A stretch of 64,000 nucleotides of DNA. Origin: Escherichia coli. Its GTDB lineage: Bacteria > Pseudomonadota > Gammaproteobacteria > Enterobacterales > Enterobacteriaceae. A model generated the notes under the pieces. That model did no database searches and was not told where the DNA came from. It saw nothing but the letters and a program-made list of their open reading frames with translations. The translations under genes and the position numbers were made by a program. The stretch's first letter is position 1, and each line of letters starts with the position of its first letter. The stretch is from NCBI RefSeq assembly GCF_030384885.1, contig NZ_CP128613.1; one strand, given 5' to 3'. Shown here piece by piece: positions 1 to 64,000 of this stretch.

Positions 1-24
1 ATTGGAGATGGAAAAGTTTCTAAA

Positions 25-840
25 CTAAAGAGTGTAGCGTATTTTAACGTGCTTATTTACAGGATAATATTTGTCACCTAATTCCTGCACTCTATTAGAT
101 ACCCATTGATTTAATCGTGCATCATCTCTGTATGTTTTCACATTCAGAACGGAGAGCAATAACATCACTAGCGATTCAGGAAAAACAGGGTAAATATTTT
201 TTAAGTGCAATAATAATTCATACGCAAGCGCCTGCTTAATAGGTGCGTCTGCATCCGGAATGCGCGACATTTCGCGAAGCCATTTTTCTACATGCTCACA
301 TTCTTTCCCTTCACGGAAAAGTCTCAACAAAGGCATATGGTGCTCAAGAAGAATGCATTTGCAATCTGTTCGTACTGAATCGATAAACTGCACTAATTTC
401 TTAAGTCCGGTGAAGCGTCCGGCATGGATATTCTCTTTAATATCAAGAAACACGTCATCCTGATCATATACCCAAACGGTCCCTTTTTGATTTTCAAGTA
501 TCCGAAAAACAAACTTAATCGGGTAATCAGGGTAATCCACCCAGTCATAAACTCCAGGGAAATCATTAAATTGCACATTTATGGTAAGCGCATTGTCGGC
601 TGCCCACTCGCAATCTCGTACGGCAGCCATGAGATAAATGAGTTTATCATCATCGACTAAATCATCACGACAATCATAAGGATAATCATAGTATTGTTTA
701 ATCAAAACCTTGAATATATCGACACAAGAAACCAGTGTACTTCTGATATCTTCAGGTAACTGATTGTTTTTAAACGTATTGTGTACGCTTTGTTTCGTAT
801 ATAGCAACAAATTATTGTGCGGCGCTTTTAATGGTATCAT
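25..840 (-). CDS. yahL: Uncharacterised protein YahL-like
   Basis: 271-aa ORF, the length I recall for K-12 YahL, in the expected position next to yahK; no recognisable catalytic motif by eye. Confidence 0.7.
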   Translation of the reverse strand: MIPLKAPHNNLLLYTKQSVHNTFKNNQLPEDIRSTLVSCVDIFKVLIKQYYDYPYDCRDDLVDDDKLIYLMAAVRDCEWAADNALTINVQFNDFPGVYDWVDYPDYPIKFVFRILENQKGTVWVYDQDDVFLDIKENIHAGRFTGLKKLVQFIDSVRTDCKCILLEHHMPLLRLFREGKECEHVEKWLREMSRIPDADAPIKQALAYELLLHLKNIYPVFPESLVMLLLSVLNVKTYRDDARLNQWVSNRVQELGDKYYPVNKHVKIRYTL

Positions 841-1005
841 TGCGATCTCTCTTAAATAAAAATAAACGTCGCAGATAATAAAGCCCTGATTAAACCAGGC
901 ACTATCAGAAATCGCTCATAACTAATATATGCAGCATTGTGTACTGGAGGGAATTAATTTAACAATTTGAATTTACGTTATAGATTTTACTGCTACTTTG
1001 ATAGT

Positions 1006-1047
1006 ATTTCGCCCTTCTTAACTAAAAAGTTAAGTGGAGGGCGAAAT
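1006..1047. terminator. Inverted repeat (10-bp stem ATTTCGCCCT / AGGGCGAAAT, inner palindrome in the loop) just downstream of yahK
   Basis: Read directly from the sequence between the yahK stop and the yahL start; no strong T-tract follows, so terminator function is uncertain. Confidence 0.3.
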
Positions 1048-1082
1048 TAATATGTTAAATCATAGAGCATTTATTAATTTTT

Positions 1083-2132
1083 TCAGTCTGTTAGTGTGCG
1101 ATTATCGATAACAAAACGATATTTCACATCACCACGTAGCATTCGCTCATAGGCTTCATTAATTTGATCGGCCCGAATCATCTCTATATCAGCCACGATG
1201 CCATGTTCGGCGCAAAAATCGAGCATCTCCTGTGTTTCTGGAATGCCGCCAATCATAGAGCCGGCTATCGCGCGGCGTTTCATGATCAGGTTGAAAACTT
1301 CCGGCGATTTATGCGGTGTCGCAGGCGCACCAACCAGCGTCATGGTGCCATCGCGCTTCAGCAAGGTGGTAAAATCGTCGAGATTATGTGGCGCAGCTAC
1401 GGTATTCAAAATGAAATCGAAACTCTTCAGATGAGTCGCCATCTCATCGGCATTGCGTGAGTTAACAACTTCATCGGCCCCCAGGGCTTTTGCCGCTTCG
1501 CGTTTTGACTCAGACGTGGTAAACGCCACTACATGCGCCCCCATCGCGTGGGCCAGCTTTATCCCCATATGCCCCAGACCGCCAATGCCGACCACTCCCA
1601 CTTTTTTACCCGGCCCGGCCTGCCAGTGACGTAGCGGCGAGTATGTGGTGATCCCTGCACACAACAAAGGCGCCACCGCCGCCAGCTGCTCTTGCGGGTG
1701 ACGAATACGCAGAACATATCGCTCATGAACGACGATCTGTTGTGAGTAGCCGCCCAGCGTATGGCCCGGTTCATCCGGCGTCGGCGAGTTATAGGTGCCG
1801 GTCATGTGATCACAGTAGTTTTCCAGCCCATCTTCACACTCTTCGCAATGTTTACAGCTGTCGACAATGCAGCCGACACCGACCAAATCGCCCGGTGCAT
1901 GTTTTTTTACCTGATCACCAACGGCTACCACGCGCCCCACAATTTCATGACCCGGCACGCAGGGGTAAACCGTCCCCGCCCACTCGGAACGCACCTGGTG
2001 GATATCGGAATGGCAGACGCCACAGTAAGCGATTTCGATTTTGACATCATGCGGTCCCGGTTCACGCCGGGTAATATCCATCGGTTCCAGCGGTTGTTTA
2101 GCGGAATATGCACCAACAGCTTTGATCTTCAT
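1083..2132 (-). CDS. yahK: Zn-dependent NADPH alcohol/aldehyde dehydrogenase (MDR family)
   Basis: 349 aa; catalytic zinc motif GHEIVG, structural-zinc cysteine cluster (CKHCEECEDGLENYC), Rossmann motif GIGGLGHMG. Confidence 0.9.
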   Translation of the reverse strand: MKIKAVGAYSAKQPLEPMDITRREPGPHDVKIEIAYCGVCHSDIHQVRSEWAGTVYPCVPGHEIVGRVVAVGDQVKKHAPGDLVGVGCIVDSCKHCEECEDGLENYCDHMTGTYNSPTPDEPGHTLGGYSQQIVVHERYVLRIRHPQEQLAAVAPLLCAGITTYSPLRHWQAGPGKKVGVVGIGGLGHMGIKLAHAMGAHVVAFTTSESKREAAKALGADEVVNSRNADEMATHLKSFDFILNTVAAPHNLDDFTTLLKRDGTMTLVGAPATPHKSPEVFNLIMKRRAIAGSMIGGIPETQEMLDFCAEHGIVADIEMIRADQINEAYERMLRGDVKYRFVIDNRTLTD

Positions 2133-2218
2133 TGTGTTTACTCCTGATTAGCTATGTGTATTTGGCGATGCCTGATATGTCATCGCGGCAAAACGCGTCC
2201 ATTGAATATAGCCAATAT

Positions 2219-3205
2219 TTAAACCACCCGATCCAGCCCCAACATGCCGCGAGCCTGAATGAAACAGAGCAGCAACGTTCCCCATAAGGCCATCGTCAGG
2301 TAGGGGCTTATCCCGAGAATATTGAAGCCGCTTTCAATAATTTGCAGAAGAAACAGCGCCAGCACCATACCAATTATCCGCCCGCTGCCGCCGTCCGGAT
2401 TAACCCCGCCGAGTACTGCCGCGAGGATTGACACCAGCAAGTACGATTCGCCATAAGAGGCCTTAGCCGAGTTGAGTTTCGACATCATCAAAAATGCTGC
2501 TACCGCACAAAGCAAGGCGGAAATGACATACACCCATATCAGCACCCGACGCGTGTTAATACCGGAGTAAAGTGTTGCTCGTTCGTTAGAACCAATCAGA
2601 TAAATGGATTTACCGAGCGGCGTTTTCTCCAGCAATATCCACAGCCCCAGCGCCACTGCGGTAAACAACCACATCGGTAGCGGAATACCGAACCACTGTG
2701 CATGATTCAACCACAGCACCCATGAGGGATAATTGGCAATGGCGCTACCGCCTGTCACCAGAATATTTACCCCCTTGAGCAACGTCATCATCCCAAGCGT
2801 TGCAAGAATTGGCGACACTCGAATACCAGCAATCAATACGCCGTTACATAAACCGATTATCACCGCCGCGCCAGCGCCCGCCAGCAGCGTAGCGACAACC
2901 GTAGCAATACCCGGTGGATACTGAGTCGCCACCCACGCCATCACCAGTGAACAGGCGTTAGCAGTGGCAATAATTGACAAGTTAATGCCACCGCAAAGCA
3001 TGGTCACCGCCATAGCCAACGCCAGAATGCCCAGCACGGGCATTTGCGAAGCGACGGACTGGAAATTACTTATCGACCAGAAAATCTCCGGCATAGTAAT
3101 GCTGAAGGCGGCAACAGTTAGCACCAGCAGGCCGATCAAGTAAAACTCAATGTTATTACGCCACGATTTTTTCATAGCAGACTCCGGTTCTGATGCTGAC
3201 TCCAC
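2219..3205 (-). CDS. ABC transporter permease (monosaccharide/CUT2-type)
   Basis: 328-aa highly hydrophobic multi-TM protein; start overlaps the stop of the upstream permease (translational coupling). Confidence 0.85.
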   Translation of the reverse strand: MESASEPESAMKKSWRNNIEFYLIGLLVLTVAAFSITMPEIFWSISNFQSVASQMPVLGILALAMAVTMLCGGINLSIIATANACSLVMAWVATQYPPGIATVVATLLAGAGAAVIIGLCNGVLIAGIRVSPILATLGMMTLLKGVNILVTGGSAIANYPSWVLWLNHAQWFGIPLPMWLFTAVALGLWILLEKTPLGKSIYLIGSNERATLYSGINTRRVLIWVYVISALLCAVAAFLMMSKLNSAKASYGESYLLVSILAAVLGGVNPDGGSGRIIGMVLALFLLQIIESGFNILGISPYLTMALWGTLLLCFIQARGMLGLDRVV

Positions 3206-4143
3206 GCCGTGGCGCTAATGCTGGCAACGATGATGATGCCTGTGATCAATGTTTGCCAGTAAGACGAGACTCCCAATAAATTTAGCCCGTTTTGCATCAC
3301 TGCCAACAACACCACGCCGAGCAAAGTACCGGTTAACGTGCCGCGCCCGCCGAGCAAACTAGTGCCGCCAAGCACCACCGCAGCCAGTACTGTCAGCTCA
3401 TAACCCAGAAGAGAATCGGGGGCGACAGTCATCACCGTCCACGACTGCACTACACCCGCAGCACCAGACATCAATCCCATATAGCCGTAAACGAAAAGTT
3501 GCAGTTTCAGCACGCTAAAGCCGATGCGACTGGCTGATTCACGGTTCCCGCCAAGGGCATAAATTTTGCGCCCTACACTGGTGAAATTCATGATAAACGC
3601 TGTCAGCAGCACAACCGTAATCATGGCGATCAGCGGCAGACCAAGGCCATAGTCATAGCCGTCAACATCGGTGTACTTGAACAACATTACCCCCTGCTCA
3701 AACCACGGCGGAAAGTCGTACAGCCACACACCTTTACTCAACCATAACAGCAGGCCATAGAAAATATTCAGCGTCGAAATGGTGATGATGATAGAAGGCA
3801 CCCGTAGGCGATTAACCAGTAAGGCGTTTATTAAGCCAAGTAAAATGCCGATGCCGCCCGCCAGGGCAAACGCGACAGCAAAGTTGCCACCCATTTTTTG
3901 TAGCAACAGCACCATGCCGTATTGCGCAATGATGGTCATTGCCGGAAACGAAATATCAATTCCACCGGAAATTAACACCACAAACAAACCACAGGCGAGA
4001 ATAGTCAACATGGCATAGTTATTGGCGAGATCGTACAAATTACCGAATGTCAGAAACTCGTCGCTGCGCCAGGCAAGGCCAACAAACAGCCCCACAATCA
4101 GTAATGCCAGCCAGAATTCATGACGTTTTTTCAGTTCAACCAT
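3172..4143 (-). CDS. ABC transporter permease (monosaccharide/CUT2-type)
   Basis: 323-aa multi-TM protein; start overlaps the ATPase stop by 8 bp. Confidence 0.85.
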   Translation of the reverse strand: MVELKKRHEFWLALLIVGLFVGLAWRSDEFLTFGNLYDLANNYAMLTILACGLFVVLISGGIDISFPAMTIIAQYGMVLLLQKMGGNFAVAFALAGGIGILLGLINALLVNRLRVPSIIITISTLNIFYGLLLWLSKGVWLYDFPPWFEQGVMLFKYTDVDGYDYGLGLPLIAMITVVLLTAFIMNFTSVGRKIYALGGNRESASRIGFSVLKLQLFVYGYMGLMSGAAGVVQSWTVMTVAPDSLLGYELTVLAAVVLGGTSLLGGRGTLTGTLLGVVLLAVMQNGLNLLGVSSYWQTLITGIIIVASISATAWSQHQNRSLL

Positions 4144-5635
4144 TTACCACCTCCGCAATCCTGGCCTGAGAACTGCTGTCAGGCAGGAAGCTATGGGTGA
4201 TCTGACCTTTTTGCATTACCAAAATCCGGTGGCTTTGATACCACGCTTCTTCAATTTCATCGCAGATCATCAATACCGCAATGCCATGAGCCGCCAGATC
4301 GCTGATAATGCCGTATATTCCTGCTTTGTTGGCGATATCAACACCGACAGTCGGGCTATCGAGAATCAACAGTCGTGGCCCAATCGCCAGCCATTTGGCG
4401 ATCGATACTCGCTGCGCGTTACCCCCGGAAAGCGTATTCACCGGGAGATGTGGGTCAGAGACTTTGATGGTCAATGCCTTAATTAGCCTGTCCACCAGGT
4501 CACGCACTTTAGCTTCACTCAGAAAGCCGAAGCGATCTTTTACCTTGTGAAAAACAGTGCTAATGATGTTGTCTTCAATAGATTGCGCCATCACCAAACC
4601 GCGCGACATGCGATCTTCCGAAACATAACCAATACCGTGGCGGATGGCGTCCTGGTTACTATGCAGTGTAACCGGCTGACCGTTGATGAGGATCTCACCA
4701 GCATCCGGTCGGGTCATACCAAACAGACTCAGACATAATTCCGTGCGCCCCGCACCAAGCAGGCCAACAATCGACACCACTTCGCCCGCTTCCACCCGCA
4801 AGTTAATATTTTGATATTCCCCATGACGACTTAAATTACGCACCTCCAGCACTGGGGTGCTGGATTTTCCCTGCCACAACTCTCGCACCTGATATTCAAA
4901 CTCCTGGCCGGTCATCAGGAAACCGAGTTGTTTTGTGGTCATCTCTGCAGCCGGAAAGGTCCCGACCAGCTCACCATCTTTCAACACTGAAATACGGTCG
5001 GAAACTTCCATCACCTCTTCCAGACGATGACTGACGAAGACCACGCAAATCCCGCGTTCCCGCAATTGATGCACCACCTGTAATAACCCTTGCACTTCCT
5101 GATGGGTCAGCGAAGCGGTTGGTTCATCCATCACGATCAACCGTGCGTCCTGCGCCAGTGCACGGCAAATTGCCACCAGCTGACAGCGGGCAATTGAAAG
5201 CTCAGAAACGAGCGTATCCAGTGGCAATGTGACGTTAATACTGGTCATTGCCGCCTGCGCCACCTCACGCAGACGACGTCGGTTAACAAACAGACCGTGG
5301 TGATAGTGATTCACGGCGATATTCTCCCAGACACTCAGGTTAGGAAATAAAGAGAGGTCCTGATAAATCACCTGAATCCCCTGCGCCACCGAAGCGGCGG
5401 GTGTCAGCTTTGACCAGTTTTTCCCACCAAGCGTAATTTCCGCCCCCTCATCCGGGCGATAAACACCGGACATAATTTTAATCAACGTCGATTTACCACA
5501 GCCGTTTTGCCCGGCAAGGCAGTGCACCTCACCCGACATAAAGTCGAGAGAAACATCGCGCAGCGCTCGCGTGGCATGAAACGTTTTGTTGATATGACGA
5601 AGGGAAAGGAAGGTTTCCATAGCATCCCCTGGCAA
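4136..5635 (-). CDS. ABC transporter ATP-binding protein with two tandem ABC domains
   Basis: 499 aa; Walker A GQNGCGKST, signature LSGGN, Walker B ILDSP and duplicated cassette architecture typical of sugar importers. Probable true start at the internal METFLSLRHINKTF (~5620). Confidence 0.9.
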   Translation of the reverse strand: MPGDAMETFLSLRHINKTFHATRALRDVSLDFMSGEVHCLAGQNGCGKSTLIKIMSGVYRPDEGAEITLGGKNWSKLTPAASVAQGIQVIYQDLSLFPNLSVWENIAVNHYHHGLFVNRRRLREVAQAAMTSINVTLPLDTLVSELSIARCQLVAICRALAQDARLIVMDEPTASLTHQEVQGLLQVVHQLRERGICVVFVSHRLEEVMEVSDRISVLKDGELVGTFPAAEMTTKQLGFLMTGQEFEYQVRELWQGKSSTPVLEVRNLSRHGEYQNINLRVEAGEVVSIVGLLGAGRTELCLSLFGMTRPDAGEILINGQPVTLHSNQDAIRHGIGYVSEDRMSRGLVMAQSIEDNIISTVFHKVKDRFGFLSEAKVRDLVDRLIKALTIKVSDPHLPVNTLSGGNAQRVSIAKWLAIGPRLLILDSPTVGVDIANKAGIYGIISDLAAHGIAVLMICDEIEEAWYQSHRILVMQKGQITHSFLPDSSSQARIAEVVNG

Positions 5636-5668
5636 TAAGAATCGGGGCTTTCGCCCCGAAGAAATGGA

Positions 5669-6655
5669 TTAATAAAGTGAGTCAATATTGTCTTTGTTGA
5701 CCAGTAATACCTTATGGAAACGGATAATTCGCTTATCCATATCTACGTCGGCCTTACCGAGATTCTCCATTTCTAATCCAGGTTTGATCTCTTCACCCTT
5801 CAGCAACGTGCTGGCGACGGCCGCGAGTGCGTAACCTGCAGAGGCCGGATCGTAAGTAATCCCTTCGGTGATATCACCACTTTTAATCAGTGATGCCGCC
5901 TGTGAAGGGATCATCATGCCATAGACTGCGACTTTATTTTTCGCCCGTTTCTCTTTCACCGCACGTCCCGCGCCAATCGGACCGTTTGAACCAAAGGAGA
6001 CAACCGCTTTCAAGTCAGGATAGGTTTTCATGAGGTCCAGTGTGGTACGACGTGAGTCATCCACACTCTCGGCAACCGGCATGCGGCGGGTAACTTCATG
6101 CATATCCGGGTAATGCTCTTTCTGGTATTTCACCAGCAAGTCAGCCCATAAGTTATGCTGCGGCACGGTCAAACTACCCACGTAAATCACATAGCCGCCC
6201 TTGCCACCCATGCGTTTCGCCATATGTTCAACATATTCAGCGGCAAATTTTTCGTTATCAATGATTTCGATATCCCAGTTAGCACTTGGCTGACCGGGGG
6301 ATTCGTTGGTCAGAACCACAATTCCGGCATCTCGCGCTTTTTTGAATACCGGTTCCAGCACGTTGGCATCGTTTGGCACAATTGTAATTGCATTAACCTT
6401 ACGGGCGATTAAATCCTCAATGATTTTAACCTGTTGCGGAGCATCAGTACTTGAAGGTCCCACCTGTGACGCATTAACACCAAAGGCTTTACCCGCCTCG
6501 ACCACACCTTCGCCCATGCGATTAAACCACGGCATACCATCGACTTTAGAGATATTCACCACGACTTTTTCCGCTGCCTGGAGCGGCGAGGAAATTAGCG
6601 CAGCGCCTAATAACAGCGAAGACACCATATTGATAACAAAACGTTTATTCATCAT
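5669..6655 (-). CDS. Periplasmic substrate-binding protein (LsrB/RbsB-like, type I)
   Basis: 328 aa with N-terminal signal peptide (…SSPLQAAEK); overall resemblance to AI-2/ribose-binding proteins including the C-terminal NKDNID motif. Substrate unknown. Confidence 0.8.
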   Translation of the reverse strand: MMNKRFVINMVSSLLLGAALISSPLQAAEKVVVNISKVDGMPWFNRMGEGVVEAGKAFGVNASQVGPSSTDAPQQVKIIEDLIARKVNAITIVPNDANVLEPVFKKARDAGIVVLTNESPGQPSANWDIEIIDNEKFAAEYVEHMAKRMGGKGGYVIYVGSLTVPQHNLWADLLVKYQKEHYPDMHEVTRRMPVAESVDDSRRTTLDLMKTYPDLKAVVSFGSNGPIGAGRAVKEKRAKNKVAVYGMMIPSQAASLIKSGDITEGITYDPASAGYALAAVASTLLKGEEIKPGLEMENLGKADVDMDKRIIRFHKVLLVNKDNIDSLY

Positions 6656-6905
6656 TTCAGCCTCATTGCAGGGTAGTCAGGAAGTGTTCGCCCAAATTAG
6701 CGCGCTGGAGAGAATAAGAATTTTCGAATATTTTTATGCAGAATAAACAGCCCTATTTCAGGCAGCTATTAAAAATTTGGTTATAAATATGGACAAAACG
6801 GGCAGTAACAATAAGTGTGACAATCATCACGTAAAAAATAGTAAAACAAACACAATTAACGATATTTTATGTTTGTGAGTTTATTTCATGCGGATAGAGA
6901 GTTAT

Positions 6906-7316
6906 CTACACAACTTCAATGAGGGCATATTCTTCAAAAATAACGTCCATTTCGGGTGAATAGCTTCCCTCTGCCTGGAAAAAACGACGGTGTTCATTGC
7001 GCCAATATTCAAGACTAAGATCACCTTCACCTTCCTTACGGGCAAGCTCCGCGGTGACATCAGAAAATCGCAGTAAATGCAGGCCAATCACTCTGATAAC
7101 ACATACAGGCTCACCACGGCTATTTTCTACAATCTTATACTCACCAATCATCGGAAATGCGTTGTCTTCAATACATCCTGCCAGCGAACCACAGGAAGCA
7201 GTTTTAACACCAGTTGCAATCAACGTTGCGAGGTAATCGGCCAACGCTGCTGAATCGCCAAAACTACAAAAGGAAGCATGGGGATATTTTTGTGAGATTT
7301 TTTCTTTTATGGTCAT
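6906..7316 (-). CDS. ASCH-domain-like small protein
   Basis: 136-aa ORF of ASCH/PUA-like size and composition; assignment from sequence resemblance only. Confidence 0.55.
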   Translation of the reverse strand: MTIKEKISQKYPHASFCSFGDSAALADYLATLIATGVKTASCGSLAGCIEDNAFPMIGEYKIVENSRGEPVCVIRVIGLHLLRFSDVTAELARKEGEGDLSLEYWRNEHRRFFQAEGSYSPEMDVIFEEYALIEVV

Positions 7317-7613
7317 GAGAATATTTTCGCGATTACGGAAAAAAAATCACATCTTAATTACTGTCGATAACTATCAGCAAGAGGATCATTGGTTTTTCTA
7401 TGTTTAATCTTTTTTATCCGAAGCAGGTCACATTTATGGCTTGATAAATACCTTTGTTAAAACTCACTTTTGTGTATTTCTCTCAAATAATCCCCTGGAA
7501 ATTATGCCGGGAGATTATAAAGTTCAGGATCATTCATTAACAAACCATTCCCGCCCCACTCCCTGGGGCTTAAATCTCTTACTATTCACCGTTGCAGGCG
7601 TTTCAAATTCGTA

Positions 7614-8996
7614 TCAACCTGCCACACTCCCCCACACCAGTTGCCCTTTATGGAACGTTGCGGTTCTCGGCGAGATACGCGCCACCGCCTCGGCGGAACA
7701 GGAGGCGTCCACCAGCACAAAGCTGGCGTCATCCTGCGCTTTAGGCCAGACGCGCTCGCCTTTTTCGTTGAGCGGCAATACATCACCAGTGGCTAAAAAC
7801 AGCGAGCGGGAAAGGTTCTGTTCGTTAGGGCGAATATAGAGCTGCGCGTACAGATTGGCTTTTTCCAGCATGTCGCCCAGGCCGTAAGGCGACCAGTGGT
7901 CAATAACGCTGTCAGTGCCAGTCATTACTTTTACGCCTTTGTCGTGCAGTTGTCTAAGCGGCATATGCAGCGTGCCAATCGGTACCGTCGAGGCAATAGA
8001 AATTTGCTGCGCCGCCATCCGGTTCGCCAGTTCATCTACCTGTTGCTCGTTGAGGGTAGCCAGCGCAAAGGCGTGGCTGATGGTCAGCTTGCCTTTTAGC
8101 TGCGGCGTTTTCTCCACTGTTTCAACCATATAATTGATGGCCGCCACGCCCGCCGGAGTGGTTTCGTGCAGGTGAAGATCGACGCCTTTGTCGTAGTCCA
8201 GCGCAATCTGGAACATGGTGTCGAGGGATTTTTCCATCGCGCCATCAACACTGGTCGGGTCCAGCCCGCCAACGTAATGCGCGCCTGCCTGCATTGCTTC
8301 ACGCATCAAGGGTTCCGATTTCGACAGCAGCAAACCGTGCTGCGGGAAGGCGACAATTTCACACTCGAAGCCCGCCTGACGTCGCGCCAGCACCGCCTGC
8401 AAATTTTGCAGATTTTTCAGGCCGGAAACCGGTTCGATATTGCAGTGGCTGCGGGCAATGGTGGTGCCTTTCGACTGCAATAAATCGATCAGTTTTTCTG
8501 CCCGCTCCTGCGTGTAGGGTTGCAGTTCCGGCAGCATTTTTTGCTCGAGTTTGATCATGTCCTGGATGGTGGTGCCTGCCGGGCGATTGAGCGAGCGCCA
8601 CGGTCCGCCGTAAAAGGTTTTGTCGAGATGAATATGCATGTCGCGAGTAGTGGGCAGCATCAGCTTACCGCCAGCGTCATATTGCGGCAGCGTGGCGTCC
8701 GGATGCTGCTTGTTCTCATGTAGCGCAACAATTTTACCGTCCTGAATCTCCACGGTCTGGCGCGCCGTGCGGGTCTGCACCGCCACACCGTTTTCGTAGT
8801 CAAAACCGGTTTCCAGCAGCACGTTATCAAGATAGTAATGCGGGTCAGTGATTTTCATGGTGTTATTCGCGTCGCAGTGGGTTGTGCCAGAGACCTCCGC
8901 ATGGGCGAATGGCACAGAGGTACCAAACAGCGCGGCGGCGGTGACCATCTTACCGCTCTGGCTCAGAAATTCACGGCGGCTATTGTTTTTTTTCAT
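7614..8996 (-). CDS. yahJ: Tat-exported amidohydrolase/deaminase (metal-dependent hydrolase superfamily)
   Basis: 460 aa; N-terminal twin-arginine motif SRREFL followed by a hydrophobic stretch ending AHA; HxH-type metal-binding motifs of amidohydrolases. Confidence 0.85.
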   Translation of the reverse strand: MKKNNSRREFLSQSGKMVTAAALFGTSVPFAHAEVSGTTHCDANNTMKITDPHYYLDNVLLETGFDYENGVAVQTRTARQTVEIQDGKIVALHENKQHPDATLPQYDAGGKLMLPTTRDMHIHLDKTFYGGPWRSLNRPAGTTIQDMIKLEQKMLPELQPYTQERAEKLIDLLQSKGTTIARSHCNIEPVSGLKNLQNLQAVLARRQAGFECEIVAFPQHGLLLSKSEPLMREAMQAGAHYVGGLDPTSVDGAMEKSLDTMFQIALDYDKGVDLHLHETTPAGVAAINYMVETVEKTPQLKGKLTISHAFALATLNEQQVDELANRMAAQQISIASTVPIGTLHMPLRQLHDKGVKVMTGTDSVIDHWSPYGLGDMLEKANLYAQLYIRPNEQNLSRSLFLATGDVLPLNEKGERVWPKAQDDASFVLVDASCSAEAVARISPRTATFHKGQLVWGSVAG

Positions 8997-9005
8997 CTTA
9001 CGTCC

Positions 9006-9956
9006 TTACGTTTTAATAATATGGGTGCCCGTTTCGCCACGCAGCGCCGCGGGCAGGCATTCCGGCGTGGTGATAATCACTTCTTTACCGCCCTGTTCCA
9101 GGAACGTCAGGCTGGCGATGATTTTTGGCAACATGCTGCCTGGCGGGAAATGCCCTTCCTGCATATAGCGGGTCATGGTGGCAATATCCACCCGATCCAG
9201 CGCCTGCTGCTGCGGTTTGCCAAAATGAATACAGACTTTTTCCACGCCAGTGGTGATCACCAGAATGTCGGCGTGAATTTCACGGGCCAATAGCGCGGTA
9301 GAGAGATCTTTGTCGATAACCGCGTCCACGCTTTGGTAATCCCCCGCTTCACTGCACACCACCGGAATTCCACCGCCGCCCGCGCCAATTACCACAAAGT
9401 CTTGTTGGATCAGCGCCTTAATGGCAGGTGCTTCGACAATACGTTTCGGTTCCGGCGAGGCGACCACGCGGCGATAGCCGCGTCCGGCATCTTCAACAAA
9501 ACGCCAGTCAGGGTTAGTCTTTTGTAATTCGTCACGCTGGCTGTCACTAAAGAATGCGCCGATGGGCTTGGTGGGATGGGCAAACCCCGGATCGTTTTTA
9601 TCCACTTCCACCTGAGTCACCACAGTGACGGCTTTTTTCTCGCCGTGGCGCGCCAGCCGATTGTTCAGCGCCTGTTGGATCAAGTAGCCAATGCCGCCTT
9701 GCGTATCTGCCACACAGTTCGCCAGCGGCGTTAAGGGCAGCCCTTCGCGCTCGTGGGCAATCTCCGCACGGCGTAGATCCAGCCCAACCTGCGGCCCGTT
9801 GCCGTGGGTCAGCACAATGTCGTAATCGGAAGCCAGCATTTCCAGCACCGTATCGGCGACGGCCTTCACCGCCTCCGCCTGATGCTCAATCGACTGGCTG
9901 GCGTTATCTTTGATAATGCTGTTGCCACCAATGGCAACGACCACAAGCTCTTTCAT
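9006..9956 (-). CDS. yahI: Carbamate kinase-like protein
   Basis: The track ORF (9006..10073) carries an N-terminal extension overlapping yahG; the start at MKELVVVAIGGNS gives 316 aa, with a typical carbamate/amino-acid kinase N-terminus. Confidence 0.85.
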   Translation of the reverse strand: MKELVVVAIGGNSIIKDNASQSIEHQAEAVKAVADTVLEMLASDYDIVLTHGNGPQVGLDLRRAEIAHEREGLPLTPLANCVADTQGGIGYLIQQALNNRLARHGEKKAVTVVTQVEVDKNDPGFAHPTKPIGAFFSDSQRDELQKTNPDWRFVEDAGRGYRRVVASPEPKRIVEAPAIKALIQQDFVVIGAGGGGIPVVCSEAGDYQSVDAVIDKDLSTALLAREIHADILVITTGVEKVCIHFGKPQQQALDRVDIATMTRYMQEGHFPPGSMLPKIIASLTFLEQGGKEVIITTPECLPAALRGETGTHIIKT

Positions 9957-10051
9957 ATTGTTATGTCCGCTACAGAGGGTGATGAGGTTATGAAAGTGAG
10001 GTTGCCCCTCTCCCCAGAAGGGAGAAGGGATCGTAAAGTGCACTTTGCAGG

Positions 10052-11470
10052 TCAGACGCCGTAACGTTCGCACCAGCCAAGAATGGCTTTTTCGAAGCAG
10101 GCGAATGGTGGATGCACAATGCCCGCGCCAATCATGCCGACGCCCGCATCTTTATGGGCAATGGCGGTGTTGATCACTGGCAGAATGCCACTGCTACCCA
10201 CGCGGGTGATGTCGATTGCCGACGGCACGCCCATAAATCCGAGCAGCGGAATGGTGACGTTCGGGTTTTCGCCGAGGGTGATTTCACGCATCTGGCGGGA
10301 GAAATCGATAGCCTCTTCCACCGTACCGCCCACCAGCGCGACGATAGCGGGTGCGGTCGCCATAGCAAATCCACCAATGCCGTAGGTTTCGGTGATGGCG
10401 CTGTCGCCAATATCCAACCCAGAATCTTCCGGCTTATAACCTGCAAACATCGGGCCGATCACCTGCTGCGCCGGACCGGTAAACCATTGCCCCGGCAGGC
10501 CGCTGACCCGCAGGCCGAACTCGACGCCGTTACGCGCCATCGTGGTCACCACGGTGCTGTATTCGATGCCGTGCGCCGCATCCATCGCCGCTTTACACAT
10601 CGCCATCCACGTCGGGCCGGAGAAGTAGTCGCTGCTGGCGACAAACTCAAACACTTCGCGCTGTTGCTCGACGGAATAACCCGCCTGAATAATCCCCGGC
10701 GTCAGCGCCTGAATCAGCAGCGTCGTCCCGGCGTTATTGCGGTTATGGCATTCATCGCCCATATGCAGCGCCTGCGCCAGCATCAAGCGCAGATCGATCT
10801 CGCCGATAATTTTCATCGCGTCACGCAGCATTGGCCCCTGCACATCGCGCATCCAGTTGAGGCGGTCAATCACGCTCTGATCGTTGGCACCCATACGCAA
10901 AATCTTCGCCATCTGCTCGCTCATATTGGTGTAAGCGATGTTGCCGTAGGTTTTGTTTTTCACGATGTGCATAAACATCGAGGCAGAGGTAACACCCGCC
11001 ATCGAACCCACGCAGTCATGCTCGTGGCACGGCGAGAAAGTGATCTCCCCGGAAGCCGCCAGTTCGGCCGCCTCGTCGAGATCTTTCGCCAGCCCTTCGA
11101 ACACCAGGGCCCCGGTGACCGCGCCTTTCATCGCGCCGCACATTTTTTCCCAGGTCACTGGCGGCCCGGCGTGAAGAATGGTTTTCGCCGTCATGCCTGG
11201 CACCACGTTAATCGCCTGATCAAAGCCAATCAGTACCGGATGCGACTGGATAATGCGTTCCAGCGCCTGCTGGTTAGCGGCGGCGATTTTGTCTGCCAGC
11301 GGTGAATCGGCAATGTTGTCCAGCGCCTGCACCACCTGCATATTGCCCTGCCCCGGCGGCGTCCAGTCGAGTTGGGTCACTTCTACATACTGCTTTTTCA
11401 GGTCATCGCTAAACATGGCGATGCCGACGTTAATAACGTTCAACGGTTGGCTAAACAGTGACTGGCTCAT
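10052..11470 (-). CDS. yahG: DUF1116-family protein, paralogue type of AllG/YlbE
   Basis: 472 aa; start overlaps the yahF stop by 1 nt (coupled translation). Confidence 0.85.
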   Translation of the reverse strand: MSQSLFSQPLNVINVGIAMFSDDLKKQYVEVTQLDWTPPGQGNMQVVQALDNIADSPLADKIAAANQQALERIIQSHPVLIGFDQAINVVPGMTAKTILHAGPPVTWEKMCGAMKGAVTGALVFEGLAKDLDEAAELAASGEITFSPCHEHDCVGSMAGVTSASMFMHIVKNKTYGNIAYTNMSEQMAKILRMGANDQSVIDRLNWMRDVQGPMLRDAMKIIGEIDLRLMLAQALHMGDECHNRNNAGTTLLIQALTPGIIQAGYSVEQQREVFEFVASSDYFSGPTWMAMCKAAMDAAHGIEYSTVVTTMARNGVEFGLRVSGLPGQWFTGPAQQVIGPMFAGYKPEDSGLDIGDSAITETYGIGGFAMATAPAIVALVGGTVEEAIDFSRQMREITLGENPNVTIPLLGFMGVPSAIDITRVGSSGILPVINTAIAHKDAGVGMIGAGIVHPPFACFEKAILGWCERYGV

Positions 11471-13017
11471 CAGGCTTCCTCCCCTTTGCAGATAAATTCA
11501 CGCGCCAGCAATCCGGTATTGGTGCTACTGCTCGCCAGAATCACTCCGGCATCAAGCAGCATCTGGCTTTGTTGTTCTAATGATGGCGTATCGAGATCGG
11601 TGCCCAGTACATAGGCGAGAATGATCAACTCGCGTCCTTCGGCAGCGGCGATCGCTTTCGCTTCTTTGATCGCCTTGATGGTGGAACCGACCGGATCTTC
11701 ATGCGATCCAAATCCGAGCACAAAATCCATCACGATCACCGCCACTTCTGGATCACGCGCTTCTTCGATCAAGCGACTGATGCGGTTGGTGGGGTCAATC
11801 ATTGGATGCGGCTTGCCGTTGGTGAAGTCGTCATCGCCAAAGTCGAGGAAGGTGTGTTTGATGCTGCGGTTGATATCTTGCAGGCGGAATTCAGGATCGG
11901 GCTGGATGTTGCTGTAGACATCGCCGTGTTTTTCCATCACCGCGAACATGGTTTCGTCGCACAGTGTGCCGCCGCAGAACAGGCCACGAATGTATTTCTG
12001 CCGCGGTTGCAGACGCGCACGCACATCCGCAATCAACGGCTGGTTCAGGGTATGCAGGTCGAGATGTTCTTGTTTCACGCCACAGAGCATCACCGCTTTC
12101 AACGCCGCCTCTTTGGTGCCGCGGGCAAACTGTAGCCCGTGCTCGTCCACCGGTGTTTCGCCACGGCCGAGGAAGCAGACCACCACCGGCTTGCGGCAGG
12201 CGCGTGCGCGTTCCAGCACTTTGCGGGCCACCGCAGGCGCGGGCGGTTTGGAGATAAGTACAATGATTTCAGTTTGCGGATCGTTTTCCAGCATCCCGAT
12301 AGCGTCGAGCATCATCAGGCCGCCGATTTTCTCGCTCAGGTCGCGCCCGCCGGTACCGATCAGTTGCGAAACGCCGCCGCCAAATTCATGAATGCGGACG
12401 CTCAGCTCCTGGCTGCCGGTGCCGGATGCGCCAACAATACCGATGTTGCCGCGACGCACGGCGTTACCAAAGCAGAGCGCCGCGCCGTTGATAATCGCCG
12501 TGCCGCAGTCTGGCCCCATCATCAGCAGCCCTTTTTCGTGGGCCAACTGTTTGAGCGCCAGTTCATCTTCAACCGAGACGTTATCGGAAAACAGCATCAC
12601 GTTAAGATCGTTTTGCAGCGCCTGACGTGCTTCGCGAGCGGCAAACAGACCGTTGACCGAAATCACGGCCAGGTTACTTTCCGGGATATGCTTTTTGGCG
12701 CTGGCAATCGTGGCGTAACGCGCCTCGTGCGAGCCACTTTGCGCTTTGCTGTTGAACAGTTCTTCAATCTCCACCAGCAACTGCTCGTTGTCTGCGCCCG
12801 CTTTGCCGTTGATGACAATCATCAGGTCGCCGTTTTTCGCCTGTTCCAGCTCCGGCGTCAGCAGCCCTAAATTCTTCAGAACGCCTTTGTTCATTTCGGT
12901 CGCCATCGCCACAAATGCCTGCTCGACACCGTCGAGTTTATTTGCACGTGTGGAGATAGACATCAGCGAGACAGAATCAAAATAGGTATTCGGTTTAATG
13001 ACTATTTTAACTGACAT
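11470..13017 (-). CDS. yahF: FdrA-like protein (succinyl-CoA-synthetase-alpha-like CoA-binding fold), paralogue type of AllF
   Basis: 515 aa; glycine-rich nucleotide/CoA-binding motifs; overlaps the yahE stop. Confidence 0.85.
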   Translation of the reverse strand: MSVKIVIKPNTYFDSVSLMSISTRANKLDGVEQAFVAMATEMNKGVLKNLGLLTPELEQAKNGDLMIVINGKAGADNEQLLVEIEELFNSKAQSGSHEARYATIASAKKHIPESNLAVISVNGLFAAREARQALQNDLNVMLFSDNVSVEDELALKQLAHEKGLLMMGPDCGTAIINGAALCFGNAVRRGNIGIVGASGTGSQELSVRIHEFGGGVSQLIGTGGRDLSEKIGGLMMLDAIGMLENDPQTEIIVLISKPPAPAVARKVLERARACRKPVVVCFLGRGETPVDEHGLQFARGTKEAALKAVMLCGVKQEHLDLHTLNQPLIADVRARLQPRQKYIRGLFCGGTLCDETMFAVMEKHGDVYSNIQPDPEFRLQDINRSIKHTFLDFGDDDFTNGKPHPMIDPTNRISRLIEEARDPEVAVIVMDFVLGFGSHEDPVGSTIKAIKEAKAIAAAEGRELIILAYVLGTDLDTPSLEQQSQMLLDAGVILASSSTNTGLLAREFICKGEEA

Positions 13018-13870
13018 AATTCCCTCCGTAGGTTTGGCTCAGCGCACAAGCATCGGCCATGCCATACAGCATGTCGCAGCCGGAACTGGAGCCAATATGT
13101 TTAATTTTTTCTATTGCCTGGGTTGAATTCCCAGGGATGCCATAAATAATGTCGTGAATAAAATGGTGAATATTTTCCCGACAACGTTGCTGTAATGCGG
13201 CTTCCAGCGTTATGGCACTTAGTAACGTGGTATTATTTCTGCCGCGTTGCAGACCGAGATAAAATTTCTCTTTGTATTTTTCCGCCGGATGCCCGGAAAT
13301 AAATAAAATAAGTACCAGCCCGGTCAGATAATCATCGGCTGATGGCGTAAGGCCAATCCCTAACCCCATCATATTAGCAACCGCCAAAGCGATATTTTGT
13401 TTATCGCTTACTGCCTGAATAACTGCCCGTCGTTTAATACGTAATTCTTTATTTAACGCCTGATAAAACGGATTATCGCCGCAATAATTAAACAGGGTTT
13501 CATTTTCCCCCAGGTGCTGATGAATAATGTCGTGCCACTGTTGCCAGGCGATAAGGTGAAATTTTTCAGCAGTCATTTGCAAGGTTGGGGACAGCCAACG
13601 CTGGCAATGACTCATCTCTATATGAAGATGTTGACCAACCGTAATGCCTTGATCGTCAAACTGAACTTTATCACCATGATGGAACAGACCATTAAAGTGA
13701 GTGAGTGCCAACCGACAACTGTTTGGCGCATTGTCGTACTCTTCACAAAGCAGCGTCAGCAACTGCTGGCGGGCCGGAAGTGCGATATTTACCGCTCTGG
13801 CAAAGACCTGTTCAACCTGTCCTTGCCCCCGCTGCGCCAGAAAATCAGCATCCGCAGTTAGCGCCCACAC
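13007..13870 (-). CDS. yahE: DUF2877-family protein, paralogue type of AllH/YlbF
   Basis: 287 aa; position and length match yahE. Confidence 0.8.
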   Translation of the reverse strand: MWALTADADFLAQRGQGQVEQVFARAVNIALPARQQLLTLLCEEYDNAPNSCRLALTHFNGLFHHGDKVQFDDQGITVGQHLHIEMSHCQRWLSPTLQMTAEKFHLIAWQQWHDIIHQHLGENETLFNYCGDNPFYQALNKELRIKRRAVIQAVSDKQNIALAVANMMGLGIGLTPSADDYLTGLVLILFISGHPAEKYKEKFYLGLQRGRNNTTLLSAITLEAALQQRCRENIHHFIHDIIYGIPGNSTQAIEKIKHIGSSSGCDMLYGMADACALSQTYGGNYVS

Positions 13871-13909
13871 ACACCGTCTTTCTGGTGTGTTGATAGCAAG
13901 CCTCCCGGT

Positions 13910-14515
13910 TTATGCACCTGCGGCAATCAGTAACTGCGCAATCTCTTCAAAGCCTCGTTCCCGCGCCAGTTCCAGCGGCGTTTTACCATATTTATCGGTC
14001 AGATGCGGGCTGGCACCGTGCTCCAGCAATAACTGGACAATCGCCTGCTGTTTAATCCCACCATCGTTAAGCACAATCGCTTCCAGTAGCGGCGTCCAGC
14101 CAACATGGTTGGTCTGGTTAACGTTAATATCCGTATGCGCCAAAAGCTCTTTTACAATACTTAAATGGCCTTTTTCACAGGCAGGCGTCAGGCCGACACC
14201 GCCGAAACGGGTTACACAATTAAGGTCTGGTTTAGCCGGTAAAATAATTCGTAGTAGCGTTAAATCACCGTTCAGGCAGCTCATTAAAAAAGGATTTAAA
14301 CAGGTCTGGTCTTGTTTATTAATATCCGCACCGGCATCAATTAACGCCTGAACGCAAGCATATTGCTGATATAAACTTGCCAGCGTAATTGCCGTTTTCC
14401 CCTGGCGATCGCAGGTATTAATATCGACACCCAGCGCAAGGCAGGTTTTTACTTTATCGATATCACCCTGTTGTGCAGCCAATAAATAATCGGCAGGTAG
14501 ATTTTTTATACTCAT
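13910..14515 (-). CDS. yahD: Ankyrin-repeat protein
   Basis: 201 aa with repeated ankyrin-type motifs (G-TPL…A…G…-V--LL-.GA-.N). Confidence 0.85.
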   Translation of the reverse strand: MSIKNLPADYLLAAQQGDIDKVKTCLALGVDINTCDRQGKTAITLASLYQQYACVQALIDAGADINKQDQTCLNPFLMSCLNGDLTLLRIILPAKPDLNCVTRFGGVGLTPACEKGHLSIVKELLAHTDINVNQTNHVGWTPLLEAIVLNDGGIKQQAIVQLLLEHGASPHLTDKYGKTPLELARERGFEEIAQLLIAAGA

Positions 14516-14618
14516 TCACATTCCCCTGGTATTTGTGGCTGTTTTCGATGAATTGAGAATAGCAACGATAATCTGATAAAAGAACCCGCTTAAATTTAAT
14601 TCGCCGTATTTCGCCTTT

Positions 14619-14639
14619 TTGTTGAATGATGTTCAACAA
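14619..14639. promoter_or_regulatory. Perfect palindrome TTGTTGAA-TGATG-TTCAACAA in the yahD/yahC divergent intergenic region (candidate operator)
   Basis: 8-bp arms are exact reverse complements with a 5-bp spacer; fits a T-N11-A LysR-type box, with a LysR gene (yahB) adjacent. Confidence 0.4.
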
Positions 14640-14772
14640 TCTTTTCGCAGTGTGCGGTAGTGCAATATTTGTTTCTTTGACCCGATACCCTTTCACTCAA
14701 TCAGGTTTTATTTCTCTATAGTCTGCACATGTAAGAGTAGCTTTCGTCCATGTCTAACCAGAGGGGAACAAG

Positions 14773-15270
14773 ATGAACGGACTCACGGCAACGGGTGTCA
14801 CCGTCGGTATTTGTGCAGGGCTTTGGCAGTTAGTGTCTTCACATGTCGGGCTCTCTCAGGGATGGGAATTATTAGGAACCATTGGCTTTGTCGCCTTTTG
14901 CAGTTTTTATGCCGCAGGCGGCGGTAAATCGGGGTTTATCAAGAGCCTGGCGGTTAATTACTCCGGGATGGTGTGGGCGTTTTTCGCCGCGCTGGCTTCC
15001 GGTTGGCTAGCCTCGGTGAGTGGGATTTCCGGCTTCTGGGCGAGCGTGATTATGACTGTACCCTTCTCGGCGGTGGTGGTCTGGCAAGGACGTTTCGGTT
15101 TACTGTCTTTTATTCCCGGAGGCTTTCTCGGCATGACGCTATTTTTTGCCAGCGGGATGAACTGGACGGTGACATTACTGGGTTTTCTGGCGGGTAACTG
15201 CGTGGGAATAATTTCAGAATATGGCGGACAAAAATTAAGCGAAGCGACGACTAAACGCGACGGGTATTAA
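14773..15270 (+). CDS. yahC: Small inner-membrane protein
   Basis: 165-aa hydrophobic glycine-rich ORF with multiple TM segments. Confidence 0.75.
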   Translation: MNGLTATGVTVGICAGLWQLVSSHVGLSQGWELLGTIGFVAFCSFYAAGGGKSGFIKSLAVNYSGMVWAFFAALASGWLASVSGISGFWASVIMTVPFSAVVVWQGRFGLLSFIPGGFLGMTLFFASGMNWTVTLLGFLAGNCVGIISEYGGQKLSEATTKRDGY

Positions 15271-15361
15271 AAGTTATTCAAAAATGATTATCTATCTTTA
15301 ACCGATACCTCTACAGTCATGACTGGAGAAATTCAAATTAGATAATGGCGGGAATGGTTTA

Positions 15362-16294
15362 ATGAACTCAATTTTCACCGAAGAAAACCTGTTGGCGTTT
15401 ACTACCGCTGCGCGTTTTAGCAGCTTCAGTAAAGCGGCAGACGAGTTGGGTTTAACCACTTCCGCCATTAGCTACACCATCAAGCGAATGGAAACGGGGC
15501 TGGATGTGGTGCTGTTCACCCGTAACACCCGCAGTATTGAGTTAACCGAGTCCGGGCGTTATTTTTTCCGCAAAGCTACCGACCTGCTGAATGATTTTCA
15601 CGCCATCAAACGCAGCATTGATACTATTTCGCAGGGCATTGAAGCACGGGTTCGCATTTGTATTAACCAGCTGCTTTATACGCCCAAACACACCGCACGC
15701 TTATTACAGGTACTGAAAAAGCAATTTCCAACCTGCCAGATTACCGTCACCACCGAAGTGTATAATGGCGTCTGGGATGCGATTATTAATAATCAGGCGA
15801 ATATCGCTATCGGCGCACCCGACACGCTGCTGGACGGCGGCGGCATTGATTACACGGAGATTGGCGCGATTCGCTGGGCTTTTGCTATCGCCCCGGATCA
15901 CCCGTTAGCCTTTGTGCCAGAGCCGATCGCTGAAAGTCAGCTACGTCTCTACCCCAATATCATGGTGGAAGACACCGCGCATACGATTAATAAAAAAGTG
16001 GGCTGGTTGCTGCATGGGCAGGAGTCGATTCTGGTGCCAGATTTCAACACCAAATGTCAGTGCCAGATTTTAGGCGAAGGAATTGGTTTTTTGCCGGATT
16101 ACATGGTCCGTGAGGCGATGGCGCAATCCCTGCTGGTTACCCGACAAATCCATAATCCGCGCCAGGATTCACGCATGTTACTGGCGACCCAGCACTCTGC
16201 CACCGGTCAGGTGACGCAGTGGATTAAAAAACAATTTTCGCCAAATGGCATATTAACGGGGATCTATCAGGATTTACTGCATCGGGAGAATTAA
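15362..16294 (+). CDS. yahB: LysR-family transcriptional regulator
   Basis: 310 aa; N-terminal winged-HTH with the typical LysR signature and a C-terminal substrate-binding domain. Confidence 0.85.
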   Translation: MNSIFTEENLLAFTTAARFSSFSKAADELGLTTSAISYTIKRMETGLDVVLFTRNTRSIELTESGRYFFRKATDLLNDFHAIKRSIDTISQGIEARVRICINQLLYTPKHTARLLQVLKKQFPTCQITVTTEVYNGVWDAIINNQANIAIGAPDTLLDGGGIDYTEIGAIRWAFAIAPDHPLAFVPEPIAESQLRLYPNIMVEDTAHTINKKVGWLLHGQESILVPDFNTKCQCQILGEGIGFLPDYMVREAMAQSLLVTRQIHNPRQDSRMLLATQHSATGQVTQWIKKQFSPNGILTGIYQDLLHREN

Positions 16295-16335
16295 TCGCTG
16301 CCAACCTCCCGATGCGCTGTGAATAGCGGTTTACA

Positions 16336-17424
16336 TCAACCACCTGCTTTCATTACCCATTCAGAGATAAATTTATTACCCGGTACTGGCGGAGAGTACA
16401 AATAGCCCTGCAAAAAGTGAACGCCTTTGCCGATCATTAAATCCGCCTGCTCCTGGGTTTCTACCCCTTCCGCCACGATACTCAGACCAGGCTTACGCGC
16501 CAGTTCGACAATATTGTCCACAATATGACCGGAGATTTCGTCAACACTCGCCATTTGCACAAACGACTTGTCAATTTTAATAAAATCGACCGGAAACGCC
16601 TGCAGATAACGATAGGTCGCATAACCCGTACCAAAGTCATCCAGCGCAAAGGTAATGTTATGCTGATGAAGGCTGTCAAATATCGCTCTGGCTTCTGGCG
16701 TTACCGGAATGGGGTTGCGTTCCGTTAGCTCAAGAACCAGCTTGATTTTATCGTTACCTAATTTCTTGACCAGGTTCAGACACTCTTTTTCAAATCCTGC
16801 GGCCAAAAAACATCCTGCCGAGACGTTGATTCCAATATGGAAATTATCCGGCAGCAAATGTTTTACTGGCATCAGAATATCCGCAGTCTGTTTCATCAGC
16901 TGGCGAGTCATTATGACAATAAGACCGGATGACTCCGCCAGAGGAATAAACTGATCCGGTGGGATAATTCCCGTTTGCGGATGTTCCCAGCGGACAAGCA
17001 CTTCACAGCCCGTCAGTACCCCAGTCTGCGCGCAGAAAACCGGTTGGATCCACGGTTTGAATTCGTGATTTTCCAACGCCAGACTGATGGCTTCAGGCGT
17101 GACGATATGGTGATAGTGATTATCATTAATATATTTGTGACTATTATTACCCGTGGCGGATATGATCTCCGGATTGTACTGAAAGAAAATATCCCGCCAG
17201 AAAGTAATATCGCTCTGAATCCCCAGTTTCTCAAAGAGCTGTTTCTTTTGATGTGAAATGGTCTTTGCACTGCGATTTCTGTACTGTGATATTTCTGTTA
17301 CAGACATTCCCTGCATCAGCAGCTTGAGTAGCAGTCGTTCTTTCTCGGATACGCTACCAGGCAATGACAAATGAACCGTTGTACCGAACTCTTGCAGAAA
17401 AACACGAAAATCACATGAATTCAT
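16336..17424 (-). CDS. pdeL: c-di-GMP phosphodiesterase / transcription regulator (LuxR-type HTH + EAL domain)
   Basis: N-terminal LuxR-type HTH, C-terminal EAL domain (ELTE…DDFGTGY…KIDKSF). Start trimmed to MNSCDF. Confidence 0.85.
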   Translation of the reverse strand: MNSCDFRVFLQEFGTTVHLSLPGSVSEKERLLLKLLMQGMSVTEISQYRNRSAKTISHQKKQLFEKLGIQSDITFWRDIFFQYNPEIISATGNNSHKYINDNHYHHIVTPEAISLALENHEFKPWIQPVFCAQTGVLTGCEVLVRWEHPQTGIIPPDQFIPLAESSGLIVIMTRQLMKQTADILMPVKHLLPDNFHIGINVSAGCFLAAGFEKECLNLVKKLGNDKIKLVLELTERNPIPVTPEARAIFDSLHQHNITFALDDFGTGYATYRYLQAFPVDFIKIDKSFVQMASVDEISGHIVDNIVELARKPGLSIVAEGVETQEQADLMIGKGVHFLQGYLYSPPVPGNKFISEWVMKAGG

Positions 17425-18299
17425 GAACACACCTTTTATCTTTTATCGCTGTTCAGTATGAGTGATTACCTGTGGATTCCTGAGCACACATAAGGGGTAA
17501 CCATAAACATTAGCGATGCCATACGTATAACATCCCACATCACTATCAAGAAGATTATCTTTACCTCTGATGCTCGCTCAAAAACAGTTACGCTAAATAC
17601 CTTAAAAAGGTAATCACAAGTCAAACTCAGGAGATAATCACGCAAGAATGCAATATTAAAATTCAGATACTCATTTTTGGTAATAAAGAAGTAGTTGGAC
17701 TATTTCGATATTTATAATTTCCCACTACGTATTGACGCCCATTCATGAGTAAAGGCGCATTATATGAATTTAACAATCCAGATCAACTGAAAATACCTCA
17801 ACCTCATAAACACATAGCGTCAACATTCAATGACATAATGAGTAAAGATGTTGGTTATGCATACACGTCATTACTCTATGCCAATCCCTTAACAACCTGC
17901 TTTTTAAGACTGAATCCATTCAGCAATAGATAGCCAACATTATAACAATGACAATAAAAACAATATTTAAAACAATCAATAAAATATCAGACACAAACAA
18001 TTAAACCTTAAACAACAAACAGTTACATTGATTTTAGTTGATTTGCGCTATGCGTTCCCCATGAATAAAGCGTCATTTCAAATTAGCACCAATATTTACA
18101 TTAAATAAGACTAAGCTTATTGAACATTCACAACAGTCCAAACGTAGTGTTTGGGCTTCAATAGTTCTTTTCTTTTTTATTATCTGTTGCCTGGCAATCA
18201 TCAATCGATACTAAGGGCTTAACTGTACAGATATAACGTATCAAGAGGTAAGAGAAACCACGCCATATGCAGACATGGCGCGGTTTTATGCAATAACAA

Positions 18300-20333
18300 T
18301 CACGCGTCCGGGAACATTACGCTATTACCCGGCGCTTCACGATGGAGATGGATAAAGTTTAGGTGCCGCTCGTACTGATCGAGAATATCGGTGATCACCT
18401 GCTCTTTGCTGTAGTCCATCAGGTCGTTACCCTGGCTGCCTTCTAACAGGAAGGTTTCCAGCCGGTAATAGGTCGATTTCCCGCTACGTGCGCGGTAGGT
18501 AAAGCCCGGCACCGAATATTGCTGTGGCCAAATCTGATAGACAAAGTTTTGCTCTTCACCCATATGCACCAGCAAATCCAGATGCCCTAACTGTTGTCCC
18601 TCTTCCGGCGGCAGGCTTTTTAGCTCCACGTACGCGCCGCGCAACCGCAGCTCCTGCGCCACTTCTTCCATTGCCGGGTAACAGACCGTCTCCATCATCT
18701 GTTTGGTGTAACGCGTGCCCGGATAATTCATCAGGCGCGAGAGACGTTTTTTCCAGCTCAGGCGATCCTGAAGCCCCAGCGGTCGCGGCGCGGTATCACG
18801 GTTGGCACTTTCACGGCGGTAATCTTCTACCTTCAGAGATTTATACAATCCCGCCATCACGAAGAAAATCACAAAGCTGAACGGCAGCCCCATGATTACC
18901 GTGGTGTTTTGCAGCGCGGATATCCCGTTGGTCATCAGCATGCCAAGCGTCAGCAGACCAATCGCCACCGACCAGAAGACGCGCAGCCAGCCGGGGGCGT
19001 CGCTGTTGATATCTTTAAGCTGCGAGGTGAAATTCCCCAGCACCAGCGCGCCGGAGTCCGCCGAGGTCACATAAAACAGCAGGCCAGTAATGGTGGCAAC
19101 CGAGGCGCTAAAGGTAAACGCCGGATACTGCGCCAGCAGGCTGTAGAAGCCGCGCTCCGGATGGACCATCGCTTCCTCGGCAAATGCCGCGCCGCCGTGG
19201 ATGATTTCATACAGCGCGCTATTGCCGAATACCGAGAGCCATAACAGCGTGAAGGTAAACGGAATAATCAACGTGCCCAGCACGAACTGGCGAATGGTGC
19301 GTCCACGCGAGATACGCGCCAGGAACAGGCCGACAAACGGCGACCAGGCTACCCACCATGCCCAGAAAAAGAGCGTCCAGTTATTCATCCACTCAACCGG
19401 GCGGTCAAAGGCGAAACTGTTGAGCGTCATGCCCATAAAGCGGTTAACGTAATCGCCAACGTTCAGCACCAGCGCATTAAGCAGGAACGAGGTGTCGCCC
19501 ATAAACAGCACGAACAGGATCAACCCCAGCGCCAGTGCGACATTGAGTTCAGACAATACGCGAATGCCTTTGTCGACACCGGAAGTCACCGAGATAGTCG
19601 CGATGATTACCGACAGCGCGATCAGCGCCGCTTTCGCCGCCATTGAATCCGGGATATCAAACAGTACGCTCAGGCCATAGTTAAGCTGCACCACGCCAAT
19701 GCCGAGCGTGGTGGCAATCCCGAAGATGGTGCCGATCACCGCTGCAATATCCACCGAGTGACCAATCGGCCCGTTGATCCGTTTACCGAAAATCGGATAC
19801 AGCGCCGAGCGGATCGTGAGCGGCAAATTATAACGATAGCTGAAGTATCCGAGCGCCATGCCCATCAGCGCATACATCGACCAGCCGGTTAAGCCGTAGT
19901 GAAACAGCGTCCAGACCATCGCCTGACGCGCCGCTTCCATCGTCTGCCCTGCCCCTTCCGGCGGCTGCATATACTGCGTGACCGGCTCAGCAACGGAGAA
20001 GAACATCAGATCAATACCAATCCCGGCAGCGAACAGCATCGCCGCCCAGCTCAGTAGACTGAATTCCGGTTTGGATTGTTCAGGCCCGAGCTTCACCGAA
20101 CCAAAACGCGAACAAGCGATGCAGACCACAAAGACAATATAGAGCGTTGCCGCCAGCAGATAGTACCAACCGAAGGTTTTAGAAACCCAGTCCAGCGTGC
20201 GGCCAATCCACAGGGCCGAGAAGTCGCGAAACAGGATCGTTGTCAGGGAAAACAACAAAATCAGTCCGGCGGAGGTGTAAAACACCACCGGATTGATTTT
20301 GTCCTTTTCCCTGCTGTGCGAAAGGTCTGTCAT
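18300..20333 (-). CDS. betT: High-affinity choline transporter (BCCT family)
   Basis: 677-aa polytopic membrane protein with a BCCT-type core and long C-terminal cytoplasmic tail; divergent from betIBA. Confidence 0.95.
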   Translation of the reverse strand: MTDLSHSREKDKINPVVFYTSAGLILLFSLTTILFRDFSALWIGRTLDWVSKTFGWYYLLAATLYIVFVVCIACSRFGSVKLGPEQSKPEFSLLSWAAMLFAAGIGIDLMFFSVAEPVTQYMQPPEGAGQTMEAARQAMVWTLFHYGLTGWSMYALMGMALGYFSYRYNLPLTIRSALYPIFGKRINGPIGHSVDIAAVIGTIFGIATTLGIGVVQLNYGLSVLFDIPDSMAAKAALIALSVIIATISVTSGVDKGIRVLSELNVALALGLILFVLFMGDTSFLLNALVLNVGDYVNRFMGMTLNSFAFDRPVEWMNNWTLFFWAWWVAWSPFVGLFLARISRGRTIRQFVLGTLIIPFTFTLLWLSVFGNSALYEIIHGGAAFAEEAMVHPERGFYSLLAQYPAFTFSASVATITGLLFYVTSADSGALVLGNFTSQLKDINSDAPGWLRVFWSVAIGLLTLGMLMTNGISALQNTTVIMGLPFSFVIFFVMAGLYKSLKVEDYRRESANRDTAPRPLGLQDRLSWKKRLSRLMNYPGTRYTKQMMETVCYPAMEEVAQELRLRGAYVELKSLPPEEGQQLGHLDLLVHMGEEQNFVYQIWPQQYSVPGFTYRARSGKSTYYRLETFLLEGSQGNDLMDYSKEQVITDILDQYERHLNFIHLHREAPGNSVMFPDA

Positions 20334-20461
20334 CCAGTATCCCCACTGTTATTGTTACCATTTAAAATCAAATTAGTAACAATTAAGACACATTTTATAT
20401 TGAACGTCCAATCAATAACGGCTTTAATGTATAAACAACGCTGATGAATGGAGTGGCAAAA
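20334..20461. promoter_or_regulatory. betT / betIBA divergent promoter-operator region
   Basis: AT-rich 128-bp spacer between divergent starts containing an imperfect inverted repeat ATTGAACG…CCAATCAAT that could be the BetI operator. Confidence 0.5.
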
Positions 20462-21049
20462 ATGCCCAAATTGGGGATGCAGTCGATCCGGCGCAGACAA
20501 CTGATCGACGCCACGCTGGAAGCAATAAATGAAGTAGGTATGCACGATGCGACGATCGCGCAGATCGCCCGCCGGGCGGGCGTTTCCACCGGGATCATTA
20601 GCCACTATTTCAAAGATAAAAATGGTCTGCTGGAAGCAACCATGCGTGATATCACCAGCCAGCTGCGTGACGCGGTCTTGAACCGCTTACACGCGCTACC
20701 GGATGGCAGCCCTGAGCAGCGATTACAGGCGATTGTTGACGGAAATTTCGATGAGACTCAGGTCAGTAATGCTGCGATGAAAGCCTGGCTGGCGTTTTGG
20801 GCCAGCAGTATGCATCAGCCGATGCTTTACCGTTTGCAGCAGGTGAGCAGCCGCCGATTGTTGTCGAATCTGGTGAGCGAATTTCACCGCGAGTTACCGC
20901 GCAAAGAGGCACAGGAGGCAGGTTATGGCCTGGCCGCGCTGATTGACGGTTTATGGCTGCGCGCGGCATTGAGCGGTAAACCGCTGAATAAATCTCTCGC
21001 ACACTCGCTCACCCGCCACTTTATCACTCAGCATTTACCCACCGATTAA
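20462..21049 (+). CDS. betI: TetR-family repressor of the bet regulon
   Basis: 195 aa from [14 protein letters not shown]; N-terminal TetR HTH. Confidence 0.9.
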
Positions 21050-21062
21050 CCGAGGAGACGTG

Positions 21063-22535
21063 ATGTCCCGAATGGCAGAACAGCAGCTTTATATACATGG
21101 TGGTTATACCTCCGCCACCAGCGGTCGCACCTTCGAGACCATTAACCCGGCCAACGGTAACGTGCTGGCGACCGTGCAGGCCGCCGGGCGCGAAGATGTC
21201 GATCGCGCCGTGAAGAGTGCCCAACAAGGGCAAAAAATCTGGGCGGCGATGACCGCCATGGAACGCTCGCGCATTCTGCGTCGAGCCGTTGATATTCTGC
21301 GCGAATGCAATGACGAACTCGCTAAACTGGAAACCCTCGACACCGGAAAAGCGTATTCAGAAACCTCAACCGTCGATATCGTTACCGGCGCGGACGTGCT
21401 CGAGTACTACGCCGGGCTGCTCCCGTCGCTGGAAGGCAGCCAGATCCCATTGCGTGAGACGTCATTTGTTTATACCCGCCGCGAACCGCTGGGCGTAGTG
21501 GCAGGGATTGGCGCATGGAACTACCCGATCCAGATTGCCTTGTGGAAATCCGCACCGGCGCTGGCGGCAGGCAACGCGATGATTTTCAAACCGAGCGAAG
21601 TCACCCCGCTTACCGCGTTAAAGCTGGCTGAAATCTACAGCGAAGCGGGCCTGCCGGACGGCGTATTTAACGTGTTGCCGGGCGTAGGTGCGGAAACCGG
21701 GCAGTATCTGACCGAGCATCCGGGCATCGCCAAAGTGTCGTTTACCGGCGGCGTCGCCAGCGGCAAAAAGGTGATGGCTAACGCGGCGGCCTCTTCCCTG
21801 AAAGAGGTGACCATGGAGCTGGGCGGTAAATCGCCGCTGATCGTTTTCGACGATGCAGACCTCGATCTCGCCGCCGATATCGCCATGATGGCGAACTTCT
21901 TTAGCTCCGGTCAGGTGTGTACCAATGGCACCCGCGTGTTTATTCCGGCGAAATACAAAGCCGCGTTTGAGCAGAAAATACTGGCGCGCGTTGAACGCAT
22001 TCGCGCGGGCGACGTTTTCGATCCGCAAACTAACTTCGGCCCGCTGGTCAGCTTCCCGCATCGCGATAACGTGCTGCGCTATATCGCCAAAGGCAAAGAG
22101 GAAGGTGCTCGGGTGCTCTGCGGCGGCGATGTGCTGAAGGGTGATGGCTTCGATAACGGCGCATGGGTTGCTCCGACCGTATTCACCGATTGCTGCGACG
22201 AAATGACTATCGTGCGCGAAGAGATCTTCGGCCCGGTGATGTCGCTCCTCACGTATGAGTCTGAAGACGAAGTGATTCGCCGCGCCAATGATACCGACTA
22301 CGGTCTGGCGGCGGGTATCGTCACGGCGGATCTGAACCGCGCGCATCGCGTCATTCATCAGCTGGAAGCCGGCATTTGCTGGATCAACACCTGGGGAGAA
22401 TCCCCGGCGGAGATGCCCGTTGGCGGTTACAAACACTCCGGCATTGGCCGTGAGAACGGCGTGATGACGCTCCAGAGTTATACCCAGGTGAAGTCCATCC
22501 AGGTTGAGATGGCTAAATTCCAGTCCATATTCTAA
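21063..22535 (+). CDS. betB: Betaine-aldehyde dehydrogenase (NAD+)
   Basis: 490 aa; aldehyde dehydrogenase motifs including the catalytic Cys region ([13 protein letters not shown]) and [10 protein letters not shown]. Confidence 0.95.
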
Positions 22536-22548
22536 CCAGGAGGTTTAT

Positions 22549-24237
22549 TTGCAATTTGACTACATCATTATTGGCGCCGGCTCTGCCGGCAACGTCCTCG
22601 CGACACGTCTGACTGAAGATCCGAACACTACCGTGCTGCTGCTTGAAGCGGGCGGCCCGGACTATCGCTTTGACTTCCGTACCCAAATGCCCGCTGCGCT
22701 GGCGTTCCCGCTACAGGGTAAACGCTATAACTGGGCGTATGAGACCGAGCCGGAACCGTTTATGAACAACCGTCGCATGGAGTGCGGACGCGGTAAGGGG
22801 CTTGGTGGATCATCATTGATCAACGGCATGTGTTACATCCGTGGTAACGCGCTGGATCTCGATAACTGGGCGAAAGAACCCGGTCTGGAGAACTGGAGCT
22901 ACCTCGACTGCCTGCCCTACTACCGCAAGGCCGAGACGCGCGATGTGGGCGAGAACGACTACCACGGCGCTGATGGCCCGGTAAGCGTGACCACCTCAAA
23001 ACCGGGTGTCAATCCGCTGTTTGAAGCGATGATTGAGGCGGGCGTGCAGGCGGGCTATCCGCGCACAGAAGACCTTAACGGTTATCAGCAGGAAGGTTTC
23101 GGCCCGATGGACCGCACCGTCACGCCGCAGGGCCGTCGCGCCAGCACCGCGCGGGGTTATCTCGATCAGGCTAAATCGCGCCCGAACCTGACTATTCGAA
23201 CTCACGCCATGACCGATCACATTATCTTTGACGGCAAACGCGCGGTAGGCGTCGAGTGGCTGGAAGGCGACAGCACCATCCCAACCCGCGCAACGGCCAA
23301 CAAAGAAGTGCTGTTATGTGCAGGCGCGATTGCCTCACCACAAATCCTGCAACGCTCCGGCGTCGGCAACGCTGAACTGCTGGCCGAATTTGATATTCCG
23401 CTGGTGCATGATTTGCCCGGCGTGGGCGAAAATCTTCAGGATCATCTGGAGATGTACCTGCAATACGAGTGCAAAGAACCGGTTTCCCTCTACCCTGCCC
23501 TGCAGTGGTGGAATCAGCCGAAAATCGGTGCGGAGTGGCTGTTTGGCGGCACCGGCGTGGGTGCCAGCAACCACTTTGAAGCAGGCGGATTTATTCGCAG
23601 CCGTGAGGAATTTGCGTGGCCGAATATTCAGTACCATTTCCTGCCAGTGGCGATTAACTATAACGGCTCGAACGCAGTGAAAGAGCACGGCTTCCAGTGC
23701 CATGTCGGATCGATGCGCTCGCCAAGCCGTGGGCATGTGCGGATTAAATCCCGCGACCCGCACCAGCATCCGGCGATTTTGTTTAACTACATGTCGCACG
23801 AACAGGACTGGCAGGAGTTCCGCGACGCGATTCGCATCACCCGCGAGATCATGCATCAACCGGCGCTGGATCAATACCGTGGCCGCGAAATCAGCCCCGG
23901 CGCGGAATGCCAGACAGATGAGCAGCTCGATGAGTTCGTGCGTAATCACGCCGAAACCGCCTTCCACCCATGCGGTACGTGCAAAATGGGGTACGACGAG
24001 ATGTCCGTTGTGGATGGCGAAGGCCGCGTGCACGGGCTGGAAGGATTACGCGTAGTCGATGCGTCAATTATGCCGCAGATTATCACCGGCAATCTGAACG
24101 CCACGACCATTATGATTGGCGAGAAAATGGCGGATATAATTCGCGGACGAGAAGCGTTGTCCAGAAGTCTGGCGGCGTATTTTGTGGCGAATGGGATGCC
24201 AGTAAGAGCGAAAAAACTGAATCGCGATTTGAACTAA
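22549..24237 (+). CDS. betA: Choline dehydrogenase (GMC oxidoreductase, FAD)
   Basis: N-terminal FAD motif [11 protein letters not shown]. The only in-frame start with a good RBS (AGGAGG, ~5 nt upstream) is TTG at ~22549; the track's ATG at 22504 lies inside betB without an SD. Confidence 0.9.
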
Positions 24238-24256
24238 CGCAGGAACTTATAAGCTT

Positions 24257-24315
24257 GAGAGTTACCGTTCTACGATAAGGACCGAATCCTTATATAAAAA
24301 ACATAGGTAACTCTC
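24257..24315. repeat. Nested inverted repeats downstream of betA (outer GAGAGTTACC / GGTAACTCTC, inner ATAAGGA-CCGAA-TCCTTAT)
   Basis: Read directly; could be a terminator or REP-like structure. Confidence 0.3.
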
Positions 24316-24870
24316 ATGCTTCATATCCAGTATTCATGATGCTGGTTTTTTGCTGATGTTTTTACCAGAATATTCCTGATACAGACTATTAATTCAAGCT
24401 TATCTGCGACAGATTTCATTTTCTGGATATATTATGAGTGACAAATCAAACAGGATATCGATCTGATTGAAATTTTATTTTATCTGAAGAAAAAGATTCG
24501 TGTTATTCTGTTTATTATAGCTGTTTGTATGACAATGGTGCTATTATTTCTGTACATCAATAAAGACAATATAAAGCTGAGTTACAGCCTAAAAATAAAC
24601 CACACAACATCAGGCATACTTGTAAGCTGTGATAGCAATAATAACTTTGCCTGTCAGACCACAATGACTGAAGATGTTATTCAGCGAATTACGAGTTTTT
24701 TAGACCAGTACTAATGCTAAAAATTGCCTTGTCAAAAAAATGGTAGATGAATACAAACAAAACTCTGGGCAGTAATAAACAGCATTCTGACAGAGAGTGC
24801 CTGTATAAAGCTGAAGTGACAATGACCGGGAAGGGAGCCCGTCTTCAGGAAAGGATTCCTGTCTTTTTCA

Positions 24871-24911
24871 CTGTAAATATCCTGGCATTATTAATGTCAG
24901 GATATTTACAG
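24871..24911. terminator. Perfect 14-bp-stem hairpin (CTGTAAATATCCTG … CAGGATATTTACAG) between convergent betA and ykgG
   Basis: Exact reverse-complement arms around a 13-nt loop, lying just 3' of the ykgG stop. Confidence 0.4.
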
Positions 24912-25017
24912 AAGAGGAGCATAACCATGACGGAACGGGGTTAAGTCAGGTTGTCCTTAACGCTATTCACAACCTCGTATACCGCCTTCAGGTTTATGTC
25001 CAGACTTCATATCTCTC

Positions 25018-25713
25018 TCAGCAATCCTCAATAATCAGATACACCGCTTTCACCGGACCATGAACCCCGACGACTTTGATAAGCTCAATGTCCGCCGTTG
25101 AACTGGGACCACTGATGATGTTAATACATGACGGCATTCGTTCACCGGCCTGCGCTTTCTGATGCAATTTTTCTGCGAGTTGCGCTACACGCGGCAGGAT
25201 TGTGCTTTTACGCAGGATAAAAAGAGAAGATTCCGGGAGCAGGCTCAATGAACGCCCGCGCCCGGCGGCGGAAAAAAGAACCACGCCTCCCGATTCGGTT
25301 AAACCATATTCAGCATACACTACGCCAACTTTAGCCTGCTCTGCTTGTGATATGTTCTCAATACCTTTCGCCGGATCCCAAACAACGGCATTGCATTCCT
25401 GCTGCAAACGTTCGCTAATCCCCAACTCCTCCAGCCTCGTGTCACCGCTAATCACGACCGACTGCTCTCCCAGCTCTTTACACAGACATATTGCAGCTTC
25501 TGCCGCCTTCGCCTCGCTGGTCAGTTCACAGCGCGTCAACATAACATCGCTGGCAAACTGGATAAACGCGTCACAGCGCTGCTGTTGGTTAAGTTCGGTA
25601 AGCCGCTCGTTAGCATAGTTGTTAAGCGGCGCATCTTCTGCTTGCGGTTCAAGTCGCTGCGGGCGACCCAGTGCCTGAGCAACGTTATTCAAAAATTCGC
25701 TCCGATTATCCAT
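25018..25713 (-). CDS. ykgG: LutC-like protein (DUF162)
   Basis: 231 aa from MDNRSEF; the track ORF (282 aa) has an N-terminal extension overlapping ykgF. Confidence 0.85.
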   Translation of the reverse strand: MDNRSEFLNNVAQALGRPQRLEPQAEDAPLNNYANERLTELNQQQRCDAFIQFASDVMLTRCELTSEAKAAEAAICLCKELGEQSVVISGDTRLEELGISERLQQECNAVVWDPAKGIENISQAEQAKVGVVYAEYGLTESGGVVLFSAAGRGRSLSLLPESSLFILRKSTILPRVAQLAEKLHQKAQAGERMPSCINIISGPSSTADIELIKVVGVHGPVKAVYLIIEDC

Positions 25714-27133
25714 TCTTTTTCTCCTGCGCCTGATGTTTCTTAAACCAACTACGGAAACTCTCTCCGTCAGCTTCAGGAAGATCGCGTGCTTCCATCCAGT
25801 CGCTAATCGCGCCAAATTTGAGTGGTGTTTTGCCGCCATTGATAAACCAGCTTGCCGCATGAGCACCAGCCATCATCCCGACTTTCCACAATCCTGGATG
25901 ACTATTGGCATAAGCGAACATTTTTATCGCCCGTTGCTCTGCTTTTGCGGTGATCCCTTTTTCAGCCATCACCCGACGATGACGCAAAATCAGTTTTGAC
26001 AGAGGAATACGCACCGGACACACGCTGTCACAAGCCGTACATAAAGAGCAAGCGTAGGGTAAATCTTTAAAATCTTCATAGCCGCCAAGTAACGGGGAAA
26101 TCACCGCACCAATTGGCCCAGGATAAATAGAACCATATCCATGACCGCCAATATGGCGATATGCCGGACAGGTATTCATACAGGCTCCGCAGCGAATACA
26201 ACGCAGCACATCCCGAAATTCAGAGGCCAGCACCTCAGAACGCCCGTTATCGACAATAACCAGATGAAACTCTTCAGGACCATCAACGTGCCCCGCTTCG
26301 CGCGGTCCTGTCAGCCAGGTGTTGTATCCCGTCAAACGTGCACCAACGGCACTGCGCGCCAGCATGGTGATCAATACATCTACCTCGGCAAACGTGGGGG
26401 CAATACGCTCCATTCCCATCACGGCAATATGCGTTTTAGGCAGCGTGGTACACATTCGCGCATTACCTTCATTGGTCACCAGGCATACCGAACCGGTCTC
26501 TGCCACCGCGAAATTACAGCCGGTAATACCTATTTCAGCACTGAGGAAATCTTCGCGGATTTTTTGCCGAATGAATAAGGTCATCGCTTCAGGCGTTTCC
26601 GGCCCCTCATAACCCAGACGTTCGTGTAGCACTCGACGGATCTGATGGCGATCTTTATGAATTGCCGGGACCACAACATGAGAGGGCGGATCTTGATCCA
26701 GCTGGAGAATGTATTCACCCAGATCGGTTTCAATCACCTGAATACCAGCATCCTGCAACACATGATTGACACCAATCTCTTCGGTCACCATCGATTTAGA
26801 TTTCACCACCTTCCGGGCATTTTTGCGTTGGGCGACCTGTAAAATGTAGCGGGTGGCGTCTTCTTTAGTTTTTGCAAAATAGACGTGACCGCCGTTTTGC
26901 GTCACTTTTTCAGAGAGCTGGTACAGATAAGCGTCGAGATTACTCAGAACATGATCACGTATCTGGGCGGCCCGATCGCGCCACTCCTCCCAGTGCCCCA
27001 ATTCATCGACCATTTTTTGCCGATTTGCCCCAATACGCTGCTGCGCGTTTGCCACCGCTTTGCGCATGATCGGATCTTCAATTTGCTGACGGATGCGTGT
27101 CTTAAAATCTGTATTACTGGTTTTGATCGACAT
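25706..27133 (-). CDS. ykgF: LutB-like iron-sulfur protein
   Basis: 475 aa; two ferredoxin-type 4Fe-4S cysteine clusters (CIRCGACMNTCP, CSLCTACDSVCP). Confidence 0.9.
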   Translation of the reverse strand: MSIKTSNTDFKTRIRQQIEDPIMRKAVANAQQRIGANRQKMVDELGHWEEWRDRAAQIRDHVLSNLDAYLYQLSEKVTQNGGHVYFAKTKEDATRYILQVAQRKNARKVVKSKSMVTEEIGVNHVLQDAGIQVIETDLGEYILQLDQDPPSHVVVPAIHKDRHQIRRVLHERLGYEGPETPEAMTLFIRQKIREDFLSAEIGITGCNFAVAETGSVCLVTNEGNARMCTTLPKTHIAVMGMERIAPTFAEVDVLITMLARSAVGARLTGYNTWLTGPREAGHVDGPEEFHLVIVDNGRSEVLASEFRDVLRCIRCGACMNTCPAYRHIGGHGYGSIYPGPIGAVISPLLGGYEDFKDLPYACSLCTACDSVCPVRIPLSKLILRHRRVMAEKGITAKAEQRAIKMFAYANSHPGLWKVGMMAGAHAASWFINGGKTPLKFGAISDWMEARDLPEADGESFRSWFKKHQAQEKKNG

Positions 27134-27143
27134 CTTTATATCC

Positions 27144-27863
27144 TCAGCGGCTCATCAGCACTTCAGCAATATGCATCACTTTGACTTTCTGCCCTTCCCG
27201 TTGTAATCGTCCACTGATGTTTAGCAGGCAACTCACGTCAGCACCAATTAAATACTCAGGGCGGACTTCCATCAGGTGCACAACCTTTTCTTTCACCATC
27301 TCGCCGGATATTTCGGCCATTTTGACCGAGAACGTGCCGCCAAATCCGCAGCAGGTATCCTGTTCAGCAAAGGTCAACAGCTCCAGTCCACGCACATTTT
27401 TCAGCAGCGTAAGTGGCTCGTCCTTCACCCCCAGCTTACGGGCCAGGCTACAAGATGGGTGATACACCGCTCTCCCTTGCAAACTGGCACCTACATCGAC
27501 TACCCCTAATGTATTAACAATAAAAGAGGTGAGATCCTGCATACGCGCGGCAACCTTTTCGGCACGTGATGCCCATTCAGGCTCATCCGCCAGATACGTT
27601 GGGTAACTTTTTACGGCATAGGTACAGGAGCCAGCCGGTGAAATAATGGGATCGTCGTTATCCTCCAGTGCGGCGATCAGATTTTTCATCCCTGGAATCG
27701 CTTCTTTGATATAACCACTATTGATCGCAGGCTGACCGCAGCATCCCTGTTTCTCCGGGAAATTTACGCGACAGCCGAGTTTTTCCAGTAGCAGCACGGA
27801 GTCTCGTGCCATTCTTGATTTCAGGGCGTCACCAATACAGGTGACAAAGAAATTGACATTCAC
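27144..27863 (-). CDS. ykgE: LutA-like cysteine-rich (CCG-domain) Fe-S oxidoreductase
   Basis: 239 aa; two CCG-type cysteine motifs (CCGQP, CCGFGG). Confidence 0.9.
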   Translation of the reverse strand: MNVNFFVTCIGDALKSRMARDSVLLLEKLGCRVNFPEKQGCCGQPAINSGYIKEAIPGMKNLIAALEDNDDPIISPAGSCTYAVKSYPTYLADEPEWASRAEKVAARMQDLTSFIVNTLGVVDVGASLQGRAVYHPSCSLARKLGVKDEPLTLLKNVRGLELLTFAEQDTCCGFGGTFSVKMAEISGEMVKEKVVHLMEVRPEYLIGADVSCLLNISGRLQREGQKVKVMHIAEVLMSR

Positions 27864-28380
27864 AACTAATACTCCATTACTTCATGCCCATTTATGCCCG
27901 ATGGTTCCCCCCACCAGGGGATCAATCATCAATAAATATGGCGTTCTTTTTTAATTGGCTAGCAACATACCACCCCTCATTTGTATGACAAATGATAATC
28001 TTTCATCCAAACTTCAAATGCAATAACTAATTTTATTTCTTTCGGCATCGCTCACATTTTATAGGGAAATCGACGATCATTTTTGGCATAAGAAATTCAT
28101 TTAAAAAGGCCACATCCCTTATACCTATTCAGAGCTACTTATTCAGGGGTTGTTGAGATATACAATGATGGTGTACTAACAAAATCACCGGCAATAATCA
28201 GGTATCAAGTAATAGTCGGTATTTTATTTAATTAAAGCAATTTAGTTTGCGTTTTTATTTAGATACTGGGCCAGCATTCTTCAAAAAAACATATAAAACA
28301 CTGTTGGAAATAGAAATAGTTGAAAGGCTCACAACACCCGGAATGCTGATTATCTTTGCTCCGATTCCTGGCGGTTTTAT

Positions 28381-29235
28381 TCAGGGTGCAAGCTGTCTGA
28401 CCCTTTCCCGATATTCTCCCGGGGTACAACCAAACTCGCGGACAAACGCCTTGTGAAAAGATGATTCACTGGCATAGCCTACTGACTCAGCAATCACCAC
28501 AACAGGGAACGTTTCCCGGGAAAACATCTGGGCCGCTATTTGTAGACGCAACTTTGTTAATACAGCCAGCGGCGTGGTTCCGGAAACATCACGGAAAAGC
28601 TGGGCAAAACTTGCCCGGGACATGTGGGCGATGCTGGCCAGCGATTCGACGGTCCAGGCGTGTCCTGGCATTTCCAGCATTTGCTGTATTACCGCACCAA
28701 GACGTGGATGCAGAAGCAAACTGAGAATGTTTTTCTCAGTATTAACCTGTGCAATCCACTCACGCACCGCGAGGGTAAAGAATGTAGCGCAGATCTGGCT
28801 ACACAGTGCATCCACTCCCGGCATTGCCGATTTGGACTCCTGTTGTAAAAACGGGATCGCCTCCCTCAGCCAGTTATATTCCACGCTGTGGTTAACCGGT
28901 GCTAAAAACAGCGTTTCCGGCAAAGACGTTAAAAAATAACGCGCCGAATGTTGCAGCCGAAGAGTGCCGCAGACAATACAGGTCGATTCATTATCGACAT
29001 GACTCAGGCGATGAGCTGAATTTTGTGGTAGCAGGACCACATTTCCCGGGCGTAATGTAAAAATCTCCCCCGTCGGCATTTCCAGCTTCGCCGCTCCTTG
29101 CGTTAACGCATGCCAACGAATAACCGATAATTCCCCGGCACCATGTGGAAGCTGCCAGTCACTTCCTAACACGCAATTCTTATCGATCGTTCCTTGTGGA
29201 GCGTTAAGCATCAACAAACGGCTAAGGGCATCCAT
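28381..29235 (-). CDS. rclR: AraC-family activator (reactive-chlorine response regulator RclR-like)
   Basis: 284 aa; C-terminal AraC HTH; divergent from the rclABC genes. Confidence 0.85.
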   Translation of the reverse strand: MDALSRLLMLNAPQGTIDKNCVLGSDWQLPHGAGELSVIRWHALTQGAAKLEMPTGEIFTLRPGNVVLLPQNSAHRLSHVDNESTCIVCGTLRLQHSARYFLTSLPETLFLAPVNHSVEYNWLREAIPFLQQESKSAMPGVDALCSQICATFFTLAVREWIAQVNTEKNILSLLLHPRLGAVIQQMLEMPGHAWTVESLASIAHMSRASFAQLFRDVSGTTPLAVLTKLRLQIAAQMFSRETFPVVVIAESVGYASESSFHKAFVREFGCTPGEYRERVRQLAP

Positions 29236-29460
29236 ATCAGACTCCTGAGTGGTTTTTGATTACAAACACCAACAATCTTAGACAATAATTAATCTAATAC
29301 CATCAAATGGTTAATCATGATTTTTGTTTTGTGATTCTGATTAAGAAAAAGAAAATACCAGACGATAAGACAAAATATCAAGCGTTGTGAAGAAATGTTA
29401 ATTGCTCTTTTGCGTCTATAGTCATGATGTCAAATGAACGCGTTTCGACAGGAAATCATC

Positions 29461-30786
29461 ATGAATAAATATCAGGCAGTTATTATTGGTTTTGGCAAGG
29501 CTGGAAAAACATTAGCCGTCACGCTGGCAAAAGCAGGTTGGCGTGTGGCTCTCATCGAACAATCAAATGCAATGTATGGCGGGACCTGTATTAATATCGG
29601 CTGTATCCCAACCAAAACATTGGTTCATGACGCACAGCAGCACACAGATTTTGTCCGTGCCATACAGCGTAAAAATGAAGTGGTTAATTTTTTACGTAAT
29701 AAGAATTTTCATAATCTTGCGGATATGCCCAATATCGACGTGATCGACGGCCAGGCGGAGTTTATCAATAATCATAGCCTGCGTGTTCATCGGCCTGGGG
29801 GAAATCTGGAGATTCATGGCGAGAAAATTTTTATTAATACCGGTGCACAAGCCGTGGTTCCGCCAATTCCTGGAATTACCACCACGCCTGGTGTATATGA
29901 CAGCACCGGATTACTTAATCTAAAAGAATTGCCTGGGCATTTAGGTATTTTGGGCGGCGGATATATTGGCGTTGAGTTCGCCTCTATGTTCGCTAATTTT
30001 GGCAGCAAAGTAACCATTTTAGAGGCAACTTCGCTGTTTTTGCCTCGGGAAGATCGGGATATTGCTGATAATATCGCGACGATTTTACGCGATCAGGGCG
30101 TCGATATTATCCTCAATACCCATGTGGAGCGAATCAATCACCATGAAAATCAAGTGCAAGTGCATAGCGATCACGCCCAACTGGCGGTGGATGCACTGTT
30201 AATAGCTTCCGGTCGTCAACCGGCTACCGCTTCGTTACATCCAGAAAATGCAGGTATCGCAGTAAACGAACGTGGGGCAATTGTCGTTGACAAGCAATTA
30301 CATACCACCGCAGACAATATTTGGGCGATGGGAGATGTTACCGGCGGGCTGCAATTTACTTACATTTCACTGGATGATTACCGCATTGTGCGTGATGAAT
30401 TGCTGGGAGAAGGCAGACGTAGTACTGATGATCGGAAAAATGTGCCTTATTCCGTATTCATGACACCGCCACTGTCCAGGGTTGGTATGACAGAAGAACA
30501 AGCCAGAGAGAGTGGTGCAGATATTCAGGTGGTGACATTGCCTGTAGCTGCAATTCCGCGCGCAAGAGTGATGAACGATACCCGTGGGGTATTAAAAGCG
30601 ATTGTTGATAATAAAACCCAACGTATATTAGGGGCATCACTGCTGTGTGTTGACTCCCACGAGATGATCAATATAGTAAAAATGGTGATGGATGCCGGGC
30701 TGCCTTATAGCATATTACGCGATCAGATATTTACTCATCCGTCGATGAGCGAATCACTCAATGATCTATTTTCATTAGTCAAATAA
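29461..30786 (+). CDS. rclA: Pyridine nucleotide-disulfide oxidoreductase (RclA-like)
   Basis: 441 aa from MNKYQAVIIGFGKAGK; FAD fold and the redox-active CxxxxC motif (GGTCINIGCIPTK). Confidence 0.9.
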   Translation: MNKYQAVIIGFGKAGKTLAVTLAKAGWRVALIEQSNAMYGGTCINIGCIPTKTLVHDAQQHTDFVRAIQRKNEVVNFLRNKNFHNLADMPNIDVIDGQAEFINNHSLRVHRPGGNLEIHGEKIFINTGAQAVVPPIPGITTTPGVYDSTGLLNLKELPGHLGILGGGYIGVEFASMFANFGSKVTILEATSLFLPREDRDIADNIATILRDQGVDIILNTHVERINHHENQVQVHSDHAQLAVDALLIASGRQPATASLHPENAGIAVNERGAIVVDKQLHTTADNIWAMGDVTGGLQFTYISLDDYRIVRDELLGEGRRSTDDRKNVPYSVFMTPPLSRVGMTEEQARESGADIQVVTLPVAAIPRARVMNDTRGVLKAIVDNKTQRILGASLLCVDSHEMINIVKMVMDAGLPYSILRDQIFTHPSMSESLNDLFSLVK

Positions 30787-30894
30787 ACTCAAAATCAGAC
30801 GCCAGGACAAATATTCTGGCGTCTCAGAGAAAAGAATCTTATTAATTCCTTGTTATTATATAACTTCTTAATCACTTCATTGATGGTATTTTAT

Positions 30895-31131
30895 ATGTTT
30901 AAAAAACCTGTTTTATTTGCAACACTATTATCTGGCGTTATGGCATTTTCCACCAATGCAGATGATAAAATAATTCTGAAACATATCAGCGTCTCGTCAG
31001 TATCAGCATCACCGACAGTTCTGGAGGATGCCATTGCTGATATAGCCAGAAAATATAATGCTTCATCCTGGAAAGTCACATCGATGCGAATTGATAATAA
31101 TTCAACCGCAACAGCAGTATTGTATAAATAA
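30895..31131 (+). CDS. rclB: Small periplasmic protein (RclB-like)
   Basis: 78 aa from MFKKPVLFATLLS with a signal peptide. Confidence 0.75.
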   Translation: MFKKPVLFATLLSGVMAFSTNADDKIILKHISVSSVSASPTVLEDAIADIARKYNASSWKVTSMRIDNNSTATAVLYK

Positions 31132-31142
31132 GGATGTTCACA

Positions 31143-31736
31143 ATGGAAAAATACCTGCACCTGTTAAGTCGGGGAGATAAAATTGGCCTGACATTGATTC
31201 GTCTGAGTATTGCGATTGTTTTTATGTGGATTGGGTTATTAAAGTTTGTCCCTTACGAGGCAGACAGCATTACACCATTCGTCGCAAACAGTCCACTAAT
31301 GTCGTTCTTTTATGAACACCCGGAAGACTATAAACAGTATCTGACTCACGAAGGCGAATACAAACCAGAAGCAAGGGCATGGCAATCGGCCAATAATACC
31401 TATGGTTTTTCCAACGGTCTTGGCGTCGTGGAGGTGATTATTGCTCTGCTGGTTTTGGCTAATCCTGTCAATCGCTGGTTAGGTTTATTGGGAGGGCTGA
31501 TGGCATTTACCACACCGTTGGTAACACTCTCATTTTTAATCACCACCCCGGAGGCATGGGTACCCGCATTGGGTGACGCTCATCATGGTTTCCCTTATTT
31601 ATCCGGTGCTGGTCGCTTGGTATTGAAAGATACTCTGATGCTGGCAGGTGCTGCCATGATAATGGCAGATTCGGCGCGGGAAATTCTTAAACAACGCAGT
31701 AATGAATCCAGTTCAACGTTAAAAACTGAATATTGA
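31143..31736 (+). CDS. rclC: Inner-membrane protein (RclC-like)
   Basis: ~197-aa multi-TM protein immediately after rclB. Confidence 0.8.
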   Translation: MEKYLHLLSRGDKIGLTLIRLSIAIVFMWIGLLKFVPYEADSITPFVANSPLMSFFYEHPEDYKQYLTHEGEYKPEARAWQSANNTYGFSNGLGVVEVIIALLVLANPVNRWLGLLGGLMAFTTPLVTLSFLITTPEAWVPALGDAHHGFPYLSGAGRLVLKDTLMLAGAAMIMADSAREILKQRSNESSSTLKTEY

Positions 31737-31769
31737 TAATCCGAACACTGTCTGTTGTTCACTTTTTCA

Positions 31770-31807
31770 GGCGTCAGGCCCCCTTTCTGATGATGAAGCC
31801 TGACGCC
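31770..31807. terminator. Hairpin (10-bp stem GGCGTCAGGC / GCCTGACGCC) between convergent rclC and the aldo-keto reductase gene
   Basis: Exact reverse-complement arms; candidate bidirectional terminator or REP-like element. Confidence 0.4.
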
Positions 31808-31895
31808 ATATTACCGGAGATATGACAGAGTGAAGATCAATATCACTCCCCTGTTAAAAGATTCTTGTCGTCTCAGGTAAAATACATGATTAATA

Positions 31896-32780
31896 TCAAT
31901 CATGTATTTTTACAGCAAGACAACCACGAACAAATTCAGGATTAAAATGTTTTACCGACTCCCCAACATAACCCAAATCAAGCGAACTAATTTGTGCCAT
32001 TTCTTTCTCTGTCAGTGAGAAATCCCAGATAGCAAAATTTTCTTCGATACGCTGTTGATGTGTCGATTTCGGAATAACGACCACTCCCCGTTGAATATTC
32101 CAACGCAGAATGACTTGAGAAATCGATTTTTGATGGGCATCTGCAATACTCTGAAGCAGATTATTTTCAAAGGGTTTATGTCTTCCACCGCCTAACGGAG
32201 CCCATGCTTCAGGCTTCACGTTATAATACTTCATGGTTGCCAGCGCCTCTGGTTGGGCAAAATAGGGATGCAACTCGACCTGGTTGACCATCGGTTTAAC
32301 TCTTGCCGTTTCACAAAAGTTCGCCAGAACATGAGGATAGAAATTGGAAACCCCAATTGCTTTTAATTTGCCCTCTTCATAGGCATCTTCGAGTGCACGC
32401 CACGCACTGAAATAATCGCGCATAGCCTGGTGCAATAAATAGAGGTCGAAGTATTCTAGTCCCGATTTTTTTAATGACGCTTCAATACCTGCTTTTGCCG
32501 TATCCTGATTCAACATATCCTGCACCCACAATTTAGACGTTATAAATAACTCATCTCGGGTACATAAACCTTCAGATATAGCTTCACGAACGGCTTCACC
32601 GACGGCATCTTCATTACCGTATACCGCTGCAGTGTCGATGAGTCGATAACCCGTGCGGATAGCGTTCAACACTGACTGTTTGCACACGTTTTTATCGGTA
32701 ACCTGAAAAACACCAAATCCCATCATCGGCATTTTCAGATTGTTACTTAATACGGAAAATTCCACTGTCAGTCCCTCCAT
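31896..32780 (-). CDS. Aldo-keto reductase family oxidoreductase
   Basis: AKR motifs (GYRLIDTA…YGNE; LxxxGxxYxDLYLLH; IPKS). True start may be the internal MPMMGFG (~32732). Confidence 0.8.
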   Translation of the reverse strand: MEGLTVEFSVLSNNLKMPMMGFGVFQVTDKNVCKQSVLNAIRTGYRLIDTAAVYGNEDAVGEAVREAISEGLCTRDELFITSKLWVQDMLNQDTAKAGIEASLKKSGLEYFDLYLLHQAMRDYFSAWRALEDAYEEGKLKAIGVSNFYPHVLANFCETARVKPMVNQVELHPYFAQPEALATMKYYNVKPEAWAPLGGGRHKPFENNLLQSIADAHQKSISQVILRWNIQRGVVVIPKSTHQQRIEENFAIWDFSLTEKEMAQISSLDLGYVGESVKHFNPEFVRGCLAVKIHD

Positions 32781-33013
32781 TAGGCATGAACAATGAGTCT
32801 ACGTTAAAACGTAACCTCAAATTAGTATGTGGATTTTGATATCACTTATGCAAAAAATTCATTAATAATGTAGGACTGAAACCTCTCTATTTTCGGGGAC
32901 AACGAAGCAGACGCTACCAGTGCTTTTGCCTTCGCCCTTGCTGTTTTTGATACACTTAGGGCCCAGGGCATAACGAAAATGTGCGATATGACAAAGAATT
33001 AACGGAGAATGTG

Positions 33014-33871
33014 ATGATCAGGCAGAAGATTCTACAGCAGCTCCTGGAGTGGATTGAGTGCAATCTTGAGCACCCTATTTCAATCGAAGATATCGCACAG
33101 AAATCTGGCTACAGCAGACGCAACATCCAGCTTCTGTTCCGAAATTTCATGCATGTGCCTTTGGGAGAATACATTCGCAAACGAAGGCTTTGTCGTGCCG
33201 CCATTCTTGTCCGGCTCACCGCGAAATCTATGCTTGATATTGCACTCTCTTTGCATTTTGATTCACAGCAGTCATTCAGCCGCGAATTTAAAAAGTTATT
33301 CGGCTGCTCTCCCCGTGAATACCGCCACCGTGATTATTGGGATCTCGAAAATATCTTCCCTTCTTTTTTAATACGTCAACAGCAAAAGACGGAGTGTAGA
33401 TTAGTCAACTTTCCTGAGACACCTATTTTTGGCAATTCATTTAAATATGATATTGAAGTGTCGAATAAATCACCGGATGAAGAAGTCAAACTGCGACGTC
33501 ATCATTTAGCCAGATGTATGAAGAATTTTAAGACGGATATCTATTTCGTCTCCACGTTCGAACCGTCAACAAAATCGGTCGATTTGCTCACAGTTGAAAC
33601 TTTTGCCGGTACGGTATGCAAACAAACCGATTCAGAGATGTCGAAAGAGTGGACAATTAACCGAGGACTGTATGCCTCTTTCCGCTATGAAGGTGAGTGG
33701 GAGCACTACCCTGAATGGGCGCGAAACCTCTATCTGATGGAATTACCTGCCAGGGGGTTAGCCAGAGTGAACGGCAGTGATATTGAGCGATTTTATTACA
33801 ATGAAGATTTCGTAGAAAAGGATAGCAATGATGTTGTTTGCGAAATATTTATCCCTGTTCGTCCGGTTTAG
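33014..33871 (+). CDS. AraC/XylS-family regulator with N-terminal HTH and C-terminal effector domain (Rob-like); probable ykgA equivalent
   Basis: MarA/Rob-like double HTH at the N-terminus, followed by ~170 aa of extra domain. Confidence 0.75.
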   Translation: MIRQKILQQLLEWIECNLEHPISIEDIAQKSGYSRRNIQLLFRNFMHVPLGEYIRKRRLCRAAILVRLTAKSMLDIALSLHFDSQQSFSREFKKLFGCSPREYRHRDYWDLENIFPSFLIRQQQKTECRLVNFPETPIFGNSFKYDIEVSNKSPDEEVKLRRHHLARCMKNFKTDIYFVSTFEPSTKSVDLLTVETFAGTVCKQTDSEMSKEWTINRGLYASFRYEGEWEHYPEWARNLYLMELPARGLARVNGSDIERFYYNEDFVEKDSNDVVCEIFIPVRPV

Positions 33872-33991
33872 TTATCGCTATGTCTAAATGAATTTATAAC
33901 AAGACTACTGTCAGGCAATTCAATAAATAATGGCGTTGAAGATGTCAACGCCATTATTGTTTATTAGAATGTTACTTTCATACTCTTAATA

Positions 33992-36900
33992 TTATTTCAT
34001 CGCCTCCTCGCCCGTTGCCGTATTGGCATCCACCGCGGTAATGGTCACCGTCACTGGCTTCATTTCGTACCCGCCATAGGTCAGGGCGTTAAATGTGAAC
34101 GTATAGACACCAGGCTTGCTGGTACTAAATGTACGCGTGATTTTTCCGCTCACGAAATGGTCATTTTTCGACGGCAGGAACTGATAATCCTTCTCCGTCA
34201 CCCCTTCCGGCGTCTGAATGTCGACCCACATATTCCCGCCAACGGGGTTATTTGCCGACATCAGGGTCACCTCCAGCTTCGCAGTCGATTTCCCATCCGC
34301 CACCAGAGATTGCACATCAGATGATGCGGCGAGCACCGCGTTTTTATCATCCGCCACGAAACTGGATTCAGCCGTTTTCGTTGATACCTGACCGTTGTCC
34401 TGACTCACTTGCGCCGTAAGTGTATATTTCGCTGCAACAGTCGTGGTGGCGGTGAAAATAGCCTGCCCTTGCTCATTCGTTGTCGCTGTGCCATTCGGTT
34501 CCAGGTTTAACGAAGCCGGGCTGGCGGTCAGCGTCACTTCGCTATCTTTCAACAAATTGTTATTGGCATCAGTCACCGTAACTTTATACGTCTGTTTGGC
34601 TTTGCCATCCGCCACTGCACGGTTGCCAATCACCTCAATACTGGAGATGGTCGCCGTAGTCTTATCCGCCACAAACGTAATGCTCTTCGCGTCTGAAGGC
34701 TGGTTATTTCCTGCTGAAGCCGTGATCTCATACGTTCCGGCAGTCACTGAAACCACCTGCAACTCTGCTTTCCCCTCATCGTTGGCTTTCACCCAGACAT
34801 TATCGCCAGTAAGCGGTTTGACACCCCGGGGCAGATTAAATGTCACCAGAGTTCCTGGAACAGGGTTACCGTTTTTATCCTCAACGGTCGCCGTCAGCGT
34901 AAAGGCATCTTTGCCGTTTGCCACTTTTTGAGCGGCAGTGTCAACCTGCAGGTTTGCCTGACCGGTGCTGGCGTCTGCGTTGAATTTCACCGTGACCGTC
35001 TTCTGAGCATTATTCACTGAGGCCGTGATACTGTGTTCCCCAGCAACGGTTGCTATCAACTCAATGTCCGCTTTACCTGCCGCATTGGTTGTTACTGTAT
35101 TCCCCGTCTTGCTAGTCACACCCTGCGGTAAAGTCAGCGTAACTTCTTGCCCCTGCAACGGGTTACCATAGCTGTCCACGACGGTCAGGGTTACCTGGTT
35201 AGCAGACTGTCCATTTGCCAGTTGGTTATTCACCTTCACCGCCATATCACTGATCACTGCCCGGGAAGCGTCGCCTGCAACATTCAGCACCAATGGCTGA
35301 GCAACGGCATTTTGGCCGTTCACGCGTGGCATGACAGACAACTGACCTGCAGCCGATCCCAGCGTTAAGGTCGACACGTAGACCCCATTACCTTTCTCTG
35401 TCCAGTTTCCTGCTGAAGGACGCTCACTCCCCGTGCTGGCGGCACCGCTAAACACTGGTGCATCTGGCTTCAGCCCGGTGACCGGGTTCCCGTACGCATC
35501 CTTCACGGTGAAGGTGAGTTCCGTCGTCGTTTTAACCGTTGGAGTCTTATTGTCCGCAACAAGCGTAGAGTTCGCTGATGACATCTCCCCGGCGATGACC
35601 GTCAACTGCGCGGCTTCGGTGGCTGCTGGCTGGCCGTTGAAGAGCGGCATGACACGAAGCTCGCCCGTCTTTCCGCCTGTGGTCAACGTAGCAACATAGG
35701 AACCGTCACCTTTTTCGGTCCAACTGGAAATAGTCGCCCCTTCAGAGGCGGTCCCCGTCAAACTTGCCGACAACGAAAGACCACTGATAGCGTTGCCATG
35801 CGCATCTTTCGCCACCAGCGTCACGGTTGTGCTTTCGCCTGCTTTTACGCGATCTGCGGCTACAGACACTGTCGACTGGCCTGAAGATAACGCATCAGCC
35901 ACCACGGTTACTTTTGCCGCGTTTGCTGCCGCGTCCTGCCCATTGAGCTTCGGCATAACCTCTAATTCACCCGCCGTAGAGCCGAGAGTAATTTGCGCAG
36001 TCCACGTCCCATCACCATTATTTGTCCAGCCCGATGCCGTAGAACCTACAGCAGCGGCACCCGCTAATGACGGCGCTTCCGGCGTGAGGCTGGTCACAGG
36101 GTTGTCATAGGCATCTTTTGCCGTCCAGATTGCCGTAACTGTACCGCCAACCACCGGTTTATCAGGATTCAGTGTGATGGACGAATGTGCTGCATCAAGC
36201 GGCCCGGCAACAAACTTCAGCGTTTGTTGTAACGTGCCCAGCTGATACTGCTCGCTGAAGGCACGCACAACAACGTTTCCGGCACGGGTCGAAGAAACCG
36301 TGGCGCTGTAAACCCCTGGTTTTATTTCCGAAATGGCACCAACGGTTACACCATTAGTGTCTTGCGGAACAAGTCGCAGGCGGCTGGCTTCTCCCGTCAC
36401 CGGATTACCCTCGGAGTCCACCGCTGTCAGTGTCAGCGTGTAGGCTTGCTGACCATCAGCAACCACATCACCTGACGGCTCGTTAGCGCTCAGGGTGGAG
36501 TTTGCCACATCCATCATCGTGGCCCGCAGTTCTGCAGTGACAGTTTTGCTCATGTCATCAACGCTAACAGTAATCGTTACCTCACCTGACTGCGTTCCGG
36601 TAGTAAAGACAGACTGATACACCCCTGCTTCAGTTTCGGTGAACTCACCCAGTGTGGGTTTTGCCTGTGATTTAGTGGCCTTCAGGGTACGAGTCACAAT
36701 ATTTCCAGCCGGTTTGAAGGTTAGTTCAGTCTTGATCTGATCTTTCATGCCCGTGACTGGCTGGCCCTCGGCGTCGCGCAGAGACAGCACCAGCGGCTTT
36801 TGCTCATTACCGTTAGCAAGCATTTGAATACTGCTCTGACCGTCAAGCGTTAACGCCGTACGATCGGCGCTCATACCAGCTCCGCTAATAACCACTTCTG

Positions 36901-38245
36901 TCTGCACACGTTTCGAGGCATTGCCTTTGTTATCGTAGGCAACTGCTGAAATCGCATAATAATTGTCTTTGCCTGGACGGTAAGCCGGGAGCGTTACTTG
37001 CCACTGACTACCCTGACCGGTAATTTTGCCACCTTCAGCCAGTAATGACGGCGCTTCCCACTGCACATTTTTCAGTCCGTGAGTTGCTTTGCTGACCACA
37101 AGCCCCAGGGAAACCGTCTGACCGCCCTTGCCTTCAATACGCTCAGGCAGAGCAATACGGATCACTTCAGATTTGCGGTACTCAAGAACGATGTTGTTAT
37201 TACGCTCAACCAGGTCATAGCGGCTGCCTGCCAGCATTCGACGCTCGCGAATGCTGTCTGTATCGAGTTGTTTTTGCAGAGGTTCGCCAATTCGGTAGTT
37301 AACTTCCAGGCCAAAGCGAGTGTCATTCTCACCACTCTTGCCCTGCTTATGCCCGGCGCTCAGTGTCAGAAGAGGCACTGGTGTATAGGTTACCTCGGCA
37401 GAAATAGCATGCGGGTCTTTCTGGCGTTTATCTTTACCAAACAGCCCGACTTCATCGCCATAATACTGCTCATACATCAGGCTTGCGCCAAGCTGCGGCC
37501 AGGCAGGTAAATAGCCCTCAGCACGAATATCCCAGCCATTCGCCGGGCGTTCCTGATAATCCTCAACATCCGGTGATTTTTTCCAGCCAGAAGCCCGGAT
37601 ATAACCATTGGCGCTCAGTTTCAAATAATCACGCCAGTATTCCGCACCAACACCAATGCGGGTATGACTACGGGATAAATCATGATCGATAAAAGTATTC
37701 ACCCCCGCCATCCAGTCATTTCCTGAAAAATGACGCCAGCCAAAACCAATATTTGACTGAGTACGATCGTCGGTACGATGTATTGCCCCCTGAGTGAACA
37801 ACATATTTGTCGGCGTGTCATAAATCGGATAAAGCATTTCCAGCGAAGAGTCCTTCAGCGAGAAATTTTTATCGACATTCAGTTTGACGCGCGCAGTACC
37901 ATATTTCCCGAGCCACTCCTGTATTTCCTGGTTAGCTTTAGCTGTGGCCATTCCGGTAATAAAGTTACGTGTCGCATCGCTATCTGGCTGACTGCTTAAA
38001 AATGTCCCGGCATTTGCGGCAAACGATGCGACATTTTTCTCCACATTATTATCAGCAGCTACCGTGGTATTTTCCATGCTCAACCGTGGCTGAACCGCAT
38101 GCTGCGCGCGTGCTGCCATTACTGGGGTAAAGGTGACAGCGAGTGGGAAAAGAACCTGAACAGAGATATTTGCCCACGCCACGCAGCGGGCCAGAACTGA
38201 ATAACGAAATCGTGGTTGTTTATGACCTGTTTTATAACGTGACAT
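33992..38245 (-). CDS. eaeH: Intimin/invasin-family outer-membrane adhesin with tandem bacterial Ig-like (Big) domains (EaeH/FdeC-like)
   Basis: 1417-aa uninterrupted ORF; N-terminal beta-barrel-type region followed by about ten ~90-100-aa repeats with recurring (T/V)xxD-x-(Y/H)GNP(V/L) motifs. Confidence 0.9.
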   Translation of the reverse strand: MSRYKTGHKQPRFRYSVLARCVAWANISVQVLFPLAVTFTPVMAARAQHAVQPRLSMENTTVAADNNVEKNVASFAANAGTFLSSQPDSDATRNFITGMATAKANQEIQEWLGKYGTARVKLNVDKNFSLKDSSLEMLYPIYDTPTNMLFTQGAIHRTDDRTQSNIGFGWRHFSGNDWMAGVNTFIDHDLSRSHTRIGVGAEYWRDYLKLSANGYIRASGWKKSPDVEDYQERPANGWDIRAEGYLPAWPQLGASLMYEQYYGDEVGLFGKDKRQKDPHAISAEVTYTPVPLLTLSAGHKQGKSGENDTRFGLEVNYRIGEPLQKQLDTDSIRERRMLAGSRYDLVERNNNIVLEYRKSEVIRIALPERIEGKGGQTVSLGLVVSKATHGLKNVQWEAPSLLAEGGKITGQGSQWQVTLPAYRPGKDNYYAISAVAYDNKGNASKRVQTEVVISGAGMSADRTALTLDGQSSIQMLANGNEQKPLVLSLRDAEGQPVTGMKDQIKTELTFKPAGNIVTRTLKATKSQAKPTLGEFTETEAGVYQSVFTTGTQSGEVTITVSVDDMSKTVTAELRATMMDVANSTLSANEPSGDVVADGQQAYTLTLTAVDSEGNPVTGEASRLRLVPQDTNGVTVGAISEIKPGVYSATVSSTRAGNVVVRAFSEQYQLGTLQQTLKFVAGPLDAAHSSITLNPDKPVVGGTVTAIWTAKDAYDNPVTSLTPEAPSLAGAAAVGSTASGWTNNGDGTWTAQITLGSTAGELEVMPKLNGQDAAANAAKVTVVADALSSGQSTVSVAADRVKAGESTTVTLVAKDAHGNAISGLSLSASLTGTASEGATISSWTEKGDGSYVATLTTGGKTGELRVMPLFNGQPAATEAAQLTVIAGEMSSANSTLVADNKTPTVKTTTELTFTVKDAYGNPVTGLKPDAPVFSGAASTGSERPSAGNWTEKGNGVYVSTLTLGSAAGQLSVMPRVNGQNAVAQPLVLNVAGDASRAVISDMAVKVNNQLANGQSANQVTLTVVDSYGNPLQGQEVTLTLPQGVTSKTGNTVTTNAAGKADIELIATVAGEHSITASVNNAQKTVTVKFNADASTGQANLQVDTAAQKVANGKDAFTLTATVEDKNGNPVPGTLVTFNLPRGVKPLTGDNVWVKANDEGKAELQVVSVTAGTYEITASAGNNQPSDAKSITFVADKTTATISSIEVIGNRAVADGKAKQTYKVTVTDANNNLLKDSEVTLTASPASLNLEPNGTATTNEQGQAIFTATTTVAAKYTLTAQVSQDNGQVSTKTAESSFVADDKNAVLAASSDVQSLVADGKSTAKLEVTLMSANNPVGGNMWVDIQTPEGVTEKDYQFLPSKNDHFVSGKITRTFSTSKPGVYTFTFNALTYGGYEMKPVTVTITAVDANTATGEEAMK

Positions 38246-38795
38246 TGAGATAATTTCCTGATGAACGAATTAACGAACATAGGCAAACACAAATAATGGT
38301 GTCTGCTTGTCAGAAAAGCCGGGGATTTCCCGGTTTCCTTTTCCGCAGAAAAGGAAATACCTTTATGTAAGAAAGTACACCGCCACCTAATATATCCAGT
38401 GTCTGTAGCCACTCATCAGGTGGGTGGGCGCGGGATTATATTTTTATTTATGGGTAAAAATTTAGCTTTTTGTGCAAGTCATTAAATAGATACCTAAGTT
38501 ATATTTCTTACTCTGCGGACAGTGAATAATTCATTATTCAGAGTGAATAATAATGACCTGCTTTTAATTTACCACGATTGGAAATACGTCGAAGTAGGTA
38601 TATACGCCAGGATAAACCGATATATTTTTTTTGGATATTCATTTTCCTTCATCGGACTGTAAATTGCGGGGATATCGAACTTGCACGACTCATCGCAACA
38701 CTCAAACAGATTTATGAATTTCGTTCATAACCCCTGACAAATCCTGCCGTCTAATCGAGCTCTTCCCTTTACGTTATGCTTCTCATGAACGATAA

Positions 38796-39386
<591 letters not shown>

Positions 39387-39578
39387 GCGATTATGCATCT
39401 ACCTATTTACGTCGGTCACTCAGTCAGAGTCTTGCCCATATTCAATGAGGTTCAACACCGCAGCCAATGAAAAGTAGGCCATGCGGGGATTAATAGCATT
39501 ACTCATTAACCAATCGCTCTTTTCATTTACGTGCTCTTTATGTAACGTATTGCTTTTATTGATCTTCCTAGAGTTTGC

Positions 39579-39935
39579 ATGAATAAGAATCTCATCCTCG
39601 CATTTGCATTATTTTCCTTACCTGTATTTGCAGAAGAAGATCTGGGGCCAGGCAAATATGTTTGTGACATTAGGATTTCCAGCCTGGATACCGCTACTCA
39701 AATTCTGTCAAAATCCGCAACAGTTCTCGATAATGGAAACAATTTCATCGTTCAAATGCCAAATGGAGATCAATTGTACTCTCCAGATCTGGAAAATGTT
39801 GATGATGGTATAAAACAAAAAGCAACAATAGGTGGAGTGACATTTATTCGTCGTCCAACTTTTAACGATCGCTTCATCGTGGAAGATGGAAATACAGGAT
39901 TCTTCTATAAGATGCGAAACTGCGAGAAGAAATAA
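39579..39935 (+). CDS. Small secreted hypothetical protein
   Basis: 118-aa ORF with a signal peptide (MNKNLILAFALFSLPVFA) in an AT-rich context. Confidence 0.5.
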   Translation: MNKNLILAFALFSLPVFAEEDLGPGKYVCDIRISSLDTATQILSKSATVLDNGNNFIVQMPNGDQLYSPDLENVDDGIKQKATIGGVTFIRRPTFNDRFIVEDGNTGFFYKMRNCEKK

Positions 39936-40223
39936 AGGAAGTTTGATAGCGATATCCTCCTGATTTTCAGGCTTTGTACCTGTTCAAGACTTACAACTAC
40001 AAGCCGCTACGTGTTAACGCCTCCCAAAATAACCACCGTTAACCGTAGCGGCCATAGATACTATTATTTTAGCCACATTACTGGTGATAATGATAATTGA
40101 TATTATGGCCGTATAGAAAATAAGTATTAATTATCAGAAAGTTTATTATGTAAACGCGTCCTAATGATTACGTTATTCCTCTTACCGATATTCGCCCAGA
40201 GCAACCATCAATTACACACATCA

Positions 40224-41150
40224 TTAACTTTCTATTTTTACTCTTTTCTCCACCATAAAATCAATAAAAGCACGAACTTTAGAGGGCATTCTCACCCGTG
40301 ATGAAACATAAATATAAAATCCAGGAAATGAAACAGCCCAATCCTCAAGAATCGGCTGTAACTTGCCCGCATTGATATGTTCAGCGATTGCAAAATCCAG
40401 ATGTTGAATGATACCCGTTCCATTCAGCGCCATTCGTATCATGCTTTCGTCATCATTAGAAATATACTTACCTGAAACCTCTATTTCGAACTCTTCATTA
40501 CCCCCCACAACATTAGAAAACTCCCATGCAGAGAGTGCACCGCTACTTTTATGCCGCAACCGAAGGCAATTATGGTTACTCAGTTCCTGAGGCGTTTCAG
40601 GAATACCGTGTTCTTTTAAATAATCTGGCGATGCCACAGTAACCAGTTTAATAAGCGGAGAAACAGGAACGGCAGTCATATGCTCATCCAGTCCTTGCTC
40701 AAGACGTATGCCCACATCACAGCCGTCCGCAATAATGTTAGATAAACCGTCATCCATAATGAGTTCTATCTTTGTTTTGGGGTAACGAGTAAGAAACTCG
40801 CCAATATGAGGCTCAACAAGCATCCGTGCTGCAACACGGGAGGAATTTATTCTCAACAGGCCTGTAGGTTCAAGTTGGGTATCACCAACATCTTTCAAAG
40901 CATCATCAATTTGCCCCAAAGCCGACACCAGCACTTCATACAGACGCTGTCCTTCCTCAGTAAGCGACATATTGCGGGTCGTACGGTATATCAGCTTGGT
41001 GTTAAGACGTTCCTCAAGAGATTTTAAATTCTGGGACAATGCGGCCCGCGTAATACCCATTTCAGAAGCGGCTCTGGAAAAACTGCCGGCACGAACAATC
41101 AGCGCAAACCAGGCAAGAGAAGGCAAAATTGAAGGCTCTATTTTCATCAT
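40224..41150 (-). CDS. LysR-family transcriptional regulator
   Basis: LysR HTH from MMKIEPSIL…; the track ORF has an N-terminal extension; divergent from the hydrolase gene. Confidence 0.8.
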   Translation of the reverse strand: MMKIEPSILPSLAWFALIVRAGSFSRAASEMGITRAALSQNLKSLEERLNTKLIYRTTRNMSLTEEGQRLYEVLVSALGQIDDALKDVGDTQLEPTGLLRINSSRVAARMLVEPHIGEFLTRYPKTKIELIMDDGLSNIIADGCDVGIRLEQGLDEHMTAVPVSPLIKLVTVASPDYLKEHGIPETPQELSNHNCLRLRHKSSGALSAWEFSNVVGGNEEFEIEVSGKYISNDDESMIRMALNGTGIIQHLDFAIAEHINAGKLQPILEDWAVSFPGFYIYVSSRVRMPSKVRAFIDFMVEKRVKIES

Positions 41151-41306
41151 TGTAAACCTTAACTTAACACTGTGATAGATATTAGACCATTGATGATAAC
41201 CAATACAAGTCATACTATTACGCCGTTCTCGATATGAACACAAATGCCAGTTGCGGATAATAGAAATGATATTTAAATCTGTTTAGGCAAATCCCTGGAG
41301 CTTGAA

Positions 41307-42227
41307 ATGAAAACGGTTTCGATAAAACACACTTACTGGGATATAGCTGCTGATATCTATTTCCCTGACGATTTTAATAGTGAAAAAAAGTATCCTGCCA
41401 TTATCAGTGCCCATCCAATTGGAAGCTGCAAAGAACAGACATCGGGTAGTGTGTATGGTGCCGCCCTGGCAAAAGCTGGCTTTATCGTCATTGCTTTTGA
41501 TGCCAGTTTTCAGGGAAGCAGCGGTGGAGAACCGCGTTATCTGGAAGATCCAACAATGCGAGTAAAAGACTTCAGCATTGTCGTTGATTACCTTACCACC
41601 TTACCTTACGTTGATGCCGGGCGTATTGGTGTACTGGGTATTTGTGGTGGAGGTGGATATGCCATTAATGCCGCAATGACAGAACGTCGGATTAAAGCCA
41701 TTGGTACTGTCACGGGTGCAAACTACGGGCGTCTTATGCGTGAGGGATTTACAGCGTTTAATCCTATCGGAGCACTCGAAGCAATGGCGCAACAAAGAAC
41801 AGACGAAGCTAACGGCGCAAAACTTCGCGTAGATGATTTACTCCCCTCTTCTCCGGATGCAGCTCTTGAAGCGGGATTAACAGAAATAGACCTTTTTGAA
41901 GCAACAGAATATTATCGTTCGCCACGAGGCTGTGCGACTAATGGGGTAAATCGTTCGCTATTTTCACATCAGACTGTTGCCGTGGGCTGGGATGCTTTTC
42001 ATCTTGCAGAAGTCCTGTTAACTCAACCACTAATGGTTGTAGTGGGCGATAGAGTGGGCGCTTTTGGTGCCTATCGTGACGGCTGCGAAATTATTGGTCG
42101 TGCAGCCTCAAAACATAAAGAGTTGGTCGTGGTTGAAGGTTATTCACATTACGACCTGTATGATAAGCCAGAACCTGTGAAACAGGCGCTCGATAAATTA
42201 ATTCCTTTTTACAAAACACATTTGTAA
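41307..42227 (+). CDS. Alpha/beta-hydrolase-fold protein (dienelactone-hydrolase-like)
   Basis: 306 aa; a glycine-rich nucleophile-elbow-like region (VLGICGGGGYA) and acidic/His residues near the C-terminus. Confidence 0.7.
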   Translation: MKTVSIKHTYWDIAADIYFPDDFNSEKKYPAIISAHPIGSCKEQTSGSVYGAALAKAGFIVIAFDASFQGSSGGEPRYLEDPTMRVKDFSIVVDYLTTLPYVDAGRIGVLGICGGGGYAINAAMTERRIKAIGTVTGANYGRLMREGFTAFNPIGALEAMAQQRTDEANGAKLRVDDLLPSSPDAALEAGLTEIDLFEATEYYRSPRGCATNGVNRSLFSHQTVAVGWDAFHLAEVLLTQPLMVVVGDRVGAFGAYRDGCEIIGRAASKHKELVVVEGYSHYDLYDKPEPVKQALDKLIPFYKTHL

Positions 42228-42399
42228 TAACCTTGCAGGGAGATTCATTATCTCCCTGAGATTTATCCTTTATTGACTACACAACAATAATGAAATTACT
42301 CAAAAAGAATTCTATTAAAGGAAAAAAGCATCAAAAAGTAGCAACTCAACTTATTAAGATTATACGCATTAAAATCAGATAAACATTTGAGGTATTGTT

Positions 42400-43542
42400 A
42401 TGACAAATAAACACCCATCATTGTTTTCTCCTTTTATGCTGACAGAAAAAATAAAGCTACGTAATCGTATCGTTATGGCCCCTATGACGACCTGGTCAGC
42501 GAATCCTGATGGAACCATCTCTGAGCAAGAACTCGAATTTTATAAACGCCGCTCACAAAATGTTGGTTTAGTAATAACAGGATGTACCTATGTCACGCCA
42601 AGCGGCATTGGGTTTACTCATGAATTTGCCGCATATGACGACCGTTTCATTAACAGCCTTGAAAAGTTAGCAGCGGCAGCCCAAAGTGGGGGTGCTCCGG
42701 CTATTTTGCAGATTTTCCACGCCGGTAATAAAGCCATCCCGGAGCTTGTACCAAATAACGATGTTATTAGTGCCAGCGCATCAAGCGTAAAATCTGGTGA
42801 CTTTATGAAGAGAGTGGTACAAAGCAGGGAAATGACTGAAAACGAAATTCAGGAAACCATTAGAGCATTCGGAGATGTCACAAAAAGGGCGATTAAAGCA
42901 GGTTTTGATGGCATTGAACTTCATGGTGCGCACGGATTCCTTCTACAGAATTTCTTCTCCCCTCTATTTAACCAGCGTAATGACCGATGGGGAGGAGATC
43001 TCGAAGGACGTATGCGCTTCCCGCTGGCCGTATTACAGGAAGTAAAAAATGTAGTCTATGAATATGCGACAAAGCCCTTTGCCATCGGTTACAGAATATC
43101 TCCTGAAGAATCTGCAACAGGGGGGCTGCGGATAGAGGATACTTATAAACTCCTTGATCGGCTCATTTCATCCGGTATTTCGTATATACATACCTCGCTG
43201 GTCAGTATTAACGATAGCTACCCTGTTGAGTCGCCAAATGGCCCCCGAACTATTGAATTGATTTTAAATCATATTGCAGGCAGAGTGCCGGTAATCGCTG
43301 CAGGTAAAATACGCACACCGTCTCAGGCTCAAGAAGCAATTTCCACTGGCCTGCCACTTGTTGCGATCGGTAAAGGGCTGGTGATAAATCCAGAATGGGT
43401 GACTTTAGCTGAATCAGGTAGAGGCCATGAAATTCAAACAACCCTTAATCCACAACTTGTTCCTGAATTAACCATTCCGGATAAACTATGGGATCAAATT
43501 CAGACATCGAAAGGAACTGGCTGGTTTCCGTTAATGGATTAA
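42400..43542 (+). CDS. NADH:flavin oxidoreductase (Old Yellow Enzyme family)
   Basis: 380 aa; the OYE-typical N-terminus (…LRNRIVMAPMTT…) and ELHGAHGFLLQNF active-site region. Confidence 0.8.
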   Translation: MTNKHPSLFSPFMLTEKIKLRNRIVMAPMTTWSANPDGTISEQELEFYKRRSQNVGLVITGCTYVTPSGIGFTHEFAAYDDRFINSLEKLAAAAQSGGAPAILQIFHAGNKAIPELVPNNDVISASASSVKSGDFMKRVVQSREMTENEIQETIRAFGDVTKRAIKAGFDGIELHGAHGFLLQNFFSPLFNQRNDRWGGDLEGRMRFPLAVLQEVKNVVYEYATKPFAIGYRISPEESATGGLRIEDTYKLLDRLISSGISYIHTSLVSINDSYPVESPNGPRTIELILNHIAGRVPVIAAGKIRTPSQAQEAISTGLPLVAIGKGLVINPEWVTLAESGRGHEIQTTLNPQLVPELTIPDKLWDQIQTSKGTGWFPLMD

Positions 43543-44014
43543 ATATCTATTACTCTCCCGAGAGTAAAACTATCAAACCAATGAGTAACCGATACAGCCT
43601 CGCAAATTCTTTCAGATAATTAACCCGTCACTGCGGCACGTTCTCTCATAAGGCGTGCCTGCTGTGTAATCCAGTATGTATCCGGCATACTTGACGGTTT
43701 AATAGAACTCAATTCCTTTCCCAGGTTACCAACAACGATATCTTGTATAACACCCCAGGAGATACGACATTATGATGAGATGAGGTATGCTCCTCAGCGC
43801 CAATCAACGCCAGGGCTGGGCCAGTTTTGAGATCAGACTCATTCCCGGACTGACTTCAGGCGACATATATCAATGACGTTGGGGCAATAAAAGATAGCCG
43901 ATGTAATACATCTATTCAAATTTGTGATACATGTCAAAAAATTGGTTGACCAAACTCGTTATTTATATAAGGGCACTTACGAAGTGCACTCTTTTTTAAA
44001 GCGAGGAAGTACCA

Positions 44015-44116
44015 ATGAAAGAGAATAAAGTACAGCAAATCAGTCATAAACTGATTAATATCGTTGTTTTTGTCGCAATTGTAGAATACGCCTATTTATT
44101 TCTCCATTTCTATTAA
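44015..44116 (+). CDS. ykgR: Small membrane protein (33 aa)
   Basis: MKENKVQQISHKLINIVVFVAIVEYAYLFLHFY: an RBS-like GAGGAAG upstream, a single TM helix, and the ykgR position next to rpmE2. Below the ORF-track size cut-off, read manually. Confidence 0.55.
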   Translation: MKENKVQQISHKLINIVVFVAIVEYAYLFLHFY

Positions 44117-44452
44117 TAACGGCAATAAACTGTTCACTTCAGTGATATTTAAAATATGCATCCTCTCCCTTTTTTTTAAGTAATTATTATATTCGTGGGG
44201 GAGGAATACACGCTGTCAGGTAATCAATCAAACTGCGATAAATCATCGGCCAGTAAAGTGGAGATAGCCTCCATTCTCGAAAAATTCATACTCTCAGCGA
44301 AACCATCATCAATCACTCATCCAGGCGTTTATGGGAGCGTCGCCAATGGCTGCTAACAATGCCAGACTTCCCCGTTGCCGAAATTCCACATACCACAAAT
44401 GGTCACAGGAATTGGGTGTTGAAATGATTCGGATGAGCATGTATCTTTACGG

Positions 44453-44468
44453 TTATGTTATAACATAA
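44453..44468. promoter_or_regulatory. Zur-box-like perfect palindrome TTATGTTATAACATAA upstream of rpmE2
   Basis: Exact 16-bp palindrome ~10 bp before the rpmE2 start; the L31/L36 paralogue operon is a classic Zur target. Confidence 0.5.
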
Positions 44469-44480
44469 CAGGTAAAAATG

Positions 44481-44744
44481 ATGAAACCCAATATCCATCC
44501 TGAGTATCGTACTGTGGTGTTCCATGACACCAGTGTTGATGAGTACTTTAAAATCGGCTCGACTATCAAAACAGACCGTGAGATTGAGCTGGATGGCGTA
44601 ACGTATCCGTACGTGACAATTGATGTCTCTTCGAAATCGCACCCGTTCTATACAGGGAAGCTGAGAACAGTGGCATCAGAAGGAAATGTTGCACGGTTCA
44701 CCCAACGTTTTGGTCGTTTTGTTAGCACGAAAAAGGGGGCGTGA
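44481..44744 (+). CDS. rpmE2: Ribosomal protein L31 paralogue (type B, zinc-independent)
   Basis: 87 aa ([17 protein letters not shown]…) lacking the CxxC zinc ribbon of canonical L31. Confidence 0.9.
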
Positions 44745-44884
44745 TGAAAGTCCTTAACTCTCTGCGTACCGCAAAAGAACGCCATCCAGACTGTCAGATT
44801 GTGAAGCGAAAAGGACGGCTGTATGTGATTTGTAAATCTAATCCACGTTTTAAGGCCGTTCAGGGACGTAAGAAAAAGCGTTGA
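44744..44884 (+). CDS. rpmJ2: Ribosomal protein L36 paralogue
   Basis: 46-aa basic ORF ([46 protein letters not shown]) whose ATG overlaps the rpmE2 stop (TGATG). Read manually; too small for the track. Confidence 0.85.
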
Positions 44885-44938
44885 TTCATAATTCGCCGGA
44901 TTAACGATATTTGTCTGATTAATAATCAGACCGGATTA

Positions 44939-44972
44939 ATGTTGGTGTATTGATTACACCAACATTAATTTT
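44939..44972 (+). terminator. Rho-independent terminator of rpmE2-rpmJ2
   Basis: 11-bp perfect stem ATGTTGGTGTA / TACACCAACAT with a 5-nt loop, followed by TAATTTT. Confidence 0.7.
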
Positions 44973-45206
44973 CCTGGAAATATATTCTTTAAGTTCATTT
45001 AAAGCCAACTGCCTGACGTTTCTCTCTGAATATTCCATTATATTCATGTTGATTTATTGACCAACTTCTCCCCTGTATGCTGGTATCAACTCTCTTTTAG
45101 ACTGAACAAGCCACTCCGCCCCCTCCCTTTGCGGAGCAGCCTGCATTTACACTCAAACTGTTAAGATGATAAATGTGGTAAATCTGTTGGTACTAACATA
45201 AAACGT

Positions 45207-45437
45207 TTACGCCACAGGAACAGCCTGATCCACCGGTAACCCCATCGCCGACGTTCGAGTGCCAGTTAGAGTAACGCGCACAGATGACTGCACGCAGTGC
45301 CCTGTCAAAGAGGCCATCGTTCCTGTGACAGCTGGCAGCCTTCGTTTAACTTCACTTAATTTGGCTCTTGGGGGGCTTACCGAACAGATGACGTAGTCAC
45401 ACCTATTCAATTTTTCACCACTTATTGGAGTAAACAC
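45207..45437 (-). CDS. Small hypothetical ORF (possibly ykgL-like)
   Basis: 76-aa ORF in the rpmJ2-ecpR intergenic region; no motif support. Confidence 0.25.
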   Translation of the reverse strand: MFTPISGEKLNRCDYVICSVSPPRAKLSEVKRRLPAVTGTMASLTGHCVQSSVRVTLTGTRTSAMGLPVDQAVPVA

Positions 45438-45900
45438 CCATAACCATTTTGTGCGGCATGTTAATCCATTAAAACACCTTATTGATTGTCAAATCCTCTT
45501 TAATGATGGCCAATAATAGTTTTATGTTCTATTTATTATCATTAAAACTTGTTTTTTTACTAGTCGAGCACAAAACGCATTAAGACTATTCCTAACACCT
45601 CAGGGCAAAGTTCCTGGCTAATATAAAATGTAAGTAAGAATTGAACGTTATATTGCCAATAACCTTATGAAACTGAATGTCTTTTTCTTCTTATCAAAAA
45701 AGCAATATTTTCATTTTTAGTAAATATTGACTTAACCATGGAATTCCTTTTCTGTTCACATATTGACACTCATCAGGAAAAAAACATAAATTTAAGCCCA
45801 ATCGAAAATAATTAAAACTTAATCTCGTTTAACCTATATTGATATGTGCTACGTATCTTATTTACTTCCGATTTACTAACAACACTGAATGTACCTGTAA

Positions 45901-46512
<612 letters not shown>

Positions 46513-46586
46513 ACTCCAGGCAAGTTAGTTTTAAAAAATGACTCACAGGGACATCATGTCCTCAATTTAACTCGGGAAGAAAAGCA

Positions 46587-47174
46587 ATGAAAAAAAAGGT
46601 TCTGGCAATAGCTCTGGTAACGGTGTTTACCGGCATGGGTGTGGCGCAGGCTGCTGACGTAACAGCTCAGGCTGTAGCGACATGGTCGGCAACAGCCAAA
46701 AAAGACACCACCAGTAAACTGGTGGTGACGCCACTCGGTAGCCTGGCGTTCCAGTATGCCGAAGGCATTAAAGGCTTTAACTCACAGAAAGGTCTATTTG
46801 ACGTGGCTATTGAGGGTGACTCAACGGCTACCGCCTTTAAACTGACCTCACGTCTTATCACCAACACCTTAACCCAGTTGGATACCTCAGGTTCCACACT
46901 GAATGTGGGCGTGGATTATAACGGCGCGGCAGTCGAAAAAACTGGCGATACCGTGATGATCGATACCGCCAACGGCGTACTGGGCGGCAACCTTAGCCCG
47001 CTGGCTAACGGTTACAATGCCAGCAATCGTACCACCGCACAGGATGGTTTCACCTTCTCCATCATCAGCGGTACCACCAATGGTACCACCGCAGTAACCG
47101 ATTACAGCACTCTACCGGAAGGCATCTGGAGCGGCGACGTTAGCGTACAGTTCGACGCGACCTGGACCAGTTAA
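46587..47174 (+). CDS. ecpA: E. coli common pilus major subunit
   Basis: 195 aa, signal peptide, Thr/Ser/Gly-rich pilin. Confidence 0.95.
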
Positions 47175-47189
47175 TCTCTCTGATGTACC

Positions 47190-47215
47190 AGCAGGGGTAG
47201 CCCCCCTGCTTTATT
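47190..47215 (+). terminator. Intra-operon hairpin after ecpA (stem AGCAGGGG / CCCCTGCT)
   Basis: 8-bp GC-rich stem and TTATT immediately after the pilin stop; candidate partial terminator setting pilin:assembly-gene stoichiometry. Confidence 0.35.
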
Positions 47216-47231
47216 CCTGGACGGAATTGTT

Positions 47232-47900
47232 ATGAAAAAGCACCTTCTGCCTCTCGCTCTGCTGTTTGCCGGAATATCTCCGGCCCATGCGCTGGATGTC
47301 GGCGATATATCATCGTTTATGAACAGTGACAGCAGCACGCTGAGCAAAACAATCAAAAACAGTACCGACAGTGGTCGCCTCATCAATATCCGTCTCGAAC
47401 GGCTCTCTTCACCGCTTGACGACGGGCAGGTTATCGCAATGGACAAGCCGGATGAGTTGCTACTCACTCCCACCAGCTTGCTGCTACCCGCCCAAGCCAG
47501 CGAAGTGATCCGCTTCTTCTATAAGGGACCAGTAGATGAGAAAGAGCGCTATTACCGCATTGTCTGGTTCGATCAGGCCCTCAGTGATGCGCAGCGCGAT
47601 AATGCCAACCGCAGCGCTGTAGCCACTGCTTCCGCCCGCATCGGCACCATTCTGGTCGTCGCCCCCCGCCAGGCGAACTACCGCTTTCAGTACGCCAACG
47701 GCTCCCTGACAAATACAGGAAATGCGACGCTGCGGATCCTCGCCTACGGCCCCTGCCTGAAAGCCGCCAATGGTAAGGAGTGTAAAGAAAACTACTACCT
47801 GATGCCGGGCAAGTCGCGTCGTTTTACCCGCGTGGACACTGCGGATAACAAAGGACGGGTTGCACTTTGGCAGGGTGATAAGTTCATTCCCGTGAAATAG
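47232..47900 (+). CDS. ecpB: ECP pilus periplasmic chaperone
   Basis: 222 aa, signal peptide, operon position. Confidence 0.9.
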
Positions 47901-47925
47901 ATAGCTGTGCAGATGGATAACGACA

Positions 47926-50451
47926 ATGCCTTTACGACGGTTCTCCCCAGGACTGAAAGCCCAGTTTGCCTTCGGCATGGTCTTTTTGTTCGTTCAGCCC
48001 GATGCCAGCGCTGCTGACATAAGCGCGCAGCAAATAGGTGGGGTGATTATTCCGCAGGCCTTCAGTCAGGCGCTTCAGGACGGCATGAGCGTCCCGCTCT
48101 ATATTCATCTTGCCGGTAGCCAGGGTCGCCAGGACGATCAGCGAATCGGCAGCGCTTTTATCTGGTTGGATGATGGACAGTTACGCATCCGGAAAATACA
48201 GCTGGAAGAGAGTGAAGATAACGCCAGTGTCAGCGAACAAACTCGACAGCAGCTGATGGCTCTGGCGAACACCCCGTTCAATGGGGCCCTTACCATCCCC
48301 CTGACTGACAACGCGCAGTTGGATCTCAGCTTGCGCCAACTGCTGCTGCAGCTGGTAGTCAAGCGCGAAGCACTGGGCACCGTACTACGCTCACGTAGCG
48401 AAGACATCGGGCAATCCAGTGTTAACACCCTCAGCAGTAACCTGAGCTATAACTTCGGCATCTATAACAACCAGTTGCGTAACGGCGGGAACAATACATC
48501 CAGCTATCTGTCGCTAAATAACGTGACAGCACTGCGCGAACATCATGTGGTGCTCGACGGCTCGCTGTATGGGATCGGTAGCGGTCAACAGGACAGTGAA
48601 TTATATAAAGCGATGTATGAACGCGATTTTGCTGGTCACCGATTTGCCGGTGGAATGCTCGACACCTGGAACTTGCAGTCCTTAGGGCCGATGACCGCCA
48701 TTTCAGCAGGGAAGATTTACGGCCTTTCCTGGGGAAACCAGGCCAGCTCCACCATCTTCGACAGCAGCCAGTCGGCCACGCCAGTGATCGCCTTTTTACC
48801 TGCAGCGGGCGAAGTACATCTCACCCGTGATGGGCGGTTACTGAGTGTTCAGAACTTCACCATGGGCAATCATGAAGTGGATACCCGAGGTCTACCGTAC
48901 GGTATTTACGATGTGGAAGTTGAGGTGATCGTTAACGGTCGCGTGATCAGCAAACGCACTCAACGGGTCAATAAGCTGTTTAGCCGGGGGCGCGGTGTCG
49001 GTGCGCCGCTGGCGTGGCAGATATGGGGCGGTAGCTTTCATATGGATCGCTGGTCGGAAAACGGGAAAAAGACGCGACCAGCTAAAGAGAGCTGGCTAGC
49101 AGGTGCCTCGAGCTCCGGCTCACTGAGTACGCTTAGCTGGGCGGCAACGGGATATGGATACGATAATCAGGCGGTGGGTGAAACCCGTCTGACGCTGCCG
49201 CTTGGGGGAGCGATCAACGTTAACCTGCAAAATATGCTGGCCAGTGACAGCTCATGGAGCAGCATCGGCAGCATCAGCGCCACTCTACCGGGAGGCTTTA
49301 GTTCGCTATGGGTTAATCAGGAAAAAACCCGCATTGGCAATCAATTGCGACGTAGCGATGCCGACAACCGTGCAATCGGCGGCACACTCAACCTGAACTC
49401 ACTGTGGTCGAAGCTGGGCACATTCAGCATCAGCTACAATGATGACCGCCGTTACAACAGCCATTATTACACGGCAGATTACTATCAAAATGTCTACAGC
49501 GGTACCTTTGGTTCGCTTGGCCTGCGAGCCGGTATTCAGCGCTATAACAACGGCGACAGCAGCGCCAATACAGGGAAATATATCGCTCTCGATCTCTCGC
49601 TACCTCTGGGCAACTGGTTTAGCGCAGGGATGACCCATCAAAACGGCTACACCATGGCAAACCTGTCAGCACGCAAACAGTTTGATGAAGGGACCATTCG
49701 CACTGTTGGTGCCAATCTGTCACGAGCCATCTCCGGCGATACCGGTGATGACAAAACCCTCAGCGGTGGGGCGTATGCACAGTTCGACGCTCGTTACGCC
49801 AGCGGAACGCTGAACGTCAATAGCGCGGCGGACGGCTACGTCAATACCAACTTAACTGCCAATGGCAGCGTTGGCTGGCAGGGTAAAAACATTGCTGCCA
49901 GCGGGCGGACTGATGGCAACGCCGGGGTGATATTCAATACCGGGCTGGAGGACGACGGTCAGCTCAGCGCCAAAATCAACGGACGGATTTTCCCGCTTAA
50001 CGGCAAGCGCAACTACCTCCCGCTCTCTCCGTATGGGAGATATGAGGTGGAGTTGCAGAACAGCAAAAACTCAATCGACAGCTACGATATCGTCAGCGGC
50101 CGCAAAAGCCATCTGACCCTCTATCCAGGCAATGTCGCCGTCATTGAGCCAGAGGTGAAGCAGATGGTTACCGTCTCCGGTCGTATCCGTGCAGAAGACG
50201 GCACACTGCTGGCTAACGCACGGATTAACAACCATATCGGCCGAACCCGAACCGATGAAAACGGCGAGTTTGTCATGGACGTGGATAAGAAATACCCCAC
50301 TATCGATTTTCGCTACAGTGGCAATAAAACCTGCGAAGTGGCACTGGAACTCGACCAGGCGCGCGGTGCCGTCTGGGTCGGTGATGTGGTCTGCAGCGGC
50401 CTCTCATCGTGGGCGGCGGTGACGCAGACAGGAGAAGAGAATGAGAGTTAA
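47926..50451 (+). CDS. ecpC: ECP pilus outer-membrane usher
   Basis: 841 aa, signal peptide, large beta-rich protein. Confidence 0.9.
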
Positions 50452-52084
50452 CCTACTGATAGCGATGATAATCTTTGCGCTATTCTGGCCAGCAACCGCG
50501 CTCAGAGCTGCAGTGAGCAAAACAACCTGGGCGGATGCACCGGCACGCGAGTTTGTGTTTGTCGAAAACAACTCAGACGACAACTTTTTCGTCACTCCTG
50601 GCGGGGCGCTGGATCCGCGCCTGACCGGTGCCAACCGCTGGACCGGTTTAAAATACACTGGCTCAGGAACCATCTATCAACAAAGCCTCGGCTACATTGA
50701 TAACGGTTACAACACCGGCCTTTATACCAACTGGAAGTTTGATATGTGGCTGGAAAATTCGCCGGTTTCATCTCCTTTAACTGGCTTGCGCTGCATCAAC
50801 TGGTACACAGGGTGTAATATGACCACCAGTCTTATCCTGCCGCAAACCACCGACGCCAGTGGATTTTATGGCGCGACGGTGACCAGCGGCGGCTCGAAGT
50901 GGATGCACGGCATGTTGTCAGACGCGTTTTACCAGTATCTGCAACAAATGCCCGTTGGCAGCAGCTTTACGATGACCATCAATGCCTGCCAAACCTCAGT
51001 GAACTATGACGCCAGCAGCGGCGCGCGCTGTAAGGATCAGGCCTCCGGCAACTGGTATGTTCGCAACGTCACCCATACGAAAGCAGCAAATTTGCGGTTG
51101 ATAAATACCCATTCGCTGGCGGAGGTATTTATCAACAGCGACGGAGTACCGACTCTGGGCGAAGGGAACGCCGACTGCCGGACGCAAACCATCGGCAGCC
51201 GTTCAGGATTAAGTTGTAAGATGGTTAACTATACCCTGCAAACAAACGGGCTCAGCAACACCTCAATCCATATATTCCCGGCGATCGCCAACTCGTCGTT
51301 AGCCTCGGCCGTCGGGGCGTACGATATGCAGTTCAGTCTGAATGGCAGTTCATGGAAACCGGTGAGCAATACCGCCTATTACTACACCTTCAACGAGATG
51401 AAGAGCGCAGACTCGATCTATGTTTTCTTCTCGAGCAACTTCTTTAAGCAGATGGTGAACCTGGGGATCAGCGATATCAACACCAAAGATCTATTCAACT
51501 TTCGCTTTCAGAACACCACATCACCGGAGTCTGGCTGGTATGAATTTTCTACCTCCAACACGCTGATTATCAAACCCCGTGATTTCAGCATCAGTATTAT
51601 CTCCGATGAATATACTCAGACACCGTCGCGAGAGGGATATGTCGGCAGCGGCGAACCGGCACTCGATTTCGGCTATATCGTAACCACCAGCGGTAAAACA
51701 GCTGCCGACGAAGTGCTGATCAAGGTGACCGGACCCGCGCAGGTGATTGGCGGGCGCTCCTATTGTGTCTTCAGCTCCGATGACGGTAAGGCGAAAGTAC
51801 CGTTCCCGGCGACGCTTTCCTTTATTACCCGCAACGGAGCTACAAAAACCTACGATGCCGGGTGCGATGATAGCTGGCGGGATATGACCGATGCGCTGTG
51901 GCTAACCACACCGTGGACTGATATCTCTGGCGAAGTGGGGCAGATGGATAAGACCACAGTCAAATTTTCGATTCCAATGGATAACGCCATTTCGCTGCGT
52001 ACGGTAGATGATAACGGCTGGTTTGGCGAAGTCAGCGCTTCAGGAGAGATTCATGTTCAGGCGACGTGGCGTAACATTAACTAA
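50441..52084 (+). CDS. ecpD: ECP pilus tip adhesin
   Basis: 547 aa, signal peptide; overlaps the ecpC stop. Confidence 0.9.
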
Positions 52085-52763
52085 GACCCTGCTGACAGTG
52101 GTCTGTATGCTGGCGACACCTTTGACACAGGCGATTTCGGTCGGCAATCTGACTTTTTCACTGCCGTCCGAGACTGACTTTGTCAGCAAACGTGTAGTGA
52201 ATAACAACAAAAGCGCGCGGATATACCGTATTGCCATCAGTGCCATCGATAGTCCAGGCAGCAGTGAATTGCGCACTCGACCGGTGGATGGTGAACTGCT
52301 TTTCGCTCCCCGCCAGCTGGCGTTGCAGGCTGGTGAGAGTGAGTATTTTAAATTTTACTATCATGGTCCACAGGATAACCGCGAGCGCTACTACCGGGTC
52401 TCATTTCGCGAGGTCCCCACTCGCAACCAGACAAGACGCAGCCCAACCGGCGGCGAGGTCAGCACGGAGCCGGTGGTGGTGATGGATACCATTCTGGTAG
52501 TACGACCTCGTCAGGTTCAGTTTAAATGGTCCTTCGACCAGGTGACAGGAACGGTAAGTAACACCGGCAACACGTGGTTTAAGCTACTGATTAAACCAGG
52601 ATGTGATTCGACCGAAGAGGAAGGCGACGCCTGGTATCTACGTCCGGGAGACGTAGTTCATCAGCCTGAGTTACGTCAGCCGGGGAATCATTATCTGGTC
52701 TATAACGACAAATTCATTAAGATTAGCGATTCCTGTCCTGCTAAGCCCCCTTCGGCGGACTAA
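52053..52763 (+). CDS. ecpE: ECP pilus second chaperone
   Basis: 236 aa from [11 protein letters not shown]; paralogous to EcpB (shared …RYYRI/RYYRV… motifs); overlaps the ecpD 3' end. Confidence 0.85.
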
Positions 52764-52923
52764 GACTTATCCATCGGACGAGGGAAGAATTCCACCTCAG
52801 AGACTCAAATAATCGTTTAAATGATGTGGAAGCGATCGTCAATGTCACCTGTAATGATGGGCTTTCTCATATGTACACCATAGTGTTCAGGAGACACGGA
52901 AAAGTGCCAGGCAGCCTGCTAAC

Positions 52924-53053
52924 GAGTGGTTTCTTCACGAATTAGTACGTAAAATCGGTAACGGCTGGAAATCATTCAATACTCACACTATCGAAAGTTC
53001 CCCAGCCAACCGCGGTACGTTCTTACATACGATGTACCGCTGTTCTCTTTACG
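52924..53053 (+). repeat. Copy A of a ~130-bp imperfect direct repeat (non-coding), upstream of ykgJ
   Basis: By-eye alignment with 57096..57227 gives roughly 75% identity, with shared blocks GAAATCATTCAATA(C/T)TC(A/G)CACTATC, CCAGCCAACCGCG and CATACGA. Confidence 0.5.
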
Positions 53054-53076
53054 ATTTATAGCTGTACTGGTGAATT

Positions 53077-53406
53077 ATGAGCAATCTGAATCCATGCATG
53101 ACGTGTGGTGCCTGTTGTGCATTTTTCCGCGTCTCTTTTTACTGGGCCGAAGCCGACGATGCTGGCGGTACCATTCCCGCCAGGCTCACTGAACAAATAT
53201 CCCCTTTTCACCGATGCATGAGCGGTACCAATCAGAAAAACCCCCGATGTATTGCCCTTGCAGGAACACCGGGCAAAAATGCCTGCTGCACGATATATAA
53301 AAATCGATCGTCCACGTGCAGAGAATTCGCCATGTCTGGTGAGAACGGAGAAGTCAATGAGGCTTGCAATCGTGCAAGAGCTAAATACGGGCTGACACCG
53401 TTATAA
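53077..53406 (+). CDS. ykgJ: Cysteine-rich putative Fe/Zn-binding protein
   Basis: 109 aa; CMTCGACC and further Cys clusters. Confidence 0.85.
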
Positions 53407-53428
53407 ATATGCAATAATTAATTGCACT

Positions 53429-53464
53429 GCCCCGCCAGCTATAATCGCGGGGCTTCGTTTTTCA
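53429..53464 (+). terminator. Rho-independent terminator of ykgJ
   Basis: Stem GCCCCGC / GCGGGGC followed by TTCGTTTTT. Confidence 0.65.
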
Positions 53465-53611
53465 GGGATAACAAAACCCGAAACTTCTTCCATCTGCCAG
53501 CAACAATGCCTCTTCCTCTATAGTGTTCTCCGGATCTACAGCATCCTGAAGTAGCGCGATGTACTCACTGGCTATCTGCATCAGAAAGTTAAAAACAATG
53601 TTTTTAACCTA

Positions 53612-53640
53612 TAAAAATGGCGCTGTATTTGCGCCATTTT
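53612..53640. terminator. Bidirectional terminator-like hairpin (AAAAATGGCGC … GCGCCATTTTT) 3' of yagU
   Basis: Perfect stem flanked by an A-tract and a T-tract. Confidence 0.5.
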
Positions 53641-53654
53641 TATCATTCAATGCA

Positions 53655-54269
53655 TTATCTGTTTGAGCCTAAAGGGATCTCAGGGTCTGGCTCATGAGTA
53701 ATTCTGTTTCGTAAATCTCTGCGAATAATTTCAATGGACCAGAACCAGACTAAATGTCCAAAAATTTCAGAAACATTCTCATACCACGGGAGATCAAACA
53801 GAGGTGGCGTCAGTCCCATGAGAGGGAATGAAATCATATGAACAAAAAGTTGGGCTAAAGCACCTGCCAGTAAGCCCTGCCAGAGTTTAATTTTTGGAAA
53901 TACTTCAGCGACCACACAATAACCGACAGCAAACACTATCGAAAAGATAATGTGCGTAACACCAACCCAGTTAAAGACATGCCCGGCAAAGGTATAAACA
54001 GCCGCATTGGGATCTGTCAGCCCCAGCCAGTCTCGAAGAAAAATATACGGAGGATTGAGAAAATTACGGGAGCAATCAATTTGCCCAGCAGCCCTGATTA
54101 ATGATTCCGGGCCACACGCTGCATTAAACATATCCACCGGGCTACGTGGCGGCAATGGAACTTCAGCCCCCCACTTCACAAATGCGGAAACAACGCCAGC
54201 AATTAGCCCAATGAATGCAGCAAGACCATAACGTCTGCGGTTCGGTGGAGTTTGTTCAAATATATTCAT
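53655..54269 (-). CDS. yagU: Inner-membrane protein (DUF1440)
   Basis: 204-aa multi-TM protein. Confidence 0.85.
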
Positions 54270-54331
54270 ATTTACCCTGTTTGTTTCATTATGTTGTACA
54301 CCTCTTCAGGAGTATTCATAAAACAAGATAA

Positions 54332-54500
54332 ATGTAAAGAACTGTATTGTTTTGTATAATGCAATGGTGACTAATCGCCAATTAATATAAGCACCATCAT
54401 TTCTCCATATTTTTATGTTAGAAGTGACAAGGAGAAATGTAATGTTTCTCTCAGAGAATATAAATCATTCCTTTTGCCCACCTTAATGGTGGGCTTTTTT
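54332..54500 (+). ncRNA. Candidate short transcription unit: promoter (perfect -10 TATAAT at ~54355), 14-codon ORF (MFLSENINHSFCPP, 54442..54486, SD AAGGAG) and intrinsic terminator (54476..54500)
   Basis: TATAAT preceded by TG; then an RBS-plus-mini-ORF whose stop sits inside a GC-rich hairpin (GCCCACC-TTAAT-GGTGGGC) followed by TTTTTT. Confidence 0.35.
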
Positions 54501-54865
54501 ATGCAAAACCTGAACACCCTGTGGTATTCCCCTGGCATTATCACTTTCGCGATTAACCAACAGCCAGACCAGCAAACACGCCACTACAGGCACAGCAAAA
54601 TCCATCAGGCTTGCCACACCCCATGCGTGCGGCTCAAAGCCGCCCCGCCATGGCATATTAATCCGCTTACCATTTTCGAACAGCTGATTGGTTTAGTCCG
54701 GTGTTTCCCTGCTTGCACTTAAAAATGAGCGGATGGGAAACTCTCGAAATGGTTCGTCGATATGCTCACCTTTCAGTCAGGCATTTCACCGCGCACGCGA
54801 GCAAAATCAAAGGCACATGAGGAGAATGTGGTTGACTTAAAAACGAGGAAACTTATTGATTTAAA

Positions 54866-54912
54866 TGGTGCCGATAATAGGAGTCGAACCTACGACCTTC
54901 GCATTACGAATT
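54866..54912 (-). tRNA. Pseudo-tRNA: 3' ~47 nt of a tRNA-Thr (thrW-like) = att core of an integrated element
   Basis: The minus strand reads …ATTCGTAATGCGAAGGTCGTAGGTTCGACTCCTATTATCGGCACCA (anticodon arm with CGU, T-arm GGTTCGACTCC, acceptor 3' strand + CCA); the 5' half (GCCGATA…) is absent, so this is a fragment. Confidence 0.75.
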
Positions 54913-55282
54913 ATAAGAATCCGTTTCTAATTCAAAGCATTACCACATCAACACTGCGCTCACACGTCCCACCACATCAAAACATGTAAAGCCTTGCAAG
55001 CCATTGTGAGGCCTTATGTGTCTCAGTTTTGTCCCACCTTGTATTACGACTTGCATAACCAATGAAGATAAACGTGACGACAAACGACGCAGCAGTCTTC
55101 TTTTCTTTCACACTTTCCCCACTCAGCATGCATACCTTCTACTATAACTGTAGTGAATGTCTGTTATGAGCGAGGAGCGGACTATCTTTCTGTGCTAAGC
55201 ACAGAAGTTTAAATTAATAAATAGAGATTAAGATGTTTATTGGTTACATTGATATTTATAATTTGATTGCCTTGAAATTCCT

Positions 55283-55322
55283 AAGCCGAATTCATGACGT
55301 CTTCATCACATGAATTCGGCTT
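55283..55322. terminator. Perfect 14-bp-stem hairpin (AAGCCGAATTCATG … CATGAATTCGGCTT) 3' of the 447-aa cargo gene
   Basis: Exact reverse-complement arms around a 12-nt loop, ~30 bp beyond the gene's stop. Confidence 0.55.
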
Positions 55323-55351
55323 ATGCATAATACTAAGTTGGTTTTATTAAG

Positions 55352-56695
55352 TCATTTCTTTGCCGCGCTTTTATTGCACTTCTTACAGCCTTCAATCAAT
55401 TTTTCAGTTATTATATAATAATAAGGAATGTAAATGTTTAACCCGCAAGTTTTAATCGAATCGAAAGCAAGAACTTTCACAATGGATTCTTCTCCATCTT
55501 TCTCCATTAGCAATATATCACTTAAAGGCAAATCATTAGGATTGTAAATCCTCACATCGCCAGGCTGTCTTTCATAGGCTTCGATGTCATCACCTGGTTG
55601 GCCATAGGCTAAATGAGTGGCTTTAATCCAGTTTATTGGTTCAGCATTTTGACACCAGGAGATTATTTTTTCTAATTTTTCAGGTGTGTAAGCTTTTACA
55701 TAATCTCCATGTTTTTCACATCTACCTAGTTCTGAAAAATGGCCCAGGGTGTATTCATAAGAATAATCACCAGCAGTCAATGGTAGTCTAAAGTATTGCT
55801 GAGGCAATGCCTTCTGGACTTTGGTTTTACTCAGCAAATTAAAGGTGATATCATAAAGTTGATATAGACAAACACCCTCTCGATCTGGATATCCATAAGG
55901 CTTGATGTCAGAAAGCATCTCAATATCAGAATTATAAACACTTGCATAATCATCACTTCCAAACATGAAAAAACCTTTTGATAGAATGAATATTGCATTA
56001 GGAAGAACGTTTTTTTCAAAATTCTGCGAGTGAGTTTTTATTTCTTGTACTATGTCCATCCAATCCATATCAGTATCATAGGCGAAGATAATTCCAAAAC
56101 CATTAGTCTGAATTCTCTCCTCTGAATGTATAAATATGTTCTGATTTATACCATGTTTCTTTAGTTTTTTGAATGAGCGGATATTTTCGAAAGCACTTTT
56201 CAGTTCTTTTTTTGTTAGTTTTGACTTAACCTGAATCACACCATAGCAGTACTCCACAGGTAAAACCTCAAAAATTTCCTGTCGCTGCATAAGCGAAAAT
56301 GAATTAAAAGCATCATAAAAAAGAATGTCGATTTCATTACTGAGATGTCCTGAGGTTGACGCTACACGGACACTTGATTTTGAGATGGCATAGCTTTGCG
56401 GTAAGAGTTTATTTTCATTGAAAAAGCATCTTAAGAGTTCCTCTCTGACAGTACCAACATCTCTTGGATGCTTAATATCTTTCGATATTTCAAAATCTTG
56501 AAGCATTTTCCTCTGTAAGTGAATGAACTCCCTTTCAAGACCATAAAATTCTTTATCTTTAGATCTCAGTTTGCTTGCACGAGAAACTTGATCGGATATC
56601 CATTCCTTTGTGCGAGACTCTCTCTCAGCAAAATCATCACGTTGTTTTTTTACAGCACCGGTCAAGCGTTTTCTTGTGTTTTCATTATCGGACAT
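55352..56695 (-). CDS. Hypothetical 447-aa protein of unknown function (AT-rich cargo gene; possible PD-(D/E)xK-like nuclease motif)
   Basis: Long uninterrupted ORF in visibly AT-rich DNA, K/E-rich N-terminus, a segment (…EIDILFYDAF…EYCYGVIQVKSK…) reminiscent of a restriction-endonuclease-like fold; stands alone between a terminator and the repeat/invertase region. Confidence 0.7.
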   Translation of the reverse strand: MSDNENTRKRLTGAVKKQRDDFAERESRTKEWISDQVSRASKLRSKDKEFYGLEREFIHLQRKMLQDFEISKDIKHPRDVGTVREELLRCFFNENKLLPQSYAISKSSVRVASTSGHLSNEIDILFYDAFNSFSLMQRQEIFEVLPVEYCYGVIQVKSKLTKKELKSAFENIRSFKKLKKHGINQNIFIHSEERIQTNGFGIIFAYDTDMDWMDIVQEIKTHSQNFEKNVLPNAIFILSKGFFMFGSDDYASVYNSDIEMLSDIKPYGYPDREGVCLYQLYDITFNLLSKTKVQKALPQQYFRLPLTAGDYSYEYTLGHFSELGRCEKHGDYVKAYTPEKLEKIISWCQNAEPINWIKATHLAYGQPGDDIEAYERQPGDVRIYNPNDLPLSDILLMEKDGEESIVKVLAFDSIKTCGLNIYIPYYYIITEKLIEGCKKCNKSAAKK

Positions 56696-57095
56696 AAATT
56701 AACCTTAAGTTGATAAGTTTTGTGGTGAATTTATAAAGCCTGAGGGATAAACATTTATAGTCTATAAGTTACTATTTATTTGAGATAGTAAGCCAATTTT
56801 ATTAGATGAAGAAACGTTCATAACCTCCTCAACTACGTTTCAATCGGCAACATCGGAGAAGTACACTTTGACAATATATAGCATATTGAAGCAGCTGTAA
56901 CTTAGAGCGCGTACACTCAAGATTTCCCGCTGCGGTGATGGCGGACGACTGCGTTTGATAACTCATTTCCCTCACCAACTATCGGACCTGTTCCTGATTG
57001 ATTATCACATTATAATGTGAGCAATGTCCGCTCCTAGCACATAGCAGTTCTAGAGACAATGGCGTAAAGTCATGGAGAATCGGTGGGAGGATATT

Positions 57096-57227
57096 CAGTT
57101 TCATTCATGCCGAAATACGGTAAAATCTATAACAGATAGAAATCATTCAATATTCGCACTATCAGAAGCTGGCCAGCCAACCGCGCACGATTTTGCATAC
57201 GACATGCTACGGTTTCATTTATCTCCG
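57096..57227 (+). repeat. Copy B of the ~130-bp imperfect direct repeat
   Basis: See copy A (52924..53053). Confidence 0.5.
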
Positions 57228-57814
57228 ACCGGAAACTTCTTATACAGTGTCGATACACCAACATCATAGATGATCTCCACCTTCTGGCGAGGAACGCCTG
57301 ATGCAATTAATCGCCCGGCCTGCGCCCTTTGTTCTGGTGTAAGTTTGGGACGACGTCCACCAATTCGTCCCTGTGCGCGAGCAACTTCCAGTCCAGCTTT
57401 TGTTCGTTCAACAATCAGTTCTCGTTCCATTTCAGCCAGGGCACCCATCACATGAAAGAAAAAACGCCCCATCGGTGTGCTGGTATCAATAGCATCCGTC
57501 AGGCTGCGAAAATTAACGCCACGTTCGCGCAACTCCTCAACCAGAATGACCAGATGGACAAGCGTGCCGGGACCGGGTTTATTCAGCGCTTCAATCAGGC
57601 GATCGCGCTGGTCAAAGCAGTCATCTCCCACCACATAAGCTGTGATGGACGGGCGGAAAGTGACTTTTCCCAGATCTTCGGTATAGGGCTTGTCGCGGTT
57701 CGGGTATTCATGTGTTTCCACACGGCGACCGGTTCCCGCACTTTCTTCTTCAACCTTAAACGGCACACCTCGAAATGACGCATCCTGAAGCCTGTCTTTC
57801 CACGTCATATACAC
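57215..57814 (-). pseudogene. Pin/Hin/Gin-family serine invertase C-terminal fragment fused to an unrelated N-terminus
   Basis: The C-terminal ~115 aa (…ELRERGVNFRSLTDAIDTSTPMGRFFFHVMGALAEMERELIVERT…RRPKLTPEQ…STLYKK) match the invertase core and HTH; the N-terminal ~85 aa show no resolvase catalytic-Ser region. Confidence 0.6.
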
Positions 57815-57821
57815 TCCGAAA

Positions 57822-57850
57822 ATAAAAAAGCCACCTATTAGAAGGTGGCC
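57822..57850 (-). terminator. Rho-independent terminator of the lipoprotein-like gene
   Basis: Stem GCCACCT / AGGTGGC followed on the minus strand by a T-tract (TTTTTATTTT). Confidence 0.6.
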
Positions 57851-57869
57851 TTGTAATGAATTTTATTAA

Positions 57870-58400
57870 TTAGCGAGTCAGAAACAACGAATCTTTATAC
57901 TTTTGCTGTTGTTCATTTAAATACTTAGCTGTTTCATCGCTGGCAAATGGAAATATTACCGTATTTTTAGGCATGGTAATTTCTTTTTTGTCCAGCGTCA
58001 GAGTAAACATAGGAACATACTGAGCAGAGTAACGCACCGCAGAAACGAGCTCTAGTTTAGACTCTTCAATAACACTTAAATTATCCAGGCTAACTTTCTC
58101 TTCATCTTTTTTCTTTGACGCATTTAAAGTTTTTATTACTTTATTTAATTTCTCCTGAAAATCCTCCTTAAAGTTTTCAGGATTGCCGTCGACAACAAGA
58201 ATCTGTTCACCCTGATTATCTGGAAAAATAATCTTTGCACTTATCAATTTATTTTCTTTATAAACATCACCAAGTTTTATGGCTCCTCCAGATAACTGAA
58301 TAATATGTTCATCTTTAAAGGAGATGTTGCCAGAGATTATGAGAGATGAAAAAATAGCCGCTGCTCCAAGAATTACACTTGCTGTGATATAGCCTTTCAT
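57870..58400 (-). CDS. Hypothetical signal-peptide/lipoprotein-like protein (AT-rich cargo)
   Basis: 176-aa ORF with an N-terminal hydrophobic segment (MKGYITASVILGAAAIFSSLIISG), Lys/Glu-rich, in visibly AT-rich DNA, with its own terminator. Confidence 0.6.
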   Translation of the reverse strand: MKGYITASVILGAAAIFSSLIISGNISFKDEHIIQLSGGAIKLGDVYKENKLISAKIIFPDNQGEQILVVDGNPENFKEDFQEKLNKVIKTLNASKKKDEEKVSLDNLSVIEESKLELVSAVRYSAQYVPMFTLTLDKKEITMPKNTVIFPFASDETAKYLNEQQQKYKDSLFLTR

Positions 58401-58491
58401 TTTTCGCCTATTAACATTTTTCTAAATGTGCATTAATTCTATCACTCTATTTATGACTTACAACCAGCAATACATGTGAGGGGAATCCTGG

Positions 58492-59623
58492 CTACCAAAA
58501 TCGGGTATAGCCAACATCGTGATTTATATCAATGCCACTGGAGCGTGTTTCCGTAACCCGCATACCTGGTGGCATATTTATAAATGATACCTTGATCTCA
58601 CCATCAACTTTTGGCGCGGTAGCTTTATTAATCATGAAGGGATTCGGGCCTGTGGCATCGGAGGCGTTGTTTGCCTGAGCCGGATCCACCGCCGGATAAG
58701 GAGTGTATCCCCGTGCCGGTATTCCCGTCTTCGATATTGTTGAAGGTGGCGCGATCGGTGTTCTGCACCATGTGCAACGGCACCCGGAACAGACGACAGA
58801 TTTCTTCAAGCTGAAACTTGCGGGTTTCCAGGAACTGGCTGTCCTCGGCGTTCAGCGCCATCGACTTCCAGTCCAGCCCCATCTCAAGGATCATCGGGCG
58901 GTGAGCATTACCAAGCCCGGTGTGACGCTCCTCAAAATCTTTCTTCAGGCGCTCATAAGCCTGATCCGACAGCGTCTGTTCTGTACGCAACACACCCGAC
59001 GTCACCGCGCCATTGCTGAACAGTCTGGCCCCGTGCTCTTCGGTCGCAGCTGCCAGCGATATTGCCTCACGGGCATAGGCGATGGGATTCAGTCCCACCA
59101 GACCGTCCAGCGTCAGCGTGCGCACATGCCAGATATCCTCCTGGCTCAGTACATCCGTGGAGCCATCCGGGAATGTGACCTGATAGACCGGCTCCCAGCT
59201 ACTGTTAAGCTTCGGTACCACACAGCCGGGATCGACGGGCAGCAGTTCAGCCACTTCGCCAAATGCTTTCACTTTGTAGGCGTAAAAGTTTCCCCGCAGG
59301 CACAGACAGGTGACCACCAGCTCCCAGAACTCCTGCGGCGTCATATAGCCATTGGGATGCGTGGAGATCAGCTTATGCAGACGTTCGCCAGTGGCTCTCT
59401 GCTTCAGGCTGCCGTTCAGGTGATACAGGTTGCAGGGCAACATCCCGACCGACTCCGCCAGCACCCTGACACAGGAAAAAACCGCCGTCAGTCGCATGGC
59501 CCGCTGGCTGCTGATCTGCTTTCCGGTATAGGTGTCGTAGGACAACCCGATGGCATCCGCCAGCTCTGCTGGCGTGGTCACCGGTGCGTCACTTTTTCGT
59601 TGAAATAATCCCGAAAAGAACAC
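58492..59623 (-). pseudogene. Phage portal protein (HK97 family), frameshifted and truncated
   Basis: ORF 58628..59623 (331 aa) is portal-like until ~58720, where it runs into a low-complexity tail; the continuation lies in another frame (58492..58809). Confidence 0.7.
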
Positions 59624-59805
59624 TATTTACCTCCGCCGACAGACAGCTGTGTACGATCGAGATATCGCGCCACCAGCCACGACCAGAACAGGCACAGCGC
59701 CCCGGCAACAACAAAACCCGCCGGGGGATAAATCAGCCAGGCACCATATGCCAGCAAAAGCGCACCCAGCACGCCCACCAGAGGCGCGAGAATCAGCATG
59801 ATCAT
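59623..59805 (-). CDS. Small hydrophobic protein between portal and terminase
   Basis: 60-aa ORF with two predicted TM helices; stop overlaps the portal start. Confidence 0.4.
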
Positions 59806-59816
59806 AATTACCTCAG

Positions 59817-61550
59817 TTAAAGCGAGCGGATCCCGTAGGACTCAATGTGGTCAGACAGCGTGTCTTCTTTCTCGTACAGCATGGCTCTGCCAACCGCCAT
59901 AATCAGCGCAACTGCACCATCGATTTTGTTTTCCGCCTGCTCTTTGACGGGTTTCACCACATCATCGTTACCCGGAATGGTTTTGCCGACCACGTTGCCG
60001 ATACACCAGGTCATGATGGGATTGCCGTCATGATGAAAGCGCCCCGATTCAATTGCCGCTTCCAGCTCTTTCATCGGGTCGGACATGTTGGTGTAGTTCT
60101 GAATGATAGTGATGGGGTTCAGGTCTTCATCAGCAAGGTCATGTGACAACCCGGTCGCCCCGAAGGGGTCGATGGGTGACTCACTGACCGGGCTGATTTT
60201 GTTCGCCGCTTTGGCCTCCTCGAGGATGTAGCGATAATCCACCTCCGCACCATCGGTAACGGTCAGAACGCCCATTTCCACCCATTTCTGAAAGCGTTCG
60301 GCTGTCCGTCGATCTTCATTTTTCTCGACGCTGTACACCGTGTCATACGGTACCCAGAAACGCGGGGCCACACTGTAGTAATGCGTTTTACCGTCAATCT
60401 CGCGGGTATAAAGTCGCGCCATGCTGTTCATATCCAGCTTACGCGCCAGGTCAAAGGCCAGAATGCACGGCTGCCCCTCGAACTGCTCAAGAGTCAGTGA
60501 TTTATCCTCGCATCTCTGCCAGCTCACCAGGTTGAAATACGCCGAACGCGCCGACACCCAGATATTGAGGTGTTTTGTTTTAAAGACGTTTGCCAGACGG
60601 GCGTTATTTTTCGCACGTTGCTGCTGGCTTAACAAAAACTCGCGATAAACCGACACACCGATATTCGGGTTAGCTTTTTCAAGTACCTGCGGGTCGGTCC
60701 AGTCGTCGCCTTCGTCAACGGTATAGATGATCCCGAACAGTTCATCGTTGGGCACCGAGCCGTTGAGCATCTCGATGACTTCCCGCCGTTTGTCGTAGCA
60801 CGGCCCCTCAATGTTGTACCCGGCGGTGGTAATGGCCCACATCAGTGGCTGGCGTCGCGCCCCCATCCCGGTAAGCATCGTGGTGTAAAGCGCATCTGTG
60901 GCGTGCTCGTGATATTCATCCACCACCGCACAGTGGGGTGATGAACCATCACCGGGGTTACCGATCAGCGGTTCAAACCGCGCACCATCCTCCGGACGGT
61001 TCATGTTTGAGGCGTTAACCTCAATCCCGAACGCTTCCGTCAGCATGGGTGTGCGTTTACACATCAGTCGTGCCGGACGAAAGACTTCCCATGCCTGTTT
61101 CTCCGTCGTGGCACCGGAATACACTTCCGCGCCGAACTCGTTATCACAGGCAAAACAATACAGGGCGACACCGGCAGAGATTGCCGATTTGCCGTTCTTA
61201 CGGGGGATTTCGGTATACACCTCACGGAAGCGGCGCAGCCGGGAGCCTTTATTGACCCAGCCAAACGCGCAGCAGATCACAAAGAGCTGCCACGGCTCCA
61301 GCGTGATGGGCATCCTCTTAAATGCCCACTCACCCTTGGTGTGCGGCAACAGCTGAATAAATTTCGCGGCCCGTTCAGCCAGGTCCTTGTCGAAGCGGTA
61401 ACGAAACGACTTACTTTTTTCCTCCATCAGGTCATCAAGATGGCGCTGGCAGGCCTGAATCACAAACTGGCAGGCCACAATCTTTCCGTGCACGACATCA
61501 CGGGCATACTGATTGGCAGCATTTACGTTGGGGTAAGATTTCCGGCTCAT
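59817..61550 (-). CDS. Phage terminase large subunit
   Basis: 577 aa; ATPase Walker-type region (…EIPRKNGKS…) and C-terminal nuclease region; overlaps the small-subunit gene by 4 bp. Confidence 0.9.
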
Positions 61551-62050
61551 GATTCGATGATTTTCAGAAACGGGTTAGTGGCTTTCTTCTGCCCCGCCAG
61601 GCCAATCAGACGCTGGCGGCTGCTGGGGTCGAGTCCGAGCATTGCCCCCGTACTGCTCATCTCGGACTCCTGTTCTTTTTTGGCGGTCAGCTCCGGATTT
61701 TTGACCATACCGCCCATTGCACCGGTGATGGTGTTGCCCTGTCTGGCAATATTTTTCACGGCACGTCGCCAGAACTCGTAGGCCACGCACCACCGCTCAA
61801 GCACCGCGAGGTCAGTCACGCACAGCAGGCCCTGACCGCAGAGTTCTTTAGTTGTCAGTTGCCACATGATCGTGGCGAGAGGGAGATCTTCTTCAGCGAA
61901 CCACTCCGGTGGCTCAACACCTTTGATGGGCGTAAAAACAGGTTCATCTTTATTCAGGGCTCGCTTGCCGGGGTTTCCGGCCAGCGCCTTGCGCGCCGTT
62001 GGCTTGGGGCGACGCCCGGAACGCCCCGCCGTTCCAGCCATATGCGGCAC
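61547..62050 (-). CDS. Phage terminase small subunit (P27/HK97-type)
   Basis: 167 aa, basic N-terminus, immediately upstream of the large subunit. Confidence 0.8.
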
Positions 62051-62166
62051 TCCTGGTTAAATTTCATTTTTCGCGGGTATAAAAAAACGATGGGGCGGGC
62101 AGTCCGGAAGACGTCAGGTCACAGGGATTTGACCCGCCCCTCCCCTCTGGCAGTGGGAACTGGTTC

Positions 62167-62517
62167 TTACTTCAGCCGTTCACGGGCCGTCTTCGCCTTA
62201 TGACACGGCCAGCACAAACTCTGCAGATTACTGTCGACATCAGTGCCGCCATGCGATTTAGGGATGATGTGGTCAACGGTCTTCGCCTCACGCACCACAC
62301 CAGCACGCAGACATAACTGACACAGGCCTTTGTCACGCTTCAGGACACGCGCGCGGATACTGTCCCACTTCGAACCGTAGCCGCGCTGATGACGGGATTG
62401 TCCAGGTTTGTATTGCTTCCAGCCTTCGCTTTTGTGGCTTTCGCAGTAGCCTGAAGGGTCCGTGGTTGTAAAGCGGCAGCCGCGAACACGGCAGGCTTTT
62501 GGGGTTCGTGGGGGCAT
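62167..62517 (-). CDS. HNH endonuclease (packaging-associated)
   Basis: 116 aa; HNH motif (…VDHIIPKSHGGTDVDSNLQSLCWPCHKAKT…) with a zinc-finger cysteine pair; typical position before terS. Confidence 0.85.
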   Translation of the reverse strand: MPPRTPKACRVRGCRFTTTDPSGYCESHKSEGWKQYKPGQSRHQRGYGSKWDSIRARVLKRDKGLCQLCLRAGVVREAKTVDHIIPKSHGGTDVDSNLQSLCWPCHKAKTARERLK

Positions 62518-63041
62518 ATGTACTCCAATGAAGAAACCAGCGAAATAGCTGCCTTCATTCGTAGTAAACCTTTTTCATCAACGCAGTAATGGATTCTTTG
62601 AAGAGTCGCGATCAATACAACTCACTAATGGAGAGACTTGTCTCACGCATGAGACAAATTTCCCGTTTGATTTAATGGACACTATAGAGGGACAGAATGC
62701 CTTCCTCACTCGAATCACATCAATTAAGGAGGTTCAACATGTTTCATTCCACAAGTCATCAGGCTGTAATTATGGCAGCATCAGTTTGTGCCAAAGACCT
62801 TTTCCGCTTCACTTTGAGCCTGATTCATTTCTACCTGACCGGCTCGCCTCTATCTTTTTAATCCCCGCTTTATCCAAATTGCATTGCCATAATGCCGACA
62901 ACACACTGACATTCAAATCCAGACTACCTCCAATAGTCTGACCGTACACCTATATAGTTTTAATTTTCATCAATCCATTTAACTATCGTTTAATTGTTGT
63001 CACATAGGATTCTGCCGTTTTTAACAATGCAGGATAATAAG

Positions 63042-63335
63042 ATGAAAAAAATGTTGTTTTCTGCCGCTCTGGCAATGCTTATTACAGGATGTGCTCAACA
63101 GACGTTTACTGTTGGAAACAAACCGACAGCAGTAACACCAAAAGAAACCATCACCCATCATTTCTTCGTTTCGGGAATTGGACAGGAGAAAACTGTTGAT
63201 GCAGCCAAAATTTGTGGCGGCGCAGAAAATGTTGTTAAAACAGAAACCCAGCAAACATTCGTAAATGGATTGCTCGGTTTTATTACTTTAGGCATTTATA
63301 CTCCGCTGGAAGCGCGTGTGTATTGCTCACAATAA
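63042..63335 (+). CDS. bor: Bor-like outer-membrane lipoprotein
   Basis: 97 aa from MKKMLFSAALAMLITGC (lipobox); sequence essentially as I recall lambda Bor. The track ORF starts earlier at 62994. Confidence 0.85.
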   Translation: MKKMLFSAALAMLITGCAQQTFTVGNKPTAVTPKETITHHFFVSGIGQEKTVDAAKICGGAENVVKTETQQTFVNGLLGFITLGIYTPLEARVYCSQ

Positions 63336-63366
63336 TTGCATGAGTTGCCCATCGATATGGGCAGCT

Positions 63367-63828
63367 CTATCTGCACTGCTCATTAATATACTTCTGGGTT
63401 CCTTCCAGTTGTTTTTGCATCGTGATCAGCCTCTCTCTGAGGGTGAAATAATCCCGTTCAGCGGTGTCTGCCAGTCGGGGGGAGGCTGCATTATCCACGC
63501 CGGAGGCGGTGGTGGCTTCACGCACTGACTGACAGACTGCTTTGATGTGCAACCGACGACGACCAGCGGCAACATCATCACGCAGAGCATCATTTTCAGC
63601 TTTCGCATCAGCTAACTCCTTCGTGTATTTTGCATCGAGCGCAGCAACATCACGCTGACGCATCTGCATGTCAGTAATTGCCACGTTCGCCAGCTTCAGT
63701 TCTCTGGCATTTTTGTCGCGCTGGGCTTTGTATGTAATGGCGTTATCACGGTAATGATTAACCGCCCATGACAGACAGACGATGATGCAGATAACCAGAG
63801 CGGAGATAATCGCGGTTAATCTGTTCAT
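63367..63828 (-). CDS. Rz: Lysis protein Rz (i-spanin)
   Basis: 153 aa, N-terminal TM anchor and coiled-coil region; start ATG overlaps the endolysin stop (ATGA). Confidence 0.9.
63426..63608 (-). CDS. Rz1: Lysis lipoprotein Rz1 (o-spanin), embedded in Rz in the +1 frame
   Basis: 60 aa with lipobox LVVVGC and proline-rich [15 protein letters not shown], entirely inside Rz. Confidence 0.85.
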
Positions 63829-64000
63829 ACCTCAATCTCTCTGACCGTTCCGCCCGCTTCTTTGAATTTTGCAATCAGGCTGTCAGCCTTATGCTCGAAC
63901 TGACCATAACCAGCGCCCGGCAGTGAAGCCCAGATATTGCTGCAACGGTCGATAGCCTGACGAATATCACCGCGATCAATCATCGGTAAAGCGCCACGCT
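63825..64000 (-). CDS. R: Endolysin R (lambda-type lytic transglycosylase), C-terminal part only; the gene continues past the window end
   Basis: Manual translation of the minus strand gives …[56 protein letters not shown], matching the lambda R C-terminus. Confidence 0.8.

Follow-up and report, generated by a model that had tools for sequence, protein, structure and literature searches.

Genomic setting of the unit

The window analysed here is a 64,000-nt stretch of Escherichia coli DNA (GCF_030384885.1, contig NZ_CP128613.1). Its plus strand carries ecpD, ecpE and then ykgJ (53077-53406, +), and the candidate unit is found just upstream of yagU, on the opposite strand. The features of this region are as follows, in window positions.

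53655-54269, minus strand: yagU, coding for an acid-resistance inner-membrane protein and divergent neighbour of the unit (ORF list and RefSeq annotation)
54331-54356, no strand assigned: conserved block ATGTAAAGAACTGTATTGTTTTGTAT, with the yagU -35 and three TGTA repeats 10-11 bp apart
54355-54360, plus strand: candidate -10 TATAAT, lineage-specific, with a predicted transcription start site (TSS) at ~54367
54394-54414, plus strand: pyrimidine-rich block CCATcATTTCTCCAtATTTTT, 5' arm and loop of the predicted hairpin HP1 (54397-54427)
54429-54434, plus strand: Shine-Dalgarno (SD)-like AAGGAG, seen in the sequence
54430-54511, plus strand: 82-nt core, from the SD to just past the T-tract, nearly invariant in E. 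coli
54431-54451, plus strand: predicted hairpin HP2 (GGAGAAAU / GUUUCUCU), an RNAalifold consensus that would sequester the SD and AUG
54442-54486, plus strand: mini-ORF MFLSENINHSFCPP, 14 codons and a TAA (ORF list; ATG at 54442, TAA at 54484-54486)
54476-54500, plus strand: intrinsic terminator with a 7-bp GC-rich stem, a 5-nt loop and T6 (terminator scan)
54512-54549, no strand assigned: 38-nt spacer found only in B2/F E. coli, filling the gap from where the Escherichia-wide homology stops to where phage homology sets in
54550-54682, minus strand: remnant (C-terminal part) of a lambdoid-phage membrane-protein gene, with 88% nucleotide identity to phages HannyBb and PhiR49_2
54697-54808, plus strand: integrase pseudogene fragment (C-terminal part), a RefSeq pseudogene in the 100%-identical strain
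54866-54910, minus strand: 3' 45 nt of tRNA-Thr (thrW), the att duplicate at the prophage junction, aligned to the intact thrW of L001 and L002

An earlier note on this DNA had described an SD sequence AAGGAG downstream of a -10 element, a 14-codon ORF and a GC-rich hairpin with a T6 tract, the hairpin stem overlapping the ORF stop. All three are present, with the stop codon in the hairpin loop. The same note placed the unit about 370 bp from a tRNA att fragment, at the boundary of core and acquired DNA, and this also holds: the thrW fragment starts 366 nt past the T-tract of the hairpin, only the 3' 45 nt of thrW are left, and prophage genes (a DUF6602 protein, pinE and tail genes) lie beyond. 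No intact tRNA was found in the window by ARAGORN. In strain 2013C-4282, the one complete genome with 100% identity over this part of the window, the gene order is yagU, the unit, the integrase pseudogene fragment, an intact tRNA-Thr (thrW), proA, proB and phoE. The unit adjoins both an acid-resistance gene and the thrW island-insertion hotspot.

In E. coli, the DNA downstream of the hairpin consists of the opposite-strand phage remnant, the integrase pseudogene and thrW, with no gene in the same orientation. The translation of the phage remnant shares 32 of 36 aa with residues 63-98 of a 99-aa phage protein, and positions 54682-54864 correspond to an integrase 3' end and a thrW-type attP (74% identity to the int-attP of HK542, mEp213 and SfX). 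RefSeq annotates on the minus strand a 'hypothetical protein' of 57-61 aa (54483-54656) that reaches into the hairpin. Its reading frame is that of the truncated phage gene, extended into DNA of other origin. The 57-aa version was considered as the cause of the conservation described below and rejected, being a truncated gene with frame-changing indels between strains. It is also the sole RefSeq feature overlapping the segment. The earlier note had named as a refutation that the segment belong to an adjacent gene, as its annotated 3' UTR or terminator in related genomes, and this is not the case.

The terminator hairpin

The hairpin GCCCACC-TTAAT-GGTGGGC occupies 54476-54494, has 6 G-C pairs in its stem and is followed by T6 at 54495-54500. 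Its fold has an energy of -15.2 kcal/mol (z = -4.3), and none of 200 shuffled sequences was equally stable. The minus-strand reading is without a U-tract, so the terminator is unidirectional. It is present in a single copy per genome. The hairpin and T-tract are found at the same spot upstream of yagU in B2/F E. coli, in a divergent lineage labelled 'E. coli' and in E. albertii.

In the E. albertii-like sequence L104 the stem is GCCCGCU/AGCGGGC, a perfect 7 bp, against GCCCACC/GGUGGGC in E. coli, with 2 of the 7 pairs changed on both sides (A-U to G-C and C-G to U-A), and the stem of the E. albertii sequence L014 carries an A.C intermediate. The loop varies freely between lineages while the T-tract is kept, and 98% of the cells of this helix are paired across the 7 sequences of the RNAalifold alignment. 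On this comparison, 54476-54500 holds a true intrinsic terminator that selection has maintained.

Distribution and ancestry

The half of the unit with SD, ORF and terminator was found in 1299 complete E. coli genomes, once in each, and is kept in about a quarter of the complete genomes of this species. The carriers sampled belong to phylogroups B2 and F (e.g., 536, Nissle 1917, ST131, CE10 and SMS-3-5). Partial matches to the query were found in 4842 of 5426 complete E. coli genomes. In K-12 the homology coming from yagU ends at 54429, with DNA from upstream of paoA from 54430 on. Since K-12 aligns through 54429, the putative promoter half is near-universal in E. coli. We also considered residual K-12 homology past 54429 (MAFFT TTCCTTAT...TGGTTTTTGCA), but with 16 of 46 positions identical in the ORF region it was taken as chance.

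Species-representative genomes were scanned for YagU and their upstream regions then searched by BLAST. In L045, a divergent genome labelled E. coli, the homology runs through the hairpin with 85% identity and ends at ~54511; in E. albertii L014 it also runs through the hairpin, with 70% identity, and ends at ~54505. A pattern scan of metagenomes added one more sequence per lineage, L106 (L045-type) and L104 (L014-type). The DNA past the hairpin differs among the lineages, being the phage remnant and thrW in B2/F, a different integrase fragment and then fliE in L045, and in E. albertii ~360 nt followed by a pliG-like gene in the same direction, a bor-like gene and phoE. Conservation thus ends with the unit, beyond which lies the variable thrW integration hotspot. 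The unit is ancestral to Escherichia, and K-12-type strains lost its 3' half.

A covariance model built from the Escherichia alignment found no match in the yagU loci of other genera that were searched, and a terminator scan upstream of yagU in other genera revealed no analogous divergent terminator. A hairpin upstream of yagU in Pseudocitrobacter was rejected as a counterpart: its sequence is unrelated, and it is flanked by an A-tract and a T-tract, so that it looks bidirectional. No phage match was found for 54428-54552. A prophage origin of the ORF and hairpin was likewise discarded, as they have no phage counterpart and stay linked to yagU in lineages with different DNA beyond. The IMG/VR match to the hairpin is uninformative, since the prophage contig behind it carries the same flanking chromosomal DNA.

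Conservation of the 82-nt core

Of the 1299 E. coli genomes carrying the unit, 1279 have the same sequence over the core at 54430-54511. The adjacent 82 nt match the window fully in 1 genome, and at 86-95% of positions in the others. Nine B2/F sequences were compared for segregating sites, of which the core has 1 in 82 and the flanks have 38 in 349 (Fisher p = 0.004). The window differs from strain 536 at 27% of the four-fold sites of yagU, whereas the core is identical at 82 of 82 positions. At larger distances, the four-fold divergence of yagU from the window is 33% in L045 and 53-55% in E. albertii, and the identity of the stretch from SD to T-tract falls from 100% in 536 to 86% in L045 and 66% in E. 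albertii. The spacer at 54357-54392 retains 14 of 37 identical positions (38%) in E. albertii. On these figures, about 100 nt including the terminator behave like a constrained small gene.

The region could instead hold a functionless relic, in which a chance promoter-like SNP stands beside an orphan terminator left by an old rearrangement at the thrW hotspot. Such an origin would fit the mosaic of phage gene, integrase and tRNA fragments found here, as well as the lineage-specific TATAAT. In addition, the adjoining junk DNA is retained in the same ~1295 genomes, so retention alone proves nothing. We regard a relic as very unlikely, given the compensatory changes in the stem, the polymorphism of the core, markedly below that of both flanks, and the presence of the unit in E. 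coli, the divergent lineage and E. albertii, at distances over which neutral sequence can no longer be aligned.

It could also be that the locus holds a terminator and nothing else, which would stop stray or divergent transcription from the strongly acid-induced yagU promoter region before it enters thrW and the islands. There would then be no discrete RNA or peptide, and the other conserved bases would be distal yagU sites or context for terminator efficiency. The position of the unit exactly at the core/variable border in every lineage agrees with this explanation. However, a terminator does not require the 45 nt ahead of it to stay invariant, whereas in E. coli 54430-54475 shows the same invariance as the stem, and in E. 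albertii it is still 68-71% identical, against 38% for the neutral spacer; moreover, K-12-type strains live without the terminator. A mere terminator is in our view unlikely, and further evidence on it comes from the promoter and structure analyses below.

The putative promoter and the yagU promoter region

The earlier note had proposed a promoter with a perfect TATAAT preceded by TG. Both motifs do lie at 54353-54360, but the TG (54353-54354) abuts TATAAT directly (TGTATAAT) and the hexamer turned out to be a lineage-specific SNP on a motif of the yagU promoter. A canonical extended -10 reads TGnTATAAT, with the TG at -15/-14; alternatively, a -35/-10 pair has a spacer of 16-18 nt. Since no base separates the TG from the hexamer, the site is not a canonical extended -10. 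The best -35 is ATGTAA, at a spacing of 17 nt, and with only 3 of 6 matches the candidate promoter was not called by the consensus scan. Promoter-like sites are not enriched in the region, with 4 found against 5.2 +/- 2.5 expected in shuffles.

Among the aligned sequences TATAAT is found only in the window and in 2013C-4282. The -10 reads TATAAC in most E. coli, including the other B2/F strains and K-12, TATGAT in L045/L106 and TATTGA in E. albertii. The position weight matrix (PWM) gave 8.5 bits for TATAAT against 4.2 for TATAAC, and TATAAT is the top PWM site of the region in this window only. The PWM scan recovered no plus-strand sigma-70 site that is position-conserved across lineages, and no sigma-E promoter position common to the lineages was seen by inspection. 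The best PWM site of E. albertii lies elsewhere (CTGACA-18-CATATT, with the -10 near 54406).

The yagU -35, TTTACA, lies on the minus strand at 54338-54333 and appears in the scan as a minus-strand promoter-like site. The TG and the first half of the candidate -10 ('TAT') fall within the invariant block ATGTAAAGAAcTGTATtgtttTGTAT. Positions 54339-54356 keep 17-18 of 18 nt in all Escherichia lineages, and the block is recognisable upstream of yagU in Citrobacter youngae (40-bp BLAST match). The K-12 yagU starts at U00096.2 302183 (Cappable-seq) and 302198 (Kim 2012) correspond to ~54301 and ~54286 on the minus strand of the window, which fits the block as yagU's own promoter region. Conservation of this region accounts for the TG...TAT of the putative promoter.

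From the candidate -35 hexamer through TATAAC, K-12 has the same sequence as the B2/F strains. The K-12 TSS table of Kim 2012, which covers both strands, has no divergent-strand start between the yagT and yagU starts. Among the entries listed around the locus in the K-12 Cappable-seq table, all starts are on the plus strand of that table, and the SMRT-Cappable-seq supplement has no entry for the unit. With this weak evidence, a promoter at the candidate site is plausible in the lineage of this window only. The lack of a conserved plus-strand promoter and of a divergent K-12 start, as well as the assignment of the upstream conserved block to the yagU promoter region, are points in favour of a terminator standing by itself.

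Predicted RNA structure

RNAalifold predicted three hairpins on the Escherichia alignment, namely HP1, HP2 and the terminator; the comparison rests on three diverged lineages. The 5' arm and loop of HP1 coincide with the island CCATnATTTCTCCAyATTTTT (54394-54414), where 19 of 21 nt are identical to E. albertii, and the UUUCUCC of this pyrimidine-rich block complements GGAGAAA in the SD region. In HP1, part of which is broken in E. albertii, 89% of cells are paired and one pair is changed on both sides. For HP2 the paired cells amount to 94%, its changes are all one-sided, and no pair covaries. The terminator is thus the only one of the three with strong covariation, and the confinement of compensatory changes to it again agrees with a terminator acting alone.

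A G-to-A change at 54431 (AAGGAG to AAAGAG) converts a G-U into an A-U pair in the predicted HP2 (alignment pair 67-87). This sole common polymorphism weakens the SD (GGAG to AGAG) yet improves the predicted pair.

The 3' end of the unit has CCUUUU, the hairpin and U6 in E. coli, or U5 in L045. The U-tail of classical Hfq-type sRNAs typically has 7 or more U, so the 5-6 nt of the unit are short for an Hfq-binding sRNA of this kind. Pairing of the unit with the 5' region of yagU was tried as a possible interaction and rejected, being no better than shuffles (-17.8 against a shuffle mean of -19.1 kcal/mol).

The mini-ORF

The ORF has its SD 7 nt before the ATG, and the ATG is kept in all lineages. 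The SD itself varies, reading AAAGAG in ST131, LS4 and L045/L106 and AGAGGA in E. albertii. In L045/L106 the mini-ORF encodes MFLSEIINHSFCPP* and still has 14 codons; the L045 changes are three synonymous ones (TCA to TCT, ATA to ATT and CCT to CCC), TAA to TAG and one replacement, N to I, two of them lying in the hairpin loop. In both E. albertii sequences 1 nt is deleted at codons 10-11, and the shifted frame, which meets no stop ahead of the T-tract, runs through the terminator to a length of 47 codons. In the B2 strain Z1323HEC0477, a 24-bp deletion removes the ATG and seven more codons, eight in total, while the hairpin is kept.

These data bear on whether the locus is a small protein gene, the selected product being the peptide MFLSENINHSFCPP, alone, as part of a dual-function RNA or as a leader modulating termination. 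The good SD and the ATG shared by all lineages speak for it, as does the frame of L045. Counted from the alignment, codons 1-10 have 10 substitutions, 7 of them at the third position, a weak hint of coding constraint. With the stop codon in the loop, a translating ribosome would cover the 5' arm of the hairpin, and in E. albertii the pliG-like gene ~360 nt downstream in the same direction would suit a leader. On the other hand, a preserved frame is found in L045/L106 only, being shifted after codon 10 in E. albertii and deleted in the B2 strain; the SD is weakened to AAAGAG in ST131, LS4 and L045; and the predicted fold places both SD and AUG in base pairs. As for a leader, only phage and integrase remnants lie downstream in E. 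coli, and inspection gave no antiterminator above 4 bp and no tandem regulatory codons. We judge a small protein gene to be quite unlikely, and the mini-ORF is probably incidental.

Interpretation

We suggest, with even confidence for and against, that the unit is an unannotated, Escherichia-specific small RNA gene with a maintained terminator. A small RNA was among the readings offered in the earlier note and is the one in best agreement with the conservation data. We infer that the unit is transcribed. The terminator would close a short transcription unit diverging from yagU, and its product would most likely be a small, mainly non-coding RNA of at most ~135 nt, leading from two predicted stem-loops over an unpaired A/U-rich stretch to the terminator and U-tail. 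A C-to-T change creates the consensus TATAAT in the lineage of the window, where the RNA would start near 54367 and reach ~134 nt. The RNA is more likely than the 14-aa peptide to be the selected product, considering the E. albertii frameshift, the SNP that weakens the SD but improves a pair, and the inclusion of the SD and AUG in a predicted hairpin, although the RNA may have a dual function.

A bolder version, which we hold to be rather doubtful, is that of an Escherichia-wide sRNA, possibly dual-function, placed back-to-back with the yagU promoter and co-regulated by acid, with TATAAT making it constitutive in the STEC-like lineage of this window. Acid-stress co-regulation would follow from the overlap of its -35 region with that of the acid-induced yagU promoter, and such an sRNA would have gone unnoticed owing to the loss of the unit from K-12 and other strains that carry pao.

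If the unit is transcribed, it would be a conserved regulatory RNA of E. albertii and of clinically dominant ExPEC lineages (ST131, 536-like and Nissle 1917), absent from K-12, the reference for nearly all sRNA discovery. It would also offer a strain-variable regulator that could be studied through a naturally occurring promoter-up allele. The locus would further illustrate how rearrangement can split an RNA gene, K-12 having the upstream half without the ORF and terminator. If untranscribed, it would be a well-kept but ordinary boundary terminator.

Comparison with known systems

An sRNA is already described in the yagU-ykgJ intergenic region, EcsR2, or IS009 in Rfam (RF02111; Raghavan et al. 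2015, PMC4350180). Its match in the window is at 53449-53649 on the minus strand (199.6 bits, Rfam). Like the unit, EcsR2 is Escherichia-restricted, intergenic beside yagU and located in a rearrangement-prone locus. However, it lies on the other side of yagU and its sequence is unrelated; it is present in K-12 and confirmed by RNA-seq and 3' RACE (PMC4350180), whereas the unit is a candidate from sequence and absent from K-12. No family of Rfam 15 reaches its gathering score at the unit. The sub-threshold hits (19.6-22.8 bits against gathering scores of 41-81) were rejected as known families, since JA04 (22.8 against 81), MicA (22.1 against 41), Hrs1 and RyhB are all at chance level. No record of the unit was found in the yagU, thrW and sRNA literature or by searching exact sequences.

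The leader-peptide attenuator reading offered in the earlier note does not hold. The trpL leader has 14 aa, and in pyrBI the translation of the leader across the hairpin suppresses termination. The unit resembles them in having a putative promoter, an ORF of about 14 codons and an overlapping intrinsic terminator, but in E. coli no structural gene follows in the same orientation. On inspection we saw no antiterminator: upstream, at most 4 bp could pair with the 5' arm, and the folds show an independent terminator. In addition, MFLSENINHSFCPP has no tandem regulatory codons.

The type I toxin-antitoxin reading, also raised there, does not hold either. Type I toxins are hydrophobic, membrane-active peptides, usually of 18-50 aa. 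Like Ibs/Sib, Ldr/Rdl, TisB/IstR, ShoB/OhsC and Zor/Orz, the unit has an intergenic small ORF with its own SD near mobile DNA. It differs in its mostly polar peptide of 14 aa without a transmembrane stretch or hydrophobic helix, and in being single copy with no antisense gene evident: on the opposite strand the scan showed no promoter and terminator pair at the unit, and the minus-strand ORF is the phage remnant.

SgrS/SgrT and Spot 42/SpfP are enterobacterial dual-function, trans-acting sRNAs with an embedded small ORF. Although the unit differs from them in its U-tail of only 5-6 nt and its ORF unconserved in E. albertii, and is described from the DNA only, it would fall in their size class of ~80-135 nt and shares with them predicted stem-loops, a stretch rich in A/U, a very short ORF with an SD and a final GC-rich terminator plus U-tail.

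Natural variation in and opposite the mini-ORF

In E. coli Z1323HEC0477, a B2 strain, a natural 24-bp deletion corresponding to window positions 54442-54465 has removed the start of the 14-codon mini-ORF and 7 more codons (8 in total), with the terminator left intact. This allele may offer a ready-made natural test of the importance of the mini-ORF. A shorter reading frame precedes it:

54436-54442, plus strand: minimal start-stop ORF (ATG TAA), between the Shine-Dalgarno sequence and the mini-ORF ATG

The start-stop ORF overlaps the ATG of the mini-ORF (ATGTAATG) and is not conserved, the corresponding sequence being ATATGATG in a divergent genome labelled E. coli (L045) and ACACAATG in E. 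albertii.

The opposite strand of the same region carries an annotated gene:

54483-54656, minus strand: RefSeq "hypothetical protein" WP_010360345.1, with 61-aa variants in B2

This product is a truncated version of a 99-aa membrane protein of lambdoid phages, of which it keeps the last 36 residues. Its frame starts at an internal Met of the phage gene and reads on into the terminator hairpin. The entry is probably an artefact of annotation or a pseudogene.

Neighboring genes and the thrW hotspot

The yagU gene (53655-54269) of the window and the B2 allele in E. coli 536 encode proteins that are one residue apart, but the two genes differ at 27% of four-fold degenerate sites (33% when the window is compared with L045). 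A split of this size is very deep among alleles of one species. The sequences suggest that this hotspot holds ancient alleles or has undergone introgression, and that the YagU protein is under strong purifying selection.

In E. albertii and E. albertii-like sequences (L104 3665-4580; L014 1-200), thrW-proA-proB is replaced by other genes between the unit and phoE. From their translations, we take these to be a gene for a lysozyme inhibitor resembling pliG (ycgK) and one for a lipoprotein resembling bor/iss. In the window, the tRNA-Thr gene thrW is occupied by a prophage, recognized by a duplicate of the tRNA 3' end (att) together with phage genes:

54866-64000: prophage inserted in thrW
55352-56695, minus strand: DUF6602 protein, 447 aa, following the att duplicate

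The att duplicate is followed by the gene for the DUF6602 protein, then by an invertase gene of the pinE type and genes for the tail. Of the complete E. coli genomes in the collection, none covers at least 80% of 54905-58900 as a single segment, which makes this end of the prophage a mosaic in its own right.

Flanks of yagU

An Rfam search of the window returned a full-length match on the side of yagU opposite the unit, and repeats were found at the yagU promoter:

53449-53649, minus strand: IS009 (RF02111), 199.6 bits (gathering score, 117)
54331-54356: three TGTA-containing repeats (TGTAAAGAAC TGTATTGTTT TGTAT), spaced by 10-11 bp

The IS009 match is EcsR2, an already known sRNA of the yagU-ykgJ intergenic region confirmed by 3' RACE (Raghavan et al. 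2015, PMC4350180), and it is unrelated to the unit.

The TGTA repeats lie immediately upstream of the yagU -35 element, which they also overlap, and are kept from Citrobacter to Escherichia. They look like a putative direct-repeat site of the response-regulator type, belonging to the acid-induced yagU promoter.

Follow-up and report, generated by a model that had tools for sequence, protein, structure and literature searches.

The last 9.1 kb of a 64,000-nucleotide stretch of Escherichia coli DNA (assembly GCF_030384885.1, contig NZ_CP128613.1; henceforth, the window) hold phage lysis and packaging genes next to a tRNA gene fragment, which raises the question of what kind of element this is and whether it can still produce phage particles. 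Comparison with sequenced prophages leaves us in little doubt that positions 54866-64000 are the tail-side end of a lambdoid, cos-packaging prophage of the SfV/SfI/SfII/e14 type that is inserted in thrW and carries two internal deletions; the element continues beyond the window edge at 64000 (Table 1). Prophages of this kind are ordinary and already well known in E. coli and Shigella, and the novelty is that of another deletion derivative of a known family. A preliminary description of the locus regarded the element as a mosaic of module types; rather, it is standard for the SfV/SfI/e14 family to combine head and packaging genes of the HK97 type with a contractile tail of the Mu type and a lysis and early region of the lambda type (PMC3636060). 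The gene order matches that of an intact prophage of ~38.5 kb at the thrW site of strain EH10-18-47, which runs, from the att side, through the att fragment, DUF6602, pinE, fibres, baseplate, DNA circularization, 176-aa ORF and tape measure, and onwards through capsid, protease, portal, ymfR, terL, terS and HNH to the lysis genes and, finally, int, thrW and proA. The exact parent is not found among the sequenced prophages, and the best match varies by segment (99.3-99.4% identity to HZ13/MB06171, 99.9% to C11, 98.4% to MDR_56); in blastn, the lysis/bor block either aligns with the EH10-18-47 reference at 84% identity or gives no match. The individual genes that the preliminary description had named, namely R (partial), Rz with the embedded Rz1, bor, HNH, terS, terL and portal, are all found at the places given there.

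Table 1. Features of the prophage end and the adjoining chromosomal flank (window coordinates)
Feature	Coordinates	Strand	Basis
382-bp block outside the prophage: 57-aa ORF (54483-54656, -) and tyrosine integrase 3' remnant (~54697-54811, +)	54430..54811	+	identical sequence annotated in RefSeq for 2013C-4282
3' 46 nt of tRNA-Thr(CGU) thrW: att core at the tail-side prophage/chromosome junction, called attR	54866..54911	-	exact match to ATTCGTAATGCGAAGGTCGTAGGTTCGACTCCTATTATCGGCACCA
Phage-side att arm, non-coding, 38% GC	54912..55351	.	98.9% identity to the EH10-18-47 prophage arm
Cargo gene, 447-aa DUF6602 protein, 35% GC	55352..56695	-	PF20247, 1.7e-22
In-frame chimeric ORF, 199 aa: DNA-circularization/baseplate-hub aa 1-87 and ~last 112 aa of the PinE invertase	57215..57814	-	made by deletion 1
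AT-rich moron, 176 aa, 34% GC, between the tape-measure and DNA-circularization genes	57870..58400	-	PHROG 5485 (unknown function), full length, 4e-108
Tail tape-measure gene, 3' fragment, ~77 codons and stop	58492..58727	-	PHROG tape-measure profile, positions 370-440 of 443
Portal gene, truncated by deletion 2 after codon 299 of 413	58728..59623	-	TIGR01537 portal_HK97; PHROG portal
ymfR-like gene, 60-aa membrane protein, intact	59623..59805	-	length and position as ymfR in EH10-18-47 and MDR_56
Terminase large subunit (terL), 577 aa, intact	59817..61550	-	length as RefSeq terL in EH10-18-47 and MDR_56
Terminase small subunit (terS), P27 family, intact	61547..62050	-	TIGR01558, 76 bits (cut-off 45.6)
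cos cohesive end TGCCCGCCCC, between HNH and terS	62092..62101	-	read directly
HNH endonuclease gene, terminase-associated, 116 aa, intact	62167..62517	-	PHROG 144, 9e-46; RefSeq names of homologues
bor/iss lipoprotein gene, opposite to the late genes	63027..63335	+	PHROG 260 Bor-like outer membrane protein, 4e-59
Rz spanin gene, 153 aa	63367..63828	-	PHROG 13 Rz-like spanin, 1e-78; PHROG 3198, 3.7e-30 (Rz/Rz1 region)
Rz1, 60 aa, embedded in Rz in another frame	63426..63608	-	as for Rz
Endolysin gene R, 3' end	63825..64000	-	PHROG 90, 5e-17; RefSeq homologue is a glycoside hydrolase family 24 protein

The att core, ATTCGTAATGCGAAGGTCGTAGGTTCGACTCCTATTATCGGCACCA, is the published core of SfI, SfII, SfV and SfX at the 3' end of thrW (PMC3636060). 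It occurs once in the window, where chance alone would give 0 matches, and ARAGORN detects no complete tRNA; a segment of 62 bp (54850-54911) is identical between this junction and the other junction of the reference prophage. Strain 2013C-4282 shows the site without a prophage: its chromosome is collinear with the window and 99.984% identical over 1-49963, and 100% identical over 44000-54911, after which come the rest of thrW and then proA, so that the gene order is yagU, a hypothetical gene, an int remnant, a complete tRNA-Thr, proA and proB. Because thrW is intact in this prophage-free strain and followed by proA, the att fragment is the tail-side junction of a thrW-inserted prophage. Thus, the anchoring of the prophage at a thrW att duplication is borne out by the core and the empty site, with the thrW piece being 46 rather than ~47 nt long. 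A hairpin with 20-nt arms (55277-55328) lies in the phage-side arm, just 3' of the DUF6602 stop codon.

On the chromosomal side, comparison with K-12 confirmed that paoABCD/yagP are absent: K-12 positions 297308-302829 (yagP-paoDCBA) are replaced by 382 bp. This absence is a common lineage variant unrelated to the prophage because it is shared by the prophage-free 2013C-4282 and by 1294 of 5426 complete genomes, in which the 382-bp block is present. The integrase remnant in this block, which aligns over 50 bp, at 88% identity, with the int 3' end of the EH10-18-47 prophage, suggests that the block is a relic of an earlier thrW-integrated element; the preliminary description, which had reported no integrase in the window, covered an interval beginning just beyond this older remnant. 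The suggested comparison with the CP4-6 region of K-12 is informative with respect to the attachment site, which is shared, CP4-6 likewise leaving a thrW 3' fragment on the yagP/yagU side, but no CP4-6 content is present in the window apart from the att fragment and the flank. CP4-6, a P4-type island of 34 kb, has intF at the att-fragment end, whereas in the window element, a lambdoid myovirus prophage, int lies at the opposite end.

Alignment (blastn) with the intact EH10-18-47 prophage reference locus yields three collinear blocks with 98.9, 97.8 and 97.1% identity: window positions 54812-57556 correspond to reference positions 551-3303, 57553-58729 to 10453-11629, and 58728-62517 to 19865-23662. 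Deletion 1 (~7.15 kb) extends from pinE to the DNA-circularization gene, and is joined at GATG (57553-57556); the genes lost are those for the tail fibres and baseplate, together with the 5' part of pinE and most of the DNA-circularization gene. Deletion 2 (~8.24 kb), joined at TC (58728-58729), begins at codon 299 of the portal gene and reaches the 3' end of the tape-measure gene; besides the portal 3' end and most of the tape-measure gene, it took protease, capsid, connectors, sheath and tube. Together, the two deletions amount to ~15.4 kb of head- and tail-gene sequence relative to the reference. Both junctions were read from the assembled sequence only, and neither was found in the 5426 complete E. 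coli genomes.

The matches to protein profiles break exactly at both junctions. The chimeric ORF created by deletion 1 matches the PHROG baseplate hub profile with aa 2-87 and the DNA invertase profile with aa 86-196, the N-terminal portion of the catalytic domain of PinE being gone. The portal ORF matches TIGR01537 (a 343-position profile) with aa 39-301 and the PHROG portal profile with aa 1-301, and reads on out of frame to 58628, into tape-measure sequence that is 97.8-99.9% identical at the nucleotide level to the tape-measure genes of intact relatives. Hence the portal gene is not frameshifted, as had been proposed, but consists of 299 codons joined via the ~8.24-kb deletion to ~77 tape-measure codons in another frame. 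The statement that capsid and tail genes are missing holds for the capsid, whereas fragments of the tape-measure, DNA-circularization and pinE genes remain; of the Mu-type contractile tail, of which the EH10-18-47 relative has the full set, only the tape-measure C-terminus and aa 1-87 of the DNA-circularization protein are left. Lacking the genes for capsid, protease, connector, sheath, tube, baseplate and fibres, the element cannot build virions. The phage entered the chromosome by site-specific recombination within the 3' 46 nt of thrW, and the displaced original tRNA 3' end was left beside yagU; two deletions by illegitimate recombination followed, with microhomology of 4 bp and 2 bp at the joins. 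The decay of the prophage was probably recent.

Other carriers of the DUF6602-bearing prophage decayed independently: the USMARC-49610 copy has a tape-measure-to-Q deletion and an IS3, and the MB06171 copy retains just DUF6602, IS3, xis and int. DUF6602 is kept at a nucleotide identity of at least 99.8% across the decayed carriers; judging from five carriers, selection could have preserved the cargo, recent decay being an equal explanation. In intact relatives, int lies beside the complete thrW at the other end, ~38 kb away, and the int/xis end is present in EH10-18-47, MB06171 and USMARC-49610. By analogy, a rebuilt thrW with int and xis most likely adjoins proA outside the window, as would the second att copy; the immunity region likewise falls outside the 9.1 kb covered here. 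Because int and xis belong at this unseen end, the lack of int from the window is an edge effect of the SfV/e14-family arrangement and no evidence of immobility, contrary to the earlier view that the element is probably immobile; the ability of the remnant to excise depends on int and xis, beyond the window.

Could the two junctions be assembly artefacts, that is, chimeric joins of co-resident e14-like and SfV-like prophages, with the real prophage being complete? E. coli genomes hold several near-identical prophages of this type (a median of 6 matching places per genome), and the three blocks have different best matches. Nevertheless, we consider this very unlikely, given that repeat misassembly joins sequences within shared repeats whereas the unrelated partners here share only 4 and 2 bp, that the three blocks follow one reference prophage in both order and orientation, and that independent large deletions of the same prophage occur in finished genomes.

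The deletions leave several genes at full length, namely HNH, terS, terL, ymfR, bor/iss, Rz/Rz1, the 176-aa ORF and the DUF6602 gene, along with cos. The terL gene is 97-98% identical at the nucleotide level to those of relatives (97% to SfII and SfIV), and the 10-nt cos overhang, TGCCCGCCCC, is the same as that reported for SfI (PMC3636060). The bor/iss product is 97 aa long if translation starts at the ATG at 63042 and 102 aa long if it starts at the ATG at 63027, and a homologue with 98% nucleotide identity is named iss in RefSeq; R is cut by the window edge, past which both the gene and the prophage run. The retention of cos, HNH, terS and terL, with all virion building blocks gone, could indicate a working helper-dependent, satellite-like element that is packaged by a related SfV/e14-type phage, potential helper prophages of this kind being usual in E. 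coli strains. This possibility, too, is very unlikely. The deletion ends cut through the portal, tape-measure, pinE and DNA-circularization genes, which fits an accident rather than a streamlined design; other copies of the prophage decay quite differently, one of them without packaging genes; and the junctions are unique among the 5426 genomes, with no sign of spread. Furthermore, the remnant would measure ~23 kb if the rest is intact, against a capsid capacity of 38.5 kb, and cos systems would be expected to package such a short genome poorly. A PICI or P4-like satellite was likewise rejected in view of the 97-99% identity to a full prophage, the location of the junctions inside genes and their uniqueness among the 5426 genomes.

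The possibility that the prophage is intact, the portal defect being a sequencing frameshift and the structural genes lying just beyond the window, is negligible as long as the assembly is right: the window does end inside R, with part of the element unseen, but the SfV/e14-family order (lysis, packaging, head, tail, att) dictates that head and tail genes sit between terL/portal and att, an interval wholly in the window that spans 3.8 kb compared to 19.3 kb in the reference, the portal ORF turns into tape-measure sequence at 58728/9, and an intact inducible prophage is incompatible with the loss of 15.4 kb including protease, capsid, connectors, sheath, tube, baseplate and fibres.

The closest known systems include the Sf phages and the e14-like prophages. 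The Sf phages SfV, SfI, SfII and SfIV, serotype-converting lambdoid myoviruses of Shigella flexneri that integrate in thrW next to proA, have an identical 46-nt att core, and SfII, SfIV and SfI show 97% nucleotide identity over terS, terL and portal. The module order is shared as well, including a slot for cargo that separates the tail-fibre end from att (PMC3636060). Unlike the Sf phages, the window element has an E. coli host, carries an e14-type pinE remnant and has lost the head and tail genes. The e14-like prophage at icd in MDR_56 is 98.4% identical over the region from portal to R, including iss/bor; features that e14 and e14-like prophages have in common with the window element are ymfR, the invertase gene pinE and, between pin and att, a gene of defence type (DUF262 in MDR_56, mcrA in K-12 e14). 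In contrast to the window element, e14 is integrated at icd with intE and carries different cargo; the K-12 e14 is also a deletion remnant, but its deletions are different and independent.

The att-side slot in which the Sf phages carry gtrABC is filled here by the DUF6602 gene alone, its neighbours being the att site and pinE; neither gtrABC nor oac is found next to att, and assignment to the serotype-converting subclass was rejected on these grounds. The DUF6602 protein has an N-terminal NucC-like PD-(D/E)xK nuclease fold, as indicated by a test for the NucC endonuclease fold and by PADLOC matches to PD_DExK and NucC; its C-terminal domain of ~150 aa is also conserved, contains invariant Cys/His residues and has no match in the PDB. 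The nearest folds other than NucC are those of the restriction enzymes Kpn2I, Bse634I, NgoMIV and Cfr10I. Among the catalytic residues, D123, E148 and K157 are invariant, and the invariant Q155 aligns with the E of the NucC EVK motif (Q-x-K, not E-x-K). NucC, a cA3-activated endonuclease effector of CBASS and type III CRISPR systems, differs also in lacking the additional C-terminal domain and in being linked to a cyclase or Cas10; no cyclase (CD-NTase) or Cas10 gene adjoins DUF6602 in the window or in EH10-18-47, and two distant homologues have Thoeris genes or island genes, and no cyclase, as neighbours. The protein is a plausible single-gene defence nuclease that may act against phages. Damona, a DUF6602-containing single-gene defence system from a Vibrio cholerae cassette (bioRxiv 10.1101/2024.07.02.601686), is described as matching the DUF6602, PD_DExK and CBASS endonuclease profiles, all of which, by comparison with this description, the window protein matches as well. 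The host may benefit from the cargo, and in particular from the NucC-like nuclease encoded in the conversion-gene slot.

The second cargo gene, the 176-aa ORF, has a hydrophobic N-terminus and no Pfam, PADLOC or NCBIfam match, and is absent from the MDR_56 e14-like prophage, where the tape-measure and DNA-circularization genes are adjacent. It is flanked by a promoter-like site (58463-58436) and a predicted terminator (57852-57827), and both this ORF and the DUF6602 gene look independently transcribed. The earlier characterization of the cargo as AT-rich accessory genes that have been kept agrees with their full-length reading frames and their low GC content compared to 56% from portal to HNH.

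The element at 54866-64000 belongs to a well-described prophage family; it is an ordinary, decayed member at a classic tRNA site, and the core of the preliminary description holds. The sequence at 54866-54911 on the minus strand, ATTCGTAATGCGAAGGTCGTAGGTTCGACTCCTATTATCGGCACCA, corresponds to the tRNA-Thr(CGU) gene thrW from the anticodon loop to the CCA end. An exact-pattern search detected this fragment only once across the window, with no match expected by chance, and neither ARAGORN nor Rfam finds a whole tRNA in the window, as expected for a fragment of this size. The fragment is identical, letter for letter, to the published att core of phages SfI, SfII, SfV and SfX (PMC3636060); the previously described thrW-like 3' piece is present as an att core, although it spans 46 nt rather than 47. 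The near-clonal, prophage-free strain 2013C-4282 is collinear with window positions 1-49963 (99.984% identity, 8 mismatches) and 100% identical to 44000-54911; at 54911, its chromosome continues into the remainder of thrW followed by proA and proB. Because thrW is intact and followed by proA at this point in 2013C-4282, the window fragment is the original thrW 3' end, now displaced, and all DNA to the right of 54911 is inserted. Furthermore, 62 bp (54850-54911) are identical to the int-side junction of the intact prophage in the same site of strain EH10-18-47, which we used as the reference. Anchoring of the prophage at a duplicated thrW att site is thus borne out by the exact 46-nt core and the empty site in 2013C-4282.

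Genes of the prophage remnant, in window coordinates
Feature	Position	Strand
447-aa AT-rich ORF	55352-56695	-
199-aa ORF	57215-57814	-
176-aa AT-rich ORF	57870-58400	-
Overlapping 105-aa and 331-aa ORFs	58492-59623	-
60-aa ORF, then terL, terS, HNH	right of 59623	-
bor		+
Rz with embedded Rz1		-
R 3' end, cut at the window edge		-

The reference prophage of EH10-18-47 is intact, at about 38.5 kb, and its gene order runs from the att fragment through the DUF6602 gene, pinE, tail fibres, baseplate, DNA-circularization gene, 176-aa ORF and tape measure to tube, sheath, connectors, capsid, protease, portal, ymfR, terL, terS and HNH, and then through lysis genes, Q, replication, immunity, xis and int to thrW and proA. 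In its packaging block, the window shows 97% identity to Shigella phages SfII, SfIV and SfI and 98.4% identity to e14-like prophages integrated at icd, such as that of strain MDR_56, and the cos overhang of SfI, TGCCCGCCCC, is found at 62092-62101. The SfI family is lambdoid and mosaic, combining SfV/e14-like structural genes with lambda-like early genes, and integrates at thrW beside proA (PMC3636060). The combination of lambda-type lysis and HK97-type packaging modules pointed out previously is therefore the norm in this family and, although both modules are present, does not represent unusual mosaicism. Ordinary lambdoid module exchange can also be seen: for the lysis/bor block, the match to MDR_56 is at 98%, compared with 84% or no match for the reference; bor/iss is the usual lipoprotein gene, oriented opposite to the late operon. 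None of the 5426 complete E. coli genomes and no phage record covers at least 80% of the element, so neither the exact parent nor a sibling that shares its junctions can be named. NCBIfam gave no match for bor, terL, Rz, R or the DUF6602 protein.

Comparison of the window with the intact reference prophage (locus L003) by blastn yields three collinear blocks: 54812-57556 (L003 551-3303, 98.9% identity), 57553-58729 (L003 10453-11629, 97.8%) and 58728-62517 (L003 19865-23662, 97.1%); the profile matches break at the same junction points. The first deletion removed about 7.15 kb. It took away the invertible fibre segment, the fibres and the baseplate, together with the 5' part of pinE on one side and most of the DNA-circularization gene on the other; its junction partners have only GATG in common. 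The 199-aa ORF, which matches baseplate hub/DNA-circularization profiles at aa 2-87 and DNA invertase profiles at aa 86-196, is an in-frame chimera generated by this deletion, in which the recombinase catalytic domain is missing its N-terminal part. The deletion happens to be in frame, fusing the N-terminus of the baseplate hub to the C-terminal DNA-binding part of PinE. The second deletion eliminated about 8.24 kb, including the 3' end of the portal gene, the protease, capsid, connector, terminator, sheath, tube and assembly protein genes, and most of the tape-measure gene; here, the partners have only TC in common. The 331-aa ORF is the portal protein up to aa ~301, with codon 299 at the junction, and the 105-aa ORF contains the final ~77 residues of the tape-measure protein. 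The previously reported portal frameshift is accordingly replaced by a deletion that joins the portal gene to the 3' end of the tape-measure gene, and the two overlapping ORFs were probably the source of the frameshift call.

Neither junction is present in any of the 5426 complete E. coli genomes searched. Deletion mediated by Pin was rejected because the breakpoint falls within the pinE reading frame and has only GATG in common with its partner; repeat-mediated deletion was likewise rejected, with no direct repeats found to flank either junction. A satellite reading, under which packaging would depend on a helper, was considered and rejected as well. The lengths of cos, HNH, terS, terL, ymfR, bor/iss and Rz/Rz1 equal those in intact relatives, which suggests that the decay is recent. 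The element cannot produce virions, whereas its excision may still be possible. The integrase that was described as missing belongs, along with xis, at the far end beyond the window: in this family, int and xis reside at the opposite end, adjoining the rebuilt thrW, so that their absence here is no evidence of loss. On this model, some 14 kb of further prophage (holin, Q, replication, immunity, xis and int) would follow beyond 64000 and end at a complete thrW next to proA. As a prophage, the element carries little weight: the family has been described thoroughly, and this is one more decayed member at a classic tRNA hotspot. Its modest value is that of a clean worked example in which an empty-site strain and an intact relative place both junctions to the base.

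The 176-aa ORF (34% GC, hydrophobic N-terminus) is a typical moron. It is preceded by an extended -10 promoter-like site and directly followed by a terminator with a 10-bp stem and a T-run, has no match in PADLOC, Pfam or NCBIfam, and is not found in MDR_56, whose DNA-circularization gene directly adjoins the tape-measure gene. A promoter scan gave 10 sites vs 12.2 expected and is thus uninformative, and terminators are only mildly enriched (6 vs 3.0 +/- 1.8 expected), so the strong terminator that follows this ORF is the main basis for the earlier characterization of the cargo as expressed-looking, with its own terminators.

The sole lead worth pursuing is the DUF6602 protein, the 447-aa product, a NucC-like nuclease without a cyclase partner that is rare in E. 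coli and occurs in defence-gene neighbourhoods. Apart from the Pfam DUF6602 match, it matches the PADLOC profiles PD_DExK (2e-27) and NucC, and a sequence search of the PDB gives NucC chains (7e-9). The residues D123, E148, Q155 and K157 are invariant, and so are C326, H329, C437 and C440, which lie in a conserved ~150-aa C-terminal domain that, when searched alone, had no match; no cyclase gene was found near the DUF6602 gene. Full-length homologues (~450 aa) occur widely across Proteobacteria; a P4-like island holds one next to a Thoeris system, and another is found in an integrase/AlpA island. A single-gene defence system that contains DUF6602, Damona, has been described with the same profile matches (preprint, bioRxiv 10.1101/2024.07.02.601686); the likeness is by description and profile matches, no Damona sequence having been found in the supplement of the preprint. 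Taken together, the DUF6602 and NucC-like profiles, the gene context and the Damona report make a stand-alone defence nuclease a plausible assignment for this protein. A Stutzerimonas homologue (L013/L014, 5193-9389; 68% identical) directly follows a Thoeris-like set of ThsB-TIR, SIR2/STALD and TIR_2, in a P4-like island that also encodes an integrase, Toprim_3 and DUF3987.

The DUF6602 gene is present in 4 of the 5426 E. coli genomes, always at the thrW locus and with at least 99.8% identity; in two of these, the prophage decayed independently and the gene is intact. It has remained intact through at least three independent decays of the carrier prophage, and the five carriers show differing routes of decay that all spared the cargo gene beside att. 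This position is the one where Sf phages carry gtrABC, and in SfV/e14-type prophages it otherwise holds gtrABC, mcrA or DUF262; MDR_56 has a DUF262 gene there, in contrast to DUF6602 in the window, and in e14 of K-12 the slot is occupied by mcrA. It is possible, though less likely than not, that the remnant persists through its cargo, the DUF6602 protein being a self-contained anti-phage nuclease in which a previously undescribed Cys/His C-terminal domain, joined to a catalytic domain of the NucC fold, replaces the cyclic-oligonucleotide signal as the trigger.

An extreme remnant of this prophage is seen in strain MB06171 (L006, 9000-14330), where only DUF6602, IS3, a DUF4222 gene, an xis-like gene and int lie between the att fragment and thrW; homology to the window stops there at ~57070, where IS3 starts. 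Inverted repeats of 22 nt (55161-55182 and 57026-57047, 86% complementary) flank the DUF6602 gene with its upstream region. The repeats and the 57070 limit could mark a cassette boundary or could be due to chance.

The chromosome to the left carries ecpD, ecpE, ykgJ and yagU (50441-54269), and the preliminary description was correct in that paoABCD and yagP are not next to yagU. Where K-12 has yagP-paoDCBA (297308-302829), the window has a 382-bp block (54430-54811), between yagU and the att fragment, made up of a 57-aa ORF and a leftover 3' end of a tyrosine-integrase gene. The pao-less arrangement occurs in 1294 of the 5426 complete E. coli genomes; its presence in the prophage-free 2013C-4282 indicates that it predates the prophage and is independent of it. 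The block was probably left behind by an earlier thrW occupant that was lost together with the pao region. The proposed comparison with CP4-6 revealed nothing in common beyond the att fragment and flank, and homology to CP4-6 was rejected. In other strains, a second, CP4-6-like integrative island rich in defence systems precedes the same att fragment, in tandem with the DUF6602-bearing prophage at thrW; HZ13 (L007, 1-19800) has type I Zorya and type I RM there, and USMARC-49610 (L008, 1-19850) has SIR2, TIR and type I RM. Thus, thrW carries tandem arrays of elements. The ykgJ-yagU intergenic region contains a full-length Rfam match to the sRNA IS009 (RF02111; 53449-53649, minus strand; 199.6 bits vs a gathering score of 117). 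Finally, ~87 bp downstream of the pinE remnant (57116-57202) are 79.5% identical to 52946-53032 in the ecpE-ykgJ intergenic region, a chromosomal stretch that is also present in K-12 (304227-304313) and overlaps a weak, sub-threshold Rfam match to CssrB (53011-53063).

What the first reader, a model, noticed from the sequence alone, without database searches (positions are those of the whole stretch)
55352..56695. Orphan 447-aa AT-rich cargo gene at the prophage/att boundary: candidate single-gene anti-phage or abortive-infection system
A long uninterrupted ORF sits alone between the tRNA-Thr att fragment and the phage structural remnant, in DNA visibly more AT-rich than the flanking core genes, with its own downstream hairpin. 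I could not place it in any family I recognise. It has a charged K/E-rich N-terminal region and a segment (EIDILFYDAF … EYCYGVIQVKSK) that could be a PD-(D/E)xK-type nuclease core, plus a large C-terminal domain of unknown type. Att-proximal hitch-hiking genes of this kind are a recurrent home for defence systems, so this is the best candidate in the window for undescribed biology.
Basis: partly seen in the sequence, partly recalled or inferred. Interest (0 to 1): 0.75.

Follow-up and report, generated by a model that had tools for sequence, protein, structure and literature searches.

The report
Stand-alone NucC-like nuclease cargo gene
The orphan gene encodes a DNA-cutting enzyme of the NucC/DUF6602 type, fused to a zinc-binding domain of unknown fold and carried alone as swappable cargo by prophages and genomic islands, so it is most likely a one-gene anti-phage defence of a recently described kind whose trigger is still unknown.

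Summary
A 447-aa ORF lies at 55352-56695 (minus strand) with GC about 0.35 against about 0.53 in the flanks. It sits between a 62-bp thrW (tRNA-Thr) att repeat and a decayed prophage, and a strong hairpin follows it.

The protein can be placed in a family: Pfam DUF6602 (1.7e-22) and the PADLOC CRISPR-associated PD_DExK and NucC effector models. The AlphaFold model (pLDDT 87) matches NucC crystal structures (Foldseek 1e-13, TM 0.78).

It is not a canonical NucC:
- No cyclase or conserved neighbour appears in nine contexts.
- The cA3 contacts R53 and Y81 are S101 and N131.
- The gate-loop position is hypervariable.

Residues 296-447 form a conserved domain with an invariant C326/H329/C437/C440 site. 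This domain occurs only in this family and matches no known fold.

The gene fills a replaceable 1.8-kb cassette (4 of 5426 E. coli genomes). Near-identical copies sit in a lambdoid prophage and a P4-like satellite. dN/dS is about 0.15.

Damona, a validated one-gene defence, carries the same DUF6602 domain.

Verdict: probable single-gene defence nuclease, a new variant of a known kind, with no functional test.

The parts
55352..56695 (-). Complete CDS, 447 aa, DUF6602 / NucC-like nuclease with a C-terminal zinc-site domain
   Evidence: ORF listing. Pfam DUF6602 at 1.7e-22. PADLOC PD_DExK at 2e-27 and NucC effector at 3e-17. RefSeq annotates it as a DUF6602 domain-containing protein, WP_047402275.1. 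dN/dS is 0.15.
56546..56695 (-). Residues 1-50: K/E/R-rich N-terminal extension with a predicted long helix (13-45). It ends in the conserved RSKDxEFxGLERE segment.
   Evidence: Secondary structure of the AF2 model. Invariant R44, F50, G52 and E56 in alignment A1. No counterpart in the roughly 240-aa NucC proteins.
55811..56545 (-). Residues 51-295: NucC-fold restriction-endonuclease-like nuclease domain
   Evidence: Foldseek against PDB gives E. coli, P. aeruginosa, Serratia and Vibrio NucC at E 1e-13 to 4e-10, with TM 0.68-0.78 normalised to NucC. phmmer/hmmsearch hits to NucC chains.
56225..56335 (-). Residues 121-157: catalytic core E121-x-D123 ... P146-x-E148 ... Q155-V-K157
   Evidence: Aligns with Ec NucC Q71-I-D73 ... 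P95-A-E97 ... E104-A-K106. Residue roles are from Lau et al., bioRxiv 10.1101/694703. D123, E148 and K157 are invariant in A1 and A3.
56099..56155 (-). Residues 181-199: hypervariable, low-confidence loop at the position of the NucC gate loop
   Evidence: pLDDT below 50 for residues 184-191. Highest column entropy inside the protein, 3.16 and 2.31 bits per 10-residue block. It lies directly after the segment that aligns to NucC residues up to 131.
55355..55810 (-). Residues 296-447: family-specific C-terminal domain with an invariant C326/H329/C437/C440 site (inferred zinc site) and a basic tail
   Evidence: The stand-alone AF2 model has pLDDT 88.7. No Pfam match. Foldseek against AFDB50 matches only DUF6602 proteins. 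The profile finds only 97 clusters among 1.84 billion, always at the C-terminal end. The four ligand residues are invariant down to 26% identity. dN/dS is 0.06-0.09.
55282..55323 (-). Hairpin 29 nt downstream of the stop codon
   Evidence: RNA fold gives -22.5 kcal/mol, z = -3.18, and 0 of 200 shuffles as stable. There is no T-run, and the terminator scan did not call it.
56873..56901 (-). Sigma-70-like promoter match (GTTACA-17-TATATT) about 180 nt upstream of the ATG. Consensus match only.
   Evidence: Promoter scan. The number of matches in the region does not exceed the shuffle expectation, so this is weak evidence.
55183..57026 (.). The AT-rich replaceable cassette that carries the gene with its own upstream and downstream non-coding DNA
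   Evidence: The flanks 54812-55182 and 57027-57212 are shared with strain NT1F10, where the interior is a different 1.17-kb cassette encoding a lipase-family protein. 3192 genomes match the flanks and only 4 carry this cassette.
54850..54911 (-). 62-bp copy of the thrW (tRNA-Thr) 3' end region: the att repeat of the island
   Evidence: 100% identical to L001 17050-17111, which overlaps the annotated tRNA-Thr at 17066-17141. ARAGORN finds no intact tRNA here.

Best explanation
The gene encodes a stand-alone, Mg2+-dependent DNA endonuclease of the NucC/DUF6602 lineage. It travels as a single-gene cargo cassette on prophages, satellites and integrative islands, and it most likely protects the host or the resident element against infecting phages.

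**Shown here**
- Residues about 50-295 have the NucC fold.
- The catalytic set is E85, E121, D123, E148, Q155 and K157.
- The gene is under purifying selection.
- It has no conserved partner.
- It occupies swappable slots in mobile elements.

**Inferred**
- The enzyme is held inactive until infection.
- It does not use the NucC activation route. There is no cyclase. Two mappable cA3 contacts are lost in this protein. The gate-loop position is hypervariable.
- Control instead lies within the same polypeptide. The candidates are the conserved, acidic, aromatic-rich C-terminal domain stapled by a Cys3His zinc site, the N-terminal helix and the variable loop. These could sense a phage-derived cue or drive assembly of an active oligomer.
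- Once active, the enzyme would degrade DNA. This would cause growth arrest or death of the infected cell (abortive infection), or direct destruction of phage DNA.
For: **Nuclease identity**
- Pfam DUF6602 at 1.7e-22.
- PADLOC PD_DExK at 2e-27 and NucC effector at 3e-17.
- PDB NucC chains by sequence and by fold, E 1e-13 and TM 0.78.
- The active site aligns with the NucC residues D73/E104/K106 that are required for immunity.
- D123, E148 and K157 are invariant down to 26% identity.

**Functional gene**
- dN/dS is 0.15 overall and 0.08 in the C-terminal domain.

**Autonomy**
- Nine contexts share no neighbour and contain no cyclase.
- The two upstream genes of about 465 aa, in L013 and L007, are unrelated to each other.
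- The cassette holds no partner ORF or RNA.

**Cargo behaviour**
- The cassette is replaceable and sits between conserved flanks; it is present in 4 of 5426 genomes.
- A 98%-identical copy sits in the early region of a lambdoid prophage.
- An 80% copy sits at the end of a P4-like satellite.
- Other copies lie next to KAP-NTPase/HNH genes, a Schlafen-like gene, or a DUF4365+Crr6 gene.

**Precedent**
- Damona, a one-gene DUF6602 cassette with the same PD_DExK and CBASS-endonuclease cross-hits, gave phage resistance when expressed.

**Not NucC-type activation**
- R53 corresponds to S101 and Y81 to N131.
- The loop at residues 181-199 is hypervariable and disordered.
Against: - No functional data exist for this subfamily.
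- PADLOC v2 contains no single-gene system model that it matches.
- I could not obtain the Damona sequence, so the link to Damona rests on the shared Pfam domain and on the paper's description.
- The canonical metal-binding Glu of the ExK motif is Gln here (Q155). Activity therefore depends on E121/E148 compensating, which is plausible but untested. Distant members with Q at both positions weaken a simple swap argument.
- The C-terminal domain is highly conserved and acidic. This is not the usual signature of a fast-evolving phage sensor or of a DNA-binding module.
- Most family members keep a basic residue at the R53 position, so a small phosphate-bearing ligand cannot be excluded for the family as a whole.
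- Deposited phage genomes hold almost no close relatives.
Confidence: 0.55

Rival explanations
1. Orphan second-messenger effector. The protein is a NucC-type nuclease switched on by cA3 or another cyclic oligonucleotide made by a CBASS or type III CRISPR system encoded elsewhere in the genome, or by an incoming element.
For: The fold and the best matches are to cA3-activated NucC. Most family members keep R/K at the position of the cA3 phosphate contact R53, and Y at the Y54 position. A loop exists at the gate-loop position.
Against: No cyclase or CRISPR genes appear in any of nine contexts from five bacterial genera or in the 64-kb window. In this protein R53 is S101 and the stacking Tyr81 is N131; mutating R53 or Y81 alone abolishes NucC activation. 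The gate-loop latch residues are not conserved, and the loop is the most variable segment. The extra, strictly conserved 150-aa domain has no role in such a scheme.
Confidence: 0.07
2. Restriction-like enzyme acting directly on foreign DNA. The C-terminal domain or basic tail would recognise a feature of phage DNA (modified bases, free ends, replication intermediates). The nuclease would cut the invader without killing the cell, as type IV restriction enzymes carried by prophages do.
For: The fold is that of type II restriction endonucleases, with weak Foldseek hits to BbvCI, SgrAI and NgoMIV (NucC's relation to these is stated). There is no methyltransferase partner, as expected for a modification-dependent enzyme. 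The invariant aromatic residues in the C-terminal domain (Y301, Y313, W356, Y374, Y384, Y427) could stack on bases. This last point is inference.
Against: The C-terminal domain has net charge -9 and matches no known DNA- or modified-base-binding fold. The 98% copy in L015 lies near a DNA methyltransferase, but that association is not seen elsewhere.
Confidence: 0.15
3. Function serving the mobile element rather than defence. Examples are a recombination or repair nuclease (RmuC-like), a tool for degrading host or competitor DNA during induction, or an addiction-type toxin that stabilises the island.
For: The gene is always on mobile elements. The Damona authors note a distant relation of DUF6602 to RmuC. 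In one lambdoid prophage it sits in the early replication/nin-type region.
Against: It occupies non-homologous positions in unrelated element types: a tail-end slot, the early region, a satellite end and a chromosomal island. That is moron-like cargo behaviour and not a core element function. It is absent from nearly all relatives of the same elements, being found in 4 of 5426 E. coli genomes while 3192 share the flanks. It has no adjacent antitoxin-like ORF.
Confidence: 0.18
4. Inactive relic: a decaying passenger gene in a decayed prophage, with a crippled active site (Q in place of the catalytic E).
For: The surrounding prophage is fragmentary, with a chimeric ORF and a truncated portal gene. 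Q155 replaces the metal-binding Glu of NucC.
Against: The full-length ORF is intact. dN/dS is 0.15. Q155 is invariant across 41 homologues together with the rest of the site, so it is a family trait and not a lesion. The alleles in the four E. coli genomes are 99.4-100% identical.
Confidence: 0.03

Closest known systems
NucC (cA3-activated endonuclease effector of type III CBASS and some type III CRISPR systems; PDB 6P7O, 6P7P, 6Q1H, 6UXF, 7ZGV)
   Same: Same restriction-endonuclease-derived fold over the whole roughly 240-aa NucC chain (TM 0.68-0.78). Shared HP..G...E helix, LPxxY, S-x-x-I/L-D, P-x-E and x-V/A-K motifs. A surface loop sits at the gate-loop position.
   Different: - 447 aa instead of about 240: a 50-residue N-terminal helix and a 150-residue zinc-site C-terminal domain are added.
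- E104 becomes Q155, with E at the NucC Q71 position.
- The cA3 contacts R53 and Y81 are S101 and N131.
- The loop is hypervariable and lacks the His/Tyr latch.
- The gene is never next to a CD-NTase or type III CRISPR genes.
Damona (single-gene anti-phage cassette of the Vibrio cholerae N16961 chromosomal integron; Darracq et al., bioRxiv 10.1101/2024.07.02.601686)
   Same: Defined by a DUF6602 domain that also hits the Cas PD_DExK and CBASS small-endonuclease profiles, which is the signature found here. One gene, carried on mobile DNA. The authors report its homologues in prophages.
   Different: The paper places its homologues mainly in Acinetobacter prophages, whereas this subfamily is in Enterobacterales, Pseudomonas, Burkholderia and Rhizobiales. 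A Vibrio DUF6602 protein of 306 aa shares only the nuclease core with the window protein (27% over 139 residues).
Acinetobacter prophage DUF6602 proteins of about 381 aa (e.g. P0217, A. baumannii)
   Same: Full-length homologues at 26% identity over 399 columns, E 1e-25, covering both the nuclease and the C-terminal region. Same PADLOC signature. Prophage cargo next to umuDC/SRAP-type genes.
   Different: They have a canonical ExK (IIEIKSK) and Q at the E121 position, no Cys/His ligands, no basic tail and no N-terminal helix. I infer that these are the Acinetobacter Damona homologues; that is not shown.
Type II restriction endonucleases SgrAI, NgoMIV, BbvCI
   Same: Common PD-(D/E)xK core. They are the nearest non-NucC structures, and Lau et al. 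name them as NucC's structural relatives.
   Different: The matches are only weak (E above 0.07, TM below 0.3 on the query). There is no methyltransferase partner and no evidence of sequence specificity.

Membership tests
PD-(D/E)xK nuclease superfamily | Restriction-endonuclease-like alpha/beta core | tested here: met
   The AF2 model (pLDDT 87.4) matches NucC structures at E 1e-13 and, weakly, BbvCI, SgrAI and NgoMIV.
PD-(D/E)xK nuclease superfamily | Catalytic Asp on strand 2 and (D/E/Q)xK on strand 3, plus an acidic residue on the first helix | tested here: met
   D123, Q155-V-K157 and E85, with E121 and E148 also invariant. D123, E148 and K157 are invariant down to 26% identity. The Q variant of the motif is tolerated in other members of the superfamily; that statement rests on my own knowledge (e.g. 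TnsA) and was not tested here.
Pfam DUF6602 (PF20247) | Significant match to the family HMM | tested here: met
   i-Evalue 1.7e-22, residues 69-178 against model positions 2-104 of 104. All homologues carry the same precomputed domain.
NucC (CBASS / type III CRISPR effector) | NucC fold over the full chain | tested here: met
   Foldseek TM 0.68-0.78 normalised to NucC, with about 260 aligned columns.
NucC (CBASS / type III CRISPR effector) | IDx30E(A/V)K active-site motif, with Glu104 coordinating Mg2+ | tested here: not met
   D and K are present with the same spacing, but the Glu is Gln (I-D123 ... Q155-V-K157), and this is invariant in 41 homologues.
NucC (CBASS / type III CRISPR effector) | cA3 pocket residues Arg53, Tyr81 and Thr226/Val227 | tested here: not met
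   The profile alignment puts S101 at Arg53 and N131 at Tyr81. Thr226/Val227 lie outside the alignable region and were not mapped. Other family members have R/K at the Arg53 position.
NucC (CBASS / type III CRISPR effector) | Gate loop with a conserved His136/Tyr141 latch | tested here: not met
   The equivalent segment, residues 181-199, is the most variable in the family and has pLDDT below 50.
NucC (CBASS / type III CRISPR effector) | Encoded in an operon with a CD-NTase or with type III CRISPR genes | tested here: not met
   None is found in the window or in eight other contexts.
NucC (CBASS / type III CRISPR effector) | Homotrimer that hexamerises on activation | not testable with these tools
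   Only monomer prediction was available.
Damona (DUF6602 single-gene defence) | DUF6602 domain with cross-hits to the Cas PD_DExK and CBASS endonuclease profiles | tested here: met
   compared with the description.
Damona (DUF6602 single-gene defence) | Acts as a single gene (no obligatory partner) | tested here: inconclusive
   Nine contexts show no conserved neighbour. Sufficiency of the gene alone was not tested experimentally.
Damona (DUF6602 single-gene defence) | Sequence homology to the V. cholerae Damona protein (the authors' criterion: blastp E < 1e-5 and at least 50% query coverage) | not testable with these tools
   The sequence and locus tag are absent from the preprint text and from the truncated supplement. 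No V. cholerae protein surfaced in the searches.
Damona (DUF6602 single-gene defence) | Confers phage resistance on expression | not testable with these tools
   This needs an experiment.

The most novel reading that the evidence does not exclude
The roughly 450-aa DUF6602 proteins would be self-contained sensor-effector nucleases. The NucC scaffold would have lost cyclic-oligonucleotide control. A previously unseen zinc-stapled, aromatic-rich domain, together with the hypervariable loop at the gate-loop position, would detect a phage-derived molecule or a conserved infection cue directly and switch on DNA cleavage. This would be an evolutionary route from a two-component signalling defence (cyclase plus NucC) to a one-protein defence, with a new fold as the sensor.
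Probability: 0.3. Interest if true: 0.65.

Novelty: new variant of a known kind. Interest (0 to 1): 0.45.

Why it matters
NucC is the textbook example of a nuclease switched on by a cyclic trinucleotide. This protein keeps the NucC scaffold but travels without a cyclase, and it carries instead a conserved domain that occurs nowhere else.

If it defends against phages, it would show how a signalling-dependent effector can become an autonomous one-gene immune protein, and it would give a function to a new fold. It would also extend the poorly understood Damona/DUF6602 class to Escherichia coli, Pseudomonas and Burkholderia.

It marks the slot next to the thrW att site as a place where alternative cargo genes are exchanged between strains.

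The practical interest is moderate. The gene is rare (4 of 5426 complete E. coli genomes), and the general idea of a stand-alone DUF6602 nuclease in defence is already published.

Tried and rejected
- **NCBIfam:** only a chance hit to ribosomal protein L23 (E 0.045, far below the cutoff).
- **PHROGs:** one weak unknown-function family, phrog_32765 at 4.8e-6, covering only the nuclease core.
- **Pfam on the C-terminal alignment:** only sub-threshold zf-LITAF-like hits in 3 of 30 members (E about 0.02).
- **Damona sequence or locus tag:** looked for in the preprint, its stored (truncated) supplement and three citing papers. Not found.
- **V. cholerae relative:** tried to reach one through distant cluster members and through a search seeded with the Acinetobacter homologue. 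Only a Vibrio hepatarius 306-aa protein appeared.
- **Conserved upstream partner (genes of about 465 aa in L013 and L007):** rejected, because the two are unrelated (E 0.58) and neither hits PADLOC.
- **Small partner ORF or RNA in the cassette:** nothing credible.
- **E121/Q155 compensatory swap relative to NucC Q71/E104:** holds for the close family and for three distant members. It is contradicted by members with Q at both positions, so I keep it only as a possibility.
- **Deposited phage genomes:** only two weak Klebsiella phage hits.
- **The search for related loci with the divergent alignment A3:** failed for lack of a conserved stretch. It was rerun with A1.
Full report
**1. Observation**

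GC is 0.33-0.36 across it, against 0.53-0.59 in the ecp fimbrial genes on one side and the phage packaging genes on the other.

ARAGORN and Rfam find no intact tRNA. However, window 54850-54911 is a 62-bp exact copy of the region that overlaps the 3' end of the annotated tRNA-Thr (thrW) of E. coli MB06171. An integrase C-terminal remnant precedes it. The 'tRNA-Thr att fragment' is therefore real.

On the other side lie three features of a decayed prophage:
- an ORF that fuses a baseplate-hub N-terminus to a DNA-invertase C-terminus;
- a small AT-rich gene of unknown function;
- a truncated portal gene, followed by a 577-aa ORF at 59817-61550 that I read as the large terminase (not searched against any library).

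A hairpin at 55282-55323 follows the stop codon: -22.5 kcal/mol, z = -3.2, and no shuffle folds as well. It lacks a T-run, and the terminator scan did not call it.

**2. What the protein is**

The protein can be placed in a family. It matches:
- Pfam DUF6602 (1.7e-22);
- the PADLOC models for the CRISPR-associated PD_DExK protein (2e-27) and the CBASS NucC effector (3e-17, residues 53-247);
- by sequence alone, the solved NucC proteins of Serratia and Vibrio.

An AlphaFold model built on 41 homologues is confident (pLDDT 87.4, pTM 0.83). Its best structural matches are all NucC crystal structures (E 1e-13 to 4e-10, TM 0.68-0.78 normalised to NucC, about 260 aligned columns). Type II restriction enzymes follow far behind.

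A profile alignment to E. coli NucC, read against the residue roles given by Lau et al. (bioRxiv 10.1101/694703), gives these equivalences:

| Ec NucC residue | Window protein |
|---|---|
| D73 | D123 |
| E104 | Q155 |
| K106 | K157 |
| E97 | E148 |
| E39 | E85 |
| Q71 | E121 |

IQVKSK) is thus the PD-(D/E)xK catalytic core. D123, E148 and K157 are invariant even among relatives at 26-31% identity.

Position 155 is Q in the whole close family. It is E in some distant members and in NucC. The reciprocal E/Q pattern at positions 121 and 155 suggests a relocated acidic residue, but members with Q at both positions prevent a firm claim.

**3. How it differs from NucC**

NucC is about 240 residues. 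It is always encoded beside a cyclase, and cA3 activates it by binding a pocket formed by R53, Y81 and T226 under a gate loop latched by H136/Y141.

In the window protein:
- R53 corresponds to S101 and Y81 to N131.
- The segment at the gate-loop position (residues 181-199) is the most variable in the family and is predicted disordered.
- No cyclase or CRISPR gene is present in the window or in any homologue's neighbourhood.

The protein also has a 50-residue charged N-terminal helix ending in a highly conserved RSKDxEFxGLERE segment, and a 150-residue C-terminal domain.

**4. The C-terminal domain**

Modelled alone, the domain is confident (pLDDT 88.7). Searches found the following:
- It has no Pfam family.
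- A profile of it run against 1.84 billion representative proteins finds only 97 clusters, and in all the full-length ones it sits at the C-terminal end of proteins of about 400-470 aa.
- Foldseek against AFDB50 returns only DUF6602 proteins. These include distant proteins of about 375-390 aa from Salmonella, Bordetella and Halobacteriovorax at 15-17% identity.

C326, H329, C437 and C440 are invariant down to 26% identity. From this I infer a structural zinc site that ties the start of the domain to its end. The coordinates could not be inspected.

The domain is acidic (net charge -9), is followed by a basic tail (+5), is rich in invariant aromatic residues and is under stronger purifying selection than the nuclease half (dN/dS 0.06-0.09 against 0.11-0.19).

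**5. Genomic behaviour**

In complete E. coli genomes the gene is rare: 4 of 5426 carry it, while 3192 match the short flanking sequences. Comparison with strain NT1F10 defines the variable cassette as window 55183-57026. The flanks 54812-55182 and 57027-57212 are shared, and the interior is replaced by an unrelated cassette encoding a lipase-family protein.

Relatives sit in many non-homologous places:

| Relative | Context |
|---|---|
| 98%-identical copy (L015) | Lambdoid prophage, between O/P-type replication genes and a methyltransferase |
| 80% copy (L013) | End of a P4-like satellite (integrase, DUF4222, D5 primase) |
| 68% E. coli paralogue family (L003) | Island with integrase, AlpA and H-NS-like genes |
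| Serratia copy (L007) | Beside HNH and KAP-NTPase genes |
| Pseudomonas copy (L009) | After a phage tail gene, 2 kb from a DUF4365+Crr6 protein |
| Burkholderia copy (L010) | In a prophage, next to an SRAP gene |
| Rhizobium copy (L012) | Between a Schlafen-like gene and the CI/integrase module |

No neighbour is shared. The two similar-sized upstream genes in L013 and L007 are unrelated. The cassette holds no credible small ORF or RNA. Sixteen IMG/VR viral contigs carry relatives. The gene is intact and under purifying selection (dN/dS 0.15 at dS 0.29).

**6. Comparison with what is known**

Darracq et al. (bioRxiv 10.1101/2024.07.02.601686) tested cassettes of the V. cholerae chromosomal integron and named one protective single-gene cassette Damona. 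They describe it as a DUF6602 protein that also hits the Cas PD_DExK and CBASS small-endonuclease profiles. That is the signature found here. They report its homologues in prophages, notably of Acinetobacter. Later papers list Damona among DefenseFinder calls and describe its mechanism as poorly understood.

I could not obtain the Damona sequence. An Acinetobacter baumannii prophage DUF6602 protein of 381 aa is a full-length homologue of the window protein (26% identity, E 1e-25). It has a canonical ExK and lacks the Cys/His ligands. A Vibrio DUF6602 protein of 306 aa shares only the nuclease core.

The window protein therefore belongs to the DUF6602 class that contains a validated defence gene. 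It represents a distinct subfamily of about 450 aa, defined by the N-terminal helix, Q155 and the zinc-site domain.

**7. Most likely mechanism**

Shown: it is a NucC-fold nuclease with a conserved catalytic set, autonomous, and mobile-element cargo.

Inferred:
- It is an anti-phage defence nuclease.
- It is kept inactive until infection.
- Its activation does not use cA3 but is built into the polypeptide, through the C-terminal domain, the N-terminal helix and the variable loop.
- It acts by DNA degradation. This leads either to abortive infection, as proposed for NucC, or to direct restriction.

I put about 0.55 on the defence-nuclease reading as a whole. The rivals are a direct restriction-like mode (0.15), an element-serving nuclease (0.18), a trans-activated orphan effector (0.07) and a relic (0.03).

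**8. Verdict**

What remains open and interesting is the trigger and the role of the family-specific zinc-site domain. I rate it a new variant of a known kind, with interest 0.45.

Noticed in passing
window 57215-57814 (-): A single 199-aa ORF joins a phage baseplate-hub N-terminus (aa 2-87, phrog_184) in frame to a DNA-invertase C-terminus (aa 86-196, phrog_125). This looks like a recombination or deletion scar in the decayed prophage.
   Followed up: partly
window 57870-58400 (-): A second AT-rich (GC about 0.35) cargo gene of 176 aa with a hydrophobic N-terminal segment. It matches phrog_5485 (unknown function) end to end and has no PADLOC hit. It could be another moron, for example a superinfection-exclusion or defence gene.
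   Followed up: partly
window 54270-54911: Between yagU and the cassette the window has only an integrase C-terminal remnant (about 54722-54820) and the 62-bp thrW repeat. Strain MB06171 carries paoABCD and a LysR remnant at this position. The window strain therefore has a deletion or rearrangement that joins yagU to the island end. The GC-rich stretch at 54474-54722, with overlapping ORFs on both strands, was not identified.
   Followed up: partly
L002 6182-7352 (E. coli NT1F10) versus window 55183-57026: The same slot, between conserved flanks, holds a 338-aa 'lipase family protein' cassette in the alternative arrangement; all 16 non-carrier records listed carry it, out of roughly 3190 genomes that match the flanks. 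A 410-aa hypothetical protein follows it. Neither hits PADLOC. This looks like a cargo-exchange hotspot next to the thrW att site.
   Followed up: partly
L009 10568-11587 (Pseudomonas asiatica): A DUF4365+Crr6 protein lies 2 kb from the DUF6602 homologue. That domain pair defines the integron defence gene 'Divona' in Darracq et al. A relaxase/NikA pair is nearby. The two integron-type defence domains therefore co-localise outside integrons.
   Followed up: no
L015 (IMG/VR UViG_2630968924_000009) 6001-7356: The 98%-identical copy is 451 aa. Like most close relatives, it has four more residues than the window protein. The difference falls in the indel-rich loop around residues 397-410 of the C-terminal domain, the second variable patch of the protein after the loop at 181-199.
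   Followed up: no
window 58628-59623 (-) and 58492-58809 (-): The portal gene is truncated: it matches positions 49-342 of a 646-position profile. Its 3' end runs into out-of-frame sequence that overlaps another ORF. This fits a degraded prophage in which only the packaging genes remain long.
   Followed up: no

Follow-up and report, generated by a model that had tools for sequence, protein, structure and literature searches.

A hybrid hub-gene/pin reading frame as the probable scar of a deletion in a decayed Escherichia coli prophage

The reading frame described here, which lies in a 64-kb stretch of Escherichia coli DNA analysed as a whole (the window), is a dead hybrid composed of the start of a phage baseplate-hub gene and the end of a Pin DNA-invertase gene, the two having come to be fused in frame by chance. 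It is very probably a pseudogene and the scar of one illegitimate-recombination deletion in a defective prophage of the SfV/e14 family at thrW. In the event that we propose, a deletion of ~7 kb would have joined hub codon 85 to pinE codon 73 via the microhomology CATC, and would have taken with it the catalytic N-terminal domain of the invertase, both crossover sites and all of the DNA that the invertase inverted.

Composition of the hybrid reading frame and its deletion junction

The longest open reading frame at this locus runs from 57215 to 57814 on the minus strand and comprises 199 aa when counted from a GTG at 57814. There is little doubt that translation truly starts at the ATG at 57808, since this codon is preceded by GGAG with a 5-nt spacer and the annotated intact homologues start with MTWKD at the equivalent codon, as the protein does here (Table 1). 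Pfam searches, with residues numbered from the GTG, placed DNA_circ_N (PF07157) at residues 9-87 (E 4e-30; profile positions 2-80 of 88), Resolvase (PF00239) at residues 85-150 only (E 2e-20; profile positions 79-144 of 145) and HTH_7 at residues 153-195 (E 4e-10), and comparison with PHROGs gave 'baseplate hub' (PHROG 184, E 6e-46) for residues 2-87 and 'DNA invertase' for residues 86-196. Among solved structures, residues 10-86 aligned to the Mu 'DNA circularization protein N' (PDB 9ki1), residues 79-194 to residues 67-181 of Mu Gin (3UJ3/4M6F; E ~1e-49) and residues 153-195 to the Hin DNA-binding domain (1HCR; E 3.5e-6).

The C-terminal half of the chimera descends from a Pin/Gin-type invertase. 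Its 112 residues (86-197) are 93% identical to residues 73-184 of intact PinE, identity to Mu Gin is ~75% over the E-helix and HTH, and both of these elements are retained in full. An earlier note on this DNA had recognised the last ~115 residues as Pin/Gin/Hin-like with a dimerisation helix and HTH, and the alignments to PinE, Mu Gin and Hin 1HCR bear this out. The same note had correctly judged the first ~85 residues to be unrelated to resolvases, and they can now be identified as the start of the prophage's own Mu-N-like hub gene (PF07157), with 84 of the 85 residues identical to an intact 442-aa DNA circularisation protein. The PF07157 domain itself is nearly complete, residues 1-85 covering 79 of the 88 profile positions, a likeness to the Mu gpN-type hub protein (9ki1). 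Unlike that protein, the chimera has the first fifth only: with 85 of 442 codons present, and with the baseplate genes P, V, gp46, J and YmfQ that follow in three intact prophage loci (L002, L006 and L007) deleted, it does not make up a full-length hub protein of ~440 aa.

Both halves are collinear with the intact prophage of E. coli strain USDA-ARS-USMARC-49610 (L002), which was used as the reference. By BLAST, window positions 56831-57556 correspond to L002 8815-9540 at 99.2% DNA identity and positions 57553-58729 to L002 16471-17647 at 99.7%, the two alignments overlapping by 4 bp, and 6,930 bp are missing from the window relative to L002 and 7,153 bp relative to L006. Read on the coding strand, the hub gene gives ...CTTGTCCATCCGACT, pinE ...ATGCGGCATCTGGTC and the window ...CTTGTCCATCTGGTC, and at the junction codon 85 of the hub gene (His) is followed in frame by codon 73 of PinE (Leu). 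The intact gene order in L002 is tape measure, a 176-aa hypothetical protein and the DNA circularisation protein (442 aa), then a baseplate block (a P-like baseplate assembly protein, V, gp46, J/gp47 and YmfQ) and the tail fibre, followed by two opposed tail-fibre-assembly genes with a gp53-like alternative C-terminal cassette, pinE (184 aa), an IS3 and a DUF6602 gene. The IS3 between pinE and the DUF6602 gene occurs only in USDA-ARS-USMARC-49610; it is lacking in two more intact strains, EH10-18-47 and HZ13, in which the genes are otherwise ordered alike. The deletion/fusion scar suspected in the earlier note is thus supported by collinear halves that lie 6,930 bp apart in the reference, by the 4-bp overlap between them and by these two further strains. 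Lost with the deletion are what remained of the hub gene, five baseplate genes and the tail-fibre gene, as well as pinE codons 1-72 and the invertible segment together with its two crossover sites. The further suggestion that the locus holds the remains of a tail-fibre inversion system agrees with the content of the deleted interval in intact relatives, where the tail fibre, the gp53-like cassette, the assembly genes and pix-type sites are found.

In a megablast search of 5,426 complete E. coli genomes the junction was spanned in none, and some strains carry both halves separately. The exact protein was found on three contigs that match the window over 9-17 kb at 99.99-100% identity, which makes the carriers of the chimera one lineage. 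Assemblies GCA_017755465.1 and GCA_036346665.1 belong to such carriers. No other protein cluster with the PF07157+PF00239 architecture appeared among the best 120 matches from a search of 5.8 billion clusters, an absence that is informative because a true relative would outscore ordinary invertases.

Table 1. Features of the window and mapped hub-gene deletion alleles. Positions are those of the window, except for the deletion alleles, for which the left and right ends are given in coordinates of the reverse complement of L006.
Feature	Start or left end	End or right end	Strand	Description
att repeat	54850	54911		62 bp identical to thrW (tRNA-Thr) 3' end + flank; distal prophage end
DUF6602 gene	55352	56695	-	447 aa, 36% GC; PD-(D/E)xK/NucC-like nuclease domain (PADLOC PD_DExK 2e-27, NucC 2e-16)
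Chimeric ORF	57215	57808	-	197 aa from ATG; GenBank HBA5946383.1, deposited as 'recombinase family protein'
pin'	57215	57553	-	PinE codons 73-184 + stop: end of catalytic domain, E-helix, HTH_7
Deletion junction	57553	57556		4-bp microhomology CATC (coding strand), common to both parent sequences
circ'	57554	57808	-	Codons 1-85 of Mu-N-like DNA-circularisation/baseplate-hub gene (PF07157); intact gene 442 codons
Intrinsic-terminator-like hairpin	57827	57852	-	10-bp stem then T run; between moron gene and chimera start
Moron-like ORF	57870	58400	-	176 aa, low GC; promoter-like site 58463-58436
TMP'	58495	58728	-	Last 78 codons of tail tape-measure gene
portal'	58728	59623	-	~First 299 codons of HK97-type portal gene; Pfam match to ORF residue 299
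Window allele	1851	9001		
P0002	1851	5937		Locus L009
P0006	1853	6756		Locus L010
P0005	1849	2527		Locus L011
P0132	1854	3224		Locus L133
P0134	1840	4438		Locus L134
P0135	1835	6485		Loci L135, L136

Catalytic residues, crossover sites and expression signals

Codons 1-72 of PinE are missing from the chimera and with them R7, S9 (Ser9), D64, R65 and R68, which we take to be the nucleophile and its catalytic partners by homology with Ser9 of Gin and with Ser10, D67, R68 and R71 of γδ resolvase. Only the last quarter of the catalytic domain is left; in γδ resolvase the N-terminal domain spans residues 1-101, the E-helix 102-137 and the DNA-binding domain 138-183 (PMC3575834). The absence of Ser9 along with the rest of this segment upholds the view taken in the earlier note that the product would have no catalytic activity. 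A catalytic domain with its serine in another frame or behind another start, the finding that the note had said would speak against its own reading, did not emerge when PinE residues 1-72 were compared by tblastn with the 64-kb window in all six frames (best match 21 aa, E 7.5), and tblastn of full-length PinE against the whole window revealed no missed catalytic domain.

The substrate of the enzyme has gone as well. L002 carries a 26-bp pix/gix-type site, TTCTCCCAAACCAACGTTTATGAAAA, at 9808-9833, 55 bp upstream of pinE. A weaker copy in inverted orientation, CTCTCGAAAACCTTGGAATAGGAGAA, is found within the tail-fibre gene at ~11423-11448 and is identical to the first site at 17 of 26 positions as read by eye. 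Both fall within the interval deleted from the window. The exact pix-like 26-mer of L002 was absent from the 64-kb window, a degenerate Gin/Hin/Pin 26-mer gave no match in it at <=2 mismatches, and no 12-bp half-site was found at 54-60 kb. Gix/hix-like inversion sites, which the earlier note had proposed to seek in the flanks, are therefore lacking in the window itself, whilst both are present in the deleted interval of the intact relative. In Gin and Hin systems a Fis-dependent recombinational enhancer lies in the 5' part of the invertase gene, and the enhancer of pinE was presumably lost with the deleted first 216 bp.

In the intact relatives pinE sits beside an invertible tail-fibre cassette, as it does in e14 and Mu. 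The chimera differs from PinE and the e14 P segment in being without codons 1-72, crossover sites and an invertible segment. Since it has neither the Ser9/Arg/Asp catalytic residues nor crossover sites nor an invertible segment, the chimera is not a working member of the Pin/Gin/Hin/Cin group. Its product, if made at all, would be unable to recombine DNA and would at most bind pix-type half-sites via its HTH.

Such a product would in any case have to be expressed from an unfavourable position. The terminator-like hairpin (Table 1) closes off the moron gene upstream and lies 19 bp in front of the chimera ATG, and no promoter-like site was found between the hairpin and this ATG, so that transcription of the chimera would need read-through within the late operon. 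Given this position behind a terminator in a late operon, expression is probably weak. The substitutions seen in the invertase half are also of interest here. Between pin' and the nearest intact pinE there are five nonsynonymous and no synonymous differences, whilst intact pinE genes differ from each other by six nonsynonymous and nine synonymous changes; on these small numbers a one-sided Fisher test gave p 0.03 with all five changes and 0.10 with the three that are clearly derived. These three (A129V, W148R and A165E) are unique to the chimera, with W148R and A165E located in the HTH region, and the other two are also found in phage vB_EcoM-689R6 and may be old polymorphisms. The chimera may be drifting neutrally.

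Several other pin genes, in defective e14/SfV-like prophages of E. coli, have decayed to truncated forms. In strain ST540 the gene is a 'recombinase family protein' pseudogene without its N-terminus, MDR_56 has a 144-bp N-terminal remnant from which the C-terminus is missing, and in HZ13 the stop codon has been lost. The chimera is unlike these in that its truncation is fused in frame to the start of another gene, which explains why pipelines annotate it as an intact 'recombinase family protein'. A further example of pin decay or rearrangement is P0007, an E. coli invertase fragment of 157 aa in which ~45 internal residues of the E-helix region are duplicated in tandem.

The surrounding prophage and its second scar

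Phages of the SfV/SfI/SfII type and e14 are lambdoid, have HK97-like heads and Mu-like contractile tails, and integrate at thrW or icd. The hub-gene half of the chimera shares 95-96% DNA identity with phages SfII, SfV and SfI, which integrate at thrW next to proA and share a morphogenesis module with e14 (PMC3636060). The prophage in L002 likewise abuts tRNA-Thr and proA. The window contains no intact tRNA, and its att repeat adjoins an integrase-gene remnant directly after yagU (54270-54911). The order terminase, portal, tape measure, hub, pin in the window prophage agrees with that in L002 and in L132, a near-complete e14-like prophage of strain MDR_56. The packaging and tail gene order and the thrW att repeat are shared with SfV, SfI, SfII and e14, from which the window element differs in being without ~15 kb of virion genes.

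Part of this loss is due to a second deletion, 1.2 kb from the first scar, whose junction at 58728/58729 fuses portal' to TMP'. The corresponding points are ~8.2 kb apart in L132, where the protease, capsid, connectors, sheath, tube and most of the tape measure lie between them. With ~15 kb of head, tail, baseplate and fibre genes lost in the two deletions, the window prophage cannot form particles. In a related strain the same prophage locus has decayed independently, through a Q-to-tape-measure fusion, and the pin pseudogenes of ST540, MDR_56 and HZ13 represent further independent losses there.

Two accessory genes have been kept. The 176-aa ORF that precedes the chimera had no match in Pfam or PADLOC, and we regard it as moron-like because it lies between the tape-measure and hub genes in the related thrW prophages L002, L006 and L007 and is absent from the e14-like L132. 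The DUF6602 gene is cargo at the prophage end; it fills a variable slot that follows pin and elsewhere holds a gene annotated McrA (phage vB_EcoM-689R6, L008) or a DUF262 protein (MDR_56). The DUF6602 gene possibly functions as a stand-alone defence gene. Beyond the prophage, paoABCD lies between yagU and the DUF6602 gene in EH10-18-47 and beside yagU in ST540, and is absent from the window, which indicates that chromosomal DNA bordering the prophage is likewise missing from the window lineage through loss. The window further contains ten Chi sites, GCTGGTGG (e.g. 59314-59321 and 59670-59677), every one of them on the minus strand, where shuffled sequence would give 1.65; this reflects the usual E. 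coli strand bias and is probably unremarkable.

The hub-gene breakpoint, competing explanations and implications

The position at which the hub gene was cut is not peculiar to the chimera. Deletion alleles were collected from the 90% protein cluster of the chimera, in the form of short hub products breaking at 85/86, and three more were obtained with an 85-aa query. In at least seven deletions that arose independently and come from different assemblies, the left end falls within the same 20 bp of the hub gene, at codons 80-86 (...AAACCCGGTCCCGGCACGCTTGTCCATCCG...; window 57553-57580). Five of the seven left ends lie within 6 bp of each other, all of the deletions run towards the tail-fibre/pin end, and the right ends are scattered over 6.5 kb (Table 1); the junctions show 2-11 bp of similarity and no foreign DNA. 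Among truncated hub alleles with novel tails, 7 of 12 end in codons 80-86; when ends were placed uniformly over codons 50-140, 0.6% of simulations had six or more in any 7-codon window.

Searches for a local cause were negative. The DNA fold of the 100 nt around the breakpoint was no more stable than that of shuffles (z 0.68), no Chi site occurs within 1.7 kb of it in the window, no IS sequence was found at the mapped deletion junctions, and the breakpoint sequences showed no resemblance to pix or att. In a survey of 120 IMG/VR loci in which the conserved 29-mer immediately upstream is present, none was deleted at this point, 119 being collinear through the gene and one diverging near codon 381, and among complete-genome records at least 1,084 of 1,104 were intact across the breakpoint, leaving at most 20 that were not; because deletion alleles are rare, both surveys are underpowered for a hotspot. 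A genuine hotspot, that is, a site-specific nick, break or replication pause in SfV/e14-like hub genes, or else selection for the N-terminal hub domain, is possible but on the whole doubtful, and the apparent clustering could be inflated by the clustering and retrieval of short proteins in protein databases.

The recurrence of this breakpoint is a hint of a site-directed event on the hub side, and bears on whether the deletion was made by a site-specific recombinase, either Pin or the prophage integrase, acting at a pseudo-site. Neither parental breakpoint is similar in sequence to the 26-bp pix site or to the core of the thrW att repeat, however, the right-hand ends share with the left end nothing but 2-11 bp of similarity, and one end of the deletion lies inside pin's own coding sequence, all of which makes such an origin very improbable. 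It is harder still to attribute the junction to misassembly. Prophage regions are repeated in E. coli genomes, in up to 7 places per genome, and could in principle be joined wrongly, but the identical junction and flanks were recovered from two GenBank assemblies and one independent SRA-run assembly, a k-mer assembler cannot be misled by a 4-bp overlap, and the flanks are collinear for kilobases on both sides; an artefact of this kind is extremely improbable. That the locus encodes a complete recombinase, its catalytic domain missed because the frame or start was wrongly chosen or a sequencing error shifted the frame, is practically out of the question: the tblastn search with PinE 1-72, empty for the whole window in six frames, refutes this reading. 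Upstream of the junction the DNA matches the hub gene of intact prophages at 99.7% identity, three data sets assembled separately agree on the junction, and no point in support of a complete recombinase was found.

The remaining alternative accepts the deletion and gives its product a role, as a domesticated DNA-binding protein that would act as a catalytically dead competitor at pix/gix sites, or through mixed dimers formed by the E-helix with other Pin-family invertases of the cell, and so lock or bias their invertible segments. The frame is open and preceded by a good Shine-Dalgarno sequence (GGAG, 5-nt spacer), the E-helix, HTH_7 and nearly all of the PF07157 domain are kept, so that a stable DNA-binding protein is conceivable, and the matching 52-residue domain of Hin has been solved as a separate chain (1HCR). 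The Pin enzymes of one cryptic prophage can moreover act in trans on another (PMC12529663), so that target sites may exist elsewhere in the genome, outside the window. Against this, the chimera is confined to one lineage, has no promoter of its own behind its terminator and has no target site in the window, its invertase half differs from the nearest intact pinE by nonsynonymous changes only (five, of which three are unique to it and two of those in the HTH region), and the retained piece of catalytic domain (PinE 73 to ~100) would be without the rest of its sheet. We consider such a function improbable, and return to the chimera as the scar of a single deletion.

Read in this manner, the chimera is an ordinary pseudogene, a deletion scar of a kind already known from, and routinely seen in, cryptic prophages, and its sequence is already public. 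It does not belong in counts of invertases or host-range switches, nor should it be taken to mark a mobile element as active. The Pin-type enzymes of cryptic prophages have recently been connected with phage defence, by way of the tail-fibre cassettes that they invert (PMC12529663), and in view of this link it is useful to know that in the window's Pin copy neither the enzyme activity nor its substrate survives. The window prophage documents the stepwise decay of an SfV/e14-type element, in which two clean deletions removed ~15 kb of virion genes and the DUF6602 nuclease-like gene and the moron were kept. The value of the result lies in the correction of an annotation and in the flagging of a recurrent breakpoint in the hub gene. 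If the hotspot were genuine, it would drive the loss of tail modules in one direction, as a fragile or targeted site that shapes prophage decay.

What the first reader, a model, noticed from the sequence alone, without database searches (positions are those of the whole stretch)
57870..58400. AT-rich lipoprotein-like cargo gene with its own terminator inside the prophage remnant
The 176-aa ORF has a signal/anchor sequence, a Lys/Glu-rich body, strongly AT-biased codons and a clean intrinsic terminator (57822..57850), and sits where head genes would be expected. Such genes are often superinfection-exclusion or envelope-modifying factors.
Basis: inference. Interest (0 to 1): 0.4.

Follow-up and report, generated by a model that had tools for sequence, protein, structure and literature searches.

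The report
Membrane-anchored cargo gene in prophage remnant
This is a real, conserved accessory ("moron") gene of SfV/e14-like E. coli prophages that encodes an inner-membrane-anchored periplasmic protein of unknown fold, not a lipoprotein; it probably helps block entry of other phages, but that function is untested.

Summary
The 176-aa ORF at 57870..58400(-) is real. It is AT-rich (GC about 0.33 against 0.52-0.58 in the flanks) and followed by a strong terminator. Orthologues show purifying selection (dN/dS 0.07-0.2).

It has no cysteine, so it is not a lipoprotein. A 19-residue N-terminal hydrophobic helix and the flanking charges predict an N-in, C-out signal anchor with a periplasmic domain of about 145 aa. 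The AlphaFold model is confident (pLDDT 91). It has no significant PDB relative. Its one viral match is a lipoprotein of Pseudomonas phage ventosus.

The gene does not natively sit among head genes. In intact prophages it lies between the tape-measure gene and the Mu-N-like DNA-circularization gene. The window holds a remnant in which two deletions (portal::tape-measure and circularization::pinE) leave a 1175-bp island around it.

That slot is a cargo hotspot. It is empty in SfV, SfI and SfII. Elsewhere it holds other AT-rich genes, mostly for exported proteins, one from a PHROG labelled "Sie-like".

The best reading is a moron-encoded envelope protein that probably excludes superinfecting phages, as HK97 gp15 does. 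It is a new member of a known kind and of moderate interest.

The parts
57870..58400 (-). 176-aa ORF (phrog_5485 family; identical to the E. coli 'hypothetical protein' WP_000679479.1 class)
   Evidence: Full-length match to phrog_5485, E 3.8e-108. dN/dS 0.07-0.2 among orthologues.
58332..58397 (-). Codons 2-23: N-terminal transmembrane helix (signal anchor; N-in, C-out predicted)
   Evidence: AlphaFold helix at residues 2-23. Kyte-Doolittle mean 2.1 over 19 residues. N-flank charge +2 against C-flank -1. In 62 of 65 family members the N-flank is the more positive. No Cys, hence no lipobox.
57888..58304 (-). Codons 33-171: predicted periplasmic alpha/beta domain (beta-hairpin, two strands, helix, two strands, helix)
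58436..58463 (-). Sigma-70 promoter-like site TTGTAA-16-TAGAAT with an extended -10 TG, 36 nt upstream of the ATG
   Evidence: 9 of 12 matches, but the scan is not enriched over shuffles. The 59%-identical orthologue L086 has TTGTCA-16-TATAAT, 11 of 12. Activity is not shown.
58405..58410 (-). Weak Shine-Dalgarno-like TAGGCG
   Evidence: Read directly from the sequence.
57817..57852 (-). Intrinsic terminator (10-bp stem, 6-nt loop, U-run), immediately upstream of the circularization-gene RBS
   Evidence: -15.6 kcal/mol, z -3.8. An equivalent terminator is present in all orthologues and in SfII, which lacks the gene.
57836..58491 (-). Extent of the AT-rich cassette that differs from the SfII/SKA5 backbones (about 660 bp)
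   Evidence: Backbone homology to SfII and SKA5 stops at 58492-58498 on one side and resumes at 57832-57835 on the other.
58492..58729 (-). C-terminal 238 bp of the tail tape-measure gene (remnant)
   Evidence: 99.8% identical to L001 11756-12930, which runs through the moron into the circularization gene. Annotated as tape measure in L001.
58728..58729 (.). Deletion junction, portal::tape-measure (2-bp overlap)
   Evidence: blastn breakpoints.
58730..59623 (-). N-terminal part of the portal gene (truncated)
   Evidence: Pfam Phage_portal, profile positions 2-251 of 321. Homology to the L001 portal.
57555..57808 (-). N-terminal 254 bp of the Mu-N-like DNA-circularization gene (remnant)
   Evidence: Pfam DNA_circ_N at residues 9-87. 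blastn.
57553..57556 (.). Deletion junction, circularization::pinE (4-bp overlap), giving an in-frame chimera
   Evidence: The chimeric ORF 57215..57814 hits DNA_circ_N, then the Resolvase C-terminal half, then HTH_7.
57215..57553 (-). C-terminal part of the pinE-type invertase gene (lacks the catalytic N-terminus)
   Evidence: Pfam Resolvase profile positions 79-144 only, plus HTH_7. 99.4% identical to pinE of L010.

Best explanation
The ORF is the payload of a moron, an about 660-bp AT-rich cassette. Its native site is between the tape-measure gene and the Mu-N-like DNA-circularization gene of SfV/e14-like temperate myoviruses.

It encodes a bitopic inner-membrane protein. An N-terminal transmembrane helix (N-in) anchors an about 145-aa alpha/beta domain in the periplasm.

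I infer that it is transcribed from its own sigma-70 promoter in the lysogen. In this window that would be from a dead remnant that still keeps the whole transcription unit. I further infer that it acts at the periplasmic face of the inner membrane to stop incoming phages, most likely relatives with the same tail type. It would do so by interfering with the tape-measure/N-protein conduit that carries DNA across the periplasm and inner membrane. That is how HK97 gp15 and P22 SieA work.

Shown: the gene is real and under purifying selection; it is accessory; it lies in a cargo hotspot; the anchor and topology are predicted; the fold is unassigned.

Inferred: expression in the lysogen, anti-phage activity, and the target.
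For: (1) The gene is real and selected. dN/dS is 0.07-0.08 at 84-85% identity and 0.15-0.22 for close pairs. The profile search finds 78 cluster representatives with the same length and architecture.

(2) It is accessory. The slot is empty in SfV, SfI and SfII and in about 23 of a 60-row even sample of E. coli genomes carrying this junction. A 37.7-kb circular copy of an ORF-bearing phage exists in strain CX04.

(3) It has moron features. GC is 0.33 against about 0.55 in the flanks here, and 0.31-0.37 against 0.47-0.56 in all syntenic (tape-measure|N slot) orthologues. There is a promoter-like site and a terminator.

(4) It is predicted to face the envelope. It has a 19-residue hydrophobic helix, and the positive-inside rule is met in 62 of 65 members. 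The only structural relative is a genuine lipoprotein (lipobox LLTGC) of phage ventosus: Foldseek E 9.6e-7, hhalign E 1.2e-4.

(5) Guilt by position. The same slot alternatively carries four other AT-rich genes:
- a 164-aa protein with a signal peptide;
- a 225-aa lipoprotein;
- a TM-anchored OB-fold protein matching phrog_8545, 'superinfection exclusion Sie-like' (E 1.2e-41);
- a PH-domain protein.

(6) The cassette survives in independently degraded prophages with different breakpoints: the window, L002, L019, L046, L057, L073 and L075. In the window both deletions leave the promoter-to-terminator unit intact.

(7) Distant members lie next to a prophage repressor with conflict-system genes, in an R-M/helicase island, and next to an integrase.

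(8) There is precedent. The HK97 gp15 moron sits next to the tape-measure gene and encodes an inner-membrane exclusion protein with tail-specific action (PMC3594210). [quoted passage not shown]
Against: - There is no functional data of any kind.
- There is no sequence or structural similarity to any characterised exclusion protein. PADLOC, Pfam and NCBIfam give no hits, and the PDB gives nothing.
- The promoter evidence is weak. The scan finds no more sites than shuffles do, and the motif position is not conserved among orthologues.
- AT-rich genes in E. coli are often H-NS-silenced (general knowledge).
- The terminator is a backbone feature, not clearly the cassette's own.
- Retention in remnants is biased by ascertainment, because the loci were found through the gene. 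Closely trimmed remnants are rare: at most about 5 of 178 complete E. coli genomes carrying the gene.
- The family keeps a tight association with tail modules down to 29-38% identity, including a second baseplate type where it overlaps the upstream gene by 4 bp. That could instead mean a lytic-cycle, tail-linked role.
- The PHROG 'Sie-like' label on the neighbouring cargo type is an annotation, not a tested function.
Confidence: 0.45

Rival explanations
1. It is an envelope cargo protein with a host-fitness role unrelated to phage entry. One possibility is an orphan immunity-type protein against a periplasm-acting toxin (colicin M immunity Cmi is also a TM-anchored periplasmic protein). Another is a serum-resistance, stress or adhesion factor like lambda Bor or Lom.
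For: The same structural evidence applies: a TM-anchored periplasmic domain, moron features, retention in remnants, and homologues outside phage tail modules. Few residues are invariant (G39, L43, G44, E49, N93, Y124, L134), which fits a binding protein rather than an enzyme. Morons are known to carry such functions (PMC3594210).
Against: No similarity to Cmi, Bor, Lom or any immunity family in Pfam or the PDB. No toxin gene is adjacent. Linkage to tail modules in two different tail types has no explanation under this model.
Confidence: 0.2
2. It is a lytic-cycle function tied to the tail module, read through from the late operon. It might be a membrane-anchored helper for tail-tip or tape-measure handling. 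It might instead be a late-expressed block that stops progeny from injecting into already infected or lysed cells (as T5 Llp does), rather than a lysogen-expressed defence.
For: The position directly after the tape-measure gene is conserved from 99% down to 33% identity. A 29%-identical member sits inside an E217/Pam3-type baseplate cluster with a 4-bp overlap to the upstream gene. It is on the same strand as the late genes in every tail-module (prophage) context inspected. The phage has a Q-like antiterminator that could read through the terminator.
Against: The gene is absent from viable, isolated relatives: SfV, SfI and SfII have an empty slot, and SKA5 carries a different gene there. The slot is interchangeable with unrelated genes, one on the opposite strand. 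The gene is kept intact in remnants that have lost the tail, head and baseplate genes. Family members occur away from any tail genes.
Confidence: 0.15
3. It is a decaying hitch-hiker with no current function, preserved only because the deletions happened to miss it.
For: The prophage around it is clearly degraded. One copy in a noisy assembly is frameshifted.
Against: The ORF is intact here and in 66 of the 67 copies compared. dN/dS is well below 1. The architecture is conserved across 78 cluster representatives. Several independent remnants keep the whole unit.
Confidence: 0.05

Closest known systems
HK97 gp15 moron (superinfection exclusion; YebO-like)
   Same: An AT-rich moron inserted in the tail operon right next to the tape-measure gene. 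It encodes a small inner-membrane protein that is dispensable for the virion. Per PMC3594210 it is expressed from the prophage and blocks DNA entry in a tail-specific way.
   Different: There is no sequence relationship: no Pfam hit, including to the YebO family. gp15 lies upstream of the tape-measure gene in a siphovirus and is much smaller (own knowledge, not checked here); I know of no report of a folded periplasmic domain. This protein lies downstream of the tape-measure gene in a Mu-type contractile tail module and has an about 145-aa periplasmic alpha/beta domain. Its function is untested.
P22 SieA
   Same: A prophage-encoded inner-membrane protein. It blocks DNA delivery by interfering with the periplasm-spanning conduit of related phages only (PMC10883804). 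This is the mechanism proposed here.
   Different: No homology was detected, and the genomic location differs. The target here would be the tape-measure/N proteins of a myovirus rather than podovirus ejection proteins. All of this is inference.
Pseudomonas phage ventosus lipoprotein CNR37_00111 (UniProt A0A2H4P829)
   Same: It is the only significant structural match (Foldseek E 9.6e-7, TM 0.53/0.63) and a probable remote homologue (hhalign E 1.2e-4 over 125 columns). It shares the motif 'II.T..G.V.(L/V)G.V..E' after the anchor and the 'F/Y.(L/I)K' C-terminus. It is envelope-anchored and phage-encoded.
   Different: It is anchored by a lipobox (LLTGC) rather than a TM helix. It is 144 aa. It sits among early or middle genes of a 97-kb phage described as lytic (PMC8537276; gene map). 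Its function is unknown.
phrog_8545 'superinfection exclusion Sie-like' OB-fold protein (Pfam tRNA_anti-like PF12869) of E. coli prophages
   Same: It occupies exactly the same tape-measure|circularization slot in sister prophages. It is AT-rich and has an N-terminal TM anchor.
   Different: It has an unrelated fold and is encoded on the opposite strand. The 'Sie-like' label is a database annotation that I could not trace to an experiment.
T4 Sp (spackle) and Imm
   Same: From established knowledge: small membrane-anchored proteins acting in the periplasm or at the inner membrane to stop genome delivery by contractile-tailed phages. Sp targets the tail-tip lysozyme.
   Different: They are genes of a virulent phage expressed early in infection. 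No similarity was detected in any search here.

Membership tests
Bacterial lipoprotein | Lipobox [LVI][ASTVI][GAS]C at the end of the signal peptide | tested here: not met
   The protein contains no cysteine. One family member has a chance IVGC inside its TM helix at residues 6-9.
Moron (Juhala/Hendrix sense) | Present or absent between otherwise homologous phage genomes | tested here: met
   The flanks are about 95% identical to SfV, SfI and SfII, which lack it. About 23 of 60 sampled E. coli junctions are empty.
Moron (Juhala/Hendrix sense) | Base composition distinct from neighbouring genes | tested here: met
   GC 0.32-0.34 against 0.52-0.58. The same holds in all syntenic orthologues.
Moron (Juhala/Hendrix sense) | Own promoter | tested here: inconclusive
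   A 9/12 match with an extended -10 at 58463..58436, and an 11/12 match in orthologue L086. The scan shows no excess over shuffles, and there are no expression data.
Moron (Juhala/Hendrix sense) | Own terminator | tested here: inconclusive
   A strong terminator is present. An equivalent one occupies the empty site in SfII, so it may belong to the backbone.
Moron (Juhala/Hendrix sense) | Expressed from the repressed prophage | not testable with these tools
   Needs RNA-seq, 5'-RACE or a reporter in a lysogen.
phrog_5485 (PHROGs family, unknown function) | Full-length match to the family HMM | tested here: met
   E 3.8e-108, residues 1-176 on profile positions 1-176. Distant members also match.
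Superinfection exclusion protein (functional class) | Blocks infection at or after adsorption, before DNA entry, when expressed alone | not testable with these tools
   Needs plating, adsorption and DNA-entry assays.
HK97 gp15 / YebO family | Sequence homology to YebO/gp15 | tested here: not met
   No Pfam family matched the protein at E<=1. No family was shared among the 65 relatives, only eight unrelated single-member chance hits.
i-spanin (Rz-type) | Signal-anchored periplasmic coiled-coil protein with a partner o-spanin lipoprotein gene, located in the lysis cassette | tested here: not met
   The predicted domain is an alpha/beta sandwich, not a coiled coil. There is no Cys, no embedded or adjacent lipoprotein ORF and no Pfam hit. 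The prophage has its own lysis cassette elsewhere.
Phage structural / tail-assembly protein | Homology to a virion or assembly family, and required in all related phages | tested here: not met
   No Pfam, PHROG-function or PDB match. Absent from isolated phages SfV, SfI and SfII.
Known anti-phage defence systems (PADLOC-DB v2) | Match to a PADLOC model | tested here: not met
   0 families at E<=1.

The most novel reading that the evidence does not exclude
The junction between the tape-measure gene and the Mu-N-like gene of SfV/e14-like myoviruses may be a previously undescribed exclusion hotspot. I found no description of it in the held literature. It exchanges unrelated, mostly envelope-targeted cargo genes. 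The phrog_5485 family would then be a new class of signal-anchored periplasmic exclusion protein with an unassigned fold. It would have TM-anchored and lipoprotein-anchored versions, and it would jam the tape-measure/N-protein DNA-delivery conduit of contractile-tailed temperate phages. Its genetic linkage to the tail module would reflect tail-type-specific self-exclusion that travels with the module it targets.
Probability: 0.3. Interest if true: 0.55.

Novelty: new member of a known kind. Interest (0 to 1): 0.38.

Why it matters
If the protein does block phage entry, it would add a new, structurally unassigned family to the short list of characterised inner-membrane or periplasmic exclusion proteins. 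It would also do so for Mu-type contractile tails, whose route across the periplasm is poorly understood. Escape mutants would point to the phage component that contacts the inner membrane.

The slot itself is present in about 20% of complete E. coli genomes. About 16% of those junction-bearing records (173-178 genomes) hold this gene. The slot would be a convenient place to mine for further envelope-acting prophage cargo.

If the protein has no phage phenotype, this remains an ordinary uncharacterised moron.

Tried and rejected
- Lipoprotein: rejected, because there is no Cys.
- Phage structural, head or tail protein: no match in Pfam, NCBIfam or PHROG functional categories, and the gene is absent from SfV, SfI and SfII.
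- Known defence system: no PADLOC hit.
- Spanin: rejected on fold, the lack of a partner gene and the location.
- tblastn against 50,697 phage records found no match. The family is known only from prophages and metagenomes, plus the remote ventosus homologue.
- Literature: the protein accession appears in no held paper. The SfIV paper's 'moron' is a different locus, between Q and the lysis genes. The Tai tail-assembly-interference paper is not related to this slot.
- The search for related loci with the 65-sequence alignment failed because the alignment is too diverse.
- An exact search for the window's circ::pinE junction 30-mer in GTDB representative genomes found nothing. No complete E. coli genome has the window's double-deletion arrangement.
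- 'Selective retention in remnants' as proof of benefit: considered and downgraded. The loci were ascertained through the gene, and closely trimmed remnants are rare among complete genomes.
- Rfam: only sub-threshold chance hits.

Full report
**The observation.** The ORF exists exactly as described, at 57870..58400 on the minus strand: 176 aa with an ATG start. NCBI's pipeline annotates the same ORF in E. coli as a hypothetical protein. GC is 0.32-0.34 across the gene, against 0.52-0.58 on both sides. Directly after the stop codon lies a 10-bp stem, a 6-nt loop and a U-run at 57852..57817. This hairpin folds at -15.6 kcal/mol, z = -3.8 against shuffles. A promoter-like site, TTGTAA-16-TAGAAT with an extended -10 TG, lies at 58463..58436. 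The scan of this 2-kb region finds no more such sites than shuffled sequence does, so this alone is weak. The protein has a hydrophobic N-terminus, and K+E make up 20% of its residues. It has no cysteine, so it cannot be a lipoprotein.

**It is a real gene.**
- Orthologues at 51-60% identity occur in prophages assigned to Leclercia and Lelliottia and in metagenomes.
- Pairs at 84-85% identity give dN/dS of 0.07-0.08. Close pairs give 0.15-0.22.
- A profile search of 1.8 billion representatives finds 78 clusters. Nearly all are 165-205 aa and match end to end.
- All members share an N-terminal hydrophobic helix, a 'G.V.LG.VY.E' motif just after it and a 'Y.SE..P.F.L' motif. Only about seven positions are near-invariant, which fits a binding protein rather than an enzyme.
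- No Pfam family is shared among the 65 members scanned; eight unrelated families matched one member each at marginal E-values.
- The query matches PHROG 5485, function unknown, over its full length.
- NCBIfam and PADLOC give nothing.

**Where it really sits.**
- In intact prophages the gene lies between the tail tape-measure gene and the Mu-N-like DNA-circularization gene of an SfV/e14-like temperate myovirus. Examples are E. coli S51 (L001) and EH10-18-47 (L010).
- The same position holds for orthologues at 53% identity, 38% and 33%.
- The window carries a degraded copy of the EH10-18-47-type prophage.
- One deletion joins the portal gene to the last 238 bp of the tape-measure gene, at 58728/58729.
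- A second deletion joins the first 254 bp of the circularization gene in frame to the C-terminal half of pinE, at 57553-57556.
- Both junctions show 2-4 bp of overlap.
That is an artefact of the first deletion.
- The two deletions leave a 1175-bp island that contains the complete promoter-to-terminator unit.
- No complete E. coli genome has this exact arrangement.

**The slot is a cargo hotspot.**
- This type of tape-measure/circularization junction occurs in 1097 of 5426 complete E. coli genomes. Of these, 173-178 carry this gene.
- I classified a 60-row even sample of those records, with results as follows:

| Slot content | Rows |
|---|---|
| This gene | 10 |
| Empty | 23 |
| 164-aa protein with a cleavable signal peptide (phage SKA5 type, phrog_8976) | 7 |
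| OB-fold protein on the opposite strand | 7 |
| PH-domain protein | 1 |
| 225-aa lipoprotein (LLGGC) | 1 |
| Match to the circularization gene only | 11 |

- These classes rest. Only one of the seven SKA5-type rows was checked by sequence (L105); the other six are assigned from their identical span. The OB-fold rows are assigned from PGAP's product label, three of them inspected directly.
- The full-length OB-fold protein has an N-terminal TM helix. It matches Pfam tRNA_anti-like and phrog_8545, which PHROGs label 'superinfection exclusion Sie-like'.
- All of these cargo genes are AT-rich, with GC 0.31-0.42 against 0.54.
- SfV, SfI and SfII have an empty slot. SfII has an annotated terminator in the same position relative to the circularization-gene RBS. 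Every orthologue has one there too, with a different stem sequence. The terminator is therefore at least partly a backbone feature rather than clearly the cassette's own.

**The protein.**
- A 19-residue window starting at residue 5 has a mean Kyte-Doolittle value of 2.1.
- The N-flank carries +2 and the C-flank -1. In 62 of 65 family members the N-flank is the more positive side.
- By the positive-inside rule this predicts N-in, C-out, a signal anchor with the body in the periplasm.
- An I-S-G|N site is compatible with signal peptidase I. The hydrophobic stretch runs right up to it, so cleavage is uncertain.
- AlphaFold2 on the 15-sequence alignment gave pLDDT 65. On the 65-sequence alignment it gave pLDDT 91.3 and pTM 0.75.
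- The confident model has a TM helix at 2-23, a beta-hairpin at 33-42, strands at 46-59 and 66-72, a helix at 74-93, strands at 114-126 and 132-143, and a helix at 149-171.
- Foldseek against viral models gives one significant hit, a 144-aa protein of Pseudomonas phage ventosus (E 9.6e-7, probability 1.0). I located it in the genome as CNR37_00111.
- That protein starts MKRLLFLGITALLLTGC, a true lipobox, and continues with the family motif. hhalign supports remote homology: E 1.2e-4 over 125 columns.
- So the domain occurs with either a TM anchor or a lipid anchor. That independently argues it works outside the cytoplasm.

**Other contexts.**
- A 29%-identical member sits inside a different (E217/Pam3-type) baseplate cluster. 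It is again AT-rich (0.33 against 0.52) and followed by a terminator, but it overlaps the upstream gene by 4 bp.
- More distant members lie next to an S24 repressor and conflict-system genes, next to a methylase/helicase/nuclease island, next to csrA and an integrase, and beside ordinary chromosomal genes.

**Population patterns.**
- Several degraded prophages with different breakpoints keep the cassette: the window, E. coli CFSAN061772 at ssrA (L002), and IMG/VR loci L019, L046, L057, L073 and L075.
- This is suggestive only. The loci were found through the gene, and closely trimmed remnants number at most about 5 of 178 complete genomes.
- Among 41 haplotypes, nucleotide diversity is 0.0028 in the ORF, against 0.0205 in the tape-measure gene and 0.0222 in the circularization gene.
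- The simplest reading is that the flanks recombine with the large pool of phages lacking the cassette, while the cassette can come only from carriers. A recent spread of the cassette is also possible.
- A 37.7-kb circular record in strain CX04 is a whole phage genome carrying the gene and a Q-like antiterminator. This suggests carriers can excise and that late transcription could read through the terminator.

**Interpretation.**
- I rate it at about 0.85 that this is an accessory, moron-type gene for an envelope protein.
- What it does is inferred. The best-supported mechanism is superinfection exclusion at the inner membrane or periplasm, directed at the DNA-delivery conduit of related contractile-tailed phages.
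- Four lines support that mechanism:
  - the predicted topology;
  - the exported nature of most alternative cargo in the slot, one with a Sie-like label;
  - the precedent of the HK97 gp15 moron next to the tape-measure gene, which acts in a tail-specific way (PMC3594210);
  - the precedent of P22 SieA (PMC10883804).
- Linkage to the tail module would make sense if the protein excludes phages with the same tail type.
- I put this specific function at about 0.45.
- The rivals are an envelope protein with a non-phage role such as toxin immunity or serum or stress resistance (0.2), a late-expressed tail-linked or progeny-protecting function (0.15), and a functionless hitch-hiker (0.05).
- None can be separated without experiments.

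**Verdict.**
- The lipoprotein label and the positional reasoning are wrong.
- The cargo interpretation is right.
- The exclusion idea is reasonable but unproven.
- It is a new member of a known kind, a moron-encoded envelope protein, from an uncharacterised family with no assigned fold.
- The hotspot it occupies is the more interesting by-product.

Noticed in passing
window 55352..56695 (-): A 447-aa AT-rich (GC 0.31-0.38) protein with a DUF6602 / PD-(D/E)xK domain. It matches the PADLOC 'PD_DExK' and NucC-type effector models (E 2e-27 to 2e-16). It sits just beyond the pinE end of the prophage, the position held by mcrA in K-12 e14 (from my own knowledge). It is a candidate stand-alone defence nuclease. 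The same gene sits next to pinE in intact prophages (L010).
   Followed up: partly
window 57215..57814 (-): An in-frame chimeric ORF created by a deletion. Residues 9-87 are the DNA-circularization N-terminal domain. They are fused to the C-terminal half of a PinE-type serine invertase (Resolvase profile positions 79-144 plus HTH_7). The recombinase catalytic N-terminus is missing, so it is presumably inactive.
   Followed up: partly
window 58492..59623 (-): The portal gene, truncated after about 298 codons, is joined to the last 238 bp of the tape-measure gene. The 2-bp overlap at 58728/58729 suggests illegitimate recombination. All head, sheath, tube and chaperone genes are lost.
   Followed up: yes
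L001 10177-14021 equivalents in 42 loci (window 57555..58729 region): Nucleotide diversity in the cassette is about 8-fold lower than in the flanking tape-measure and circularization genes (0.0028 against 0.0205-0.0222). This may reflect flank recombination with cassette-less phages, or a recent spread of the cassette.
   Followed up: partly
L064 5577-6283: One IMG/VR prophage has an about 706-bp insertion exactly between the cassette's terminator and the start of the circularization gene. This is further evidence that the junction tolerates or attracts insertions. The content of the insert was not examined.
   Followed up: no
L104 (NZ_CP081716.1, whole record): A 37.7-kb circular 'plasmid' in E. 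coli CX04 is a complete SfV/e14-like phage genome carrying the cassette, with a dusA fragment at its attachment region. Many frameshifts suggest a noisy assembly of an excised phage rather than a plasmid.
   Followed up: partly
L003 12013-13808 (also L004-L006): The Leclercia-type prophages carry two extra genes (about 503 aa and 94 aa, no Pfam hits) between the circularization gene and the baseplate hub gene. The E. coli prophages lack them. This may be a second variable spot in the tail module.
   Followed up: no
window 52000..55400: The chromosomal flank (ecpD/E, ykgJ, yagU, an integrase fragment) is at best about 97% identical to complete E. coli genomes. In the window the prophage end follows yagU directly, whereas strain EH10-18-47 has paoABCD in between. 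The source is probably a divergent Escherichia lineage or has a further deletion.
   Followed up: partly
window 57821..57903 (-): A sub-threshold Rfam hit to Phe_leader (27.8 bits against a gathering score of 55, E 0.14) overlaps the terminator. It is almost certainly chance similarity of a terminator hairpin.
   Followed up: no
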